NCBI GenBank assembly: GCA_029559475.1
Contig: JAKQBN010000055.1
Coordinates: 92,031-156,030 of the forward strand
DNA from: a bacterium
Lineage (GTDB): Bacteria; UBA4055
Direction: 5' to 3'
DNA: 64,000 nt
Notes under the pieces: model-generated
What the model saw: the letters and a program-made list of their open reading frames with translations, nothing else
Databases searched by the model: none
What the model was told of the DNA's origin: nothing
Shown here: piece by piece, positions 1-64,000 of the stretch
Numbering within the stretch: position 1 is the stretch's first letter
Layout: each line of letters starts with the position of its first letter
Translations under genes and position numbers: made by a program

Positions 1-232
1 CGGCGAAAATGTCTTTTTCAGCTTCAAATACTTTTTCGATCGCTTCAGGATCCCTAAGATCAGCCTCGTAGAAACTTACCTGTTTACCCGTTAACTTTTC
101 AACTCTCTCTACGCTTTCATATACAGAGTTGCTAAAATTATCAACGAGAACAAGTTCATAATCTTCTTTTAAGAGTTCAACATTCGTATGAGATGCAATA
201 TAGCCTGCGCCGCCGGTGATGAGTATTTTCAT
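1..232 (-). CDS. galE: UDP-glucose 4-epimerase (GalE-like NAD-dependent epimerase), N-terminal fragment running off the window start
   Basis: Reverse-strand translation from the ATG at 230-232 gives MKILITGGAGYIASHTNVELLKEDYELVLVDNFSNSVYESVERVEKLTGKQVSFYEADLRD. It has the Rossmann GGAGYIxSH motif and the GalE N-terminal pattern. Confidence 0.75.
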   Translation of the reverse strand, partial: MKILITGGAGYIASHTNVELLKEDYELVLVDNFSNSVYESVERVEKLTGKQVSFYEADLRDPEAIEKVFEAEKDIFA

Positions 233-341
233 CCAATTCTCCATGAATTTTTTAAATTCAAACCGAAAATTAAATAAAAGTTCATTCTAAGTCAAACTTA
301 AAATAAATTTAAGTTGATAAAATAATCCGAAAAGTTTATTT

Positions 342-767
342 TTGTTTCGTTTGGAGAATAGGAAAAGTATGGGGTTTTACGACGGTGGAATACGGTTCGA
401 ATGCAAAAAGTGCGGAAACTGCTGCAATGTGCAGGGGTATGTATTTATTTTTCAGAAAGACCTCGACAGGCTTGTTGATAAATCGGGTTTCACATTAGAA
501 GAACTGCAGAGGACATATCTTTCGACCGTTGACGGATACACGGTTTTTCGCGATGCAGGGAACGGAGCCTGTATTTTCTGGGACCCGATCGTAAAAGGCT
601 GTAAAATATATGAAGCGAGGCCGACACAGTGCAGAACTTATCCTTTCTGGAAAACACTGCTCTATAAAAAATCAAAATGGGATGAGGAAACAAAAACATG
701 CCCGGGCATAGGATCGGGAAGGCTTTATTCATTTGAAGAGATCGAAGAATTAAAAAATCAATTATAA
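342..767 (+). CDS. YkgJ-family cysteine-cluster protein (putative Fe-S or zinc-binding, UPF0153)
   Basis: 141-aa ORF with a CKKCGNCC motif and later conserved Cys (GACIFW, KGCKIY, CRTYPFW, KTCPG), typical of YkgJ/CxxCxxCC proteins. Confidence 0.65.
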   Translation: MFRLENRKSMGFYDGGIRFECKKCGNCCNVQGYVFIFQKDLDRLVDKSGFTLEELQRTYLSTVDGYTVFRDAGNGACIFWDPIVKGCKIYEARPTQCRTYPFWKTLLYKKSKWDEETKTCPGIGSGRLYSFEEIEELKNQL

Positions 768-781
768 TAAGGGAGAGAGAA

Positions 782-2011
782 ATGGGAAAGAGGATCGTAG
801 TAAGGGCTAAAGTCCTTTATAACGGAAAATCAAAACTGTACGAACAAAATATAATTGTCGAGGACGGTAAGATCGCCGAATTAACAAAAAAGGATGTCAA
901 AGCTGATTACGAAGGCATTGTGACACCTGCTTTCATTGATGCGCATTCTCATATCGGGATGTTTCGCGACGGAGAACCTGACGGTGAAAGCGAAGGCAAC
1001 GACATTTCTGATCAGTTCATGCCTCTTAACGATCCGTTGAACAGCATATACTACGACGACAGGGCATTTAAAGATGCTGTTGATTTCGGAGTACTTTATT
1101 CCTGCGTTGTACCCGGAAGCGGCAATCTCATCGGCGGAAGAGCGATGATAATAAAGAATTTCGCTGAGAATACGAAGGATGCTCTTTTAAAGGATTACGG
1201 ATATAAAATGGCATTAGGTTTCAATCCCAGATCGACGGGCGAATGGAGAGGGAAGAGACCGAATACGAGAATGGGAATCTATTCCATGCTCGAAGAGAAA
1301 TTCGATACCGTTCTTGCAAAAAAAGAGAAAGCCGGGATAGCGAGGGATAAAAAACTGAGCGAAATAGAAAAGAAAAAGACCGGGAAGGAAAAAATATCCG
1401 CTAAAGAATATACCGAGCAGAAAAAGCAGACTCTTAGAGAATTCGAATTAGAGTTCACACCCGACGAAAAGGCTATACTTGAGATCCTGTCAGGAAAAGT
1501 GACAGCGAAGATACATGTTCATAAAGAAGACGACGTTCTGTATCTGATAAAACTTGTGAAAAAATACGGAATTAAGGCTACGGCAGACCACACATGCGAC
1601 GTTTTCCACAAAGAGATCTATGACGAACTCGGAAAAGCGGGGATCCCGGTAATATTCGGACCTTTAGGCGGGATAGGACCGAAGATCGAACTTGCTCATG
1701 CCTATTATCAGAACGCGGAACTCTTAATGAGATCGAAAGCCGAATACGGGCTTATGACAGATCATCCGGTTATATGGACGCCTCATCTGCGCGACAGCCT
1801 CAAATTCTTCCTTATCTATGGAATGAAGGATGAGGAAGCGATATCGGTCGTGACATATAAGAACGCGAAAATATTAGGAATTGACGACATTCTCGGAACG
1901 GTCGAAAAAGGAAAGACTGCCAGTCTGATCGTATGGGATAAAGAACCTATGCATCTGGGGGCTTATCCGAAAATGGTCATGGCCGAAGGTAAAATAGTAA
2001 GAAAGAGATAA
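782..2011 (+). CDS. metal-dependent amidohydrolase family protein with an internal K/E-rich insertion
   Basis: 409 aa. N-terminal FIDAHSHIG metal-binding signature (HxH) of the amidohydrolase superfamily, with conserved H/D residues downstream. A ~75-aa lysine-rich low-complexity insert interrupts the fold. Confidence 0.7.
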
Positions 2012-2022
2012 GGGGGCAATTT

Positions 2023-2418
2023 ATGCCTAAAGCAAGCGGAAAGGAATTCGGGTTCGATTCGCACAAGTCAATAAGAACAGATTTTCTTGAAACGATAATT
2101 TATAAAGGGGAGACCCAGGAGATAACATTCGAAACTGATGAGCTCTCGGCAGTCTGCCCGTTCTCGGGGCTTCCTGATTACAGCAATCTGAATATTCATT
2201 ACGTGCCGAACAAACTGATAGTTGAGCTTAAATCTCTCAAATATTATCTTGTTTCATTCAGAAATGTAGGCATATATCAGGAAGAGCTTACTGACAGAAT
2301 ATATAAGGATCTGAAAAATCTTCTAAAACCGAAGTCTCTAAGAATTGAAACTAATTATAATGTTAGGGGCGGTATTTACACGACCTGCGTTATAGATTCG
2401 GAAAAGATAAAAAAATAA
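2023..2418 (+). CDS. queF: NADPH-dependent 7-cyano-7-deazaguanine (preQ0) reductase QueF, unimodular type
   Basis: 131 aa. Catalytic Cys in [11 protein letters not shown] and the QueF motif ELKSLKYYL (E-x-K-S-x-K-Y-Y). Length fits type I QueF. Confidence 0.8.
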
Positions 2419-2422
2419 TTTC

Positions 2423-3643
2423 TTATTCCTGCCTCAGGGCATCGATCGGATTAAGATTGCTCGCCTTGAGCGCGGGATATATCCCGGCGCTAATACCAAT
2501 TAACAATGATACAGTAAATGCAGTAGCTATAGTCCAAAGCGGCGCGAAAGTGGAATAGCTCGATACGGCAGAAATGATCTTTGATACAGATATGCCGATG
2601 ATTATTCCTGCAGTTCCGCCTGTCAGGCTTAAAAGAACGGATTCTATCAGGAACTGGGTGATTATATTAACTTTATTCGCGCCGAGCGAGCGCCTAATTC
2701 CTATCTCATTTGTTCTTTCAGTTATCGACACCAGCATCATATTCATGATACCGATGCTTCCGACAAGTAAAGACATTCCCCCGATCGACAGCGCGACAAG
2801 ATAGATAACAGCTATTATTCCGTTCATTTTATCAGTGATCTCGTCCTTAGTCGTGATCTCAAAATCGTTTTCATCGTCCGCTTTCAGATTCCTCTGCCTT
2901 CGAAGGGACATTATGACCTGGTCTTTCGCCGCGGAAAGTTTCTGAGTTGAAACGGCCTGAACAAGCATGTCTATGTTCCGGGATTTACCGTATAGTTTCT
3001 CGTAGTGAAAATCAGATATGCAGGCGATTATGTCCTGATCGTAATTGAATTTTGTTCCCTTAGATACAAATTCGCCGATCACCAGAAATTTTTTATTTTC
3101 TATCAGGACATACCGGCCTACGGGAGAAGCTCCGTCGAAAAGTCTGTCGGATATCGTTGTACCTATTACAACGTAATTCTGGCGAAAAAGATAATCATTC
3201 TCAGAAAAAAATCTGCCTTCCCCAATCTCATATCCTGAAATTTCGAGCCAGCCGTCCGAAGCTCCTATGATTATCGCTTTTCTGTCGGTCTTCTTATTCT
3301 TATAAGTTATCTCTTCGTTCCAGTTCTCCATTATCGGGATTATACCGGTAATGTCGGGGCAGTCCTTTTTTATAAGAGGGATAAGATCAGCTGTCAGGTT
3401 CGTTCTTTTCTCATATTTTTCCCAGTCATTTCCGTGCTGAAAAGCCGGCATTTTTGAAACAACGAAACTCGCCGAACCTAGCTTGTCTATCTCTGTGCTT
3501 ATTTCTTTTCTTAAACCTTCGATCGCCGCCTGCATTAGTATGATTACCATGATCCCAATTATTATCCCGAGCATCGTAAGAAATGATCTCAGCTTGTGCA
3601 TTCTGAGGGTATTGAGAGCAATAATAAAAATATCTTTAAACAT
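2423..3643 (-). CDS. ABC transporter permease, MacB/LolE-like (FtsX-fold with periplasmic domain)
   Basis: 406 aa. N-terminal TM helix, large periplasmic domain, three C-terminal TM helices, and the FtsX-family end motif NPIDALRQE. Confidence 0.8.
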   Translation of the reverse strand: MFKDIFIIALNTLRMHKLRSFLTMLGIIIGIMVIILMQAAIEGLRKEISTEIDKLGSASFVVSKMPAFQHGNDWEKYEKRTNLTADLIPLIKKDCPDITGIIPIMENWNEEITYKNKKTDRKAIIIGASDGWLEISGYEIGEGRFFSENDYLFRQNYVVIGTTISDRLFDGASPVGRYVLIENKKFLVIGEFVSKGTKFNYDQDIIACISDFHYEKLYGKSRNIDMLVQAVSTQKLSAAKDQVIMSLRRQRNLKADDENDFEITTKDEITDKMNGIIAVIYLVALSIGGMSLLVGSIGIMNMMLVSITERTNEIGIRRSLGANKVNIITQFLIESVLLSLTGGTAGIIIGISVSKIISAVSSYSTFAPLWTIATAFTVSLLIGISAGIYPALKASNLNPIDALRQE

Positions 3644-4863
3644 TATTCGTACCTCAGAGCTTCGATAGGATTAAGATCCGCGGCTTTTTTTGCGGGAAAA
3701 TACCCGAAAATAATTCCCACAAGTGCCGAAAATCCGACCCCTATTATCACGGATGACAGCGAGACGGCTGAAGGTAGAGGAGTGAACCTGCTGATCAGGC
3801 TTGCCGCAGTAAAGCCCGCAAGAGTTCCGGCGATTCCACCCACCATGCAAAGGATCATTGATTCAGTTGTGAACTGGAACATGATTAGCCTGCTTGTCGC
3901 ACCTATCGCTTTTCTTGTGCCGATCTCTCTAGTGCGCTGAGTGACCGTAACGAGCATGACGTTCATGATGCCTATGCCGCCTACAAGAAGAGACATCGCT
4001 CCGATAGCTATAATAAGCAGACGGAGCGTGCGGGTCACCTTATTAAGAAAATCAAGGATCTGCTTTATCTCGTTTATGGAAAAATCGTTGTCATCTCCGG
4101 GTTTTAAGCCGCGTGCGGTACGTAGTAGCGATGTGAGCTCGGATTTTGTCTGATTTATCATAGTCGGATCTTTCGCGGTCACTTTTATATCTACTCCATG
4201 TCTTTTTCCCCACCAGAAATATTTTTTCAGGCTGCCGATGGGAATAATGATCTGTTTGTCCAGGCTTTCACCGAATATCTCGCCCTTTTTCGGAAGTACT
4301 CCGATAACAAGGTATTTATGGCCGTTGATCTTAACATTTTTTCCGACAGATTCTCCCTCATCGAACAGAATGCTGCTCACTTCATAGCCTAAGACAGCGA
4401 CATTTGAATTCCTGTCGTTCTCGCTGTAAGTAAAAAACCTGCCCGTTCCCGGAGTGGCATCCGAAGTGAATTCATAATCCGCGGTGCTTCCGACGACCAG
4501 AATGTTCCTAACTTCATTATCTTTATATTTAGCGTTTCCCCATGAATTTATTACCGGAGTCACATATTCTGCAAGTTCGGAGTTCTCTCTGATAAAGTCC
4601 GCGTGTTTTTCGGTAAGCGGCTTTCTTTTAATCTCCTTTCTCCAGTCGTTCTCCATCCATGTGAATTTGGAAATGTAAAGCGAATTCGACCCGAGCGAGG
4701 AAAGCTGCCCGATAATATATTTTTCGGTACCTTTCATGACCGAATGAATGAAGATTATAGTCGTAACGCCTATCATAATTCCGAGAAGGGTAAGAAAAGA
4801 TCTCAGCTTGTTTTCTTTTATAGAGCTTAAAGAGATGAGTATTGCTTCGTATATATGGCGCAA
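3643..4863 (-). CDS. ABC transporter permease, MacB/LolC-like paralog
   Basis: 406 aa with the same architecture as the downstream permease. C-terminal NPIEALRYE. The tandem paralog overlaps its neighbour by 1 nt. Confidence 0.8.
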   Translation of the reverse strand: MRHIYEAILISLSSIKENKLRSFLTLLGIMIGVTTIIFIHSVMKGTEKYIIGQLSSLGSNSLYISKFTWMENDWRKEIKRKPLTEKHADFIRENSELAEYVTPVINSWGNAKYKDNEVRNILVVGSTADYEFTSDATPGTGRFFTYSENDRNSNVAVLGYEVSSILFDEGESVGKNVKINGHKYLVIGVLPKKGEIFGESLDKQIIIPIGSLKKYFWWGKRHGVDIKVTAKDPTMINQTKSELTSLLRTARGLKPGDDNDFSINEIKQILDFLNKVTRTLRLLIIAIGAMSLLVGGIGIMNVMLVTVTQRTREIGTRKAIGATSRLIMFQFTTESMILCMVGGIAGTLAGFTAASLISRFTPLPSAVSLSSVIIGVGFSALVGIIFGYFPAKKAADLNPIEALRYE

Positions 4864-4864
4864 T

Positions 4865-5563
4865 TTAACCGCCTTTTAAAGTATCGTGCTCGATAAATCC
4901 GTCTTTCAGCCTGATTATTCTCTGGGCGAAATCAGCAATGTCCTGCTCGTGAGTCACTACAATAAGCGTGTTACCCTCTTCGTGTAGCTCTTTGAACAGC
5001 TGCATGATCTCCATGCTTGTTTTAGAATCCAGATTCCCCGTAGGCTCGTCCGCCAGGATTATCGACGGTCTGTTGACAAGAGCTCTGGCTATCGCGACCC
5101 TCTGCTTTTGTCCGCCGGAAAGCTCGTTGGGTCTGTGTTTCATCCTTTCACCCAGTCCGACGCGTGTAAGAGCTTCTTCGGCTCTTTTCTTTCTGTCATC
5201 TGAATCAGTTTTCGAATAGATCAGCGGCAGTTCCACATTGCTCAAGGCTGTCGATCTTGCCAGCAGATTGAATGTCTGAAAAACGAATCCGATCTCTTTA
5301 TTCCTGACAGATGCCAGCTGCACATCATTCATGCCGGCAACATTCATTCCGTTCAGAAAATATCTTCCTGATGTCGGAGTGTCAAGACATCCTATAATGT
5401 TCATCAGCGTGGATTTTCCCGAACCCGATGCGCCCATGACTGCAATGTATTCGTTCCGCTTTACAGTTAATGAAACATTGTTTAGAGCGTGTATCACTTC
5501 TTCGCCGGGCTGATAGGTCTTAAACAGATCTTCTATTTTTATTAAATATTCATCCATGATCAT
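4865..5563 (-). CDS. ABC transporter ATP-binding protein (MacB/LolD-type)
   Basis: Walker [13 protein letters not shown] signature [15 protein letters not shown], Walker [13 protein letters not shown]-loop VTHE. Confidence 0.9.
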
Positions 5564-6789
5564 TTAACCGAGTCGTTCTTCAAAGTCTGCTTAACCTTCA
5601 TCCCGTCTTTCAGCACTTTACTTATCGTTTTATAGTCGCCGGACACGATTAGATCGTTCACTTTAAGGCCGTCTGTTATGTGAATATATCTTTCGTTCGA
5701 TATCCCTGTCTTTATCTTAACTGCTTCAACGGTGAATTCATCCTCATCTCCGTCTTTGAGCCTGAAAATGATGTCTTCGTACTCTCCGTCAGGATCTTTT
5801 GAACCTGTTCCGTTCACCATCCCGTTCTTTTTGCGTCTTGCGAGAGACTGAATAGGAACGGAAAGGACATCTTCTACCACATCGGTAACGATCTCGGCGT
5901 AAGTAGTCATTCCCGGTTTTATCAGATCGTTTTTTGTGATCATGTTCACAGCAACCGTATACTCAACTGCCACATCGGCGTTCGCGGCGTTCAAAGGAGT
6001 ATTGCCGATCTCGGTAACCACACCTGTAAAGACTGAGTCTTCCATCGCGTCCAGAGTTATCTTTACTGAATCATATAGTGATATAGAAGTAACATCATTC
6101 TCATCCACATCAACATTAACTTTATAAGCGTTAAGATCAGCGATACTCAGGATTACATCCGTATTAAACTGGCTGCCCAGAACCATTTCGCCCTCTTCTT
6201 TATAAAGCTTTGTAACGATGCCATCCATCGGGGCATATATATTAGTTTTACCGAGTCTGTCCTTTATCTGATCAAGGTAAGCGGTCTGAAGCTTGATGCT
6301 CTCGAGAGATGATTCATAAGCTGTCTTAGCTATGTCCAGCTTAATCTGATAGGCTTCGAATTCGCTGTCCGAAATAAAATTATTGGTTTTCAGTTGTTTT
6401 TTATTGTCGTAATCGATCTGAGCCTGTTTAAGCTGAAGCTTCGCCGCTTCGGAGCTGTGCTGCTGCTGCGTAAGGGCGGCTGTCTGTTGTTCAACTTCGG
6501 CCAGAATGGTCTCCCTGTCTAAACGGGCAAGAAGGTCGCCTTTATTTACGGACTGGCCTTCTTTAACCAGAAGCTCGATTATATTAGCAGAAATGGATGA
6601 AGAAATGTTGACTTTCTTGACAGGTTCGATCACGCCTGATGCTGATACTGTTTTTACGATAGTTCTGATAACGGCTCTGTCCGATTCGATAAATACCGGT
6701 TTCGGCTTTTTTGCATAATAAACCGATATTATTATTGCAGCGACTATTACAACAGCTATCGAGATTCTTATCACAGTTTTCTTTTTCAT
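5560..6789 (-). CDS. efflux periplasmic adaptor (HlyD/MacA-family membrane fusion protein)
   Basis: 409 aa. N-terminal TM anchor, coiled-coil segment rich in Q/A/L, then beta-barrel/lipoyl-like regions. First gene of the MFP-ATPase-permease-permease operon. Confidence 0.8.
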
Positions 6790-7004
6790 TTTATGGTCTC
6801 ATATACTTGATTACTTAATTATACAACAGTGTGAAATATATGTTCTTAGCGGTTAAAATCATAATTAAATATTGCGAAAGAACGCTTTTTGAGTGTGAAA
6901 CGTTTGAATTAGGTAATGAAATGAATTAAAAATATTCCTTGACTGACTTTATATTTAAAAATATATTCACAAAAAAAATCAACTAAAATAGAACGGAGCA
7001 TGAA

Positions 7005-8252
7005 ATGGCAGTACTGAGAAAATTTAAAGCCATAAGGCCGAAAAAGGGGCTTGAGGCGAAGATCGCCAGCTATCCCTACGACGTGATCAACAGCGAAGAG
7101 GCTAAAGAGATAGCAAAAGGCAACAAATATTCGTTTTTACACATCAACAAACCGGAGATCGATCTTCCTAAGGGGACTGACCTTTATTCTGATAAAGTTT
7201 ATCAGAAAGCGAAAGAGAATTTTCAATTATTTATGAAGGAAGGCTGGTTCATTCAGGATAAAGAGGAGCACCTATACATTTACCGCCAGACGATGGACGG
7301 AAGAGAGCAGTACGGGATAGTAGGTTGCTGCAGCGCGGAAGATTATTACAGTGATGTGATAAAAAAACACGAACACACAAGAAAAGCGAAAGAGGAAGAC
7401 AGGATCAAACACGTTGACGTTACCGGTATAAACGCAGGCCCGATATTTCTTACATATAAAGCGAGAAAATGCGTAAACGCAATGGTGGAAGAGATTGTAA
7501 AAGATAAACCTGTTTACGATTTCGTAGCAGAAGACGGTATAGGTCATACGGTATGGATCGTAAAAGACGAAAAACTGGCTGACAGGATCATAGCCAGGAT
7601 CAAGCTCACCAAGTATCTTTATATCGCTGACGGGCATCACAGGGCTGCTTCGGGCGCAATGGTGGCTAAAAGAAGACAGGCTAAGAACAAAAAGCATACA
7701 GGCAAAGAAGAATATAATTTCTTTATGTCGGTTCTTTTCCCTGACAATCAGCTTAAGATATTCGATTACAACAGGGTTCTTAAAAGCCTGAACGGGCATA
7801 CCGAGAAAGAGCTTTTCTCTTCGCTTGAAGGATTATTTAATATTACAAAAGCCGGTAAGGATGAATACAGACCGAAAAAGAAAGGCGAGATCGGAATGTA
7901 TTATAAAAAAAGCTGGTATAAGCTTGCGCTTAAAACAGGGATAAGGGACAATTCGGATCCGGTTAAATCATTAGATATTTCGATACTTCAGGATAAAATA
8001 CTTGATCCGTTCTTCGGAATTAAGGATCCCAGGACTTCGGACGATATCGATTTCGTCGGCGGCATCAGAGGTCTTAAAGAGCTGGTTAAACTTGTCGACA
8101 GCGGTAAATTCAAAGTCGCTTTCGCGATGTATCCGACATCTGTAAAAGAGCTGATGAAGATAGCCGATTCGGGAAAAGTAATGCCTCCAAAATCGACGTG
8201 GTTCGAGCCTAAATTAAGATCGGGGCTTTTAGTTCATGCGCTTGAAGATTAA
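7005..8252 (+). CDS. DUF1015-family protein
   Basis: 415 aa. N-terminus MAVLRKFKAIRPKK...ASYPYDVINSEEAKEIAKGNKYSFLHINKPEIDL matches my recollection of the DUF1015 family N-terminal consensus. No catalytic motif assigned. Confidence 0.5.
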   Translation: MAVLRKFKAIRPKKGLEAKIASYPYDVINSEEAKEIAKGNKYSFLHINKPEIDLPKGTDLYSDKVYQKAKENFQLFMKEGWFIQDKEEHLYIYRQTMDGREQYGIVGCCSAEDYYSDVIKKHEHTRKAKEEDRIKHVDVTGINAGPIFLTYKARKCVNAMVEEIVKDKPVYDFVAEDGIGHTVWIVKDEKLADRIIARIKLTKYLYIADGHHRAASGAMVAKRRQAKNKKHTGKEEYNFFMSVLFPDNQLKIFDYNRVLKSLNGHTEKELFSSLEGLFNITKAGKDEYRPKKKGEIGMYYKKSWYKLALKTGIRDNSDPVKSLDISILQDKILDPFFGIKDPRTSDDIDFVGGIRGLKELVKLVDSGKFKVAFAMYPTSVKELMKIADSGKVMPPKSTWFEPKLRSGLLVHALED

Positions 8253-8285
8253 ATAAAAAACGGCCGGTTGATCCGGCCATTTTAT

Positions 8286-9134
8286 TTACTGTTTTACTTT
8301 TCTGTGATTCTTATCCGGCAGTTTTGCCGACATGCTTTGGATAACTACTGTCTCGAAAACGCCGTCTTTGGTCTGATATTTTATCTGAAGGCTTTTTTCG
8401 TTGGCTGTCGGGAAATTCACTCCGAGGAACGTATCCGAGCAGGTGACTTTGAGATATCCGTCTTTTACTTTTGCGTTAAGTATATCGGTAACATCCATCG
8501 AATTGTCTTCTAAAAAATCGCCGTACACCGCTTTAACTATCTTCAGGTTCGGATCAGCTGCGGCTTTTACAGGTTCCTGTTTTACGACAGACGTTTCTTT
8601 TTTTACCGGTTCAGCCGGTGCTGATTTTACGGTCTCGGCGATCTTTACGGGTAATTCTGCTGCTGCTCCAATGACCCTGATGTTATCTTTTCTGACATTG
8701 TACCCGCCGGAGACTAAAACATGACCTTTATATAATGTGGAAGTATCTGTGATCTTAGCCATGAACCAGTTGTGCGTTCTTGCGTCATCCCTTTGTTTGG
8801 GCGGAATGTATACGTCGCCGGAAGAGTAATCGAACATTATTGCTACGGTTCCGATCTTTATCTCGTTCTCAGCAGCTATTCTGGACTGCCAGTAATTTTT
8901 TGTCCAGAGCTCTTTGCCGTCATGAACTCTCATAAATTTTGCTTCGCCGTTAGTGTTAGCTCCCGGGGGTTCGATCATTTTGGCGACCTGAATTCCTATC
9001 CAGCTGTGACCTTCGAGCGGTCTGTCTGATATGAAATAGTCATCGGGCTGTATGTAATGATTATCCATTACCTGTGAGTAAAGGCATGCGGCTGATAAGG
9101 CTATGAGCAACAATATTATTTTCTTGAGCATCAT
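8286..9134 (-). CDS. secreted hypothetical protein (signal peptide, A/P/K/E/V-rich linker, C-terminal beta-domain)
   Basis: 282 aa. N-terminal hydrophobic signal MMLKKIILLLIALSAACLYSQ. Linker PAEPVKKETSVVKQEPVKAAADP. C-terminal KIVKAVYGDF...DVTDILNAKVKDGYLKVT...KSLQIKYQTKDG module. Confidence 0.5.
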   Translation of the reverse strand: MMLKKIILLLIALSAACLYSQVMDNHYIQPDDYFISDRPLEGHSWIGIQVAKMIEPPGANTNGEAKFMRVHDGKELWTKNYWQSRIAAENEIKIGTVAIMFDYSSGDVYIPPKQRDDARTHNWFMAKITDTSTLYKGHVLVSGGYNVRKDNIRVIGAAAELPVKIAETVKSAPAEPVKKETSVVKQEPVKAAADPNLKIVKAVYGDFLEDNSMDVTDILNAKVKDGYLKVTCSDTFLGVNFPTANEKSLQIKYQTKDGVFETVVIQSMSAKLPDKNHRKVKQ

Positions 9135-9213
9135 TTTCTCCGTTTTTTTATCTTTAATTTACTTTAAATCCGTTCTGATTGCAATAAAATATTTTTGAGT
9201 GTATATTTCACGC

Positions 9214-9660
9214 ATGAAGATATTTATTGACGGCGATGCTCTGCCGAACATACTTAAGCCGATCATTGTGAGATCGGTTGAGCGTTTGAACCTTACGGCT
9301 GTTACTGTTTCAAATAAGCCTGTGAGGATAGGCAAAACGGAAAATTTTATTTATATTCTTGTCGGTTCAGGGGCTGATGTTGCGGATGATAAGATAGCGG
9401 AGATGGTTGAGGCTGGTGATCTTGTTATTACGGGCGATGTTCCTCTGGCTGACCGCGTTATTTCAAAAAACGCATTTGCGATAGACCACCGCGGTAAATT
9501 TTTCGATGCGGATAATATTAAATTCTTTCTTTCTGTGCGCGATCTGATGCAGGGTGCGCGTGACAGCGGGATCCAGACAAGCGGTCCGGCGCCATATTCT
9601 CAGAAAGACGCGCACGAATTCGCGAACCAGTTCAATAATATTCTGTCCAAGCACGTGTGA
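9214..9660 (+). CDS. yaiI: YaiI/YqgE-like UPF0178 (DUF188) protein
   Basis: MKIFIDGDALPN...VGSGADVADDKIAEMVEAGDLVITGDVPLADRVI matches the YaiI family pattern (MKIWVDADACP...DVAD..I...V..GDLVIT.D.PLA). The ORF could also start at 9199. Confidence 0.7.
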   Translation: MKIFIDGDALPNILKPIIVRSVERLNLTAVTVSNKPVRIGKTENFIYILVGSGADVADDKIAEMVEAGDLVITGDVPLADRVISKNAFAIDHRGKFFDADNIKFFLSVRDLMQGARDSGIQTSGPAPYSQKDAHEFANQFNNILSKHV

Positions 9661-9781
9661 TTGCTATTTTAGATACAAACTTACCCGTTACCGTCTTCGC
9701 CCGCCTGTACGTGTTTGTTATAAAGTAGTAATTAGCCTGATGCGCCAGGGTGAGTTTTTAGATAAATATAGCAATCATACT

Positions 9782-10963
9782 TTAAAGTACTCTCAATACC
9801 AGACCTTTCAGATATTCGGTCTCGGGAACGGATACGCTGACGGGATGATCTGATGCCTGATGAAGCTGCTCAAGTATCTGGACAGTCCTTCCGGAATCTT
9901 TGGCCGAGTAAGCGATCATCTCCTTGAACATTTCCGGCGTGAAATTACCTGAACAGGAGAACGTGAACATTAAACCGCCTTTTTTAACGAGCCTCATCGT
10001 ATTGAAATTCAGGTCTTTATAGGCTCTCATGGCTTTGATCTCATCCTTCTTTTTCGGCATGAGTTTAGGCGGATCGAGAATTATTACATCGAACTGCTTT
10101 TTCTGCTGATGCAGCTCTCTTATATATTCAAAACAGTCTTTTTCGGCGGTATCAGGATCATTAAAACCGTTCAGTCTGAAATTGACTTTAGCGGCCGTAA
10201 GAGCTTCGGCAGATGAATCGCAGAGGGTAATATCACCGGCACCATTAAAGGCAGCGGTTAGTCCGAATCCTCCGGTGAATGAAAATAGATCGAGCACGCA
10301 ATCACCCTTTTTTATGTATTTTTTTAAAATTGCGCGGTTGTTTCTCTGATCCGCATAAAATCCCGTCTTCTGAGATGTTATGTCGACTTTATATTTTATT
10401 CCGTTCTCTCTGATAGTGATTTTATCGGGCATTGTTCCAAATAGAACTCCAATCGAATTCGCCAGCCCTTCCATTTTTCTGCCATCTCCGTCGCTTTTTT
10501 CATAAATGCAGCTGACCGCAGGGATCTCTTCCGTCAATATTTTTACTATTGTCTGTTTATCTCTATCCATGCCTGAGGTGTGCGACTGAAGAACGAGTGT
10601 GTCCGCGAATTTATCAACGATCAAGCCGGGCAGAAAATCGCCTTCAGAGAATATCAGCCTGAATGAATCGGCGTCTTTTGAATCAAAAAGGCTTTTTCTG
10701 AGAGCGATCGCGGAAATGATCTTTTCCCTGAACCAGGCTTCATTTACATGCTTGTTCTCATTCCATTCCAGCAGTCTGATAACTATACCGGACGTAGGAT
10801 TATAATGACCGTAAGCAATAAATTTTCCTTCATGCGTTCTTACGCAGACGACTTCGCCGGCTTCAGGGCTGCCTTCGATCCTATTCACCGCCCCTGAAAA
10901 GATATAGGAATGTCTGTTCAGCGGCTGTTTTTCTTTACCTTTATGTAAGGTCGCGTATATCAT
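9782..10963 (-). CDS. rlmI: class I SAM-dependent 23S rRNA (m5C) methyltransferase, RlmI/RlmK-like (PUA + MTase)
   Basis: Start at MIYATLHKGKEKQPLNRHSYIFSGAV (like E. coli RlmI [27 protein letters not shown]). SAM-binding VLDLFSFTGGFGL and DPPK motif region. The ORF track extends to 11014. Confidence 0.8.
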   Translation of the reverse strand: MIYATLHKGKEKQPLNRHSYIFSGAVNRIEGSPEAGEVVCVRTHEGKFIAYGHYNPTSGIVIRLLEWNENKHVNEAWFREKIISAIALRKSLFDSKDADSFRLIFSEGDFLPGLIVDKFADTLVLQSHTSGMDRDKQTIVKILTEEIPAVSCIYEKSDGDGRKMEGLANSIGVLFGTMPDKITIRENGIKYKVDITSQKTGFYADQRNNRAILKKYIKKGDCVLDLFSFTGGFGLTAAFNGAGDITLCDSSAEALTAAKVNFRLNGFNDPDTAEKDCFEYIRELHQQKKQFDVIILDPPKLMPKKKDEIKAMRAYKDLNFNTMRLVKKGGLMFTFSCSGNFTPEMFKEMIAYSAKDSGRTVQILEQLHQASDHPVSVSVPETEYLKGLVLRVL

Positions 10964-11107
10964 TGTTACTCCGTAAATAATGTTCAAATTAAGTAAAATC
11001 CCGTTCAATTGCAATTTGAAAAACTTTTTTTAATAATTAAGAATTTCCTGTTTGCATTATCGGTTAATGTCAAATATATTCCTTTAAATAAAACTCAAAG
11101 GCTTATC

Positions 11108-11515
11108 ATGTGGACCTGTCCTGACTGCGGACGCAGTTTTAAGAACAAAAACCAGAAGCATTCATGCTCGGTTTTTGACGTGGCGGACCATTTCAATAAA
11201 AGGCCGCCTTTGATAAAGGATATATATAATAAACTGATAGATTCCGTCAGACCTTTCGCAGAATTCGACATAGGCGCGGTAAGATCGGCGATATTTTTCA
11301 GATCCGGAACGACGTATATTGAGATCAAGCCGAAAAAACAATGCCTGAGCATTTATTTCTATCTTGACGAGAAAACCGACGATACAGTAATAAAAAGCGG
11401 CCTTGAGATATCCGAACGCAGGATCGTTCACACCGCGGATCTTTTTAAACCGGACGACGTTAACAAAACGCTTTTAGCACATTTGAAAAGATCATACGAA
11501 CTGATATGTATGTAA
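11108..11515 (+). CDS. DUF5655-like zinc-finger hypothetical protein
   Basis: Likely start MWTCPDCGRSFKNKNQKHSC (CxxC...HxC zinc ribbon). The ORF track extends upstream to 11009. Confidence 0.45.
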   Translation: MWTCPDCGRSFKNKNQKHSCSVFDVADHFNKRPPLIKDIYNKLIDSVRPFAEFDIGAVRSAIFFRSGTTYIEIKPKKQCLSIYFYLDEKTDDTVIKSGLEISERRIVHTADLFKPDDVNKTLLAHLKRSYELICM

Positions 11516-11536
11516 TAATATAAACGAGTAAAGCCA

Positions 11537-14362
11537 ATGTGCATTCAATCGGAAGCGACTTTAGAGAAAAAACTCATCGAGCAGCTTGAAATTCAGGGCT
11601 ATGAAAAGGTCATTCTGCATGATGAAAAAGATCTTATTTCGAATTTTAAGACGCAGTTGGAAAAGCACAATAAGACGATTTTTTCGAAATCAGAGTTTAA
11701 TAAGATACTCAATCATTTAGACGGCGGAACGATATTCGAGAAATCGAAAAAGCTGCGCAATAAGTTCGAGCTTTACAGAGATGTCGGCACTCTTTCCTAC
11801 ATAGAATTTTTTAATACAGAAGAATGGTGCAAGAACGAATTTCAGGCATCAAACCAGATAAATTTGGCGGAAAGGTACAAGAACCGCTACGATGTGACGA
11901 TCCTGATAAACGGGCTGCCTCTCGTTCAGATCGAACTTAAAAGGCGCGGGATCGAGCTCAAAGAGGCATTCAATCAAATATGCCGCTATAAAGATCATTC
12001 GTTCAGGGGACTCTTTTTATACCTCCAGCTTTTCATCATCTCGAACGCGGTCAACACAAGATATTTTGCGAATAACAGAACGCTTAATTTTAAGCAGAGC
12101 TTCTGCTGGACGGATGAGAAGAATGAAAAATTCAACAGGCTGAACGAATTCGCCGATATTTTCCTGGAAAAATGCCATCTCGCCAAGATCATTTCAAAAT
12201 ATGTCGTCCTGAACGAATCCGATAAATTTTTAATGGTGCTCAGGCCATATCAATATTACGCGGCTGAAAAGATAATCAAGCGCGTAGCCGGAAAAGTTGA
12301 CCGGAACGGCTATATCTGGCACACGACCGGATCAGGCAAGACGCTCACTTCATTCAAGGCGAGCCAGATACTGACCGCTGACAAGGATGTGGACAAGGTC
12401 GTCTTTGTCGTTGACAGGAAAGATCTCGACTTCCAAACCATGAAGGAGTTCAATAAATTCTCGAAAGGCTCGGTTGATGCGACTGACGACACCATAATGC
12501 TCGTTAAACAGCTTTCCGACGAAAAGACGAAGCTTATCATAACAACGATACAGAAGCTCAACAATGCGGTCAGCAGGGTCAAATTCAACAATAAACTCGG
12601 CGACGTATCTAATAAGCGTATAATATTTATTTTTGACGAATGCCACAGGAGCCAGTTCGGCGAAACCCACAAAAGGATAAAAGATTATTTTAAGAACAGG
12701 CTTTTCTTCGGCTTTACGGGCACTCCGATATTCGAGGAGAACAGCGTAGGGTTTACGACTACGAAAGATCTTTTCGGGTCATGCCTGCACAAATATATCA
12801 TCAAGGACGCAATAGACGACGATAATGTGCTCGGTTTTTCCGTCGAGTACTATTCCACTTTCAGGTCAAAACTTCTAAAGGAAGAGAACGGGGATGATCT
12901 CGACGTGGATGAAATGGATAAGGTAAAAGGCATCAACAAAGATGAGGTGTTTTCAGCGGATGTCAGGCTGTCAAACATAGTTGATTTTATCATAAAGAAT
13001 CACGACAGAAAGACATATAACAAGGAATACAACGCGATATTCGCGGTAAGCTCAATTGAGACGCTTTTAAAATACTATGAGCTTTTCAGGAAGAAAAAGC
13101 ATAACTTAAACATAGCGACGATCTTTTCATATCAGGCGAACGAGGAGCTTGAGGATCAATACGGCAACCATAACGAGAGAGAGAACTGGAGCATGGTGGC
13201 TGAGGAGAGAGCACCTTACGGCGATAAGCAGGTTCATTCGAGAGAAAAGCTCGATCTGATCGTGAACGATTATAACAAAACTTTCAAGACGAACTTCGAC
13301 CTGAACAAGGACAACGGCTTCAACGCATATTTTGTGGATGTTTCCAAAAAGGTGAAGGAAAAGAAGATAGACATTCTACTTGTGGTCAACATGTTCTTAA
13401 CGGGATTCGACAGCGTTTTCACCAATACTCTGTATGTGGATAAGAACCTGCGCTATCACGGGCTTATTCAGGCATTTTCGAGAACGAACAGGGTGCTTGG
13501 GGAAAAGAAGAAATACGGCAATATCGTCTGCTTCAGAAACCTCAAGAAGAGAACAGACGAAGCGATAGTTTTATTTTCTAATCCCGATGCGATAGAAACC
13601 GTTTTAATGAAAGCCTACACGGAATACGCTGCAGATTTTAACAAAGCTCTCGAAGAGCTAAAAAACATCACACCGACAATAGATTCGGTTGACAAGCTCG
13701 AAGGCGATGAGCAGAAAGCACTTTTCGTCAAAGCTTTCAGGAACCTTTTACGGATCATGAACAGGCTTGTGACCTTCACCGAATTCAAATATGACGATCT
13801 GACCATTACAAGGCAGGAATTTGAGGATTACAGGAGCAAATATTTAGACATCCGCGACGAAACGAAAGACCCTGATAAGGAATCTATCTTAAAAGACCTC
13901 GATTTTGAGGTCGAACTTGTGCGCAGGGACGATATCAATGTGGATTATATCTTAAAGCTGTTAAAAGACCTCGACATGAACGATTCCGGATTTGTTAAAG
14001 ACGTGGAATTTATCTTAAAGACCATGGAAGGCTCGGACGAACTCCGCAGCAAGCGCGAACTGATCGAAAGGTTCATTAAGGAAAACCTGCCGGAATTAGG
14101 CACAGACGCGAATGTGGAGGAAGAATTCGACAAATTTATCTCGGTCGAAAAGGAAAAAGAGATAGGGGAGATGATAAGATCAGAAAAGCTGAACAAAGAA
14201 CTCGTTTACGCAGTGGTCGAGGAATATGAATTTTCGAACAAATTCCAGCGCGATAAGATCAAATCGGCACTCGTCGGCAACCTTAAACTCTCGGAACGGA
14301 AAAGAAAGATCGAACAATTGGAAAACAGCATAGAAAGCATCGTGAATAAATATAAATGGTAG
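11537..14362 (+). CDS. hsdR: Type I restriction enzyme R subunit (HsdR)
   Basis: 941 aa. N-terminal HsdR region (LEKKLIEQLEIQGYE), helicase motif I HTTGSGKT, DEAH-like FIFDECHRS, and a C-terminal helical domain. Confidence 0.9.
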   Translation: MCIQSEATLEKKLIEQLEIQGYEKVILHDEKDLISNFKTQLEKHNKTIFSKSEFNKILNHLDGGTIFEKSKKLRNKFELYRDVGTLSYIEFFNTEEWCKNEFQASNQINLAERYKNRYDVTILINGLPLVQIELKRRGIELKEAFNQICRYKDHSFRGLFLYLQLFIISNAVNTRYFANNRTLNFKQSFCWTDEKNEKFNRLNEFADIFLEKCHLAKIISKYVVLNESDKFLMVLRPYQYYAAEKIIKRVAGKVDRNGYIWHTTGSGKTLTSFKASQILTADKDVDKVVFVVDRKDLDFQTMKEFNKFSKGSVDATDDTIMLVKQLSDEKTKLIITTIQKLNNAVSRVKFNNKLGDVSNKRIIFIFDECHRSQFGETHKRIKDYFKNRLFFGFTGTPIFEENSVGFTTTKDLFGSCLHKYIIKDAIDDDNVLGFSVEYYSTFRSKLLKEENGDDLDVDEMDKVKGINKDEVFSADVRLSNIVDFIIKNHDRKTYNKEYNAIFAVSSIETLLKYYELFRKKKHNLNIATIFSYQANEELEDQYGNHNERENWSMVAEERAPYGDKQVHSREKLDLIVNDYNKTFKTNFDLNKDNGFNAYFVDVSKKVKEKKIDILLVVNMFLTGFDSVFTNTLYVDKNLRYHGLIQAFSRTNRVLGEKKKYGNIVCFRNLKKRTDEAIVLFSNPDAIETVLMKAYTEYAADFNKALEELKNITPTIDSVDKLEGDEQKALFVKAFRNLLRIMNRLVTFTEFKYDDLTITRQEFEDYRSKYLDIRDETKDPDKESILKDLDFEVELVRRDDINVDYILKLLKDLDMNDSGFVKDVEFILKTMEGSDELRSKRELIERFIKENLPELGTDANVEEEFDKFISVEKEKEIGEMIRSEKLNKELVYAVVEEYEFSNKFQRDKIKSALVGNLKLSERKRKIEQLENSIESIVNKYKW

Positions 14363-14369
14363 GCAATAA

Positions 14370-15917
14370 ATGACAAAGCAGAAGCTCGAACGGAAATTAT
14401 GGGACATAGCGGACACTTTACGCGGAAATATGGGTGCGGATGAATTCAGGGACTATATTCTCGGCTTTATTTTTTATAAATTCTTATCGGAAAAGATCGA
14501 AAAATTCGTTTCAGATGAGCTTAAATCGGACAAATTGAGCTTTGAAGAGGCTATGAAGGATAAAGAGCTTTCGCATGACTTAAAAGAGGAATGTATCGAA
14601 GATATGGGCTTTTTTATCGAACCGGCAAACTTATTCAGCAGGATAGCGGAAAGGGCAAAGAACAGAGAGTTTATTATTGAAGATCTCGGCCGCGCTTTAA
14701 AATCGGTAGAGGAAGCCACCATCGGGCATAAGAGCGAGGAGGATTTCGCGGGGCTTTTTGAGGATGTTGATCTTACTTCGACAAAGCTCGGAAGAACGGT
14801 TGAACAGAAGAACAAGCTCATTTCGGAAGTTATCAAGCACATAGCGGAAGTTGATTTCAGGCTTGAGGATACGGAGGCGGATGTTCTCGGCGACGCTTAT
14901 GAATATCTGATCTCACAGTTCGCGAGCGGAGCGGGAAAGAAAGCGGGAGAGTTCTATACGCCCCAGCAGGTATCAAAAATACTGGCAAAGATCGTCACTA
15001 CGGGCAAGACAAGGCTAAAATCTGCTTATGACCCAACATGCGGCTCGGGATCTTTACTTTTGAGGGTATCGAAGGAATGTAAAGTATCGGACTTCTACGG
15101 GCAGGAATTAAACACCACCACTTTCAACCTGGCGAGAATGAATATGATTCTCCATTCGGTCAAATACAACGATTTTCACATAACGCAGGGAGACACTTTA
15201 GAAGAACCGCACGACCTCGACAAACGCTTTGAGGCAGTGGTAGCCAATCCGCCATTCTCCGCGCACTGGGCGGCAAACCAGACCTTCTTATCGGACGAAA
15301 GATTCAGCCCGTACGGAAAACTCGCGCCCAAAACAAAGGCGGACTTCGCATTCGTTCAGCACATGCTCTATCAGCTTGACGAAAACGGAACAATGGCAAT
15401 AGTCTTACCTCACGGAGTACTATTCAGAGGAGCAGCGGAAGGCGAGATCAGAAAATACATCATAGAGGAAAAAAACTGGCTCGATGCCGTCATCGGACTA
15501 CCCGCGAACATCTTTTACGGAACATCAATACCCACAGTCATACTAGTATTCAAAAAATGCAGAACAGAATCCGACAGCATACACTTCATAGATGCAAGCC
15601 GGTCTTACGAAAAAGCCAAAAATCAGAACAATTTACGCGATGAAGATGTCGAAAAGATCATAAGCACATACAGGAACAGAACTCAGGAAGAAAAATACTC
15701 GCACTCAGCCTCAATAGAACAGATCAGGCAGAACGACTACAACCTAAACATTCCCAGATATGTCGATACATTCGAAGAGGAAGACGAAATTGACCTCGAT
15801 AAGATCGCGCAGGAACTCAAAAACATCGAAGCTGACATAAAACTCACAGACAAAAAGATCATCGCGCAGTGCAAAGAACTCGGAATCACCCCGCCCGTGT
15901 TTGGAGGAGAAAAATGA
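14370..15917 (+). CDS. hsdM: Type I R-M system N6-adenine DNA methyltransferase subunit (HsdM)
   Basis: 515 aa. HsdM N-terminal domain (KLWDIADTLRG), SAM motif DPTCGSGSLL and catalytic VVANPPFS (NPPF). Confidence 0.9.
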   Translation: MTKQKLERKLWDIADTLRGNMGADEFRDYILGFIFYKFLSEKIEKFVSDELKSDKLSFEEAMKDKELSHDLKEECIEDMGFFIEPANLFSRIAERAKNREFIIEDLGRALKSVEEATIGHKSEEDFAGLFEDVDLTSTKLGRTVEQKNKLISEVIKHIAEVDFRLEDTEADVLGDAYEYLISQFASGAGKKAGEFYTPQQVSKILAKIVTTGKTRLKSAYDPTCGSGSLLLRVSKECKVSDFYGQELNTTTFNLARMNMILHSVKYNDFHITQGDTLEEPHDLDKRFEAVVANPPFSAHWAANQTFLSDERFSPYGKLAPKTKADFAFVQHMLYQLDENGTMAIVLPHGVLFRGAAEGEIRKYIIEEKNWLDAVIGLPANIFYGTSIPTVILVFKKCRTESDSIHFIDASRSYEKAKNQNNLRDEDVEKIISTYRNRTQEEKYSHSASIEQIRQNDYNLNIPRYVDTFEEEDEIDLDKIAQELKNIEADIKLTDKKIIAQCKELGITPPVFGGEK

Positions 15918-17035
15918 AATATGATAAACTTATAGAAATACTTGAGACAACTCATTCAGATATGCAGTATCAGGCTTTCAGATCCGTTGATATTGCGTTA
16001 ATTATCCGTAACTGGCTGTTCGGATTTTATCTGGTCGAATATGAGCAGAACGGTGAAGACAGGGCTGAATACGGCGCAAGGCTGATTGAAAATATCTCCC
16101 AAGATTTAAGAAACAAAGGTGTCAAAGGCGTTTCACCCACAAATCTGAAAAAGGACAGAGAGTTTTATATTGAGTATAAACAAATTCGACAGACAGTGTC
16201 CGTCGAATCTTTGGTTCAGCCTCAAAAAAAAGCAACCTCAGGCACAAATATCCAAATTCGACAGTCAGTGACCGTCGAATTGGCAAAACAATTCAAATTA
16301 AGCTGGACGCATTATGTTAGTCTGTTGACCATTGACGATATAAATGAAAGAAAATTCTACGAGATAGAATCGATAAACAATTCGTGGGGCGTAAGAGAAC
16401 TCAAAAGACAGATCGCTTCTTCGTTGTATCAGCGGCTTTCAGTCAGTAAGAATAAGGCTAAATTGAAACAGCTGTCTCAAAAAGGTCAGATCATTGAAAA
16501 ACCTGAAGATTTCATAAAAGATCCGTTTATACTTGAATTTGCCGGAATAAAAGAAAAGAGCCGGTACTCAGAATATGATCTTGAAACAGCGCTTATAAAC
16601 AAACTGGAAATGTTCCTTTTAGAGCTTGGCAAAGGCTTTTTATTCGAGGCAAGACAGAAAAGATTCACATTTGACGATGACCATTATTATGTTGATCTCG
16701 TATTTTACAACAGACTGCTTAAATGTTATGTTCTGATTGATCTCAAGCGCGATAAACTTACGCATCAGGATCTCGGTCAGATGCAGATGTATGTGAACTA
16801 TTTTGACAGATATGTTAAGCTTAAAGATGAAAATCCGACAGTCGGGATCGTATTGTGCCACAGGAAAAATGACGCTTTAGTAGAACTCACACTCCCTGAA
16901 AATTCTAATATATTCGCTTCAAAATACAAATTATATTTACCGACAAAGGAAGAATTAAAACGGCAGCTTGTAAAAGAAATAGGTATGGTCAAAGAAGAAA
17001 TGGCACTTTACGGAACTCAGCGGAAAGGAGAATAA
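15914..17035 (+). CDS. DUF1016/YhcG-like PD-(D/E)XK nuclease-domain protein embedded in the Type I R-M operon
   Basis: ATG at 15914 overlaps the hsdM stop (ATGA). The C-terminus carries a PD-(D/E)XK-like core (YYVDLVFYN ... YVLIDLKRD) and the N-terminal helical DUF1016_N-like region. Confidence 0.65.
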   Translation: MKYDKLIEILETTHSDMQYQAFRSVDIALIIRNWLFGFYLVEYEQNGEDRAEYGARLIENISQDLRNKGVKGVSPTNLKKDREFYIEYKQIRQTVSVESLVQPQKKATSGTNIQIRQSVTVELAKQFKLSWTHYVSLLTIDDINERKFYEIESINNSWGVRELKRQIASSLYQRLSVSKNKAKLKQLSQKGQIIEKPEDFIKDPFILEFAGIKEKSRYSEYDLETALINKLEMFLLELGKGFLFEARQKRFTFDDDHYYVDLVFYNRLLKCYVLIDLKRDKLTHQDLGQMQMYVNYFDRYVKLKDENPTVGIVLCHRKNDALVELTLPENSNIFASKYKLYLPTKEELKRQLVKEIGMVKEEMALYGTQRKGE

Positions 17036-17887
17036 ATGAAATCAGATTTTCAGAAATACTTGAACAAACAGAACAGCGGAGCATTAAACGACTTTGACGG
17101 ACTTTCACCCGACACAATGCACAACATTCTGTATTCATCCTTCCAGAAAAACGGCCTGATCCGGATTAACGCGGACATATCGGCTGAAGCTATAAATCAG
17201 GTGCCTGTCTTCAAGCTCGTCAAACATTTTATGCGGATACTTGAGCGTGAAAAACAGATAAAGCTCACACAGGCCGAATACCTGCCTCCAAAGTATGTGA
17301 AGGAACTTTACGAAAGCACCGTACTCAAAGATGACGCGGTTGAAAGTGGAATAGTAAAGCTTACAGGCGAAAAAGATGTCATTATCATATTTGTTGCCCG
17401 CATTCTGGCCAAGTTATGCGGATATACAAAATTGAGGAACAATGTTATAACTATAACAAAAGCAGGCGAACAGGCACTAACCGACGATCGGGAGCTATAT
17501 TTCGGGTTAATGGACGCTCTCATATCTAAATTCAACTGGGGATTTGAATCCGTCAGACAGGACGACGGTTTCATCCAAAGGTCAGTCGGCTACACTTTAT
17601 ACCTTCTCAAAAAGTACGGGAACGAATACAGGGAATCAAGATATTACTACAACAAGTTCTTTAAAGCTTTCCCCGCCTCAATGAACGCGTTCGATTTCGA
17701 TCCCGATCCAAAATATAAGACCATGTCTCACTGGTGGGCTTACCGTAACAGAATATTCAGAACATACCTGACATACATGGGCGCGGTCGAATACGAGATC
17801 ATCTATAATAAAGAGGAACACACCGAGACCGATCAGGTCAGAAAAACAAAATTGTTCGATGAAATATTCACAATAAACATAAAATAA
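17036..17887 (+). CDS. hypothetical protein (283-aa ORFan) embedded between the YhcG-like gene and hsdS
   Basis: Long ORF in operon context. ATG directly abuts the upstream stop and the gene lies 11 nt before hsdS. No recognisable motif. Confidence 0.5.
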   Translation: MKSDFQKYLNKQNSGALNDFDGLSPDTMHNILYSSFQKNGLIRINADISAEAINQVPVFKLVKHFMRILEREKQIKLTQAEYLPPKYVKELYESTVLKDDAVESGIVKLTGEKDVIIIFVARILAKLCGYTKLRNNVITITKAGEQALTDDRELYFGLMDALISKFNWGFESVRQDDGFIQRSVGYTLYLLKKYGNEYRESRYYYNKFFKAFPASMNAFDFDPDPKYKTMSHWWAYRNRIFRTYLTYMGAVEYEIIYNKEEHTETDQVRKTKLFDEIFTINIK

Positions 17888-17898
17888 GAACAGAAATA

Positions 17899-18996
17899 AT
17901 GAAAAGCCATTCAGATAAAAACACAAAACAACCAAAACTCCGCTTCCCCGGTTTCACAGAAGAGTGGCAGGAAAAAAGACTGGGGGAAATTGGGAAAATA
18001 ACTACGGGTAGCACTCCGAGCACTTTCGTAGAAAAATACTATAACGGGGAATACCTATTCGTATCTCCTTTCGATATTAGTGATAAGAAATATATTTTTA
18101 CTACACAAAAAACGCTTACTGAAGAGGGATTTAAGAAAACAAGAAATATCAAAAAATGCAGTGTATTATTTGTTTGTATAGGTTCGACAATAGGAAAAAT
18201 TGCCGTAGCGGGTACGGATTTAGCGACAAATCAACAAATCAATGCAATAACATGCGAGCATGAAGCCCAGAACGAATTTGTTTATTACTCGTTATTGAAG
18301 AAAGCAGATCAAATAAAACTCATGGCTGGAGAGCAAGCCGTTCCGATAATAAATAAATCAAACTTTGAAACTGTTAAGTTACCAATGACTTCACCAGCAG
18401 AACAAAAGAAGATCTCAGAATTCCTTTCCGACATAGACACAAAGATCGAAAAACTCACCCGCAAAAAAGAACTCACCGAGCAGTACAAAAAAGGAGCAAT
18501 GCAAAAAATCTTCTCGCAGAAAATCCGCTTCAAAGATGATAACGGAAAAAATTATCCTGACTGGCAAGAAAAGAGGCTGGGTGAGGTGGCTACGATAAAA
18601 AGAGGAGCAAGCTCTCAATATTTAAAATATGTTAATAATTCTTCTGAAGGTGTAAGGCTGATTAGAATCACTGATTTCTTAGAAAGTGAACCAGTATTTA
18701 TCAAGGAGAGTCTAGAATTAGATAGGTTCAAACTAAAAAAAGATGATATCCTTATTGCAGGTACTGGAGCAACAGCAGGTATTACTTTCAAAGTACCAGA
18801 TAAATTTATCGGTATGGTTTATAGCTATAACGTTCCTCAGATCACTCCTGTTTCATGTGATCCTAATTATTTAATTCAATTTCTCAAGTCCGATTCGATC
18901 TCTAAACAACAAGAAGGTTTATTTACAGGTAATGCACAGCATTTTTTAGACATAAAGGCAATTTCAAACTTGAAATTACCTTTACAATGTGCATAA
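17899..18996 (+). CDS. hsdS: Type I R-M specificity subunit (HsdS), C-terminally truncated at the IS21 junction
   Basis: Two target-recognition domains, each preceded by the conserved LRFPGFTEEWQEKRLGE / IRFKDDNGKNYPDWQEKRLGE segment. Central conserved helix VKLPMTSPAEQKKISEFL...KIF. The protein ends at LKLPLQCA*, where the C-terminal conserved helix should begin. The stop TAA at 18994-18996 abuts the IS terminus. Confidence 0.8.
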   Translation: MKSHSDKNTKQPKLRFPGFTEEWQEKRLGEIGKITTGSTPSTFVEKYYNGEYLFVSPFDISDKKYIFTTQKTLTEEGFKKTRNIKKCSVLFVCIGSTIGKIAVAGTDLATNQQINAITCEHEAQNEFVYYSLLKKADQIKLMAGEQAVPIINKSNFETVKLPMTSPAEQKKISEFLSDIDTKIEKLTRKKELTEQYKKGAMQKIFSQKIRFKDDNGKNYPDWQEKRLGEVATIKRGASSQYLKYVNNSSEGVRLIRITDFLESEPVFIKESLELDRFKLKKDDILIAGTGATAGITFKVPDKFIGMVYSYNVPQITPVSCDPNYLIQFLKSDSISKQQEGLFTGNAQHFLDIKAISNLKLPLQCA

Positions 18997-19115
18997 TTCT
19001 TGCGAAAGTGACCAGTCAATTCCTGTCAAAGTGTTACAGATAATCTGATATAAAATAAAAGTTTTCCACTTCAAGAACTCCTATTATATTCGCTCCGAAC
19101 AAAAGAGGAGCGGAT

Positions 19116-20747
19116 ATGTCAAACAGGAGGCTTGATATGATAAATGTTCAACACCTGATACGGCAACTGGCTGAAGGCAAGTCGTATCGGGTAATAGGCA
19201 CAAATCTGGCGATATCGCCGACAACTGTCAAGAAATATGCGAAGTATATCAGAAAGAACGGTCTTAATGTCGAAGAGCTTAAGGGAAAACCGCCATCCGA
19301 GCTGGAGACTATTATAGACATAGCGGATCCTGCAGAAAGGCAACGAGCGGAAGAAGCTTTAACATGTATCAGGAAACATGAAAGTTCTTTGGTTGCAAGG
19401 CGGCTGACACGAAAAGATGTCTATGAAAAATATAGAATAGATATAGAATCTCCTCTAAGCTACAGCCGTTTCTGCGTAAAAGTAGAAGATGAACTTAAGA
19501 AAAGCGGCGCAACAATGCACTTTAATCACAAGCCAGGCGACAAGCTGTTCGTTGACTTTGCCGGAGACAAGCTGTGTTATTATGAAAAAGAGACAGGCGA
19601 GAAGATATCTGTTGAGGTCTTTGTGGCTGTTCTCGGACACAGTCAGAAGACCTTTGTCTTTGCGGTACATAGCCAGTGTAAAAACGATTTTATAGAGTCA
19701 CTTAAGCGTGCGTTCGAATACTACGGAGGTATACCATGCGCGATAGTACCGGACAATCTGAAATCAGGCGTAAATAAAGCAAGCTTATATGAACCTGAAA
19801 TGAACAGGAGCTTCAAACACTTTTGTGAACATTACGGCTGTTTTGCTTATCCCGCAAGGCCGCGTTCTCCAAAAGACAAGAGCCTTGTCGAGAATGCCGT
19901 AGGCAGAATGTACAGAGACATTTACACGCACATAAAAGCCTGTAAATACTACTCGATGGAAGAGTTGAATGCGGCTATACTTGAAAAGCTTGAAGAATCG
20001 AACAATAAACCGTTCCAGCGTCGTGATTACAGCAGAAATGATCTTTTTGAAAGTAATGAAAAGGACTGCCTTAAGCCGTTGCCTTCAAACGAATATGAGA
20101 CAGTAGATTTTTACAGTGCCACAGTCAGGCGCGATTATCATATCTGGTTCAGGCCTGACAAGCACCAGTACAGCGTACCTTATGAATACATAGGCAAAAC
20201 ATTAAAAGTTATTTACAATACAGATACCGTAGAGATATTTTACGGATACACAAGAATAGCCTTGCATAAGAGAAACAGATCAAGATACGGCTTTACCACA
20301 AACCCTGAACATATGCCGGCAAATCATAAATACATGGCTGATCTTACTCCTGAAAATCTGATGAAGAAAGCTGAAGAAATAGGCGTTTATACATCATCTG
20401 TAATCGAAAAAATACTCGGATCAGGCAACTATTATGATCAGAGAATAAGAAGCTCAAGAGGAGTACTGTCGCTTGCAAATAAGCTCGGAAAAGAAATTAT
20501 GGAACAGTGCTGTAAACGGGCTTTATCATACGGTATTTATAATTACAGACAGCTAAGAAACATAGCGGATATGAAGCTGTATCTTGAAGAAGATATAACC
20601 GTAACCGGCGGGTATATAGACAACCATCAAAACAAGAGAGGTGTTGAATATTATTTTGCGACACTTTTACAGGAATCGTGTGACACTTTGACAAGAATCA
20701 GCTACAATAATACAGAAATACAAACGAAAACGGAGGCGGAATGTTAA
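19116..20747 (+). CDS. istA: IS21-family transposase IstA
   Basis: 543 aa. N-terminal HTH (SYRVIGTNLAISPTTVKKY) and a DDE integrase core (FVDFAG...CAIVPDNLKSG...ENAVGRMYRD...) typical of IstA. Confidence 0.85.
   Translation: MSNRRLDMINVQHLIRQLAEGKSYRVIGTNLAISPTTVKKYAKYIRKNGLNVEELKGKPPSELETIIDIADPAERQRAEEALTCIRKHESSLVARRLTRKDVYEKYRIDIESPLSYSRFCVKVEDELKKSGATMHFNHKPGDKLFVDFAGDKLCYYEKETGEKISVEVFVAVLGHSQKTFVFAVHSQCKNDFIESLKRAFEYYGGIPCAIVPDNLKSGVNKASLYEPEMNRSFKHFCEHYGCFAYPARPRSPKDKSLVENAVGRMYRDIYTHIKACKYYSMEELNAAILEKLEESNNKPFQRRDYSRNDLFESNEKDCLKPLPSNEYETVDFYSATVRRDYHIWFRPDKHQYSVPYEYIGKTLKVIYNTDTVEIFYGYTRIALHKRNRSRYGFTTNPEHMPANHKYMADLTPENLMKKAEEIGVYTSSVIEKILGSGNYYDQRIRSSRGVLSLANKLGKEIMEQCCKRALSYGIYNYRQLRNIADMKLYLEEDITVTGGYIDNHQNKRGVEYYFATLLQESCDTLTRISYNNTEIQTKTEAEC
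20659..20698 (+). repeat. internal copy of the IS21 right-end double repeat, inside the istA 3' coding region
   Basis: gcgacacttttacaggaatcgtgtgacactttgacaagaatca is near-identical to the right terminus ctgtgacactttaaacaggaatcagtgggacactttgacaagaat. Confidence 0.6.
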
Positions 20748-21493
20748 ACGAAAATACATTGTCAAAAATGAAAGAGATGAACCTGACAGGAATGTATGAT
20801 GCATTTAAGCTAACTCTTAGCCTGAATGACTATAAGAAAATGACTTGCGATCAGCTAGCGGCATCTCTTGTTGACGCAGAATACGATAACAGGCGAAACA
20901 AAAGACTTGCCCAAAGGTTAAGTACAGCTAAGTTGCGTTATCCGGCATCAGCTGAACAGGTTGACTTTAATGCGGATAGAAAGCTCGATAGAAACCTGTT
21001 CATGAGACTTACAGACTGCAACTACATCAGACAGGCTGAGAATGTTATAATCAGCGGTATGACGGGCACAGGTAAAAGCTATATAGCCTGCGCATTAGGA
21101 CATCAGGCTTGTATAGCAGGATATAAAGTTATATATCACAACTTCAACAAACTCATGGCTAAGCTAGTAATGTCAAGAGGAGACAACTCGTATCTAAAGG
21201 AAATAAATAAGATAGCCGGCTACGATCTTTTAATCATAGATGACTTCGGCCTACAAACAATGGATCATGCCTCAAACATATCACTCCTTGAAATACTCGA
21301 AGACCGCTACGGCTCGAAATCTACGGTCATAGCTTCTCAGATCCCGCCTGAAAACTGGTATGCTCTCTTCAATAGCTCAACTATAGCTGATGCCTGCTTA
21401 GACAGAATAATACATAATGCGCATAAAATGGATATTACAGGGGAATCTATGAGAAAGAATAAAAAGGTTGCAGCGAAGAAAAAGAATGGTTAA
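20741..21493 (+). CDS. istB: IS21-family helper ATPase IstB
   Basis: 250 aa. Walker A GMTGTGKSY, Walker B LLIIDDFG. Overlaps the istA end by 7 nt, as is typical for IS21. Confidence 0.9.
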   Translation: MLNENTLSKMKEMNLTGMYDAFKLTLSLNDYKKMTCDQLAASLVDAEYDNRRNKRLAQRLSTAKLRYPASAEQVDFNADRKLDRNLFMRLTDCNYIRQAENVIISGMTGTGKSYIACALGHQACIAGYKVIYHNFNKLMAKLVMSRGDNSYLKEINKIAGYDLLIIDDFGLQTMDHASNISLLEILEDRYGSKSTVIASQIPPENWYALFNSSTIADACLDRIIHNAHKMDITGESMRKNKKVAAKKKNG

Positions 21494-21529
21494 ATTTTAA
21501 CGGGTTCAGGAGGTGGAAACTGTGACACT

Positions 21530-23323
21530 TTAAACAGGAATCAGTGGGACACTTTGACAAGAATCTACACCTGTATAATTCTGGCTGGTTTGAGAAGTGC
21601 TAACATTTGAGTAGGATCGCTGGCTTGGGCTAAAAGTATAACTCGATTTACTCGGAGTTATAACTCCTGTCCAGATATCTGTTGGAACAGATAATGAATA
21701 ATCACCGTTTGAATCTGTTGTTGTTGATACTATTCCATTGGTTCCTGATAACGTTACACCGCTTATTGTTGCGCCTGAGCTGTTTGTGATCCTGCCTGAA
21801 ATTACATTTGATGATTCACTAAAATTTAATTTAAAAGAATACGGAAAAGCGAATGTGTTTGCTGTGGCAGTTCCTATGATTTTTAAATAAATGTCACTGT
21901 TGTATAACAAAGAATATGAGAACTGAATGTTAGTGCTAAATGTACCGAATTTAACTTGAACTAGGCTGCCATTATTATTCTCATATAAATAGTACGTATT
22001 CACACCTGAAGCGTTTGGATAAAGATTGACGGTGACACTACCTGGTTTGTTATTGATATATCTATACATATCTTGATCTGATGAACCGCCTCCTGATTGA
22101 ATAGTTACTGATCCATTATATTCTATATTGTTGCTTATCGTATATGCCAATTCTTTAGTTGATGGTTCATCCATTCCTCGGATTAAATGACGGTAAGCGT
22201 CACATTCATCATTATGCTCTAAATTTACATTTAAAGTGTCAGATATATTCAAAGGTACAATATTACCAGTTTCATTTCTTAAATACTGGCGACTATATAA
22301 AACACAGCCATCACCAGGATCTTGAGGAATTGGATTCAACCAGTTCGCTGGGTTCTCACCATCATGTGAATTAGAAGCTATCCAAGTATACCGAATATTT
22401 GGTGGTAATGGCATATTAGTATTATAACTAAACGAAGCACTACTTAAGTTGAGACCGACAATGTTCGAATTAATAGCACTATCGCAGTTGATGTCCCTAT
22501 TAAAATAATCATCCAATGAACTAGACCATTCTTTACCACCAAATAGATAAATTCCGTCTGCGCCAGCATCAAAAGAATATTTCAAATCTCGCATAGCTTC
22601 AGAATGTATATTTGGTGGTGTTTCAGATTTCTGATCGTAATACTTTGTATTAGAAGGATCGAATCCTGAGTTTGATCCAAGATGAGGTGTCCCTATAGTA
22701 ACTACTCGTGCAACTTTGTGTCCGTTTATGTTATCAGAAGGATTTACCCACCACTTATGATTAGTGCTTGTTGTACCGTCTATTGTTCTTTGGAGATATT
22801 CTCTTATAGCAAGGCCACCCATAGAATGCCCAACTAGTATTACTTTCTCCGAGTTCGTAAAATCGATTACTTCAGTTATCATTTTACTTAACGCATATCC
22901 CTGCTTAAAAATCGCCGATTCATTGCTATGGTCAAACTGATCATTCCACCACCCATCTGCTGCCTTTATTCTTTCTTCTTTGAAATTGATCGCAAAAATA
23001 TAAGAATCTGGATCCCAATCATACAAACTATAATTAAATCTTCGTGGTCCAAGTATTATTGTTTTATCACCATATACTGTATCAGACCATTTGACATCGT
23101 TTTCGAGCACAGAAGTATCGTTAGCATTATCGAAATTTAGTATAACATCATATGAATTTATGTTTCCCCAATCGTAATTACCACTATTCAAATAATTCAT
23201 CGTTTCTTGAAATGACTCATCGCTACCGACTAGTCCGTGAACGAAAATAATAGGATATGGAGGTTTTGCTCCATAAATTAATGTTGTTAACACGATAATG
23301 AGAATCAACAATATTTTCTTCAT
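21530..23323 (-). CDS. secreted lipase/esterase (alpha/beta hydrolase, PGAP1-like) with a C-terminal carboxypeptidase-regulatory-like domain. The C-terminus is supplied by the IS21 end.
   Basis: Signal peptide MKKILLILIIVLTTLIYGA. Nucleophile elbow ILVGHSMGGLAIREY. C-terminal ITNSSGATISGVTLSG...TTDSNGDYSLSVP is CarbopepD_reg-like. The last 11 codons (DSCQSVPLIPV*) are encoded by the IS21 right terminal repeat. Confidence 0.7.
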   Translation of the reverse strand: MKKILLILIIVLTTLIYGAKPPYPIIFVHGLVGSDESFQETMNYLNSGNYDWGNINSYDVILNFDNANDTSVLENDVKWSDTVYGDKTIILGPRRFNYSLYDWDPDSYIFAINFKEERIKAADGWWNDQFDHSNESAIFKQGYALSKMITEVIDFTNSEKVILVGHSMGGLAIREYLQRTIDGTTSTNHKWWVNPSDNINGHKVARVVTIGTPHLGSNSGFDPSNTKYYDQKSETPPNIHSEAMRDLKYSFDAGADGIYLFGGKEWSSSLDDYFNRDINCDSAINSNIVGLNLSSASFSYNTNMPLPPNIRYTWIASNSHDGENPANWLNPIPQDPGDGCVLYSRQYLRNETGNIVPLNISDTLNVNLEHNDECDAYRHLIRGMDEPSTKELAYTISNNIEYNGSVTIQSGGGSSDQDMYRYINNKPGSVTVNLYPNASGVNTYYLYENNNGSLVQVKFGTFSTNIQFSYSLLYNSDIYLKIIGTATANTFAFPYSFKLNFSESSNVISGRITNSSGATISGVTLSGTNGIVSTTTDSNGDYSLSVPTDIWTGVITPSKSSYTFSPSQRSYSNVSTSQTSQNYTGVDSCQSVPLIPV

Positions 23324-23528
23324 TTTCCCCTCTCCTTACTCTTGTATTTAATTTTTTTAATTTTTGATATATCAATGTTATAAAAAACTTGTGCTTATAA
23401 TCCGTACTTCTTCTATACATTTCTTACTTTCTCAAACTTATAATAATTTAATTTAACATTTCTCAGTTATCTGTTTCAACTGTTTCCGTATTATTTTTTA
23501 TTTTTTCCATTTTTAGCTTCGATTTTTG

Positions 23529-24854
23529 TTATATGAACTGATGTCTGTGTTCGGGATATACTAGAGATGGGGTACTGATCTGTCGGATCATCTGGTCGGC
23601 CTGAGCCTTTATTTCATGATAGCCGTTCTTTTGTGCCAGCTCGATGGACTTTTTGTAACATTCAACAGCTTTTTCAGTATTATAAAGTTCTTTTACGATC
23701 AGTCCGCAGTTCAGGTAGAATAATGCTAAAGCTTTTTCGTCATTGAGCGATGATACAATGCTGTGCGCCTTATTTAAATGATAGATAGAATTTTTACTGT
23801 CCTTAATGATCCTGTGACAGTCCGAATAGAGCATATATATCTGGTATCTGTACAGGTTCTGTCTGTCGGCCGGCAGAGAACGGATCCTGAGTAAAGCGGA
23901 TTTTAAAAGGTATTTTGTCGTCTCGGAATTGCTTCGGATGATCGATATCTTTGATCTTTTGATTATGGCATTTATCAGCAGCTCATCATCGGATCCTGAA
24001 CCTTCAAGAATGTGGATCAGTTTCTCGCAGATATTGTCTGAAGTCTCGTGATTTTTATTCTTTCTGTGCTGGACCGCGGCGCTGTACTTTGCTTTAAGAT
24101 CGCTTATCGTTTTTTCAGTATCGAAAAAATTCCCGCAGTCATACACGATGTCTGAATGCATGGTCATGTTGACTTTTTTTATAAAACTTTTGAATTTATT
24201 TGATTTTAACGCGGATCTTTCCAGAATTATCTGATTGTTCAAAGAGACCGTAGCCAACGAATCGAAAAGGAAATCACAGATGTTCTCGTATCTTGTCCTT
24301 TCTTTTAAATAATTATATTTTTTTAGGGAAAAATTAACATATTTTCTTATCTCTTTATAATGTTTCAGAATAAATTCTATATCTTTGTATCTGCTTCTAT
24401 CAACATCGAATATTTCGCAGGATTTATCTATAAATAGCCTTTTTATTCTGATCCCCGATCTTTTGCAGTCTGAAATGAATTGAGCTATGAACTGACTTAG
24501 GATCCGTTTTTCTTTTACGGGCGAATATGCGCAGAATACAAATCCGTGATTAATGTCTTTTATGAGATATCTGAATACAGGTTTTTCTTTTTGCAGCGGA
24601 TACAGTTCCGATACTTTTAATACAAGTTCTGAAAGCGGACTGCCGTTAGCCTTATAATTATCGTTTCCGTCTTCTTTTTTCTTTTGACTTTTATTCTTTG
24701 AAAGAAGACCGTTCTTTTGTGAGTTGATCCAGTTTCTTATTGTTCGCGGAGTTATCCCGTGAATTTCTGCAAGTTTTTTTATTTTTTTTCTGCTCGTAGC
24801 CTGTTTTATAACTTTCAGCTTTTCCTCGACGGACTTACGCATAATAATGCTCAT
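23529..24854 (-). CDS. HTH-domain + TPR-repeat protein (paralog A). Its transposase-like N-terminal region is speculative.
   Basis: 441 aa. N-terminal HTH KLKVIKQATSRKKIKKLAEIHGITPRTIRNWI. Central region conserved with the upstream paralog (FRYLIKDINHGFVFCAYS, YENICDFLFDS). C-terminal TPR-like helical repeats. Confidence 0.55.
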   Translation of the reverse strand: MSIIMRKSVEEKLKVIKQATSRKKIKKLAEIHGITPRTIRNWINSQKNGLLSKNKSQKKKEDGNDNYKANGSPLSELVLKVSELYPLQKEKPVFRYLIKDINHGFVFCAYSPVKEKRILSQFIAQFISDCKRSGIRIKRLFIDKSCEIFDVDRSRYKDIEFILKHYKEIRKYVNFSLKKYNYLKERTRYENICDFLFDSLATVSLNNQIILERSALKSNKFKSFIKKVNMTMHSDIVYDCGNFFDTEKTISDLKAKYSAAVQHRKNKNHETSDNICEKLIHILEGSGSDDELLINAIIKRSKISIIRSNSETTKYLLKSALLRIRSLPADRQNLYRYQIYMLYSDCHRIIKDSKNSIYHLNKAHSIVSSLNDEKALALFYLNCGLIVKELYNTEKAVECYKKSIELAQKNGYHEIKAQADQMIRQISTPSLVYPEHRHQFI

Positions 24855-24978
24855 TTTAATTTTCGGTTAATGTTTTATAAGCAAAATTTAATGCATAAAA
24901 AAGCTGAATTCAATTATTGCCGGATATTTTTATATTTTTTCCGTTTTTAGCTATGTTTTTAAAAATATGAAATAACTT

Positions 24979-27096
24979 TTATACCTGATGCAACTCTAAT
25001 TGTTTTTTCACAAAGTACATCTGTTCTTCAGTATCGTATAATTTACTTTTTAGCAGTTCCTGCAGATAAATTTTATAAGCTTCTTTTTTGTTCGTCTTAT
25101 AAAAATCAGACTTTTTTTCTAATATTACTGAAGAATAAGCATAGAATTCATTTGAATCTGAATCTGCTTTCTTATTAAGGATTTTTAAATTCGCTTTTGC
25201 CTTTTTAAAATCTCCGGACTCTATGTGCAGTTCGATTAATACCGTCAAAGCTTTGAGATAAGGGAATGGATTTCCTTTTGTTGTCTTTGCTATTTCTATT
25301 GCTGATAATATTTCCGATTCAGCCTTTACGAACTTTTTTTCAATTTTTGAGATCATTCCGTTATATAAAGGCAAATTATACTTCTGTGAAGTATTATCCG
25401 TATTCTCCAAGAGCAGAGAAACCTCGGACAATCTGCTTTTTACATCGGAAATTCGTCCTGATTCAATTTCAGACAGACACAAATTCAGCATATTATCTAT
25501 AAGCGGTACTTTCAGGTTGTTTTTTTGCGATAATTCAATATTGTCTTCAAATATTTTCCCGGCTTTTAGAAATTCATTCATTTTTATATACGCCACGGCT
25601 TTGTTGCCCGATACAGGGATTCGAATGGTGGTCAGCACAGCAGGATTATCTGATCTGTCAATAATTTCAACGGACTTATCATAAGCTTTAATGCTTTCCG
25701 ATAATTTTCCCGCGATCTGAAGACAGTCTCCGTATTTTGCCCATAGAACTACTTTCTGAACGAACATGTTTTTATATAGATCATCGGCTATCATTTTTTC
25801 GTATAATTTTATTGCTTCTGAAGTATTACCTCTTTTTACGTTGTAATCAGCTTTATTCTCTTTTACCGCAAGAAGGATGTCGTCGAATTTATTCTTCTCG
25901 GCTAATACTTCGGACTTGAGTAAGAATTCTTCAGCTTTATCAAATGTACCTGTATTCTTATAAAATAGGGAATAATTTATGTAAAATATTGCCTTGTTCC
26001 TTTCATTGCTGTCTGCTTCAACTTGTCGTCTTGCTTTTTCAAAGAAATAAAGGCACTTTCTGTTTTCGTTTGTCAGTCTGTAAACATCCGCGTAAAGCAT
26101 ATAGCCTGCATACTTAAACCCGCTTATTTTATCAGCCGGAAGTAATTTCGCCATTTTCATAGCCTTCGAAAAGTATTTTCTTGCATTAACCATATCTTTT
26201 TTTAATGCATAGACCTTCCCTATCTGGATCAGTATTTTTGCGTACAGTTCCGAATAAGATCCCGAATCTTTTAAGATCACTTCTATCCTTCTGTAACGGT
26301 CATCCGAATTCACAAGATCGAATTTTTTATGGATTTCGAGAGCCTGATCGAACATTTTTGTCAGTATTTCGCCTGATCTGCTTTCGTCAAAGCTTTTAAC
26401 TTCATCGGAAAGAATAGCCGAATGATACTTTATGTTCAGCTTTTTTACAGATTCGAAACATTTGGAAGATTTTACAGCCTTATATTTTTCTAATGCTGTA
26501 TGATTGTTTTTTGCTGTCGTAGCCATAGAATCAAATAAAAATTCATTATTGTTTTCGTATTTTGTTCTTTCTTTCATAAAACTATTGTGCTTTGTTGTAA
26601 AAGTCAGATGTTTTTTGATCGAAGTGTTGTTAACGCAGGTCAGTATTGTGCCTGTAGATTTTAGATCACTAACATGATTTCTTTTATCTGTAATAATTTT
26701 CTTTACTGTTATTCCTGATTTTTTCAGGTCTGAAAGAAAGAGATTTAAAATTTCTTTGAAATATCCGTTAGAGTTGTCGGATGAATACGCGCATAGAATA
26801 AATCCGCGGTTTATATCTTTTAAAAGATGCCTGTAAACAGTTTGATCTTTCAGAACAGAATATACAAGTGAAACTTTATAAACCGATTCGCTGAAAGGTC
26901 CTGATATTTTTTTACTCTTTTGAGGACTTTTCGGATCAGGATCCTTTTTGCCGTTAAGTTCGCCTGCTTTGTAAAGCGCGATCCAGTTCTTTATGGTTTT
27001 TTCGGTAATCCCGTGCTGGATGGCGAGTTTCTTTATCAGCTTTTTACTTTTCGCCTGTTTTACGATCTCTAATTTCTCGATCAATGATCTGGTCAT
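24979..27096 (-). CDS. HTH-domain + extended TPR-repeat protein (paralog B)
   Basis: 705 aa. N-terminal ~230 aa are paralogous to 23529-24854 (KLEIVKQAKSKKLIKKLAIQHGITEKTIKNWI, YRHLLKDINRGFILCAYS, YENNNEFLFDS). These are followed by ~450 aa of TPR-like repeats. Confidence 0.55.
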   Translation of the reverse strand: MTRSLIEKLEIVKQAKSKKLIKKLAIQHGITEKTIKNWIALYKAGELNGKKDPDPKSPQKSKKISGPFSESVYKVSLVYSVLKDQTVYRHLLKDINRGFILCAYSSDNSNGYFKEILNLFLSDLKKSGITVKKIITDKRNHVSDLKSTGTILTCVNNTSIKKHLTFTTKHNSFMKERTKYENNNEFLFDSMATTAKNNHTALEKYKAVKSSKCFESVKKLNIKYHSAILSDEVKSFDESRSGEILTKMFDQALEIHKKFDLVNSDDRYRRIEVILKDSGSYSELYAKILIQIGKVYALKKDMVNARKYFSKAMKMAKLLPADKISGFKYAGYMLYADVYRLTNENRKCLYFFEKARRQVEADSNERNKAIFYINYSLFYKNTGTFDKAEEFLLKSEVLAEKNKFDDILLAVKENKADYNVKRGNTSEAIKLYEKMIADDLYKNMFVQKVVLWAKYGDCLQIAGKLSESIKAYDKSVEIIDRSDNPAVLTTIRIPVSGNKAVAYIKMNEFLKAGKIFEDNIELSQKNNLKVPLIDNMLNLCLSEIESGRISDVKSRLSEVSLLLENTDNTSQKYNLPLYNGMISKIEKKFVKAESEILSAIEIAKTTKGNPFPYLKALTVLIELHIESGDFKKAKANLKILNKKADSDSNEFYAYSSVILEKKSDFYKTNKKEAYKIYLQELLKSKLYDTEEQMYFVKKQLELHQV

Positions 27097-27235
27097 ACAT
27101 AACCCCTCTTAATTTATTACTTTTCGCCAATATCGTTTTACATCACTTTTAGTGATAATTTATAAAAGACTGAATGAATAATCAAGATATATTAAACGTG
27201 ATCGATAAATCAGCGGAGTTGAAATAATCTTAAAA

Positions 27236-27270
27236 TAAAAAAGGCAGTACATAATTACTGCCTTTTTATT
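27236..27270. terminator. bidirectional rho-independent terminator
   Basis: aaaaaaggcagtac-ataat-tactgcctttttatt: a 7-bp stem (ggcagta/tactgcc) with an A-tract upstream and a T-tract downstream, just 3' of the VWA lipoprotein gene. Confidence 0.6.
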
Positions 27271-27303
27271 CAAAACCGGAATACCCGGTCATGTTCTTCA
27301 GAT

Positions 27304-28482
27304 CTAGTAATTAGCTTTGACTGTTACTTCCCCGTCCGAAGTTCCTATATCGATCACTATACGAATATCTTTTTCCGTGCCGTCAGTTTTAGATGTTTCA
27401 AATTCAACAAGCGAAGATGCTGCTGTGACTTCAACAATCGGAAGTGTAGTAAGATCAACATATCCTGTATAATCACCTGCTCCGAAAATATCGAACCACA
27501 TTCCTCCTGTTCCGGCAGATGTATATGAAATTTCATTCAGAATTAAATTTCCCGGTTGAGCCAGCCAGTGCATATCGTAAGCGCCATTTTCAAGATAAGT
27601 ATAATCTGGTGTCGGGGATACGACGTGGACGGTTGCATATCCTTCAAGAGCTGCCGCAAGTTCATCGGTTCGCCATGGAGAATGAGACGTTCCCGATCCG
27701 ACAGGAGCGCCTTCACCCCATGTGGATACATCTGTAAGGACTATGAACATTTTCTGCGCGCCTTCTCTCCATGTAAAATTGTTGTAAGCCCACCATATAG
27801 CATCAAATCCGCCTTCGGGGCTATCACCACCGTCATATCCTTCATAACCTGCATACAAGCTGTCAACGAATTTGTAAACCGGTCCTGTTGTATCGATCTT
27901 GGTAGTAATATTTTCATAGTCTACAACTACATAAGCTCCTGGATCATTATCGTCGGGTATTCCATTAATTTCAACAGGAATTCTCGAATCGTAATTATCT
28001 GCATATGCTACTGCTCCTGCTGCGACATTTATTCCTTCTGATTTCATGTTTTTTAAGAAATCAGTAACGCTGGCTCTGACACCGTCTATTGTTCCGCTCA
28101 TCGAACCTGTTACGTCGATTATAAAAACGATATCCGTTCCCAAAGAGATAGTGCCGTCGTTATTTGTAATTTTTATACCCTGAACTACTCCGTCTTCAAC
28201 CACTGTCAGGTTCTCGGTCGTGTAGATAATAGGATCACCTTTGCTTACATTTAAAAGTCCACCGACATTGAGTTTGACTCTTGTAGGATTAGACGGATCT
28301 ACTTTAACCGCTACGTTCGGTTTGAGCGGTCCGCTTTTTACTGCCGGTGGAAGAGTCCCCGGATCTGCAGGTATATCGGAATTATCAACTACTATCGGTT
28401 CCGACGATTTTTCATCACTACATGACCATATGAACATACCGGCTATGATAACTGCCAATGTTAAAAACTGCCATTTTTTCAT
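27304..28482 (-). CDS. von Willebrand factor A (VWA) domain lipoprotein
   Basis: Signal peptide with lipobox (FIWSCSDEK). MIDAS-like motif IVFIIDVTGSMSG. Predicted extracytoplasmic beta-rich N-terminal region. Confidence 0.65.
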   Translation of the reverse strand: MKKWQFLTLAVIIAGMFIWSCSDEKSSEPIVVDNSDIPADPGTLPPAVKSGPLKPNVAVKVDPSNPTRVKLNVGGLLNVSKGDPIIYTTENLTVVEDGVVQGIKITNNDGTISLGTDIVFIIDVTGSMSGTIDGVRASVTDFLKNMKSEGINVAAGAVAYADNYDSRIPVEINGIPDDNDPGAYVVVDYENITTKIDTTGPVYKFVDSLYAGYEGYDGGDSPEGGFDAIWWAYNNFTWREGAQKMFIVLTDVSTWGEGAPVGSGTSHSPWRTDELAAALEGYATVHVVSPTPDYTYLENGAYDMHWLAQPGNLILNEISYTSAGTGGMWFDIFGAGDYTGYVDLTTLPIVEVTAASSLVEFETSKTDGTEKDIRIVIDIGTSDGEVTVKANY

Positions 28483-28637
28483 TTCGTTTCTCCATTTTTG
28501 TTTTTCTTAGGATATTTACACTACTTTCCCAATTTAAAATAAACCAAAGTAATAATCAAGTAATAATTTACCTTATTATTCTGTAATTTATGCAGACATT
28601 TTTTTGGAGGATATCATGACGTGTAATTTCAAAAGAT

Positions 28638-30986
28638 CTATTTAAGCTCGATAACGGTGACCCCGTAATCACCTTCGCCGTACTCGCCGAATTTCTTGCG
28701 CTTGATATACGGACATTTTTCAAGATAATCATTGATCAGCTTTGATAGGATCCCCTGCCCTTTACCGTGAACGATCTCGCAGTAATTCATATTATGGAGC
28801 ATCATATTCTCGATATGCTTTTCAACAAGCATGACAGCCTCGTCTCCCCTCTTTCCTCTAAGATCGAGCCTTAATGAAACAGCGTTATCTTCAGACGGAC
28901 TGAATTTTATATTGACGTTCACATCCTCTTTTCTTTCCAGAACGTCAATAATGTCTGCCAGCTTGATCTTCATCTTAATGCTGCCTACAGTTACTTCGGC
29001 GTTCTTGCCCGAAACGCTTTCCACTATGCCTGAAGTTGAAAATCCGCCGATCTTGACTTCCATACCGGGTTTAATTTCACCATTATAGGTTTCTTTTTTC
29101 TTTTCGGGTTCTCTGGCTATCACTTCGATCTTCTTTTTTTCAGTCTCGATAGAACTTTTGACTTCCTTAACAACGGCTTTATCGGCTTTCGACGACCTGA
29201 TCTCGGCGACCGCGCTCTCGATCGCTCTGTTCGAATTATCGATTATATCCTGAGCTTTACGTGCGGCTTCCTTCAATATCTTCTTTTCGTTTTTCGAGAT
29301 CTCCTCGTACTTCCTGTTGTACATCTCCTTAAGTTCGTTAAGCTGCTGATTGACGCTCTTCGACTGCCTGAGAAGGTTATTGTAGCTGGTGATCTTTTCG
29401 TCAAGCTCGGATATCAACCCTTCGAGATCCTCTTTTTCGTTCGATAGATGCTTCCTTGCATTATCTATAATATACTGCGGAAGCCCGTGCCGTTTAGCTA
29501 TCTCGAAAGCATAGCTCGAACCCGGAACGCCCGATCTGAATTTATAAGTAGGAGTTATATTCTGCTTGTCGAACTCCATTGAGCCGTTCTCTACGCCCGG
29601 AGTTTTATAAGCGTAAGATTTAAGTACTCCCTGATGCGTTGTAGCCAGAGTGATATACTTTCTTTTTGTCAGCTCGGAAAGTACAGCCATCGACAGACTC
29701 GAACCTTCTGCAGGATCTGTTGATGCTCCGATCTCATCGAAAAGCACGAGTGTGTTTTTGCTTTTCGCTTTGAGTACTTTGGATATCTTGCTTATATGCG
29801 AGCTGAATGTCGAAAGATCGTTCTCTATCGACTGACCGTCACCGATATCTGTGAATATTTCATTGAACACCGCGACATTGGAATTACTCTGCGCGGGTAT
29901 GTGCATTCCGGCCTTGATCATAAGGCAGATAAGCCCGACGGTCTTTAATGCGACCGTTTTTCCACCCGCGTTCGGTCCCGTAATCACAAGAGTATTATAC
30001 TTTTCCCCTATCTCGAGGTCCAGAGGCACAACACCTTTCTCTCCGTGCGTATCCAACAGCAGCGGATGCCTGCCGTAATATATGTTGACAATATTTTTGT
30101 CGTTCACTTTAGGATGATGGCAATGATAATGAATGCTGAATTTAGCCTTGGAGTAAATCACATCGATCTCCGCGGAAATCTCAAGGTCGGTTAAAAGTTC
30201 ATTCTTAATATTGAATACTTTCGTCGAAAGCGCTCTTATTATCCTTTCAATCTCCTTTCTTTCCTGCCTGATCAGCTTCTCAAGCTCCGAATTAATCTCA
30301 ATCGCCTCGTACGGCTCAATAAAAACCGTACTCCCAGTCGCACTTTCGTCAATAACAACACCTCTGACCTTATTTCTTTTATCGGCTCTGACAGGTATGA
30401 CGAACCTTCCGTCCCTGATCGTGATCTCGCCGTCCCTCGTATATCCCGCCTGAGAATAAGCGTCGAGCATTTCAGAAGTCTTTTTCCTGAGTTTGTTCTG
30501 CGCAGTCTGTATCGAACTTCTTACCGATCTGAGTTCTTTCGATGCTGTATCAAGAACATTGCCTTCTTCACCGACCGCTTTAAAAATATCCTCTTCCACA
30601 TCTTCGAAAACCTCTATATCGCCGCAGATTTCATAAAGGAAAGGATATCTCTCCTTTTTTTCATGAAGATGAGAGAAAAGCCTTCTGAATACGGACATTG
30701 ACTCGGCTATCCTGTAGAGATCGGCGGGATCCATAAGCTGTTCCGGAGCGCTCAGGTTCTCAAGCGCTTCTTCTATGTCCCTCACCCCGCGTAACGGAAG
30801 CTCCGACTCGCTTAGAAGTTTCTTCATCTCGGTGACGAGATCCAGTGAAGATAGTATCACAGGCATTTCTTCTGAAAGTTCGAGAGAATCTATATAACTT
30901 TTACCCTTTCCGGTTACGGCGAGATCAATAAGTTTTTCTCTGATTTTATTGAACCCTAATGTTCTTTCTGAATTTATTACGTTCAT
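28638..30986 (-). CDS. mutS2: endonuclease MutS2 (MutS domain + C-terminal Smr)
   Basis: 782 aa. Walker A GPNAGGKTV, long coiled-coil linker, and a C-terminal Smr domain (LDLRGKRGDEAV...HGKGQG). Confidence 0.9.
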   Translation of the reverse strand: MNVINSERTLGFNKIREKLIDLAVTGKGKSYIDSLELSEEMPVILSSLDLVTEMKKLLSESELPLRGVRDIEEALENLSAPEQLMDPADLYRIAESMSVFRRLFSHLHEKKERYPFLYEICGDIEVFEDVEEDIFKAVGEEGNVLDTASKELRSVRSSIQTAQNKLRKKTSEMLDAYSQAGYTRDGEITIRDGRFVIPVRADKRNKVRGVVIDESATGSTVFIEPYEAIEINSELEKLIRQERKEIERIIRALSTKVFNIKNELLTDLEISAEIDVIYSKAKFSIHYHCHHPKVNDKNIVNIYYGRHPLLLDTHGEKGVVPLDLEIGEKYNTLVITGPNAGGKTVALKTVGLICLMIKAGMHIPAQSNSNVAVFNEIFTDIGDGQSIENDLSTFSSHISKISKVLKAKSKNTLVLFDEIGASTDPAEGSSLSMAVLSELTKRKYITLATTHQGVLKSYAYKTPGVENGSMEFDKQNITPTYKFRSGVPGSSYAFEIAKRHGLPQYIIDNARKHLSNEKEDLEGLISELDEKITSYNNLLRQSKSVNQQLNELKEMYNRKYEEISKNEKKILKEAARKAQDIIDNSNRAIESAVAEIRSSKADKAVVKEVKSSIETEKKKIEVIAREPEKKKETYNGEIKPGMEVKIGGFSTSGIVESVSGKNAEVTVGSIKMKIKLADIIDVLERKEDVNVNIKFSPSEDNAVSLRLDLRGKRGDEAVMLVEKHIENMMLHNMNYCEIVHGKGQGILSKLINDYLEKCPYIKRKKFGEYGEGDYGVTVIELK

Positions 30987-31143
30987 TTTTTTCTTCTCTA
31001 TTTTAATGCTGAAATCTAAGTTTAAATGCGTGATTATGAAATGAAAAAATAATTTATTTTTCTTGATTTCGGGTTCGAAGGAATATAGATTTTAAAAGAT
31101 ATTATTAACTGACGCTTAATAAAATACAAAGGGAGGATGTTTT

Positions 31144-34100
31144 ATGAAGAGAATATTAATTTGGGCTCTGTCGGTTATGTTATTCATCCCGGCAGCTGCG
31201 TTTTCGCAGTTCGCGGGAGGAGACGGATCGTCAGGGAATCCGTATCAGGTTTCTACTGCTGCTGAACTCAATAACGTAAGAAATTATCTCACATCTTACT
31301 TTATCCAGACAGCCGACATTCAGCTTGGTGAATCACCCTGGAATCAGGGAGAGGGATGGAATCCTATAGGTACGAACTCTACGAGCTTTCAGGGTAACTA
31401 TAACGGAGGCAATTACAAGATCCTGAACCTGACTATAAACAGGGGTCTTACTAACTATGTCGGCATTTTCGGATACTGCAGCAGCGCAACTCTGCAGAAC
31501 ATAGTCATTCAGTCTCCGAACATCACAGCGTACACAGCCATCGGGCCACTAGTGGGATACGCTTTAAACAGCTACATTTCGAACTGCGCGGTCATAGGAG
31601 GCGGCAGTATATCCGGTGAAAATTACGTCGGAGGTTTAGCAGGATGGATCGTTGGATCTAACATCTATTCAAGCTATACATACATAAACGTATTCGGTTT
31701 TGAAAGGATAGGCGGGATGGTGGGAAGGTGCGATACTAATTCCAACATCGCGAACTCTTATTCCAGATCATATGTTTCGGCATCCAACGATTACGCCGGA
31801 GGTTTCGCGGGGTACTGCCTGCAGACAACTGTAGCGAACAGCTATTCCTCCGGTTATGTTGACTGCGTAGGGTCAGTCAAAGGCGGATTCATTGCGTATA
31901 ATACTGTTACTGCTAACATTACTGAATGCTATTGGGATACCGAAGCAAGCGGTCAGACTTCTTCTCCGGGCGGAGGTACAGGAAAAACAACAGCCGAAAT
32001 GAAATCTCAGACAACTTTCTCAGCATGGGATTTTTCAACACCGGTATGGAAAATATATTCGTCCGTAAACGACGGATATCCTTATCTTGCATGGGGTGAC
32101 TGGCCCGGCATACTAACTACTATCGCCAGCCCGTCTGAGGGAGGTTCTGTTACCACCGGAGGAGCTTATGAAGAGGGGACGCCGGTATGGCTAGAAGCTT
32201 CACCGACAGCTCCCTATTATCAGTTCAAAAACTGGACGGATAATACATCGGCCGTCATTTCGACCGATCCGAACTTCGTATATTATATGCCGGAAGGAGA
32301 TATGACCCTGACGGCGAAATTCGAAAAATATTTTTCTGAAGTCAGCGCCGGATTTAGAGATGTTGCGGAAAGCACAACAAGCTGGTGCGATTATGATAAC
32401 GACGGCGATCTTGATGTTCTTGTTGTCGGCTGGAACGGCGCATCAAGCAAAGTTGCAGAAAGAGTTGCAAAAATTTACAGAAACGACGGCGGTGAAGTTT
32501 TTACAGATATAAATGCCGGTCTGATTCCGGTTAGATATTCATCTTGTGCCTGGGGTGATTATGATAACGACGGTCTTCTCGATCTGGTAGTTTCCGGTTG
32601 GGAGAGTTCGTTAGTAAGTACAAGAATTTATAAAAACTACGGTAGTGATCAATTCTATGATGTTGGTGCCGGATTACCCGGGATCAATTCAGGTTCTGTC
32701 GCATGGTCGGATTACGATAATGACGGCGATCTCGATCTCACTCTAAGCGGATGGTGCCCTTCGCAGGGACATAATATTACGAACATTTATAAAAACACGA
32801 ACGGCAGCTTTACCGATATAAGCGCAGGTTTAACAGGGTTGCAGTACAGCTCGATAGCATGGGCGGATTACGACAATGACGGCGATCCTGATCTGCTGAC
32901 AACAGGATTAACTGACGGTTCGACGACACTGACCGTTCTCTACAATAACAATAACGGTATTTTTACAGATGCCGGAATAGGCCTTCATAATCTTCATAAC
33001 GGATCAGTTGCGTGGGGTGATTATGATAACGATGGCGATCCTGATATACTTCTGACGGGCCAGGAAACAGGTGGAAAACAATATACTGAGATATACAGGA
33101 ACGATTTAACAGGTTTTACAGATATAGACGCCGCTACCGATTATGCGTCATGGAGTTCTGCAGCATGGTGCGATATCGATAACGACGGAATACTTGATAT
33201 CATTGTTACCGGAAAAAATCCTGATGAAATTAAAATAGCGAAAGTTTATAACATTTTCAGTGATACAGTTTATGAAAAAACAAATATCGCATTCGAAGGA
33301 GTACACTGGGGATCTATTGGATGCGGTGATTATGACAATGACGGGGACTCAGATATTATTATTTCGGGGTACGACAGCATAGAACATGCTGTAACAAAAC
33401 TTTACAGAAATAACCACCACCCGGTTAATACTCCGCCTTCAGCTCCTGCCAATCTTGCTTGGACGCTGTTCGACAATGATGTTACTTTATCATGGGACAG
33501 GTCGACAGACAGCCAGACTTATGATATGGGTCTGACATACAACATCTATGTCGGTTCATCGCCTGCGAACGGAAATACGAAAAGCTCAATGAGCGATAAT
33601 TCTACCGGTTTCAGAAAAGTAGTGCAGCTCGGAAATGCGGGTCAGCTTAACTCTTATACAATTAAGGACCTTCCGCTGGGAACATACTACTGGAGCGTCC
33701 AGGCGATTGATCCGTCCTATAAAGGCTCTCTTTTTGCGACCGAAGGTACATTTGTCGTAAGTTCATTCACCGAAATGACGACATCGCTCCCCGGTCTCGG
33801 GAATAGTTATAATTCATGGGGAGACTACGATAACGACGGCGATCTTGACGTTATTGTTTCCGGAACGACCGGAACAGCCAGACTTACTGAAATATTCAGG
33901 AATGACGGCGGAGGAACTTTTACCGATATCGACGCCGGTATTGTGAATGTATGGTACAGCGCTTCAGCCTGGGGCGATTATGATAACGACGGAGATCTAG
34001 ACCTCGTAATTTCCGGACACACAGGCTCGGTAAGAACTGCTAATATCTACATGAATGATTCAGGCGTATTTACCGATATCGGCGCAGGACTTCCCGGAGT

Positions 34101-37100
34101 AAATGCCGGATCTTTAGCATGGGGCGACTATGATAACGACGGCGACCTTGATCTTCTGCTGACAGGTTATAACGGTACTTCCGCTATTTCAGCATTGTAC
34201 AGAAACGATTCGGGAGTTTTTACCGATACCTCAGCCGGTATAACAGGCGTCTATAAATCTTCAGGATCATGGGCGGATTACGATAACGACGGCGATCTCG
34301 ATATTCTGATCACAGGACTTGTTACAGGTGTGACAAGAGTAGCAAAAATTTACAGAAATGATTACGGTTATTTCTTTGAGATTTCAGCGGGGTTAACTGG
34401 AGTCCAGGACGGAACTTCGGCTTGGGGCGACTTTGATAACGACGGCGATCAGGATATACTTATGACCGGAAACGGTATTGCTAAGATATACCATAACAAC
34501 GGTTTCGACAATTTCTCAGAATGGGATGCCGGATTTACCGGCGTAAATTTTTCTTCAGCTGCATGGGGAGATTACGATAGCGACGGTGATCTCGATGCAA
34601 TTATATCCGGTTTAGCAGGCTCAGAGAAAACTGTAAAAATATACCGTAACGAAGGCTGGGGTTTTACGGATATCGGTGCCGGCCTACAGGGTATTCAGGA
34701 CGGATCAGTTACATGGGCTGATTACGACAATGATAATGATCTTGATGTCTTTTACACCGGAACTGCGGGAACTACAAAAACATCGAAACTTTACAGGAAC
34801 AATGCTGTTATAAAAAATACAACACCTTCAGATCCTGTAAATCTTTCTTCGGTAGTTCATACGGACGGATCGGTTACTTTCTCGTGGGATAGAGCGTCTG
34901 ACAATGAAACACCTCAGTACGGACTTTCCTATAACCTTTACATTTCTTCAACGAGCATGGGCCTGGATCAGATGACACCTATGAGCGACCTGACTAACGG
35001 ATACAGAAGAATTGTAAACACAGGAAATATGTGCCAGGCAACTTCTTGGACGATCAAAGACCTGCCGACCGGACATTTCTACTGGAGCGTACAGGCTGTT
35101 GACCATAACTTCGCCGGCTCAAATTTCTCCGGAGAACAGGAGTACAGCTCATTTACTAATATTAATGCCGGATTAGAAGGCATACATATCGGAGACGGCG
35201 ACTGGGGTGACTTCGACAACGACGGTGATCTCGATATTCTTTTGACAGGGTACGAGAGTTCATACGGTCCGTTCGCAGCGGTTTATCGTAATAATATTGG
35301 AACAAAGATGTCCGAGTTTTCAAACATATCAGCGGCATTAGAAGGAGTTTACGAAAGTGCTTCCGAATGGGCAGATTATGATAACGACGGAGACCTCGAT
35401 ATAGCTTTGTGCGGATATTCATACACCTACGGTTACACAACAAGGATCTACCGTAACGATTCCGGTGTATTTACTGATATAAATGCTCCGCTTCAGGGTG
35501 TCCAAGATGGTTCTCTTAATTGGGGCGACTACGATAATGACGGTGACCTGGATCTTCTTTTGACTGGACATAACGGTAGTTATTATGTGTCTAAGGTTTA
35601 TCGCAATGATTCAGGTACTTTTAGTGACATCTCAGCTCCGTTAGAAGGTGTTTACAACGGATCTGCGGAATGGGGCGATTATGATAATGACGGTGATCTC
35701 GACATTGTATTATGCGGATATAACGGGTCATACACTATTTCCAAAATATACCGTAATGACTCTGGATCGTTTACAGATATTTCAGCCCAGATTATAGATG
35801 CATATTACGGCTCGATTGACTGGGGAGATTATGACAACGACGGCGACCTCGATATTCTTTTAAGCGGATATTCATACACCTCTGGCATCATAACAAAAAT
35901 CTACCGTAACGATTCTGGAACTTTTACAGATATAAACGCAGCTCTTGCCGTTGTACATGCCGGATCGGCTTACTGGGGCGATTATGATAATGACGGGGAT
36001 CTTGATATCGCTTTAACCGGTCATAACGGATACGGGGGAACTTCAAAAATATACCGTAATGATAATGGTATCTTCACAGATACGAATGCTCCTATTATGA
36101 GCCTTTACTGGAGTGATTTGTCATGGGGTGACTATAACAATGACGGAGCACTTGACCTGCTTTTATGCGGTTATAACGATTACGACGGTTCATATTATTC
36201 CATAGTTTATGAGAACAATTCTATCATTACTAATCCGGTCGTCAGCGCTCCGGCCGATCTTGTTATTTCAGGCAAACTGAACGATGCCGTATTCAGTTTT
36301 ACTCCGCCTGCAACGAAATCTCCTGCAGAAAGCTATACATACAATATGGATATTTCTATCGCTGGAATCAATGTTAAAACCTCTATGGCAGACATCACTA
36401 CCGGGCAAAGAAAAGTCGCTGAGATCGGCAACCTGAATTTTGGTAATTCTGATTTTAAAAAAGGTCCGGTAGCATCTTCCTGGAATCTTCTGAAGAATAT
36501 GCCTAACACAATACTGCCGCAGGAAGTTCTTCTTGTAGAAGCTGCTGTACAGTCAGTAGATCATTCTTATACAGGATCAGCTTTCACTTTTGCATTTGAA
36601 CATCTTCCGAATAGAGATCTTAAGACTCTGCCGAAAGAAGTAATGGTCCGCACAGATGAACTGCTCTGGGAATTATTCTGGTCGGACTCTCTGCAAAGCT
36701 ATACTCTTCAAATGGATGAAGATCCTCTCTTTAACAGCCCGTTCGAAGAAACGCAGTATCTTGTCAAAAATGATCCTAAGATTATCTATGTAGCTGTTGA
36801 ACTCCAGGATCTTTCTTTCTTCAGCAGCATGACCGACAACACGACCTATTACTGGAGAGTAAGACCGAATCATGTTAACCACAGTAAAGAGACCGTTTTC
36901 AATTCAGCTCCGGATTCTTTCATATATAATCCGGTTCTTTCTGCTCCTCTGAATGTAGCTGTCGCAAGCATTGACGGCAACAGCGTCGTTCTTACCTGGG
37001 ATCCTGTACCGCTTCCGAATGTTGAATACAGCGTTTACAGTGCGAACATGCCTTATGCGGTTTTCCCGGCAGAATGGACGCTCGAAGCCTCTAAACTCGG

Positions 37101-37212
37101 AAATACGACTTGTACGGTTAATTCGGGCGGTGCTGCAATGAAATTCTTCATCGTTACTGCTACAGATGGAATGAAGTCAGTAACTATTAAGAAAATTTCA
37201 GAAAGAAAATAG
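31144..37212 (+). CDS. giant secreted repeat protein (2022 aa): signal peptide, GLUG-motif region, 3 x 7 FG-GAP repeats separated by FN3 domains, C-terminal FN3-like modules
   Basis: Signal peptide MKRILIWALSVMLFIPAAAFSQ. GLUG-like repeats (YVGGLAGW, IGGMVGR, YAGGFAGY, VKGGFIAY). 21 FG-GAP units with consensus (A/S)WGDYDNDGDLD in three groups of seven. FN3-like segments (PPSAPANLAW...YYWSVQAIDPSY; PSDPVNLSS...FYWSVQAVDHNF). Confidence 0.8.
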   Translation: MKRILIWALSVMLFIPAAAFSQFAGGDGSSGNPYQVSTAAELNNVRNYLTSYFIQTADIQLGESPWNQGEGWNPIGTNSTSFQGNYNGGNYKILNLTINRGLTNYVGIFGYCSSATLQNIVIQSPNITAYTAIGPLVGYALNSYISNCAVIGGGSISGENYVGGLAGWIVGSNIYSSYTYINVFGFERIGGMVGRCDTNSNIANSYSRSYVSASNDYAGGFAGYCLQTTVANSYSSGYVDCVGSVKGGFIAYNTVTANITECYWDTEASGQTSSPGGGTGKTTAEMKSQTTFSAWDFSTPVWKIYSSVNDGYPYLAWGDWPGILTTIASPSEGGSVTTGGAYEEGTPVWLEASPTAPYYQFKNWTDNTSAVISTDPNFVYYMPEGDMTLTAKFEKYFSEVSAGFRDVAESTTSWCDYDNDGDLDVLVVGWNGASSKVAERVAKIYRNDGGEVFTDINAGLIPVRYSSCAWGDYDNDGLLDLVVSGWESSLVSTRIYKNYGSDQFYDVGAGLPGINSGSVAWSDYDNDGDLDLTLSGWCPSQGHNITNIYKNTNGSFTDISAGLTGLQYSSIAWADYDNDGDPDLLTTGLTDGSTTLTVLYNNNNGIFTDAGIGLHNLHNGSVAWGDYDNDGDPDILLTGQETGGKQYTEIYRNDLTGFTDIDAATDYASWSSAAWCDIDNDGILDIIVTGKNPDEIKIAKVYNIFSDTVYEKTNIAFEGVHWGSIGCGDYDNDGDSDIIISGYDSIEHAVTKLYRNNHHPVNTPPSAPANLAWTLFDNDVTLSWDRSTDSQTYDMGLTYNIYVGSSPANGNTKSSMSDNSTGFRKVVQLGNAGQLNSYTIKDLPLGTYYWSVQAIDPSYKGSLFATEGTFVVSSFTEMTTSLPGLGNSYNSWGDYDNDGDLDVIVSGTTGTARLTEIFRNDGGGTFTDIDAGIVNVWYSASAWGDYDNDGDLDLVISGHTGSVRTANIYMNDSGVFTDIGAGLPGVNAGSLAWGDYDNDGDLDLLLTGYNGTSAISALYRNDSGVFTDTSAGITGVYKSSGSWADYDNDGDLDILITGLVTGVTRVAKIYRNDYGYFFEISAGLTGVQDGTSAWGDFDNDGDQDILMTGNGIAKIYHNNGFDNFSEWDAGFTGVNFSSAAWGDYDSDGDLDAIISGLAGSEKTVKIYRNEGWGFTDIGAGLQGIQDGSVTWADYDNDNDLDVFYTGTAGTTKTSKLYRNNAVIKNTTPSDPVNLSSVVHTDGSVTFSWDRASDNETPQYGLSYNLYISSTSMGLDQMTPMSDLTNGYRRIVNTGNMCQATSWTIKDLPTGHFYWSVQAVDHNFAGSNFSGEQEYSSFTNINAGLEGIHIGDGDWGDFDNDGDLDILLTGYESSYGPFAAVYRNNIGTKMSEFSNISAALEGVYESASEWADYDNDGDLDIALCGYSYTYGYTTRIYRNDSGVFTDINAPLQGVQDGSLNWGDYDNDGDLDLLLTGHNGSYYVSKVYRNDSGTFSDISAPLEGVYNGSAEWGDYDNDGDLDIVLCGYNGSYTISKIYRNDSGSFTDISAQIIDAYYGSIDWGDYDNDGDLDILLSGYSYTSGIITKIYRNDSGTFTDINAALAVVHAGSAYWGDYDNDGDLDIALTGHNGYGGTSKIYRNDNGIFTDTNAPIMSLYWSDLSWGDYNNDGALDLLLCGYNDYDGSYYSIVYENNSIITNPVVSAPADLVISGKLNDAVFSFTPPATKSPAESYTYNMDISIAGINVKTSMADITTGQRKVAEIGNLNFGNSDFKKGPVASSWNLLKNMPNTILPQEVLLVEAAVQSVDHSYTGSAFTFAFEHLPNRDLKTLPKEVMVRTDELLWELFWSDSLQSYTLQMDEDPLFNSPFEETQYLVKNDPKIIYVAVELQDLSFFSSMTDNTTYYWRVRPNHVNHSKETVFNSAPDSFIYNPVLSAPLNVAVASIDGNSVVLTWDPVPLPNVEYSVYSANMPYAVFPAEWTLEASKLGNTTCTVNSGGAAMKFFIVTATDGMKSVTIKKISERK
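32340..36230 (+). repeat. tandem FG-GAP coding repeats (DNA-level near-repeats gattatgataacgacggcgatcttgat recurring ~21 times)
   Basis: Recurring 27-nt core encoding DYDNDGDLD, with ~150-200-nt periodicity inside the giant gene. Confidence 0.8.
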
Positions 37213-37229
37213 AACAGGTATCTTAAATG

Positions 37230-37264
37230 AAAAGGGCGGTTGAAAATTACCGCCCTTTTTTTAT
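37230..37264. terminator. bidirectional rho-independent terminator between convergent genes
   Basis: aaaagggcggt-tgaaaatt-accgccctttttttt: a GC-rich 7-bp stem flanked by A- and T-tracts. It overlaps the stop of the minus-strand ChaN-like gene. Confidence 0.7.
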
Positions 37265-38142
37265 TTATAGCTTTTAGGAGAGTTCTTCGGTATAACGATA
37301 AGATAATCGGCTTTCCCTTTGAACCCGGGTTCAGGTTTTGAAGGATCTTCAGCTTCCACTAAAGCGATATTGACTATCTTCAGATCTTTTCTTTCATAAT
37401 TCAAATAAAGTATGATGCCTTCTTTGTTGTATGAATGATAGCTGCCGTTGAAATGAAAGAAAACATCTCCCTTTTTATAATTATTTAATATGAACTGAGC
37501 CATGGTCGCGTCCTTTATCGCCTGTGCCTTCGCGAGATTTACAGGGTCGGTCTGCAACTTATGTCCCATTTTCCCCATTTCGCTCATCCCCTTTATCATA
37601 GTCTGATAACAGACAGCTTCGGGGTCGAATTTGACGGGGAGTTTCGCAATATATGACTTTGCCAGGGCTGATAATTTGTCGAGAGCCTGAAAACCACCGT
37701 AATTAACCATGCTCGCATACCTTCTGGGAATATTTGTCGCGATAAATTTCAGCTTCTTCTCTTTGGCATACTGTAGTATAGGTTTATAGTCCGTTTTATA
37801 ATTCGGCCATAGTCTTGCGTCAGCTTCGAATTTGCTGTCGTCAAAGTATCCAGCCAGGTATTCGTCAATTATCAGCTGATTATCCGTTTCGAACATCTCT
37901 GCGCCAATTTTTAGATTATCCCCTTTTGCCGCAAAAAGATCCTTTGCTATCTGAAGCTCAAGTTCGTGAGCAACGATGCTGTTGTGCGTTTCACCGAAGA
38001 ACACCATATCCGACCCGGAAGCCTTTTTAATTATATCGGCATATCCGGCAGCTTTTAGCGAAGAGTTGTAAATTTTATAGCCGTTCTGAGCGTTCATAAT
38101 TGTACTCCAGATAAAAATTGCGCTTAATAAAATTTGTTTCAT
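37261..38142 (-). CDS. ChaN-family (Tiki/TraB/GumN superfamily) putative heme-binding exported protein
   Basis: 293 aa. Signal peptide MKQILLSAIFIWSTIMNAQ. Conserved FFGETHNS (GxxH Tiki-like) motif, helical middle, C-terminal beta-region. Confidence 0.5.
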   Translation of the reverse strand: MKQILLSAIFIWSTIMNAQNGYKIYNSSLKAAGYADIIKKASGSDMVFFGETHNSIVAHELELQIAKDLFAAKGDNLKIGAEMFETDNQLIIDEYLAGYFDDSKFEADARLWPNYKTDYKPILQYAKEKKLKFIATNIPRRYASMVNYGGFQALDKLSALAKSYIAKLPVKFDPEAVCYQTMIKGMSEMGKMGHKLQTDPVNLAKAQAIKDATMAQFILNNYKKGDVFFHFNGSYHSYNKEGIILYLNYERKDLKIVNIALVEAEDPSKPEPGFKGKADYLIVIPKNSPKSYK

Positions 38143-38154
38143 TTATACCCCGTT

Positions 38155-39306
38155 TTATTTCCCGTCAATATAGATTCTCGGAACTCTGGAAGAAATCATA
38201 GTCAGAATTTCATAGGGTATCGTGCCTATCTTCGCGCAGAGGTCTTCAAGTCTTATCTCATCTTTGCCGTTCCGCCCGAAAAGCAGCACATCATCCCCGT
38301 TATAAGCCTCGCCGTCATGACCGATATCCGCCATAGTCTGATCCATACAGACATTGCCGGCTACTGTATACTTTCTGCCACGGATGATTACCTCTCCCCT
38401 GTTCGATAAAAGCCTGTTGTAACCGTCGCCGTAGCCGACAGGAAGCGTAACGATCCTCGTCTGGTTTTCGCTGACATAAGTGTGATTATAGCTGACACCT
38501 GTTCCGGGTGGTATAACCTTGAAATAAGATACTTTCGTTAAAAGCGTCATGACCGGCTTTAATTCTCCGGTAAAACCGTCCGGTAATTTTGAGTATCCGT
38601 ATAGCATAATCCCCGGCCTTACCATATTGAAGTGAGATTCCGGATAATTTATTATGCCCGCTGAATTCGCGCAGTGGATGTGTTTTGCGTCAAAACCTTT
38701 ATTAGCCATATATTCGAGTATCGAATCGAATCGTTTTGTCTGGGATCCGGTAAATTCCTTATCGCTTTCTTTTTTACCGTCAGATTTCGCGAAGTGAGTG
38801 AATATTCCTTCGACCTTAATGTTCGGCGCGTTGAAGGTTTCGTCAATGAACTTTTCGGCATTATACCAGTGAACTCCAAGCCTTTCCATTCCCGTGTCGA
38901 TCTTAATATGCACTTTCGCTGCTTTCTTCAGCCTCTGAGCTGTTTTACTTATCGCATAAGTTTTATCAAGTGATGAAGTCGTTATATCAATGTCATACTT
39001 AATAAAATCCGGTGTCTGTTCGACGTTGATTCCTCCCATGACGAGTATCGGTGTTTTGATCCCGCTTTTACGTAAATAAATCCCTTCTTCGAGAAAAGCC
39101 ACACCGAAATAATTGACTCCAAGCTTTAACAGCCTGTTCGCGACCTCGAGCATCCCGTGCCCGTAAGCATTGGCCTTGATGATGCCCATAACTTTCACGT
39201 CAGAATTTATAAAAGACCTCATTATGCCGAAATTGTGCCTGAGATTATCAAGGTTTATAATAGCTCTGGTCGGCCTGTTTTTGTATGCTTGTATTTCCTT
39301 TAACAT
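38155..39306 (-). CDS. alr: alanine racemase
   Basis: PLP-lysine motif GIIKANAYGHG near the N-terminus. ~380 aa. C-terminal beta-domain with the conserved Y (MDQTMADIG region). Confidence 0.9.
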   Translation of the reverse strand: MLKEIQAYKNRPTRAIINLDNLRHNFGIMRSFINSDVKVMGIIKANAYGHGMLEVANRLLKLGVNYFGVAFLEEGIYLRKSGIKTPILVMGGINVEQTPDFIKYDIDITTSSLDKTYAISKTAQRLKKAAKVHIKIDTGMERLGVHWYNAEKFIDETFNAPNIKVEGIFTHFAKSDGKKESDKEFTGSQTKRFDSILEYMANKGFDAKHIHCANSAGIINYPESHFNMVRPGIMLYGYSKLPDGFTGELKPVMTLLTKVSYFKVIPPGTGVSYNHTYVSENQTRIVTLPVGYGDGYNRLLSNRGEVIIRGRKYTVAGNVCMDQTMADIGHDGEAYNGDDVLLFGRNGKDEIRLEDLCAKIGTIPYEILTMISSRVPRIYIDGK

Positions 39307-39307
39307 T

Positions 39308-40624
39308 TCATTTCCCGATGCAAAATTTACTGAATATGTTGTTTATAATGTCGAGACTTGTCGTTTCTCCTGTCAGTTCTCCAAGCGTATCAAGCGCCTG
39401 CCTGAGATCAAGAATTATGACTTCGTTAGTATCAGATGAACTGACTGTGATTTTAGCCTGCTGAAGCTTTTCCGCGGTTTCTTTAAGAACGTTCAGATGC
39501 CTCAAATTAGATATATAATAAGGCTGATACGACATATTCTCTTCGATGACGGTTTTTACCATAAGATCTTTAAGTTCTTCTATCCCCTGTCCTGTTTTAC
39601 AGCTTATTTTTACTGATCCGGAGTGAACAGGTATGTCTTTCAGATCGCATTTATTATAAACTCTGATCACATTCTCTGCTTCTATTTCCGTCACGGAAGC
39701 CTCATTTGCCGAATCAATGATCTGAAGTACGATGTCAGCCTCTTTTAAAAGTTTTTTTGACCTTGTAATTCCTTCGCTTTCGATAATATCGTCAGTCTCT
39801 CTAAGCCCGGCCGTATCGAAAAGCCTCAAAAGATATCCGTGAACCTCGATTTTTTCTTCGATCGTGTCTCTTGTCGTTCCGGCTATGTCAGTCACTATCA
39901 CCCTGTCCGACTGCAGCAGTCTGTTCATTAATGACGATTTACCTACATTTACCTCACCGGCTAAGACTACCTTTATACCGTCCTTGTAGATGCGGCCTTT
40001 TTTATAGCCCTGAATAAATTTATTGATCACTTCAATCGCATCGCCGATCTTATCGCATATTTCGCCTGCGGGAGTAAATTCAAGTTCTTCTTCGGAAAAA
40101 TCGAGCTCGATCTCCAATAGCGATATCAGATCTATAAGCATCTGATTAATCTTTTTAAGCTCAATTGAAAGACCTCCCTCAAGCTGCTCCTTTGAAGCAG
40201 TATAAGCCGCGTCGCTCTCCGAATTTATAAGATCTATTACTGCTTCGGCCTGAACAAGGTCGGTTTTACCGTTCATGAACCTTCTTTGAGTAAATTCTCC
40301 CGGCTGTGCCTTTCTGACCTTTTTGCTTTCGTAAAGGGCTTCAAGGATCTTTTTTACGATCAGAGGTGAACCGTGACAGAATATCTCCGCGGATTCTTCG
40401 CCTGTATATGAGTGATCTTCTTTAAAAAATACAACTGTTACTTCGTCTATCAGCTCGCCTTCATTTACGAATTTAGTAAAATACAGCCTGTTGTATTCAA
40501 AATTGTTCCTGATGCGGGCGGATGTTAAAAATTCTTTCAGTATGCCGCAGGATCCTTTGCCTGACAGCCTTATTACCGATATTCCCGCTTTTCCCGGAGC
40601 GGATGCAAGAGCTGCGATTATCAT
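39308..40624 (-). CDS. mnmE: tRNA uridine-5-carboxymethylaminomethyl modification GTPase MnmE (TrmE)
   Basis: 438 aa. G1 GEVNVGKSSL, G3 DTAG, G4 NKCD, and C-terminal FCIGK (C-I-G-K motif). Confidence 0.9.
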   Translation of the reverse strand: MIIAALASAPGKAGISVIRLSGKGSCGILKEFLTSARIRNNFEYNRLYFTKFVNEGELIDEVTVVFFKEDHSYTGEESAEIFCHGSPLIVKKILEALYESKKVRKAQPGEFTQRRFMNGKTDLVQAEAVIDLINSESDAAYTASKEQLEGGLSIELKKINQMLIDLISLLEIELDFSEEELEFTPAGEICDKIGDAIEVINKFIQGYKKGRIYKDGIKVVLAGEVNVGKSSLMNRLLQSDRVIVTDIAGTTRDTIEEKIEVHGYLLRLFDTAGLRETDDIIESEGITRSKKLLKEADIVLQIIDSANEASVTEIEAENVIRVYNKCDLKDIPVHSGSVKISCKTGQGIEELKDLMVKTVIEENMSYQPYYISNLRHLNVLKETAEKLQQAKITVSSSDTNEVIILDLRQALDTLGELTGETTSLDIINNIFSKFCIGK

Positions 40625-41748
40625 TATTCGCCCTTCATAAATTGTTTTATTCTTTTCCCCGCTTCTCTGATCTCATCATCAGGCCTCGCTATATTGAATC
40701 TGACGTACTGTTTACCGTGATCTGAAAAATGTATACCCGGAACTGTCGCGACTTTCTTTTTGTCGTATAGATCCATCGAGAATTTGAGGCTGCTTTTAAA
40801 ACTTTTCGGCATCTTTGCCCAGATGAAATAGCCGCCTTCTATCTCAGGCACATCGAAACCTGAGTCCTCAAGCGATTTTTTAAGCAGTCCGAAAGAGACT
40901 TTCATTTTTTTCCTCAATATGGCGGAATATTCTTTCCCGAAATCATATTTTTCTAGATAATTCGCGAGAGCCTCCTGCAAAACCGAAGGGGCGCACAGAC
41001 CCGTGTAATCGTGGATAAGCCTGATCTTTTCCAGATGATCGGCGGAGGCGATATAATAACCGACGCGCCAGCCTGTAATTGACAGAAGTTTTGAAAAGCT
41101 GTTCACATAGAAAACATTATCGCTTCTAAAAAGCGGTTCGAACGGTTTCTTGTTAAAATAAATTTCCGAATATACACAGTCGGCTATAATAAAAGCGCCG
41201 GACATTTCGGCAATCTCTAAGAGTTTCGTGAACTCTTTTTCTGTCCAGATCCTGCCGTAGGGATTTCCGGGCGAGTTGACAAAAATTATCCCGGCTTTAT
41301 TGCCGGTGATAAATTTTTCAAGCTTGTTGAAATCTATCGAGAAGTCCTTTTCCGGAATAAAAGAAAAATACTTACTACCGAAGATTTCCGGAAGCCTTGT
41401 GTAGCTTTCGTAAGCAGGGTCGAAACCTATCGCCGCCCTATTTTTCGGCAGTATATTGTTCAGATAAGTAAAGATCAGCGAAACTGCTTCTGTCGCGCCG
41501 TTCGTGACCATTATGTTCTCTTTTGAAAAAAGACTGTATTTTTGTTCAAGAAGATCGAGAAGTTTCTGATTGCCGTTCGACGGCGCGTATTGATGGATAT
41601 CTCTGCATGCAATGTTTCCGAGAATCTTCAGAAGTTCCTCGGGAGGCGGAAATCCGGGTATTCCCTGCGCGAGATTTATGCCTCCTTGCATTTTTACTTT
41701 ATTGCTCATTACGCTTATATATGAAATTTTCTCCAGCGTGACCTCCAT
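40624..41748 (-). CDS. PLP-dependent aminotransferase, class I/II
   Basis: 374 aa. NSPGNPYG and PLP-Lys SFSKLLSITGWRVGY motifs. Confidence 0.8.
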   Translation of the reverse strand: MEVTLEKISYISVMSNKVKMQGGINLAQGIPGFPPPEELLKILGNIACRDIHQYAPSNGNQKLLDLLEQKYSLFSKENIMVTNGATEAVSLIFTYLNNILPKNRAAIGFDPAYESYTRLPEIFGSKYFSFIPEKDFSIDFNKLEKFITGNKAGIIFVNSPGNPYGRIWTEKEFTKLLEIAEMSGAFIIADCVYSEIYFNKKPFEPLFRSDNVFYVNSFSKLLSITGWRVGYYIASADHLEKIRLIHDYTGLCAPSVLQEALANYLEKYDFGKEYSAILRKKMKVSFGLLKKSLEDSGFDVPEIEGGYFIWAKMPKSFKSSLKFSMDLYDKKKVATVPGIHFSDHGKQYVRFNIARPDDEIREAGKRIKQFMKGE

Positions 41749-41817
41749 TTATACTCTGATTCTGCGATTTCATGGTAATAATATAACAAATCGGCAGCGT
41801 TATTCAAATATCTAAAG

Positions 41818-41830
41818 TTATATTTTGATT
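41818..41830 (+). promoter_or_regulatory. possible Bacteroidetes-type -7 promoter element (TAnnTTTG) upstream of the EF-G-like gene
   Basis: tatattttg in the AT-rich leader ~110 nt upstream of the start at 41939. The assignment is tentative. Confidence 0.25.
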
Positions 41831-41938
41831 TTATATGAAAAATTATCAGTTAATTTTCTTGACTTAGCTTTTGAATATAATTATTTTTACCGCGCTTTTA
41901 ATTTAATTAAATTATTAATATAAATTAATGGAGGAAAA

Positions 41939-44017
41939 ATGAAAGCGTATCACGCCAAGGAAATCAGAAATATCGCACTCGTCGGGCACAATTCCGTGGG
42001 AAAAACGATACTGGCTGAGAGCATAGCTTTCCACACAGGTAAGATCACCCGTATGGGATCGATCGAGGACGGAACGACATTATCCGATTACTCTGCGAAC
42101 GAGATCGAGAAAAAATATTCCATCAGGTCGTCTTTGATAGCTATAGACAACAAAGATGTAAAATATAACATCATAGACTGCCCGGGCTACGTCGATTTTA
42201 TCGGCGAGACCCACAGCGCTATAAAAGTCGCCGACACAGTTGTTGTTGCGGTATCCGCAGCAAGTACACAGGGAACGGAAGTAGGAACAGAACAGGGTTT
42301 TGAGATCGCCCGTCACAATCATAAACCTACAGCTTTTTTTATAAATAAATGCGACTATGAAAACGCGGATTACGATAAAGTGATATCAGATCTTCAGACC
42401 GCCTTTTCATCTTCTGTTACAGAAGTTCAGTTCCCGATCGGAAAAGGAGACACTTTTCACGGGATAGTCGATATCTTCGACATGAAAATGTACACAATGG
42501 AGAACGGAAAACCCGTAGCAAAAGACATACCGGCGGATGTAAAATCGAAAGCCGAAGAGATAAAAAACGCTCTCGCTGAGAACATAGCCGGCTCTGACGA
42601 AGAACTGATGAATAAATACCTTGAAGCCGGCGAACTTACTCCGGAAGAATTCAATACAGGTTTTAAGAAAGCTTTTACCGAAGGCTCGATATTCCCCGTC
42701 TTCTGCGGAAGCGCGATCAAAGGCATCGGAATCCATTCTCTGATGGATAAATTCAATACTATTTTCCTTTCGCCGGCAGATGTAAAGACTCCTGCTATCG
42801 AAAAAAACCTGACCGAAGAACTGACGGCGGACGAAAATAAACCGTTCAGCGCTTTCGTATTCAAAACAGTCGCCGAATCCCATGTGGGCGATATGACTTT
42901 CTTCAAAGTTATAACAGGAAAACTTACACCCGGAACAGATCTTAAGAACGGCGACAAGATCGAAAGGGTCGGTCTTATAAATATAGTTACAGGAAAGACA
43001 AGACACGAGACCAACGAGATTTTTGCCGGGGACATCGGCGCGGTTGTAAAGCTGAAATACACAAAAACCAACGACACTCTTACGGACAAATCTCTAAATT
43101 ACATAATCAAGCCGATGGATATTCCCAAACCGCTTGTATGGGAAGCTGTTAACACAAAAGACAAGAAAGACGATGCCAAGATCGGTCAGGCGCTGACAGC
43201 TCTGTCGAATGAAGATCCTACTTTCGGTTATACTATTGAGCCTGAACTCCACCAGACGATCATCCACGGGCAGGGTCAGAAACATATAGAGACTATGATC
43301 GAAAAACTGAAAGAAAGATTCAGCATAGAAATAGATGTAACAGAACCGAAAATACCTTACAGGGAAACCATAACTTCGAATGCAGAAGGCTCTTACAGAC
43401 ATAAAAAGCAGTCAGGTGGCAAAGGCCAGTTCGGCGAAGTTCATATGAGAGTAAGACCGAAAGGAAGAGGTGAAGGCTATAATTTCGTTGATTCTATCGT
43501 CGGCGGTTCTATACCCGCAAGGTTTATACCTGCAGTTGAGAAAGGTGTCAATGAGACTCTTGTAACAGGCGTAATTTCCGGTTCTCTTGTAGTTGACCTT
43601 GAAGTAGAACTTTTCTTCGGTAAATTCCACGATGTCGACTCATCGGAGATGGCATTTAAGATCGCATCCAGAACATGTTTTAAAGACCTGTTCAAAAAAG
43701 CTAATCCGATACTTCTTGAGCCTATATATACAGTAAAAGTGTCGGTTCCCGAAGAATATACGGGCGATATAATGGGCGATATTTCGACAAAAAGAGGAAG
43801 ACCTGAGGGAATGGAATCAAAAGCCGGTAAGCAGGTAATTACGGCAAAAGTGCCTCTGAGCGAAATGTACAGATACGCTACGACTTTAAGAACAATGACA
43901 CAGGGAAAAGGCTGGTTCGAGCAGGAATTCAGCCATTATGAAGTCGTTCCGCGCGAGGTTCAGCAGAAGATCGTTGAGAAATACGAAGCCAGCAAAGGTC
44001 AGGAAGAGGAAGAATAA
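41939..44017 (+). CDS. elongation factor G paralog (EF-G-like translational GTPase) with a divergent P-loop
   Basis: 692 aa. G1 VGHNSVGKT (canonical AHIDAGKTT), G3 DCPGYVDF, G4 NKCD. Domain IV RHKKQSGGKGQFGEV. Domain V VPEEYTGDIMGDISTKRG...VPLSEMYRYATTLRTMTQGKG. Confidence 0.8.
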   Translation: MKAYHAKEIRNIALVGHNSVGKTILAESIAFHTGKITRMGSIEDGTTLSDYSANEIEKKYSIRSSLIAIDNKDVKYNIIDCPGYVDFIGETHSAIKVADTVVVAVSAASTQGTEVGTEQGFEIARHNHKPTAFFINKCDYENADYDKVISDLQTAFSSSVTEVQFPIGKGDTFHGIVDIFDMKMYTMENGKPVAKDIPADVKSKAEEIKNALAENIAGSDEELMNKYLEAGELTPEEFNTGFKKAFTEGSIFPVFCGSAIKGIGIHSLMDKFNTIFLSPADVKTPAIEKNLTEELTADENKPFSAFVFKTVAESHVGDMTFFKVITGKLTPGTDLKNGDKIERVGLINIVTGKTRHETNEIFAGDIGAVVKLKYTKTNDTLTDKSLNYIIKPMDIPKPLVWEAVNTKDKKDDAKIGQALTALSNEDPTFGYTIEPELHQTIIHGQGQKHIETMIEKLKERFSIEIDVTEPKIPYRETITSNAEGSYRHKKQSGGKGQFGEVHMRVRPKGRGEGYNFVDSIVGGSIPARFIPAVEKGVNETLVTGVISGSLVVDLEVELFFGKFHDVDSSEMAFKIASRTCFKDLFKKANPILLEPIYTVKVSVPEEYTGDIMGDISTKRGRPEGMESKAGKQVITAKVPLSEMYRYATTLRTMTQGKGWFEQEFSHYEVVPREVQQKIVEKYEASKGQEEEE

Positions 44018-44018
44018 A

Positions 44019-45116
44019 ATGAACATTCAGATGGTCGACATGAAAAAGCAGTATGACGAGATCAGATCCCGTCTTGAACCTAAAGTGATCGAAGTCCTGT
44101 CCGGCGGTTATTATATTGGAGGTCCGGAGCTTAAAGCATTCGAGGACAAAGCCGCTTCATATATCGGGGTGAAACATGCTATAGGCTGCGCTAACGGAAC
44201 TGACGCTCTTCAGATATCTATGATGGCGCTCGGCCTTAAAAGAGGTGATGAAGTTATAACAACGCCCTTTACATTTATAGCTACAGCAGAAACGATTAAC
44301 ATTCTCGGGCTGAAACCTGTTTTCGTTGATATTAAACAAGATACTTATAATATTGATCCTGATTTGATCGAAGCCGTCATTACAAATAAAACGAAAGCGA
44401 TAATCCCCGTTCATTTATACGGTCAGGCTTCTGATATGGATAAGATCAATAAGATCGCTAAGAAACATAAGCTGTTCGTGATAGAAGACAACTGCCAGGG
44501 ATTCGGAGCAAAATATAAGAATAAAATGCTCGGTTCATTGTCCGATATAGCTACTATCAGCTTCTATCCCGCAAAAAATCTCGGAGCTGCAGGCGACGGC
44601 GGTCTGATGCTGACGGATCATGACGAGCTTGCTGCGAAAGTAAGAATGATCGCGAATCACGGCCAGAACGAAAGGTATAAACATCAGGTGGTCGGTGTGA
44701 ATTCAAGGCTTGACGCGATCCAGGCCGCGATCCTGAATATCAAGCTCGATTTTTTAGACGGATGGAACGAAAAGAGAAGAACCGCGGCCGAAAGGTATAA
44801 AAAGAACCTGAAAGATATTGCAGTTGTTCCTTTTGAGCACAAAGATAATTATCATATCTATCACCAGTTCTCAATACAGGTTAAGAAAAGAGACGAGCTG
44901 CAGAAGTTTTTGAGCGAAAATAAAATACCTACAGCTATCCATTACCCGATTCCGCTTCACCTTCAGGTCGCATTCGAAGATCTGAAGCTGGGTAAAGGAT
45001 CTTTCCCTGTCTCTGAGAAAGTCGCAGAAGGAATCATATCGTTGCCAATGCATCCGCATATAACAAATGAAGAGATAGATTTCATCTCTGACACAATAAA
45101 AAAATTCTATAAGTAG
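44019..45116 (+). CDS. DegT/DnrJ/EryC1/StrS-family PLP-dependent sugar aminotransferase
   Basis: Start MNIQMVDMKKQYDEIRS 1 nt after the EF-G stop. Motifs YIGGPELKAFE, AIGCANGTDAL, SFYPAKNLGAAGDGG. Confidence 0.85.
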   Translation: MNIQMVDMKKQYDEIRSRLEPKVIEVLSGGYYIGGPELKAFEDKAASYIGVKHAIGCANGTDALQISMMALGLKRGDEVITTPFTFIATAETINILGLKPVFVDIKQDTYNIDPDLIEAVITNKTKAIIPVHLYGQASDMDKINKIAKKHKLFVIEDNCQGFGAKYKNKMLGSLSDIATISFYPAKNLGAAGDGGLMLTDHDELAAKVRMIANHGQNERYKHQVVGVNSRLDAIQAAILNIKLDFLDGWNEKRRTAAERYKKNLKDIAVVPFEHKDNYHIYHQFSIQVKKRDELQKFLSENKIPTAIHYPIPLHLQVAFEDLKLGKGSFPVSEKVAEGIISLPMHPHITNEEIDFISDTIKKFYK

Positions 45117-45124
45117 TGACTTTT

Positions 45125-45150
45125 AAAGGGGGCAAAAGCCCCCCTTTTTT
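45125..45150 (+). terminator. rho-independent terminator
   Basis: aaagggggc-aaaa-gcccccctttttt: a perfect 7-bp G/C stem followed by a T-tract, immediately 3' of the DegT-family gene. Confidence 0.75.
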
Positions 45151-45709
45151 ATTGAAGAACTTTGTTCTCAAAACCGTTAATTAAGGCATCCACGCAATCT
45201 TCATTCGTTACAGGCTCTTCTTTGATAAATTCTTCGTTATGCGAATTAAGAATTCCTTTTATTGCTATTCTGCCTACATTATCTACAAGATAGTAATGAA
45301 TGCCTACGATTTTGGAATTTTTTCCGCCTCTTAAAATTTCGCAGTAAAAAATATACGTTCCGTTCGGAAATTTATGATAACGCACAAATTCTATCAATAG
45401 CCCGAGACTTTCATCAGCCATTTCTGACTGATCCGGCATCCAGTTGCCGTTTGGCGGAGGATAAAGATCTATAACTTCAGCTTCCGAAATTTTCTTTTCA
45501 TTAAAATAATCAGCGATCATCTCAGCGAGTGTTCTGTCAAAAGAACTGCTTTCTCTGTCCAGCAGATGAACGGGACATACTATCATTTTATAGCCTCCGG
45601 AAATGAATTTTTCCCTCAGAAGCTTATTCTCTGATGAGCAGCCGGATATTATTATCATTAAAATTATAACTGCTGTCGCATATAATATTTTTCCTGTTCT
45701 CATAAACAC
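45149..45709 (-). CDS. hypothetical lipoprotein
   Basis: 186 aa. Signal peptide with lipobox IIISGCSS. No recognisable enzymatic motif. Confidence 0.5.
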   Translation of the reverse strand: MFMRTGKILYATAVIILMIIISGCSSENKLLREKFISGGYKMIVCPVHLLDRESSSFDRTLAEMIADYFNEKKISEAEVIDLYPPPNGNWMPDQSEMADESLGLLIEFVRYHKFPNGTYIFYCEILRGGKNSKIVGIHYYLVDNVGRIAIKGILNSHNEEFIKEEPVTNEDCVDALINGFENKVLQ

Positions 45710-45777
45710 CCCCGTAATTTTCAGTTAGTATTATAAATAATAACCGTTATATAAGTCAAGTCAGAAATTTTAATAAT

Positions 45778-47046
45778 CTAATTATCTACAGTTGTTTTAA
45801 AAATCTCCTTTTTGCTTCTCAAGAACATCCAGCATAAACCAATGAGAACAACTACTACACCAGCACTGACGATAAAGCCTGCCCTTCCGCCCCAGGCTCC
45901 CGAAACAGATCCGGCAAACAGATTTCCGATCGGAGTTACCCCTCCGAAGACCATAGTGTAAACGCTCATAACTCTTCCTCTGAACTGAGGATCAGAATTC
46001 AGTTGAAGCGTGGAATTTACTGATGTAAAGAACATTATATTGGATATTCCCAAGAGTATAAGAAATGACGAAGCTGTATAGAAATTCGAAGATAAACCTA
46101 TAAGGATCATCGCAAAACTTATTGAATAAGGCATGGCTGCTATCAGAAATTTCTGATTCAGTTTATGGGAATAAACAGCAACGGTTAATGCGCCGATGAC
46201 GGATCCGATTCCCAGAGCGGACAATAAAAAACCGAACCCTTGTGCTTCGGTTTTAAGGACGGTTTTTGCAAAAACAGGTATTATAACATTAAAATTTATC
46301 GCAAAAGTTGATACTATCGCCACGAAAAGAAGAGGCCGGAAAAGAATCGCTTTACTTCTTATATAGGCCAGGCCTTCCTTAATCTCTTTCATCACGGTTT
46401 GCCTTACTACGGCTGTTTCCTCTTTCCTGATCTTCAGATTTTTGATCATGTGAACCGTTACTATAACAGCCATAAAAGACAGCGCATTGAACAGAAAGCA
46501 GAATCCTATTCCGAAATTAGCTATCAGTATCCCTCCGACTGCCGGCCCGATGATCCTGGCCAGGTTAAAAGTGACCGAATTAAGCGCGATTGCGCTTGTC
46601 AGGTGGGTTTTACCTACTAGTTCTATCATAAATGACTGCCGCGTGGGCATATCGAGCGTATTAACGAAACCTAGTATGATCACGATCACCGCTATATGCC
46701 AGAACTGAACGGCTCCGCTGAGAACAAGTATAGTAAGCAGAAGCGCAAGTACCATTGATACCGTCTGTGTAACAAGTATTATCTTTTTTTTAGGGAACCT
46801 GTCCAGATAAACTCCCGCCACCAGCGAAAAAAGCATTACAGGTGTGAACTGAAGCGCTCCGATAAGTCCCAGTAGAAAGGGAGACTTCGTGAGTTCATAA
46901 ACAAGCCATGCCTGAGCTGTGGTCTGCATCCATGTGCCGGAAAGAGAAATGCCCTGTCCATACCAGAAAAGTCTGTAATTCCTGTGCCTGAAAGCAGGAA
47001 ATGTTTTCTTGATAAAATATGGTATTGCTTTTAAGCGGTACTTCAT
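45778..47046 (-). CDS. MFS transporter (EntS/MFS_3-like efflux family)
   Basis: 422 aa with ~12 predicted TM helices. MFS-type loop motifs (GVYLDRFPKKK). Confidence 0.75.
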   Translation of the reverse strand: MKYRLKAIPYFIKKTFPAFRHRNYRLFWYGQGISLSGTWMQTTAQAWLVYELTKSPFLLGLIGALQFTPVMLFSLVAGVYLDRFPKKKIILVTQTVSMVLALLLTILVLSGAVQFWHIAVIVIILGFVNTLDMPTRQSFMIELVGKTHLTSAIALNSVTFNLARIIGPAVGGILIANFGIGFCFLFNALSFMAVIVTVHMIKNLKIRKEETAVVRQTVMKEIKEGLAYIRSKAILFRPLLFVAIVSTFAINFNVIIPVFAKTVLKTEAQGFGFLLSALGIGSVIGALTVAVYSHKLNQKFLIAAMPYSISFAMILIGLSSNFYTASSFLILLGISNIMFFTSVNSTLQLNSDPQFRGRVMSVYTMVFGGVTPIGNLFAGSVSGAWGGRAGFIVSAGVVVVLIGLCWMFLRSKKEIFKTTVDN

Positions 47047-47138
47047 GAACTCTCGCTTTTATTCGCTCTGCCTAAAAATAAACCTATGTTTAAATATAAG
47101 TCAAATCAAATTTTATTAAACTTTGATGCAGAAATAAA

Positions 47139-47483
47139 CTATTTATCTTCGTCAATCCATTTACTCCAGATTTCGGGTCTATCTCCTGCAGCGGACTTTT
47201 TCCCGTTCCTGACGACCGGAAGTTTTATCAATTCCTGATTTGCGAGAAGTTCAGTAAACAGATCGAATTTAAGATATGCGAATTTTGATTTATACAGCTT
47301 TGATTCTTTATCTATAAGTTCTTCTTTATCATCCAGCCCTGATAGAATGCTCTCAAGCTCTCCCCTGCTCATCTGCTTATCGTCAAGGTCAACAGAATGG
47401 AATTTTATCCTTCGCTCGGAAAAATATCTTTCGGCTTTCTTTGTGGCGCTGCTTTTTTTTCGTCCGAATATCTGTATATTCAT
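47139..47483 (-). CDS. ArsC/Spx/YffB-family protein lacking the N-terminal catalytic cysteines
   Basis: Likely start MNIQIFGRKKSSATKKAERYF (family pattern I.IYG..NC.TC.KA, with Cys replaced by Ser). Downstream LIKLPVVRNG matches LIKRPIV.G. The ORF track extends to 47552. Confidence 0.55.
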   Translation of the reverse strand: MNIQIFGRKKSSATKKAERYFSERRIKFHSVDLDDKQMSRGELESILSGLDDKEELIDKESKLYKSKFAYLKFDLFTELLANQELIKLPVVRNGKKSAAGDRPEIWSKWIDEDK

Positions 47484-47529
47484 GACTGTCTCCTTAAAAA
47501 AAAAGTCCCGCATTAAGCGGGACATTTGA

Positions 47530-48816
47530 TTAGAATGATGTTGTATCCGCAAAAGTGAAATCTTTTATGAGCATCGTAGGAACTTTGGTGCCTGCAGCGA
47601 TATTGTCTTCTTTTCCTAAGAGAAGGATATTCTTCGCTGCATCATGAAGAACTTCGTTGAACCTCAGGTTGTTGACGGAATGTTTGATCTTTCCGTTCTC
47701 GAAGTAATAGATACCGTCCCTTGTAAGGCCAGTTACCTCGTTCTTTCTCATGCTGACTGTTCTGATGTACCAGAAATTGTTTATGATGAGTCCGTTTTTA
47801 ACTTTCTTCATCATTTCCTCTTCTGTCGCATTTCCGCCCCTGATGATCACATTCGGGATAAAATTTGGTTCTGCTTTTATCTTATGAGCATAAGACCTGT
47901 TTGTGAACAGCTCTTTAACCACACCGTTCTTTATCCAGTCTATGTTCCTGGCTGCAAGACCGTCACCGCTGAACGCACTGGCGGTAAGGTCTTTCTCGTC
48001 AAGACTTGATATAAGCGAAAAATTCTTTCCGAACATGTTTTTTCCGATCGAATTATGAAAAGCAGATACTCCGTAATCAGCGTTCTTTCTGTCAAAAAAA
48101 TACAACAGAAAGCTGAAGAAATTAATTACAGCCTGAGGCCGGAGAATTACATTATACTGACCTGCTTCGATCTTTTTAGGTTCAGTAAGAGCATCGAACC
48201 TTGAATTAAGCTGGTCGATCTCTTTCTTTATTGAATAATCATTAACATCTTTTACGCTTCTTTCAACCTTGGCTTCCCTTGTTTTATTGTCTGCCATGGT
48301 CATTGAGTTCTCAAATTCTGATGAGGAGTCGAAGCCTTCGAAACCGTTTTTGTTCTTGAGATATGAATCAGTTACTCTTTTCGTAACTATACCGGAAACA
48401 AAAGCCTTTTTCTTCTCCGCATTGTCAACAGTCTTCTTAATAACATCCACCATCTCTTTCATCGAGAATTTAACCGTGTTCTCCGAAAGATTGTCCGTCT
48501 TCGGAATCTTAGCTTTGGATGTACTGGGAACGAATTCAGGGTCGGGTTTGTTTAATTTAGCTATATTCTGAGCTGTTTCGACCATTTTTTTCAGTTCGCA
48601 TTCGTCAAGAGAATTTATTCTGGCACTGCCTGTTTGTGTTCCGTAAGCTACATTCAGCCTGACGCCGTATTTTACTCCGGTCATATTCTGTGTGATCATA
48701 TTCTGTGCATATCTTGTAGCAGTTTCGTCAGACCTGTACATAAAAAGCGAGAAATCATCGGCAGAGCAATTATTCTCAATAAATTTTGCGGCTTTCTGAA
48801 ATTGTTTGTCTGTCAT
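47530..48816 (-). CDS. pmbA: TldE/PmbA-family metalloprotease partner
   Basis: 428-aa TldD/PmbA fold without the HExxxH motif. Overlaps the upstream tldD by 4 nt. Confidence 0.7.
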   Translation of the reverse strand: MTDKQFQKAAKFIENNCSADDFSLFMYRSDETATRYAQNMITQNMTGVKYGVRLNVAYGTQTGSARINSLDECELKKMVETAQNIAKLNKPDPEFVPSTSKAKIPKTDNLSENTVKFSMKEMVDVIKKTVDNAEKKKAFVSGIVTKRVTDSYLKNKNGFEGFDSSSEFENSMTMADNKTREAKVERSVKDVNDYSIKKEIDQLNSRFDALTEPKKIEAGQYNVILRPQAVINFFSFLLYFFDRKNADYGVSAFHNSIGKNMFGKNFSLISSLDEKDLTASAFSGDGLAARNIDWIKNGVVKELFTNRSYAHKIKAEPNFIPNVIIRGGNATEEEMMKKVKNGLIINNFWYIRTVSMRKNEVTGLTRDGIYYFENGKIKHSVNNLRFNEVLHDAAKNILLLGKEDNIAAGTKVPTMLIKDFTFADTTSF

Positions 48817-50255
48817 TTTGAACCTCCGACTCTGATTTTTTTGAACCTTGCCGTTGCAGCTCCGTGCGTCATCCTCGCTGTTTGAGGAGGCTGTCCCTTT
48901 CCGCAGTTCGTAACTCCGAAATCCTTCCAGTACCTTGCGTCACAGATAGCGTCGCATGAATTCCAGAATTCAGGATTGCATGATTTGTACAGAACATCCT
49001 TTAGAGGCCTTACTTTCTTTCCGTTCTTTATCTCCCAGAACATATCGCCGCCGAACTGGAAATTCACCCTGTGCTGATCTATCGAAAAAGATCCTCTTCC
49101 TTCAATGTAAATACCGTCTTCGGTATCTGCTATAAGCTCCTGCGGAGAAAGCAGTTTTTTACCGGGTTCTAGATAAAGGTTGGGTATTCTGTTTATAGGA
49201 AAATCATAATAATATGTAGCCCTGTTACAGCCTCTGCTCATGTTCTCGCCAATAAAAGGTGCGGTGTCTCTTGTTGTTCCGTATTCATTAAGTATCCCGT
49301 CCTTTATAATATACCATTTCTGGCCTGGAACACCGTCGTCATCGTATCCTGCCGTAGCAAGTCCGAAAGAAAGAGTGTTGTCGCCCACAAAATTTACTAT
49401 CTCTGAGCCGTAGCGGTATTTTTTGAGTTTTTCGGGAGTCGCGAACGATACACCTGCGTAATCAGCTTCCCATTTTAACACCCTGTCAAGCTCGGTAGGA
49501 TGCCCGACACTTTCGTGCATGGTAAGTCCGAGGTGGTTCGGATCAAGAATTAAGTCTCTTCTTCTGATCTCTCCCGGTTCATCAGCTTCAAGTTTGATGA
49601 TAGCTTCTTCTGCTATCTGAACCGCTTTCTGTACAAGATTCATTTTGAGCACATGTTCCCATCCTGCTCCATATCCGCCTTCGTCAAATGATCTCGTCTG
49701 AGAATCTTTATCGTTAACAGCGGTTGCAGATATCATTGGATTAATATAATAAGTATTCGAATGAATAACCGAACCGAGTGTTGATGCGAAATACTTATCG
49801 TCGTTCAGCATGTCAAGCATGAAAAATGCTCTTTTGATCTTAGAATAATTCAGAAGTGTTTTATTAACTTCCAGCATAAGATCAACTTTTTCGGAAAGCG
49901 GAACCTTAAAAGGGTCAATCTGTATCTTTGTAGAATAAGAATCGATATAGCCCCTTTCATGTGCAAGTGTTAACCCTTTGCCTTTTTTTATCTTTGCTGA
50001 AAGCTCCGCCACTTTTACCGCTTTTTCTACGGTCTTCTTTACTTCGTCATTTGAAAAAATGTTTGAATGTGCAAAACCCCATGCTCCATTCTTCATTACT
50101 CTGATCCCGTAGCCGTGCTCGACATTCCTGCTGGTGTTCTTCAGGCTCAGGTCCATAAGAAAAATAGTCTCCCTTGTGGTTTTCTGAATTCTGATGTCCG
50201 CATATTCGGCTCCCATACTCTGCGCGTGATTCAAAGCTGTTGAGAGATGATCCAT
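48813..50255 (-). CDS. tldD: TldD-family metalloprotease
   Basis: 480 aa with the HESVGHPTE motif and C-terminal GGDMFWE / CGKGQ region typical of TldD. Confidence 0.8.
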   Translation of the reverse strand: MDHLSTALNHAQSMGAEYADIRIQKTTRETIFLMDLSLKNTSRNVEHGYGIRVMKNGAWGFAHSNIFSNDEVKKTVEKAVKVAELSAKIKKGKGLTLAHERGYIDSYSTKIQIDPFKVPLSEKVDLMLEVNKTLLNYSKIKRAFFMLDMLNDDKYFASTLGSVIHSNTYYINPMISATAVNDKDSQTRSFDEGGYGAGWEHVLKMNLVQKAVQIAEEAIIKLEADEPGEIRRRDLILDPNHLGLTMHESVGHPTELDRVLKWEADYAGVSFATPEKLKKYRYGSEIVNFVGDNTLSFGLATAGYDDDGVPGQKWYIIKDGILNEYGTTRDTAPFIGENMSRGCNRATYYYDFPINRIPNLYLEPGKKLLSPQELIADTEDGIYIEGRGSFSIDQHRVNFQFGGDMFWEIKNGKKVRPLKDVLYKSCNPEFWNSCDAICDARYWKDFGVTNCGKGQPPQTARMTHGAATARFKKIRVGGSK

Positions 50256-50357
50256 TTATGCCTCCGCATAGTTTTTTTTAACTAAAATTAAAAATACACA
50301 ATAAAACGAATTATATCAAACAATTAATGATAAAAGGCATTAAAACAGAGATGAAAT

Positions 50358-50383
50358 AAAAAAAGCCCGGATGAACGGGCTTT
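50358..50383 (-). terminator. rho-independent terminator at the end of the V-ATPase operon
   Basis: On the minus strand: aaagcccg-ttcatc-cgggcttttttt, immediately 3' of the subunit K gene. Confidence 0.6.
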
Positions 50384-50402
50384 AGAAATGAAATAATTGT
50401 TT

Positions 50403-50918
<516 letters not shown>

Positions 50919-52718
50919 TTATGCATTCTTTTTAAACGGTTTATACTCTTTTCCTCCGCCTGTCCATCCGGCGTTCTTATAAAATTCCACGAAAGTCAGC
51001 CTCATCGGATGAACGAAAGATCCCAGACTGCATAGCAGAAGGTTTCCCGTATGACCCACAAGCAGAAAGATCAGCCATACCAGCCAGCCTACATACGGAA
51101 TGTCCAGGAATATCTCCCCGATGTTATTTATAACTAATCCTAAAATCGATCCGGACAGCCCGAGCGCGAACAGCCTGATATAAGATAATGTATCGCCGAA
51201 TACTCCTGTTATGTTGTTGTACATATCCCATATTCCGAGACCGAGTCTTTTGAAAATATTTCCGGTAGTGCTGAAAAGCATGGCTGCAGCAAGACCGATC
51301 CATACAAAGATCATTGCAATGGATTTTATTTCAGGAAAAGCTCCTGCAGTTATTCCGGCTATGATCATCATAACCCAGCCCAGTGTCGGCAGAGCTGCTA
51401 TAAAGCTGTTTTGCTTTGTAATGTTGAAAGCTTTGATCAGCAGACCGAATATTATCTGTATAAGTCCTATTGCGATCGAAAGATTGAACATTTCGTCCGC
51501 TGTCAGGAAAAGCCCTTTTGTTTCAGCTGATTTTATAATACTGGATTCTGCAAGAGTTACGCCGAAAATAGTTCCGGTTATCGCACCCGCTATCACAGTA
51601 GCTAATCCCAGGAACTGAACGAGCGTCAGTATCGCCCTCATGTCAGCTTTTTTGATCTTGAATTTAGCAGCAGTGGCTGCGACAATCATTACGACTCCGT
51701 AACCCGCATCGCCCAGGCATAAACCGAAGAACATCATATAGAATGGAGCGAAGAATGCGGTCAGATCTATCTCTGTGTAGGAAGGCAGCGAGAACAGCCT
51801 GGCTATAGGTTCGAATAACTTTGCGAATCCGTTGTTTTTCAGTAGGATCGGCACTTTACCCATCTCTTCGGAGGAAGGTTTGTCCGCAATATAAACAAGT
51901 CCTTCTTCATCAAGATACTCAAGCAGCGTCTGTTCCTTTTCCTCAGGTATCCACCCCTGAACTATCTTAACGAGATCCTCAGAAACGGACACGGAGTTCA
52001 TTCCGGCTTTTTCCAGCATGGTTTCATTTATAAGGTCGTTCATAGCCTTCTCCACTTCTCCGGAAGAATGCCATGCAAAACCGTCGAGAAGATCATCTAT
52101 CTCTTTCTTCCTTACAAGCTCGGATTCCCTTTCTTTTATCAGCGAACCCAGAGTACTTTCAGGCAGTTTGATATCCTCTAATTCAGGAAAATTATTCACG
52201 TCTTTTCTGCTAAGAACTATGAAATTGGCGGTGTTACCTGAAGTAGAAATTATTTCGCATATATATTTTTCTTTGAAATCTTCAGTCAGTTTATCGATTC
52301 CGAGCCTGTAGAATCTTATGTTCAGGCCTGACATCTCGAGCTTTTTCTTATCTTCCTGTCCGAATTCGCCCCACGGTTCAAGAGCTTTAATATCCCTGTT
52401 AACTGATATTAAATGCTGATTAATCTGCTCGTACTCGGTCTGAAGCTTAACTATGGCATCATAAACCGATTTTCCTTTGCCTTGATGATCCGGTTCTTCC
52501 GGAACGATTCCGGACGCTTTCAGTGTTTTTATCCTTCTTCTCAAAAATTTCAGTACAGCTTCTTTCTGAGATATTCTCAAAAGATTTGTCTTCTGGATGT
52601 CGTTCGTCTCCGCTGTTTCAATTATGTGCAGAAGTCCCAGATCCTGAAGTTTTGACAGAAACGGTGTCAGATCTTTGTGATAAAGAAGTATCGAGTATTT
52701 TTTCATAGGCACTATCAT
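50919..52718 (-). CDS. atpI: V-type ATP synthase subunit I (a)
   Basis: 599 aa. Soluble N-terminal coiled-coil half and a C-terminal multi-TM half with conserved R in RLFALGLSG. Confidence 0.85.
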   Translation of the reverse strand: MIVPMKKYSILLYHKDLTPFLSKLQDLGLLHIIETAETNDIQKTNLLRISQKEAVLKFLRRRIKTLKASGIVPEEPDHQGKGKSVYDAIVKLQTEYEQINQHLISVNRDIKALEPWGEFGQEDKKKLEMSGLNIRFYRLGIDKLTEDFKEKYICEIISTSGNTANFIVLSRKDVNNFPELEDIKLPESTLGSLIKERESELVRKKEIDDLLDGFAWHSSGEVEKAMNDLINETMLEKAGMNSVSVSEDLVKIVQGWIPEEKEQTLLEYLDEEGLVYIADKPSSEEMGKVPILLKNNGFAKLFEPIARLFSLPSYTEIDLTAFFAPFYMMFFGLCLGDAGYGVVMIVAATAAKFKIKKADMRAILTLVQFLGLATVIAGAITGTIFGVTLAESSIIKSAETKGLFLTADEMFNLSIAIGLIQIIFGLLIKAFNITKQNSFIAALPTLGWVMMIIAGITAGAFPEIKSIAMIFVWIGLAAAMLFSTTGNIFKRLGLGIWDMYNNITGVFGDTLSYIRLFALGLSGSILGLVINNIGEIFLDIPYVGWLVWLIFLLVGHTGNLLLCSLGSFVHPMRLTFVEFYKNAGWTGGGKEYKPFKKNA

Positions 52719-53314
52719 GCGCTTGCCTCCATCATCTGCCGGTTCTTAACGATCTTCTGGGATGATTTGGACAGATTGTCCTCATCCTCCATAAACCTTT
52801 TGATCTTCAGAATCGCTTCCTGGAATCCGGGTATCTGAACTTTTTCGTACAGATTTACTTTCTGAGTGGTCTTTCTTCTCGCTTTTTCAAGGAGCTCCAT
52901 TTTTTTGGTAAATACTTCTCTTTCAACGGCGATCTTAACCAGCTCTTTCAAGATCTCTATTCCGTCATAATACCACACCGGCGATTCGAACATACTGAAT
53001 TCCTTAACTGTAAACTCGATATTTTGAAGTAAAGGCGTCGATACTCCGGCTATCTTTTTCTGGCTGAGGACTACATTTTCCACCCTGATAAGCGAAGGTT
53101 TAAATTCGTTCCAAAGTCCCGACATCCCGGAATATTTCAGCATTTCCGCTTCTAAAAGCGAATCCAGCTCCTGCACTTTGTCTTTAGCCTTCTTGACCTC
53201 CATCCTCAAAGCTGACTCCTTGTTCTTGATGGTCGGCAGGGCTCTCTGTCTTATCTTGAGCTGTTTACCCAAAAGCTGCATCGAGATCTTGTTATATTGA
53301 AATTTTATAGCCAT
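52715..53314 (-). CDS. atpD: V-type ATP synthase subunit D
   Basis: 199-aa coiled-coil protein. N-terminus MAIKFQYNKISMQLLGKQLKIRQRA fits the subunit D pattern. Confidence 0.8.
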   Translation of the reverse strand: MAIKFQYNKISMQLLGKQLKIRQRALPTIKNKESALRMEVKKAKDKVQELDSLLEAEMLKYSGMSGLWNEFKPSLIRVENVVLSQKKIAGVSTPLLQNIEFTVKEFSMFESPVWYYDGIEILKELVKIAVEREVFTKKMELLEKARRKTTQKVNLYEKVQIPGFQEAILKIKRFMEDEDNLSKSSQKIVKNRQMMEASA

Positions 53315-53328
53315 TTTGACTCTCGGAT

Positions 53329-54651
53329 TTAGTTTTTGGGCCAGTATTTAGCTACCAGAGCTTCTTTTATTCCTATCTCTGACTTATTGAAGTATTTAGC
53401 GAACAGCCTCCATCCTGTATCAAGCATGGCATCTATCTCGATGTTGATATCAATAGCAAGCAGTTCTCTCGAATATTCCTTTGCGTATTTAAGTGTCCTT
53501 TCGTCATAATCGTTCAGGTCGAAACCGTTCTCGAGCTTAGTTTTCGCGTTTGCCGCGTCTGCGAAAAGTCTGATAGCGGCGTTCATAACCTGAGGATGAT
53601 CTTCTCTTGTCTGTTTTCCGATCACAAGTTGTTTCAGCCTTGAAAGTGATCTGAAGGGATCGATAATGACCTTTCCTATGTCCGTATCTCTTCTTAAGAA
53701 CAGCTGCCCTTCGGTAATATATCCTGTGTTGTCGGGTATTGCGTGAGTGATATCTCCGCCTGACAGAGTTGCAACAGCTATGATAGTGATAGATCCGCCT
53801 TCAGGGAACTGAACCGCTTTTTCATAAAGCTTGGCGAGATCAGAATATAAAGATCCGGGCATACTGTCCTTTGACGGTATCTGGTCCATCCTGTTAGAAA
53901 CTATACTTAAAGCGTCGGCATAGAGCGTCATGTCGGTAAGAAGTACGAGCACCTTCTGATGTTTTTCGTGAGCGAAGTATTCAGCTGTGGTAAGAGCCAT
54001 ATCCGGAACGAGAAGCCTTTCCACCGGCGGGTTCTCTGTAGTGTTGATAAAGCTGATGATCCTGTCGAGTGCGCCTGCATTTTCAAATATATGCTTAAAG
54101 AAAAGATAATCGTCGTTGGAAAGTCCCATACCGCCCAGAATGATCTTGTCGGCTTTCGCTCTTAAAGCGACCATGGCCATAACCTGATTGAAAGGCTGGT
54201 CCGGATCGGCGAAGAAAGGTATCTTCTGTCCTGTAACAAGCGTGTTGTTAAGGTCGATCCCGGCTATTCCCGTGGGTATAAGTTCCGAAGGCTGCTGTCT
54301 TCTCACGGGATTTACCGAAGGGCCGCCTATCTCTATTTCTTTTCCTTCTACAGACGGACCGCCGTCTATAGGATCGCCGTAGGCGTTGAAAAACCTTCCG
54401 GCAAGTTCGTCGGATACTTTGATCGTCGGCGCTTTTCCCATAAAAACGACTTCAGCGTTCGTAGGAATACCTTCCGTTCCGGAGAATATCTGGAGAGTTA
54501 CGGTATCGCCCTGTATCTTGACCACCTGAGCTAGTTTTCCGTTAACTGTGGCTATCTCTTCGTTGCCCACACCTTCCGCTTTGAGAGAACAGGTGGCTTT
54601 TGTGATCTGAGTTATCTTTGTATATATTTTCTGAAAAGCCGTAGTTTCCAT
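53329..54651 (-). CDS. atpB: V-type ATP synthase subunit B
   Basis: 440 aa, non-catalytic A/B family (TGQKIPFFADPDQPF region; degenerate P-loop). Confidence 0.9.
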   Translation of the reverse strand: METTAFQKIYTKITQITKATCSLKAEGVGNEEIATVNGKLAQVVKIQGDTVTLQIFSGTEGIPTNAEVVFMGKAPTIKVSDELAGRFFNAYGDPIDGGPSVEGKEIEIGGPSVNPVRRQQPSELIPTGIAGIDLNNTLVTGQKIPFFADPDQPFNQVMAMVALRAKADKIILGGMGLSNDDYLFFKHIFENAGALDRIISFINTTENPPVERLLVPDMALTTAEYFAHEKHQKVLVLLTDMTLYADALSIVSNRMDQIPSKDSMPGSLYSDLAKLYEKAVQFPEGGSITIIAVATLSGGDITHAIPDNTGYITEGQLFLRRDTDIGKVIIDPFRSLSRLKQLVIGKQTREDHPQVMNAAIRLFADAANAKTKLENGFDLNDYDERTLKYAKEYSRELLAIDINIEIDAMLDTGWRLFAKYFNKSEIGIKEALVAKYWPKN

Positions 54652-56409
54652 TTAAACCGCCTTTCTTTCGTTTAATTTATTGTTGAGCTGCTGTAGATAA
54701 TTATTGAATTTTTCAGATTTGAACTCAGAATAGTTCATCTGCTTGAAAATATTTATTACGGCCTTAAAGAAAGGGTTGATCTCTTCGAAGGATGTGAATT
54801 TATATTTCATATTATAAACTTTGAGCACTTCATCAAGCATAAACTCCTGCCTTTCAAAAGGTGTAGATTTGTCGATCTTATCGAAAGCATCCTGCTGAAG
54901 TATCACAAAATCGAGCACTTCGGCTTTCCAGTACCTTTCATGATAATCGATAGGAACACCGTCATCTCCGAGAATATTGATCTGCTCGGAAGCCTCTTTT
55001 CCTCTAAGAAGGATATCTTTCGCTAAAGTGACCTTTTCCACCCAGTCAGGAGCGATAGTTTTCTTAAGATATTCCTGTATCTCAGGATATTCAAGATATT
55101 TTGAATACGAATCGATCGGGTCGATCGCCGGATATCTTTTGCTGTCAGCCCTTTCCTGATTCAGCGCGTAAAAACATCTCGCCGCTTTTTTCGTGGATTC
55201 GGTAACCGGCTCTTTTAAGTTTCCTCCTGCAGGTGAAACCGTTCCTAAAAAAGTTATCGAACCTGTTGCGCCGTTGTTTAAATAAACAGAACCGGCTCTC
55301 GAGTAGAAATTCGATATGATCGCGGGAAGGTCCATCGGGAACGCGTCCGGTCCCGGAAGCTCTTCCATCCTGTTCGACATCTCCCTAAGAGCCTGAGCCC
55401 ATCTGGAAGTTGAATCTGCAAGAAGCAGAACTTTAAGTCCCATTGACCTGTAATATTCTGCAAGGGTCATTCCTGTATATACTGATGCTTCCCTCGCTGC
55501 TACGGGCATGTTGGATGTGTTACAGATGATGGTAGTTCTTTCCATCAGCTTTCTACCCGTTCTCGGGTCTTCAAGCTCCGGGAACTCTGTGAAGATCTCT
55601 ACTACCTCATTAGCCCTTTCTCCGCATGCCGTGACGATGATCATATCAGCTTCGGCCTGCTGGGAAACAGCGTGCTGCAGAACTGTCTTTCCGCATCCGA
55701 AAGGCCCCGGAATAAATCCGGTACCGCCTTCTGCCAGAGGATTCAGTGTGTCTATAGTTCTTACGCCGGTTTCCATTATTTTGAAAGGCCTCGGTTTTTC
55801 TTTATATGCTCTGATCGGGATCTTTACCGGCCATTTCTGCATCATGGTAACGTTATGGTCCTTGCCTTTTTCATCTGTAACTACAGCGACAGTATCTTTC
55901 GTTCTGTACTTGCCTTTTAGGGCAACGCTTTTTACGATGAACTGTCCTTCGAATTTGAACGGAAGCATAATTTTGTGCGGCATCCATCCTTCTGTGACTT
56001 CTCCGAGCCAGCTTCCCGCTTCGACTTTATCCCCCGCCTTCGCGATCGGAGTAAAATCCCATTCAGCGTCAGGATCAAGAGCTTCCGTGTATTCGCCTTT
56101 CTTTAGAAATACGCCCTTCATTTTGTTCAGATCGTTCTGAAGCCCGTCGTAATTCTTCGACAGGATACCCGGCCCGAGCGTCACTTCGAGCATGTGGTCT
56201 TTAAATTCGGCTTCTGTTCCTACCTTAAGACCTCTCGTGCTTTCGAAAACCTGAGTGAATGCTTTGTTCCCGAGCACTTTTATGACTTCAGCCATCAGAT
56301 CTACGCCTTTATGCCTGATAAAACAAATCTCGTTTTGTGAAACAGGCCCGTCGGCTTCGATGACGACCATGTTGGCTATAATACCGGTGACTTTTCCTTT
56401 TGTAGCCAT
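54652..56409 (-). CDS. atpA: V-type ATP synthase catalytic subunit A
   Basis: 585 aa. P-loop GPFGCGKTV and the non-homologous insert region typical of A subunits. Confidence 0.9.
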   Translation of the reverse strand: MATKGKVTGIIANMVVIEADGPVSQNEICFIRHKGVDLMAEVIKVLGNKAFTQVFESTRGLKVGTEAEFKDHMLEVTLGPGILSKNYDGLQNDLNKMKGVFLKKGEYTEALDPDAEWDFTPIAKAGDKVEAGSWLGEVTEGWMPHKIMLPFKFEGQFIVKSVALKGKYRTKDTVAVVTDEKGKDHNVTMMQKWPVKIPIRAYKEKPRPFKIMETGVRTIDTLNPLAEGGTGFIPGPFGCGKTVLQHAVSQQAEADMIIVTACGERANEVVEIFTEFPELEDPRTGRKLMERTTIICNTSNMPVAAREASVYTGMTLAEYYRSMGLKVLLLADSTSRWAQALREMSNRMEELPGPDAFPMDLPAIISNFYSRAGSVYLNNGATGSITFLGTVSPAGGNLKEPVTESTKKAARCFYALNQERADSKRYPAIDPIDSYSKYLEYPEIQEYLKKTIAPDWVEKVTLAKDILLRGKEASEQINILGDDGVPIDYHERYWKAEVLDFVILQQDAFDKIDKSTPFERQEFMLDEVLKVYNMKYKFTSFEEINPFFKAVINIFKQMNYSEFKSEKFNNYLQQLNNKLNERKAV

Positions 56410-56412
56410 CTT

Positions 56413-57258
56413 TTACCCTTCTATTCTATTTTTTTCTTTTTCTTCATCTGTGATACCCGACTCTTTTCCCTGCTTTTCAAGTTCTCTGATGAACCTTTCG
56501 AAAAGTTCCTTTCCGGTCTCGGGATCGAGCTTGATCCATCTTTCGATGATCGTTACCTTAATGAAATGCACAAGCAGTTTTTCTATCGTAAAATAATTCC
56601 ATACGGTCTTTTCATCTAACCAGTCCCACTTAAAAAGATCTATCGCTTTTTCCCTTGCGAGAAGATCTTTTATTTCGAATATTGAACTCAGCCTGTCTAT
56701 GTATTCAACGCTGTCAGAAAGTCCGAAATCCTTTAAACTGCTTGATTTTAGGGCGGATGATACTTCGTTTATTTTAAGAATGTATTTTTCTGCATCCAGA
56801 CCGTGCTTTCTGACATTTAAGGCCGCAAGAATGTTCCTCATGTTTATTTCGAGCTCGAAATAGCTTTTGAGAAACTCATTGTCGCATTCGAGCAGGTGAT
56901 CGATATAGGAAGTTACAAGTTTCTGCTTTAATTCATCTCTTTTTTCGATGTCCTTTTCAAAAGCTTCTATAAATTCCCGAATGTAAGAGACCGCCTCATC
57001 CGGCTCTTCGATCATTTGTTCGATCTGGGCGCGGGTGTAGTTGCCGCTCTCGAATGCTTTCACATCGAAACCGCAAAGGATCTTATACAGATTACGATTA
57101 TCCTGCTTCAGCCTGAAAAGCTCGAAATAAGAGTAATCCTTTTTGTGAAGGAACTCTTTCATGTCCGAAAGCATCTCCGCCGAACCGTAAGACAGCTTTG
57201 AGTCCTCGATCGTTATATTAGGCAGCCCTGCGACAAGAAAGTAATAATTCCTGGCCAT
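56413..57258 (-). CDS. DUF2764-family protein (putative V-ATPase accessory/C-like subunit of Bacteroidetes-type operons)
   Basis: 281-aa helical protein in the canonical position between subunits E and A, as in Bacteroidota V-ATPase operons. Confidence 0.55.
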   Translation of the reverse strand: MARNYYFLVAGLPNITIEDSKLSYGSAEMLSDMKEFLHKKDYSYFELFRLKQDNRNLYKILCGFDVKAFESGNYTRAQIEQMIEEPDEAVSYIREFIEAFEKDIEKRDELKQKLVTSYIDHLLECDNEFLKSYFELEINMRNILAALNVRKHGLDAEKYILKINEVSSALKSSSLKDFGLSDSVEYIDRLSSIFEIKDLLAREKAIDLFKWDWLDEKTVWNYFTIEKLLVHFIKVTIIERWIKLDPETGKELFERFIRELEKQGKESGITDEEKEKNRIEG

Positions 57259-57875
57259 TATTTTCCTCCGAACAGCATTTCGGCCGTCTTCGGTCTCATA
57301 TATTTTTTAAAGAAGTTCTCGAAATCTTTTTCAGTAAAACTCAGTTTGTAGCTTCCGTCAGCCGGCCCTATTTTGAATCCGTTTTCCATGTTCGCGTCGG
57401 GAACTATGTTCAAACCGCCGTTAAGCAGCGTTCTTACTCCTGATTTAAGATGATTTTCAAGCTCTGTTCTGTGCTCGGCCGGTATCGACACTTCGAGATC
57501 CATTCCTTTCGAAGGGTCGGAAAAGAAATTCTTTACAGATATTTCAATTATCTTTTTCATAAAATCTTTATCTGAAAGCGTGTTCTTGACCGCTTCAGAA
57601 ACGACTTTTGTTGTGATCAGATCGGTAATTTTCTGTTTTACATCGCTTACCGACTGATTCACTGACATTTTCATTTCCGTTCTGCCGTTATTTATTATCT
57701 CCGCAGCGCTGTTTTTTGCGTCAGATATGATCTTTTCCGCATCAGCTTTTGCTTTTGAAAGTGTTTCCTCAGCCGTTTTCTTTGCTGTACCGATTATCGA
57801 ATCCGCTTCGATCTTTGCTTTTTCGACGCCTTCTGAATAGATCTTTCCTGTCAGTTCCTGGAGTTTGTTGTCCAT
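57258..57875 (-). CDS. atpE: V-type ATP synthase subunit E
   Basis: 205 aa. N-terminal long helix (LQELTGKIYSEGVEKAKIEADSII...) and a globular C-terminus. First gene of the operon. Confidence 0.75.
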   Translation of the reverse strand: MDNKLQELTGKIYSEGVEKAKIEADSIIGTAKKTAEETLSKAKADAEKIISDAKNSAAEIINNGRTEMKMSVNQSVSDVKQKITDLITTKVVSEAVKNTLSDKDFMKKIIEISVKNFFSDPSKGMDLEVSIPAEHRTELENHLKSGVRTLLNGGLNIVPDANMENGFKIGPADGSYKLSFTEKDFENFFKKYMRPKTAEMLFGGK

Positions 57876-57980
57876 TATCTGTCTCCGGTATGTTTTATAT
57901 TAAATATTATATTCAAATTGATCATATCCTGTTTTTAACTTTGGAAATTTATCCTTTTTAATATGATTGTCAAGTTGTTT

Positions 57981-58688
57981 TTATTCTAAAAAATCATAAT
58001 TAAAATATGCTTCGAACAGATCTCTGAAAGAAGAGAGGGATGTGCTTATATGAATCGGTACTGTCTTGGCAAAAATGTCGAGAGTTACTATCGCATTGAT
58101 CGCGGAATCCGTTTCCGAAGCCGCTCTCAGCCTGTCTGCGACCGCAGAATTAACGATACTTAAATTTTTGTATATCTTATTAAGTCCCTGCAGATCGATC
58201 TCGTATTTTTTACCTTCTTTCGCCAGAAAATACTGGGCCAGAAGATACATCGATGTAGCTCTGAATATAGTATTCTCTTTATCAGCCAGCGGAAGATGAA
58301 AATATGCCATCGGTTTAAAAAAGGCAAGGTGAGGACAGCCTGAAGCTGCGTTGACGAGACCCATCATTGCGCCGACAGCCTTTTGTACAGTTGTATCCTG
58401 CGATATTTTTTTGCCGTCGATCACGACTTCGAGATATACTTTTTCAAATGACTTTAAACCGTCAAAGTATTTTACCAGGTTAACGAGCGAAACGGCAAGG
58501 GGACAGTGTCTTGTAAAGGCGGATTTTAAGGGGCAGTTCGGGCATTTGCAGAAATCGAGCTCTGTCCAATCCGGCAGGTGATCTTCGGTTCTGTTTTCTG
58601 TCAGCCTGATCTTGTCTTTATCCCACTGAAAACTGAAATCTTTTTCTTTACCGTCTGCGAATATGAATTTGTAATCAATTGTTTTCAA
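57981..58688 (-). CDS. hypothetical Cys-cluster protein upstream of the V-ATPase operon
   Basis: 235 aa. FCKCPNCP...RHCP...SGCPHL cysteine pattern. No family assigned. Confidence 0.45.
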   Translation of the reverse strand: MKTIDYKFIFADGKEKDFSFQWDKDKIRLTENRTEDHLPDWTELDFCKCPNCPLKSAFTRHCPLAVSLVNLVKYFDGLKSFEKVYLEVVIDGKKISQDTTVQKAVGAMMGLVNAASGCPHLAFFKPMAYFHLPLADKENTIFRATSMYLLAQYFLAKEGKKYEIDLQGLNKIYKNLSIVNSAVADRLRAASETDSAINAIVTLDIFAKTVPIHISTSLSSFRDLFEAYFNYDFLE

Positions 58689-58736
58689 CTTATTTCTTCC
58701 CGGGCTGAAAATTTCCTGCCCCAGTATTCCGAATAA

Positions 58737-59372
58737 TTATAAATGAGCCCTGCACTGCATCGAGAACAGATCCTGGCTCGGTTTGTGCCCTTTTACCTTC
58801 GGATCGAACCTTTTATCGAACTCCTCTGCCGCAGCTTTGTCGAATTCATAAGCCGGGCTGTTGTAGAACTTCCAGCTGTGTCCTTCAAAAAAGCCCTTTT
58901 TCAGTTCAAGCACGAGAAGTCCCAGCGGAAAGCTTCCGTCATTAGAGCTTATGTTGTAATCCTTACCGTTCTTAAAACCATGCTTGCAGTAATTGTGCGG
59001 ATCTCCGTAAATTATAACAGCCGGATATCCTTTTTCCCTCGCCAGCCTGACCGTATGCCTGATAAGCATTGCTCCCACTCCGTTCCTCTGATATCCGGGA
59101 AGAACGCTTACCGGGCCGAAAGTCGCCGTTTCTGTCTTTTCGCCTTTTTCATTCTCGACATAAGATCTTGTGTACATTATGTTCCCGATTACCTTACCCG
59201 AGCATTCAACGACGAAATCGAATTCTTTGATAAAATCGGGATGATCCCTTAATATATGCGCCAGATAATGTTCGTCGCAGCCGGGAACATAAAGGTTCCA
59301 GAAAGCCTCGCGAGTCAGCTCCTCTACAGCTCTGTAGTCAGATTCGGTTTCCGTTCTTAAAGTTGTTATCAA
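58737..59372 (-). CDS. GNAT-family N-acetyltransferase
   Basis: 211 aa. Acetyl-CoA binding motif LPGYQRNGVGAMLI (Q/R-x-x-G-x-G/A). Confidence 0.75.
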   Translation of the reverse strand: MITTLRTETESDYRAVEELTREAFWNLYVPGCDEHYLAHILRDHPDFIKEFDFVVECSGKVIGNIMYTRSYVENEKGEKTETATFGPVSVLPGYQRNGVGAMLIRHTVRLAREKGYPAVIIYGDPHNYCKHGFKNGKDYNISSNDGSFPLGLLVLELKKGFFEGHSWKFYNSPAYEFDKAAAEEFDKRFDPKVKGHKPSQDLFSMQCRAHL

Positions 59373-59497
59373 TAGTTTCCCCCATGTTTTTCAAAACGGA
59401 TGCAATATACGAATAATGTCCGGTCTTTTCAATTTATATTTCTTGCATTTGTTCTTCAGCTCTGTTATTTTGCCTATAAGTTAAAAAAGGAGCGTAA

Positions 59498-60232
59498 ATG
59501 AAGTATCTGATATTCTTTGTCGTCTTAGCTGCAGCTGCGACCCAAAGTCTTTTTTCGCAATTCGGTGTAGACGCGGAAACAGGCATACTCGCTACCACTT
59601 ACAATAACGTGAGAATAGCCGGATATACGGGAACAAAGTTCTCGCTCTGCGACGATCTGGAGGATGATCCCGTTTTCTTTTACCGTATCAGGCTTAATTA
59701 CCTTTTAAAAGAAAAACACTTCTTTTCTCTCCTATACGCGCCTCTGACAATTAAGTCAGAAGGTTCTCTTGATAGAAACATTTATTTTATGGAAACATCA
59801 TATCCGGCCGGAACTGAGCTGGACGCCAGCTTCAGATTCAATTCATACAGGCTGACCTACCGCTATGAATGGATAAACAGTGAAAATATAGAATTCGGAA
59901 TAGGCTTTACCGCAAAGATAAGAGATGCGGAGATCAAACTTAAGAGCGAACATATCTCCAGAAGCAAAAAGAATGTCGGTTTCGTGCCTATCATCAATTT
60001 CAGGTTCCTCTGGAAGATCACAGATAAGATCGGATTTCTTACAGAAGGTGACGCTCTCGCTGCTCCTCAGGGCCGTGCTGAAGATGTTCTTGCCGCAGTT
60101 ACTTACAGAACCGGAGATCATCTGACCGTCAAGGGCGGCTACAGGATCCTTGAAGGCGGCGCTGACAACGATGAAGTATATACTTTCTCGCTTATAAATT
60201 ACGCTGTACTGGGATTTATATACAATTTCTGA
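59498..60232 (+). CDS. outer-membrane beta-barrel protein (OmpA-like barrel family, putative)
   Basis: Signal peptide MKYLIFFVVLAAAATQSLFSQ, alternating amphipathic beta-strands, and a C-terminal aromatic residue (..IYNF). Confidence 0.55.
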   Translation: MKYLIFFVVLAAAATQSLFSQFGVDAETGILATTYNNVRIAGYTGTKFSLCDDLEDDPVFFYRIRLNYLLKEKHFFSLLYAPLTIKSEGSLDRNIYFMETSYPAGTELDASFRFNSYRLTYRYEWINSENIEFGIGFTAKIRDAEIKLKSEHISRSKKNVGFVPIINFRFLWKITDKIGFLTEGDALAAPQGRAEDVLAAVTYRTGDHLTVKGGYRILEGGADNDEVYTFSLINYAVLGFIYNF

Positions 60233-60255
60233 ACATAATTAACACGGAGCGTAAA

Positions 60256-61350
60256 TTGAAAAAATATTTAATTATGCTGATCCTTTTGAGTTTAATAGCA
60301 GCATCCGGAAGTGCAATTGTCACAAAAAACGAAATTAAGGCAGGTCTGTCCGGAACAGCCAGTTTCGACCTGCCGGGAGACCGTTCCGGTTATCTAAGCT
60401 TTAACTCGCCGGAATTATCGTATCAGTTCGAACTTAAACTGAATAATAATTTTTTCTTTTTAGTTAATGCTAAAGCCGGTTACTTCAGAAATCCCGATAA
60501 AAGAGCTGAATTCAGTTCCTTCGAGTGGCTAAATTTTTCTGTACTAAGATGGCCTGAACAAGATACAGACAGGTTTAGCTTTGAAGCAGCACCCGGACTG
60601 AAGGCGAGATTCGGTGATTTTTCTGCCGGTTTTCATTTCAGACACATTTATGACCATGAAATATGGTATGCGGCGATAGACGAAACAACTCCCTTATATC
60701 CTGCAGGTACAGGAAGAACTCTTGATGTCATAACGGATTATGAATACTTTGATTACGGTTTTAATCTCAGCTATGGAAAAGATAATTATTTTATTGAAGC
60801 ATATTTAAAGGACAGGTACAAGAGCGATTACGATACAGATTTTGAAAACAGCGACAAAAAAGAAACAAAACAGGATAAACCTAATTCTACTGAGCGCACC
60901 GATTATCCTTTTATTTACGGGATAAGAGGGTCATATTCGATGCGTGTCAGCGAAAATTCAGAAATGAACGCTTCGGTGATGTTCGAAATGTTCGAAGACA
61001 ACAGTGACAATTATAATAACAAGCTCGACACGGGATTAAATTACACAGCATCATTAAGCCCCGTTTTCAGTTTTTCGCTTGGCGGTACATACGAGCAGTA
61101 CTTCTATCAGTATGGCAAAGTAACTTTCCCTGAAAATGCCGATCCTGAAGATCCTGAACTTGAAGTATTAGAAGGAGAAGATTCTTTTACCTGTGTAAAA
61201 ACGTTTGGTAATATCACATATACACCGTTTACCAATTTTGATGTATATTTATACTCAGGCTATGATGCATATTTTAATACCGATGATATTTCCGACAAAA
61301 TAAGTATCGGTCTCGGATGCGATTACACATTTGATTTTGCATCTCGATAA
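60256..61350 (+). CDS. hypothetical exported/outer-membrane protein
   Basis: Signal peptide MKKYLIMLILLSLIAASGSA. Y/F/D-rich strand pattern. Confidence 0.45.
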   Translation: MKKYLIMLILLSLIAASGSAIVTKNEIKAGLSGTASFDLPGDRSGYLSFNSPELSYQFELKLNNNFFFLVNAKAGYFRNPDKRAEFSSFEWLNFSVLRWPEQDTDRFSFEAAPGLKARFGDFSAGFHFRHIYDHEIWYAAIDETTPLYPAGTGRTLDVITDYEYFDYGFNLSYGKDNYFIEAYLKDRYKSDYDTDFENSDKKETKQDKPNSTERTDYPFIYGIRGSYSMRVSENSEMNASVMFEMFEDNSDNYNNKLDTGLNYTASLSPVFSFSLGGTYEQYFYQYGKVTFPENADPEDPELEVLEGEDSFTCVKTFGNITYTPFTNFDVYLYSGYDAYFNTDDISDKISIGLGCDYTFDFASR

Positions 61351-61372
61351 TTTCTTACTTAATACTCTCTAT

Positions 61373-61400
61373 CAGCTTCAATCCGGCTTTATCCATTTTC
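61373..61400 (-). repeat. 28-bp direct repeat copy 1: remnant 3' end of an ORF6N-type gene (encodes ...KMDKAGLKLIESIK*)
   Basis: cagcttcaatccggctttatccattttc matches cagcttcaaaccagctttatccattttc at 62004-62031 with 2 mismatches. That copy is the 3' end of the gene at 61983-62957. Confidence 0.65.
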
Positions 61401-61414
61401 TGCCTGATCACTTA

Positions 61415-61785
61415 TCAACTGCCCATGTGTGCTTCGAGCCAGTCCAGTGTACGTCTGACGGTCTCCTGTCGGCATAGACTTAGAGCGTGATCGCCATCCG
61501 GGAACTCATACCATTCAACAGTCGGTACGGCTTCTATTAAAGGCGGATAATGGTGTGTCGGAAAAATATCGTCTTTTCTGCCGGTCAGCATAAGTATTGG
61601 ACGGTTTAAGAGGTGCTCCCCTACCGATTCTATCGAAGGAAGCGCTTCATACTGCAATTTCAGCTCCTCGCCTGACACGCCGTAGGGCGCGGTCCCTGCC
61701 CTGATGCCCTATAAAATCCGCCGAGGATCTTACAGCCTTTGGAAGTAAGTGTAATTCCATCAAGTCCGGCTTCATATATGCTCAT
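61415..61785 (-). pseudogene. alpha/beta-hydrolase (dienelactone-hydrolase-like) pseudogene: N-terminal and C-terminal fragments joined by an internal deletion and frameshift. The patch is GC-rich.
   Basis: N-fragment MSIYEAGLDGITLTSKGCKILGGFYRASGQGPRPTA (61785 downward) runs into a stop. The -1 frame continues GIRAGTAPYGVSGEELKLQ...PILMLTGRKDDIFP...FPDGDHAL, a C-terminal His region. The nucleophile-elbow segment is missing. Local GC is markedly higher than the flanks. Confidence 0.6.
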
Positions 61786-61982
61786 ATTGTTCCCTTCCTT
61801 TTTACTCTTAGCAATTTGTTATAGGGTTAGTTTAATTCATCTGTTCTTCCATTAACCGGAATTTACTCTTTACACTGTTTAAAATCAAGAGTTTTACAAA
61901 CATTCTACTTAAGACCTCGACAATGCTGCTTAATTACCTTTCTTCAATCACTCAATCCGAATTTAAATAACATACCGTACAA

Positions 61983-62957
61983 TTAAAAGTTTATCTTATC
62001 CAACAGCTTCAAACCAGCTTTATCCATTTTCGTGAATCCGAACAGCTTTCTACCCAAATCCTTCAACGATGCCCCGAAGTGGTAAACAATCTCACCGTCA
62101 ATAATAATAAACCTGTCGTGAATATCCTTTGTCTCTTTGACCTCGATCGGAAAATACTGTTCACCAAACTTCTTTAAATCGAGCCTGAACTGATCTGATA
62201 TCGATTTCGTAACGATCCTAACCTGCACACCCTTCTTTATTTTCGTCAGATGAATCAGCACTGTATCATCAACATAATTATCTAGGATAACGATAGATCT
62301 TTCCGCGCTTCTGAACAGATCGGAAACGAACTTGTATGCATCGAAAATCTGACCTTCAAAGAATATTCCCTGCTCCGGTACGCTATTCTTACTTTCCATG
62401 ATCTCAAAAACCTGATCGATCCTCTTGTCGGTTTCTATCTGCTTCAACTCTACCTTGTCCAGCCTCTGAAATATCAGCCCGTTAATCTGAATGAATTTCC
62501 GCATTGCTACAAATGCATTAATGATCCTGATACTTGTTTGTATTGCTGTTGAGCTTCTTAATACCGCGGAAAGCATAGAGACACCCTGTTCTGTGAAAGC
62601 ATAAGGCAAATACGTCCTTCCTCCTTTTATCATCTTTATTGAATTATGCTTTGCCAATATCGAGGTCACAATTTGTGACCTCGATATTAAACTTTCATTT
62701 TTTTCGTGATCGATAGATAAGACCAATATTTCATATTCTTCATATGATAATTGAAAACAGAAATTTTCGGGAAACCTTTCAAAATTTCTTTTAACAGCCT
62801 GATTCAGAACTTTCGTCTCTACCCCATACAACTCAGCCAGATCTCTGTCCAGCATCACCTGAAATCCCCTTACAGAAAATATCCTGTCCCTTATACTCTC
62901 CTCGAACTTCACTAACTCACCTTTCGACATACGCACTCCGCCATTACTTTTACGCAA
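61983..62957 (-). CDS. ORF6N-domain (KilA-N/Bro-N-like DNA-binding) protein
   Basis: N-terminal RGFQVMLDRDLAELYGVETKVLNQAVKRNFERFPENFCFQL is the ORF6N signature. ~320 aa. Its 3' end is duplicated at 61373-61400. Confidence 0.65.
   Translation of the reverse strand: MRKSNGGVRMSKGELVKFEESIRDRIFSVRGFQVMLDRDLAELYGVETKVLNQAVKRNFERFPENFCFQLSYEEYEILVLSIDHEKNESLISRSQIVTSILAKHNSIKMIKGGRTYLPYAFTEQGVSMLSAVLRSSTAIQTSIRIINAFVAMRKFIQINGLIFQRLDKVELKQIETDKRIDQVFEIMESKNSVPEQGIFFEGQIFDAYKFVSDLFRSAERSIVILDNYVDDTVLIHLTKIKKGVQVRIVTKSISDQFRLDLKKFGEQYFPIEVKETKDIHDRFIIIDGEIVYHFGASLKDLGRKLFGFTKMDKAGLKLLDKINF
62004..62031 (-). repeat. 28-bp direct repeat copy 2 (3' end of the ORF6N-domain gene)
   Basis: See copy 1 at 61373-61400. 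Confidence 0.65.
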
Positions 62958-63045
62958 TATACGAAAAGATGGCGTTCATCTAATGACACTCATCTATTTT
63001 TTATAAAAATATTCTAAAAATTAATAAATAAAGATCAGATCATAT

Positions 63046-63936
63046 TTAATCAGATTTGCTCTTAAACAGCATGAACTCGGAAATAGCCACAGATGACTTC
63101 CAATCATCAGGAACATCTGCTTCCCAGTGCGCCTCCAGCAGCCTTACTTTGACAAATCGCCCCCGGGAAGGACTGATTTCAAATACCGTCGGTTCAGCTC
63201 TGTCAATATATGTGCAGACCTGTCCGCCGGCTGTTTTGAAACACATCGGCGAAGGACCTTCAACTTCACCAGTCTCAACCTCCTGCCATGGACCGACGGA
63301 AGACTCACTCACTGCGACTCCGAGCCTTCGCACAGAATTATTACCTCCGCCTGTACCGCGATTGTCAGTATGCGGCGCGAATACTACGATACGGTCAAAT
63401 ATCACAGAATTACCAAGATCGATAACCGCTTCGGGCACCGTACCCGTTAGCGGAGCTGCCCAGGACTTAAATCCGTCACCGTCAATAAGAGCTTCACTTC
63501 CCTGCTTTGCGGAATCAGGCAGTACCGAAATTATCGTACTCCCCGCACATAAATTCTGACTCCATTCAGTAGGCTGAACAAAATGAAAATCCTCAGGCTT
63601 CGGCTGAAGCTGAACGATCCGTGCTTCGATCTCATCAATCGAAAGTTCGTTTGAAGCTTCATTGTCAATTGATGTCATATTACCTCCTTCTTTACTGATA
63701 ATCAGCAATGCTAAATACGGTATAGCGAAGAAAACGATTATCATTATTTTAAAGATTCCGAGAAAACCGTACATAACAAGACTTATCTGTTCTCTATTCA
63801 GCTCAGGAAAGAAAATCTTCTGACTTTTTATTACAAGCTCCGGAGCCGATTTCCAAGCAAGAGTTATAAAAATCATCAGCCCGAAACCAATAACGGTTCC
63901 CCACAAAAAGAATTCTCTGAGTATGCTTAAATCCAT
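63046..63936 (-). CDS. membrane-anchored protein with a C-terminal F5/8 type C (discoidin)-like domain
   Basis: Two N-terminal TM helices (AT-rich coding). C-terminal EALIDGDGFKSWAAP...VIDLGNSVIFDRIVVF...GRFVKVRLLEAHWE...AISEFMLF fits the discoidin-domain pattern. That part is encoded in GC-rich DNA. Confidence 0.5.
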   Translation of the reverse strand: MDLSILREFFLWGTVIGFGLMIFITLAWKSAPELVIKSQKIFFPELNREQISLVMYGFLGIFKIMIIVFFAIPYLALLIISKEGGNMTSIDNEASNELSIDEIEARIVQLQPKPEDFHFVQPTEWSQNLCAGSTIISVLPDSAKQGSEALIDGDGFKSWAAPLTGTVPEAVIDLGNSVIFDRIVVFAPHTDNRGTGGGNNSVRRLGVAVSESSVGPWQEVETGEVEGPSPMCFKTAGGQVCTYIDRAEPTVFEISPSRGRFVKVRLLEAHWEADVPDDWKSSVAISEFMLFKSKSD

Positions 63937-64000
63937 AATATCCTCCGCTTATTTATTGTAATATACAAAATTTATCGACAATTTCACAATTCAACCTCAG

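Follow-up and report, generated by a model that had tools for sequence, protein, structure and literature searches.

A truncated paralogue as the probable source of a duplicated ORF6N gene end beside a truncated hydrolase gene

The window (the whole stretch of 64,000 nucleotides that was analysed) was found to contain the last codons of an ORF6N-domain gene twice, in the same orientation and with a 631-bp interval that holds part of a hydrolase gene. The question raised by this locus is whether a foreign fragment was inserted at the end of a single gene, which was how the original prediction read the duplicated end, or whether the ends of two related genes are present. The locus was found to contain the following features.

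60256 to 61350, plus strand: convergent flanking gene for a 364-residue putative outer-membrane beta-barrel protein, with a weak PorP/SprF-like match
61355 to 61400, minus strand: repeat copy A, probable relic of another ORF6N/PDC-S05 gene (final 14 codons with the stop codon, KMDKAGLKLIESIK and stop)
61401 to 61414: linker of 14 nt from the hydrolase stop codons (TGA TAA) to the relic, as read from the sequence
61415 to 61684, minus strand: 5′-truncated alpha/beta-hydrolase relic (87-codon ORF at 61415-61678; G+C about 52%)
61685 to 61785, minus strand: G+C-rich stretch with no homology detected (41-codon ORF at 61660-61785, in another frame)
61786 to 61982, minus strand: AT-rich non-coding spacer beyond the 3′ end of the ORF6N gene (29-31% G+C)
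61860 to 61912, minus strand: promoter-like motif of 53 nt within the spacer, in single copy in the window
61983 to 62957, minus strand: intact ORF6N-domain gene (324 codons from TTG; 315 from the ATG at 62930)
61990 to 62031, minus strand: repeat copy B, true 3′ end of the intact ORF6N gene (reads ...TKMDKAGLKLLDKI...; stop codon of the gene at 61983-61985)
62656 to 62688: perfect 33-nt palindrome within the ORF6N coding sequence, separate from the repeat

The copies at 61373-61400 (CAGCTTCAATCCGGCTTTATCCATTTTC) and 62004-62031 (CAGCTTCAAACCAGCTTTATCCATTTTC) were found to be identical at 26 of 28 bases, with two mismatches. They were the sole matches at three or fewer mismatches in the window, and 100 dinucleotide-preserving shuffles gave a mean of 0.00 matches, which confirms the near-perfect direct repeat of 28 bp. 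Both mismatches were found at synonymous third-codon positions (GCT/GCC for Ala and GGT/GGA for Gly), and the copies contained identical blocks of 9 nt and 15 nt, the shared 15-nt core being GCTTTATCCATTTTC. The in-register similarity covered 42 nt (61359-61400 against 61990-62031) at 81% identity. Both copies end at exactly the same codon register, at 61400 and 62031, followed by the absence of any similarity to the right, which gives a sharp repeat boundary at 61400/61401; beyond the 28-mer the tails of the two copies diverge.

The intact minus-strand gene was found to end in the copy at 62004-62031 (translation ...FGFTKMDKAGLKLLDKINF and stop), as had been proposed. With the gene on that strand, the downstream copy is the one at the lower coordinates, and the label given earlier was exchanged accordingly. 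The gene product contained an N-terminal Pfam ORF6N match (E 1.5e-31) and a C-terminal half that was putatively HKD-like (PLD-like), with a PLDc_2 match of 22.8 bits, under the cut-off of 27, and with the residues H-D-R-F-I-I-I-D...G-A-S-L-K, in which Arg replaces the Lys of the HKD motif HxK(x)4D...GSxN. Residues 19-322 were aligned to positions 14-300 of the 306 positions of the PADLOC PDC-S05 profile PDLC04869 (E 1.5e-113), and by this full-length match the gene is a member of PDC-S05, a PADLOC candidate defence gene with an ORF6N- or RhuM-type N-terminus and a shared C-terminal module. A PDC-S05 representative of the RhuM type from another organism protected E. coli against T7, T5 and T4 (bioRxiv 10.1101/2024.09.26.614923, preprint). 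More than 8000 homologues of the product were found in the protein database, where a record exists for the 315-residue version (ATG start) and none for the exact 324-residue product; no homologue of solved structure was found by sequence search, and no relatives were found by a protein scan of viral contigs.

The palindrome at 62656-62688 was found to have counterparts elsewhere. ORF6N genes of several phyla carried a conserved, covarying and perfectly paired palindrome within the coding sequence, the pairing being maintained by compensatory changes, and some relatives contained a second copy just outside the gene. No published description of an intragenic ORF6N palindrome was found. A scan of viral contigs placed the palindrome core in at least 120 stretches, with many of the matches in short ORFs or intergenic hairpins and some of them terminator-like; any palindromic 17-mer would be overrepresented there, which leaves the scan with little weight. 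The palindrome could be a regulatory or a recombination site.

Copy A was found to keep the reading frame and the stop position of the ORF6N family, and 13 of its 14 residues were identical to the family C-termini ...KMDKAGLKLIEKIK (P0030, P0048 and P0053). Its stop codon lies at 61355-61357, by which the start of the relic is corrected from 61358 to 61355 while the relic itself stands, and the convergent outer-membrane-protein gene stops 4 nt from the relic end. Directly upstream, two in-frame stops (GS-stop-stop-VIRQ-KMDK...) were found to be part of the end of the hydrolase ORF. The frame, the stop, the family C-terminus, the synonymous changes and the divergent tail agree with the earlier proposal that the second copy is the end of a paralogous ORF6N-type gene. 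The source of 61355-61400 is probably a second, decayed PDC-S05 paralogue in a variable defence island, and on this best reading the 28-nt repeat reflects the shared ancestry of two paralogous gene ends, without a function of its own, rather than a duplication that some insertion mechanism left behind. The window contained one intact ORF6N gene and the 14-codon relic and no other fragments of the family. Eight further assemblies, L001-L005 (about 96% identity) and L098-L100 (100%), showed the same arrangement, which is not an assembly artefact; they are the only relatives found to carry the locus.

Between the two copies, the hydrolase relic was found to contain only the last 88 residues of the enzyme. 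Residues 120-207 of a 208-residue homologue (P0122) were aligned by tblastn to 61684-61421 at 55% identity, the half with the GxSxG nucleophile elbow was missing, and Abhydrolase_1 (Pfam) matched the relic weakly. A full-length homologue was present in L007, and the nearest homologues were found on contigs of 54-61% G+C, as against 41% for the window. The alleles of the window and L001 contained 30 differences in 261 nt (11.5%), 21 synonymous and 9 non-synonymous, giving a dS of 0.46 and a dN/dS of 0.10 for the hydrolase ORF (binomial P = 8e-8), whereas one of the other two frames gave a dN/dS of 1.45 and the other contained no synonymous differences. The differences being mostly synonymous, the fragment is not a long-dead pseudogene; the pseudogene call is kept as far as the 5′ truncation goes and no further. 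As an alternative reading of the low dN/dS, the 87-codon ORF could still be used. No kinship of the fragment was found to the multi-copy 290-residue hydrolase of the island or to the hydrolase adjoining a Segatella ORF6N gene. A 91-residue hydrolase "fragment" of another organism (P0123) was rejected as an independent truncation at the same point, being just the ORF that follows a single in-frame stop, with the rest of the gene at full length.

The G+C-rich stretch at 61685-61785 could derive from decayed hydrolase DNA or represent the 5′ truncation junction; the 41-codon ORF that covers it sits behind a good ribosome-binding site. The AT-rich spacer was found to contain no differences between the two strain types. 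The spacer showed no folding advantage over shuffled sequence (z = +1.5), and the spacer and the relic together gave no Rfam match at any gathering score and no terminator-like site or hairpin. The 53-nt motif of the spacer, a putative promoter by its sequence (TTGATT, 17 nt, TAAATT), was found to be 87% identical (blastn E 4e-11) to positions 1817-1869 of L096, another ORF6N island, where this DNA comes right after an unrelated alpha/beta-hydrolase gene.

The comparison of strains was found to divide the locus into parts of different age. The ORF6N gene and the AT-rich spacer (61776-63100) contained 2 differences in about 1.3 kb, and the flanking genes gave a dS of 0.17-0.27. This near-identity, next to an old and diverged hydrolase, suggests that the ORF6N block is a recent arrival, and it is this block, not the hydrolase fragment, that looks like the recent import, which reverses the earlier view of the hydrolase-bearing interval as the inserted foreign part. 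The interval of about 600 bp had been taken as an insertion or a recombination product; the patchwork and the truncated hydrolase speak for recombination, and insertion is not upheld. Between strains, only 3 differences fell within the relic and linker (61355-61414), a lower count than in the hydrolase next to it. This counts against the decayed-paralogue reading, but it may be no more than an effect of the short-tract mosaic at this site.

The outer-membrane-protein gene at 60256-61350 was found to mark the edge of a variable region. A search for syntenic relatives with the V-ATPase A subunit gave 80 loci, of which only L013 was close; in L013, the closest available genome, this gene was absent together with the whole region past the first outer-membrane-protein gene, and synteny stopped just before the region of interest. 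The flanking gene used as a query found nothing in the genome and metagenome collections. Past the end of the window, DarT-NADAR, HTH antitoxin-like genes and the multi-copy hydrolase were found. Neither an intact gene ending in ...LIESIK and stop and abutting the outer-membrane-protein gene nor a full-length hydrolase upstream of the relic (...CACATGGGCAGTTGATAAGTGATCAGGCAGAAAATGGATAAAGCC) was found in any genome examined, which counts against the decayed-paralogue reading and leaves the history of the locus to indirect evidence.

In related metagenome contigs, ORF6N/PDC-S05 genes were found in same-strand arrays with unrelated genes interspersed, with three tandem family members in L006 and four each in L093 and L094, and genes of the family shared long near-identical stretches of DNA. 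In the titles and abstract openings of the papers reached by a full-text search for ORF6N, no account of bacterial chromosomal PDC-S05 arrays with interspersed genes and relics was found. The following relics were found at these other loci.

L006, 16059-16130: 3′-end relic of 24 codons, with 13 nt between its start and the stop codon of an unrelated LRR gene
L096, 12527-12595, and L097, 11470-11538: 3′-end relics of 23 codons, in out-of-frame fusion to a RhuM N-terminal fragment
L093, 8882-8983, and L097, 10891-11184: N-terminal relics

The 3′-end relics of the three other loci (L006, L096 and L097) were each cut at a different codon, and the relic cut points were found at codons about 309, 297 and 300. 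The relic shared by L096 and L097, with 96% amino-acid identity to an intact gene end, is plainly an internally deleted gene. In two independent cases, the window and L006, a gap of about 13-14 nt was found between the stop codon of the preceding gene and the start of the relic; deletions with random end-points would seldom give such a spacing, which counts against the decayed-paralogue reading.

In minus-strand order (5′ to 3′), the locus contained the intact ORF6N gene, the spacer, the 5′-truncated hydrolase and the 5′-truncated ORF6N relic, both relics lacking their 5′ parts and lying in the same orientation. If a decayed paralogue is the source of copy A, a second ORF6N/PDC-S05-type gene would once have adjoined the outer-membrane-protein gene, and recombination and deletion among the genes of the array and with incoming DNA would keep replacing or truncating the occupants of the island. 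The arrival of the hydrolase gene upstream, by deletion or replacement, would have reduced the older ORF6N-type gene to its tail. The hydrolase would then have been retained for long as a working gene, until the present ORF6N gene and its spacer arrived and removed its 5′ half, the ORF6N block spreading between strains by homologous recombination in the flanks. Deletion or replacement would account for both truncations, and the step in which the hydrolase lost its 5′ half is weakened if the 87-codon ORF is still in use. The island is scrambled by recombination, and the repeat amounts to commonplace genomic debris.

It is unlikely that the repeat arose from a true insertion that brought a replacement end. 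A segment of about 631 bp (62016 down to 61401), carrying an ORF6N tail (...LLDKINF and stop), the spacer and the hydrolase fragment, would have entered the 3′ end of a single ORF6N gene by recombination at the shared core and displaced the original tail (...LIESIK and stop) downstream, as integrative elements do at icd and tRNA genes or by homology-facilitated illegitimate recombination. Such an event fits the identical blocks and the common codon register of the copies, as well as the position of the relic stop 4 nt from the convergent stop, a natural place for the original gene end, and recombination between the repeats would restore an intact gene (predicted junction of ORF6N body and relic, ...CTGTTCGGATTCACGAAAATGGATAAAGCCGGATTGAAGCTGATAGAGAGTATTAAGTAA). 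However, no integrase, transposase or recombinase was found in the 631-bp interval or in the genes called up to 10 kb away on both sides, no terminal inverted repeats were found at the interval ends, and the parts of the supposed insert differ in history, the spacer being identical between strains and the hydrolase 11.5% diverged. The relics elsewhere have their cut points at other codons, and an internal deletion produced one of them. For 15 paralogues, codon identity was 0.72-0.76 at the 3′ end and equally high near residues 188-235 and at the N-terminus; with no unusually high value at the gene end there is no sign of a dedicated DNA site, and such a site was rejected. On these grounds the claim that the duplicated end brackets an insertion is not supported. 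A target-site duplication or transposon was rejected on the imperfect repeats of 28-42 nt and the absence of inverted repeats and a transposase ORF, an integrase att site on the content of the interval (hydrolase fragment and non-coding DNA only) and the lack of a recombinase within 10 kb, and a tRNA-linked island on the absence of any tRNA in 50000-64000.

It is very unlikely that the relic is kept for a function, either to stop transcription or serve as a signal where the two genes converge, or as a recombination handle by which ORF6N arrays capture and exchange neighbouring genes. The relic alone contained 1 difference in 46 nt between strains, against a dS of 0.17-0.46 in neighbouring genes, and the 3′ relics of L096 and L097 have likewise stayed close to an intact gene end. 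A terminator-like hairpin is lacking, though, no Rfam match reaches a gathering score, and the stretch of 51 nt free of differences is only marginally unusual (rough P about 0.05 at 5-7 differences per 100 nt); the junction codons vary, and synonymous-site conservation at the 3′ end is no higher than in several regions elsewhere in the gene. That the match is due to chance, or to a short generic motif present at many unrelated places, is refuted. This reading has in its favour nothing beyond the fact that a very large gene family shares the motif as its conserved end, and it faces two matches in the window where 0.00 are expected, a relic that retains frame, stop position and family consensus, and further nucleotide matches in the fetched loci that all fall at ORF6N-type gene ends or relics.

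Several known systems are close to this locus. In variable defence islands and hotspots, the turnover of defence genes leaves gene remnants. The present locus resembles these in its candidate PDC-S05 gene, its DarT-NADAR and antitoxin-like neighbours, a content unlike that of the nearest genome, and a recently exchanged defence-gene block in a strain mosaic beside which truncated earlier occupants remain; unlike the usual remnants, its leftovers are stacked one way, each without its 5′ part, and one of them, the hydrolase, is still under purifying selection. Integrative elements are known to duplicate gene 3′ ends, as prophage e14 does in icd of E. coli and other elements do in tRNA and tmRNA genes. 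There, as here, two co-oriented and slightly different copies of the last codons flank foreign DNA and the upstream copy keeps the gene intact, but here no integrase was found, the interval is just 631 bp with mixed histories, and relics elsewhere are cut differently. The rhs and cdiA toxin genes have displaced "orphan" modules downstream, which retain a 5′ stretch of homology and a working toxin-immunity pair. Older co-oriented pieces pile up downstream of an intact member in both cases through recombination in conserved family sequence, whereas only 14 terminal codons are left here, encoding nothing useful. The multi-copy bro (baculovirus repeated ORF), KilA-N, ORF6N and Rha families were reportedly described by Iyer, Koonin and Aravind in 2002 as subject to extensive domain shuffling, and the present family likewise contained the ORF6N N-terminal domain in many tandem or dispersed copies, with N- and C-terminal modules swapped with RhuM and Bro-N relatives.

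It is rather improbable that the conserved blocks of ORF6N/PDC-S05 genes (the 3′ end and the covarying palindrome at 62656-62688) are recombination handles for cassette exchange without a dedicated integrase. If this were true, same-strand arrays would be assembled through such handles, with nearby genes taken up and earlier occupants displaced downstream, and one footprint of the process would be the relic at 61355-61400. Taken alone, the repeat offers a modest view into the past of one genomic site. It would record at least three successive occupants, first an ORF6N-type gene, next a hydrolase and last another ORF6N-type gene, and the 87-codon hydrolase ORF cautions annotators against naming a working enzyme. 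The locus suggests that PDC-S05 candidate defence genes turn over by recombination and leave truncated predecessors behind, which would aid the reading of defence-island history. The wider interest lies in the large, relic-filled tandem arrays of PDC-S05 genes in these uncultured bacteria and in the ORF6N palindrome found across several phyla.

The 28-mer at the end of the ORF6N gene was found exactly twice in the window at up to three mismatches, at 62004-62031 (exact) and at 61373-61400 (two mismatches), against a mean of 0.00 matches in shuffled sequence, and the 28-bp repeat of the original prediction was confirmed by these counts. The in-register similarity of the two copies covered 42 nt at 81% identity (61359-61400 versus 61990-62031), and none was found to the right of 61400 and 62031. 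The locus contained the following features.

61983-62957, minus strand: intact ORF6N gene (from the ORF list)
61786-61982: AT-rich non-coding spacer (from composition)
61860-61912, minus strand: promoter-like motif of 53 nt inside the spacer (TTGATT, 17 nt, TAAATT)
61685-61785: G+C-rich stretch; its 41-codon ORF is preceded by a good ribosome-binding site
61415-61684: hydrolase fragment, aligning to residues 120-207 of the 208-residue alpha/beta hydrolase P0122 at 55% identity

With the ORF6N gene running along the minus strand (61983-62957), its true 3′ end (...FGFTKMDKAGLKLLDKINF and stop) is the copy at 62004-62031. The lower-coordinate copy, read on the minus strand, was found to contain KMDKAGLKLIESIK followed by a stop codon at 61355-61357, and two in-frame stops were present immediately ahead of this reading frame. 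Both mismatches of the 28-mer occupied synonymous third-codon positions, and the tails of the two copies parted beyond ...KL. The C-termini ending ...KMDKAGLKLIEKIK in the homologous proteins P0030, P0048 and P0053 were identical to this relic at 13 of 14 residues, and it is therefore the end of another family member; the frame and the stop position of the family were both retained, as expected from the earlier claim of a second ORF6N-type gene end downstream. The same arrangement was found in eight other assemblies, L001-L005 (about 96% identity) and L098-L100 (100%), one of the latter being GCA_035431505.1, whose contig DAOMIT010000023.1 was identical to the last 12 kb of the window, and thus it is no assembly artefact.

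The hydrolase fragment contained no match upstream of the alignment to residues 120-207; the nucleophile-bearing half is missing, which makes this a genuine truncation. Homologues of the hydrolase were found on contigs of 54-61% G+C versus 41% in the window, but native window genes also reach 50-53%, so that composition alone is a weak sign of foreign origin. No homology was detected for 61685-61785. The 53-nt motif of the spacer was present as a single copy in the window and as a single copy in L096, another ORF6N island, where it was 87% identical (1817-1869) and directly followed an unrelated hydrolase gene. At or near the 631-bp interval between the copies, no integrase or transposase, no terminal inverted repeats, no tRNA, no terminator-like site and no Rfam match at gathering score were found.

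Comparison of window positions 53400-64000 with the L001-type strain was found to give a mosaic of divergence on a scale of 0.1-3 kb, in which blocks were either nearly identical (the V-ATPase genes, dS 0.01; 61776-63100, which takes in the spacer and the ORF6N gene together with its upstream region, with only 2 differences) or 5-17% different (two outer-membrane-protein genes, dS 0.27 and 0.17; the hydrolase relic; the DUF6868 gene, dS 0.23). This mosaic is a sign that homologous recombination is frequent in the population. The DUF6868/F5-F8-type-C gene (63046-63936, minus strand, 296 codons) is broken in the L001-type strain, where a 1-nt indel at 63694 leaves ORFs of 81 and 210 codons, and its dN/dS of 0.27 was the highest of the neighbourhood.

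The 87-codon hydrolase ORF (61415-61678, minus strand) was found to contain 30 differences in 261 nt between the only two alleles on record, 21 synonymous and 9 non-synonymous (dS 0.46, dN/dS 0.10; synonymous excess P = 8e-8), with no such excess in the other two reading frames. So low a dN/dS is unexpected for a fragment without the catalytic serine half. The favoured reading is that the hydrolase gene stayed full-length and functional until recently, and that the truncating block then spread between strains through homologous recombination in the flanks. An 87-codon ORF that is still in use also fits these values, as does conversion of hydrolase patches from an unseen full-length homologue, although no hydrolase homologue above 55% identity was found in the database search. 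The strain evidence, with 2 differences over 61776-63100 and 30 in 261 nt of the hydrolase, makes it probably wrong to regard the hydrolase piece as the newcomer.

The ORF6N genes of the PADLOC family PDC-S05 were found in related loci as same-strand arrays with unrelated genes between them, as follows.

L006, 10001-12691: three tandem ORF6N genes separated by 16-17 nt
L093, 213-11139: four ORF6N genes, interspersed with or followed by Bro-N, peptidase, sigma-factor-like and RhuM genes
L094, 9113-13600: four ORF6N genes, with a type ISP restriction enzyme upstream

The arrays contained three to five PDC-S05 genes (ORF6N- or RhuM-type), adjoined by type ISP restriction or toxin-antitoxin genes, and their ORF6N proteins resembled those of MAGs labelled Delongbacteria. 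Relics were common in the arrays, and N-terminal fragments were also present. In L006 a 24-codon 3′-end relic starts 13 nt past the stop of an LRR-protein gene, and the last intact copy lies 3.4 kb upstream of it; a start about 13-14 nt past the stop codon of the preceding gene is a small oddity seen in two independent cases (the window and L006). L096 (12250-12595) and L097 (11184-11538) were found to contain a common chimera (86% nucleotide identity over 372 nt), in which an N-terminal piece of RhuM is continued, out of frame, by the 23 terminal codons of the shared C-terminal module. This chimera is an internally deleted gene, evidently copied or inherited as a unit. The junction codons were about 309 in the window, 297 in L006 and 300 in L096 and L097.

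The copy at 61355-61400 is best explained as a leftover tail, derived from a second paralogue or an earlier occupant and cut by deletion or replacement, at a locus where family members and whatever separates them are repeatedly exchanged. The hydrolase and the ORF6N relic both lack their 5′ parts and point in the same direction, with the intact, least-diverged gene upstream, as would be expected if successive replacements came from upstream. Synonymous-site identity at the gene 3′ end was not unusually high among 15 paralogues. A single 631-bp insertion that brought a replacement gene end is improbable: the two copies share a 15-nt core and the relic stop is naturally placed, 4 nt from the stop of the convergent gene, but the spacer and the hydrolase have different histories, a mobility gene is absent, and relics elsewhere are cut at other codons, one of them by internal deletion. 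The interval was thus rightly taken for a recombination product, and the proposal that insertion made the duplication was not upheld, as mobility genes and inverted repeats were lacking and the junction codons varied.

Beyond the window end, the same strand contained an HTH antitoxin-like gene (HTH_37), a 290-residue hydrolase, DUF488 and DarT-NADAR genes, and this upstream content places the ORF6N gene at the edge of a larger variable island. DarT and NADAR make up a toxin-antitoxin or defence pair of DarTG type; a glycosyltransferase and two radical-SAM/SPASM genes were also present upstream on this strand in L098-L100 (1-9885, past 64000). The 290-residue alpha/beta hydrolase was found at the following sites.

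L100: 7205-8077, about 2 kb past the window end
L097, whole or fragments: 4631-5497, 6466-6816, 9557-9889
L096, whole or fragments: 1177-1818, 7647-7929, 9775-9910, 12066-12146

Its fragments litter L096 and L097 at 95% amino-acid identity. The protein was about 95% identical across islands in which the ORF6N genes share only about 70% identity, and by these comparisons it behaves like a repeated, recombining module.

The closest species-representative genome, L013 (V-ATPase A subunit 86% identical), lacked everything beyond the first outer-membrane-protein gene, where it joins DNA lying about 49 kb away in the window. The window was inverted relative to L013 over about 11.0-60.2 kb (breakpoints about 11015-11537 and 60233-60255); in L013 the gene of window 9782-11014 abuts the first outer-membrane-protein gene, and the right breakpoint fell within 23 nt ahead of the gene flanking the relic. 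Four genes at 2431-7004 were also missing from L013. The nearest V-ATPase loci were labelled Bacteroidia or Lentimicrobium, the ORF6N homologues were mostly from Candidatus Delongbacteria MAGs, and the label 'Clostridiales bacterium' of the MAG of L100 is doubtful.

The intact gene matched Pfam ORF6N (E 1.5e-31) and, over its full length, the PADLOC candidate family for defence, PDC-S05 (E 1.5e-113), with a sub-threshold PLD-like match in the C-terminal half. The family contained more than 8000 homologues scoring below 1e-10, many in MAGs labelled Candidatus Delongbacteria and often with several paralogues per contig. A RhuM-type PDC-S05 representative is reported to cut T7 and T5 plating about 1000-fold in E. 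coli (preprint 10.1101/2024.09.26.614923). Among distant family members, the ORF6N gene of Treponema saccharophilum pTS1 (L104) was found to be part of a type I restriction-modification operon (methyltransferase, wHTH, ORF6N, specificity subunit, Fic), and that of a Segatella hominis plasmid (L101) adjoins two recombinase genes and an alpha/beta-hydrolase-fold gene.

The ORF6N coding sequence was found to contain a perfect 33-nt palindrome (folding energy as RNA -24.9 kcal/mol, z = -7.4), and perfect palindromes with arms of 7-16 nt occupied the same codon position in 13 of 15 paralogues of related loci. The sites were as follows.

Window: 62656-62688
L006: 10223-10253, 12024-12046
L093: 421-443, 2833-2857, 5300-5322
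L094: 9314-9340
L096: 10222-10254
L101: 1674-1690
L102: 1673-1695
L104: 1719-1745
Second copy just outside the usual site in some ORF6N genes: L093 4926-4942 (about 100 nt upstream), L101 1452-1468 (codon 13), L102 2389-2405 (10 nt past the stop), L105 1467-1495 (29 nt upstream)
Related palindrome TGTCGCAAA-N-TTTGCGACA in RhuM-type genes: L093 about 10098, L096 about 12444, L097 about 11378

The core was GGTC[A/G]CAA-N-TTG[T/C]GACC, and the outer arms varied among genes with complementarity kept. The third, synonymous position of a Ser codon covaried in 11 of 11 cases with position two of a Val/Ala codon, and two genes read the same palindrome in another frame (..VANCD.. instead of ..RSQIVT..). 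It was also found in plasmid-borne family members of three other phyla (Segatella, Legionella and Treponema; the Treponema copy has a compensated change in the core). Most family members examined, across four phyla, contained it at this one codon position; no palindrome was found at that position in Haliovirga and Butyrivibrio. In an alignment of 17 sequences, picked for at least 7 paired bases, 13 of 16 pairs changed on both sides, the inner 11 pairs were paired throughout, and none of 500 shuffles reached the observed covariation score. This pattern points to selection for nucleic-acid pairing or symmetry within the gene. No link of the palindrome to relic boundaries was found, a literature search for its sequence gave no paper containing it, and a viral-contig scan told little, since hairpins in general are enriched in palindromic words. 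The duplicated gene end is another gene relic, of a known kind, in a variable defence island, and the leads worth following are the PDC-S05 arrays and the intragenic palindrome.
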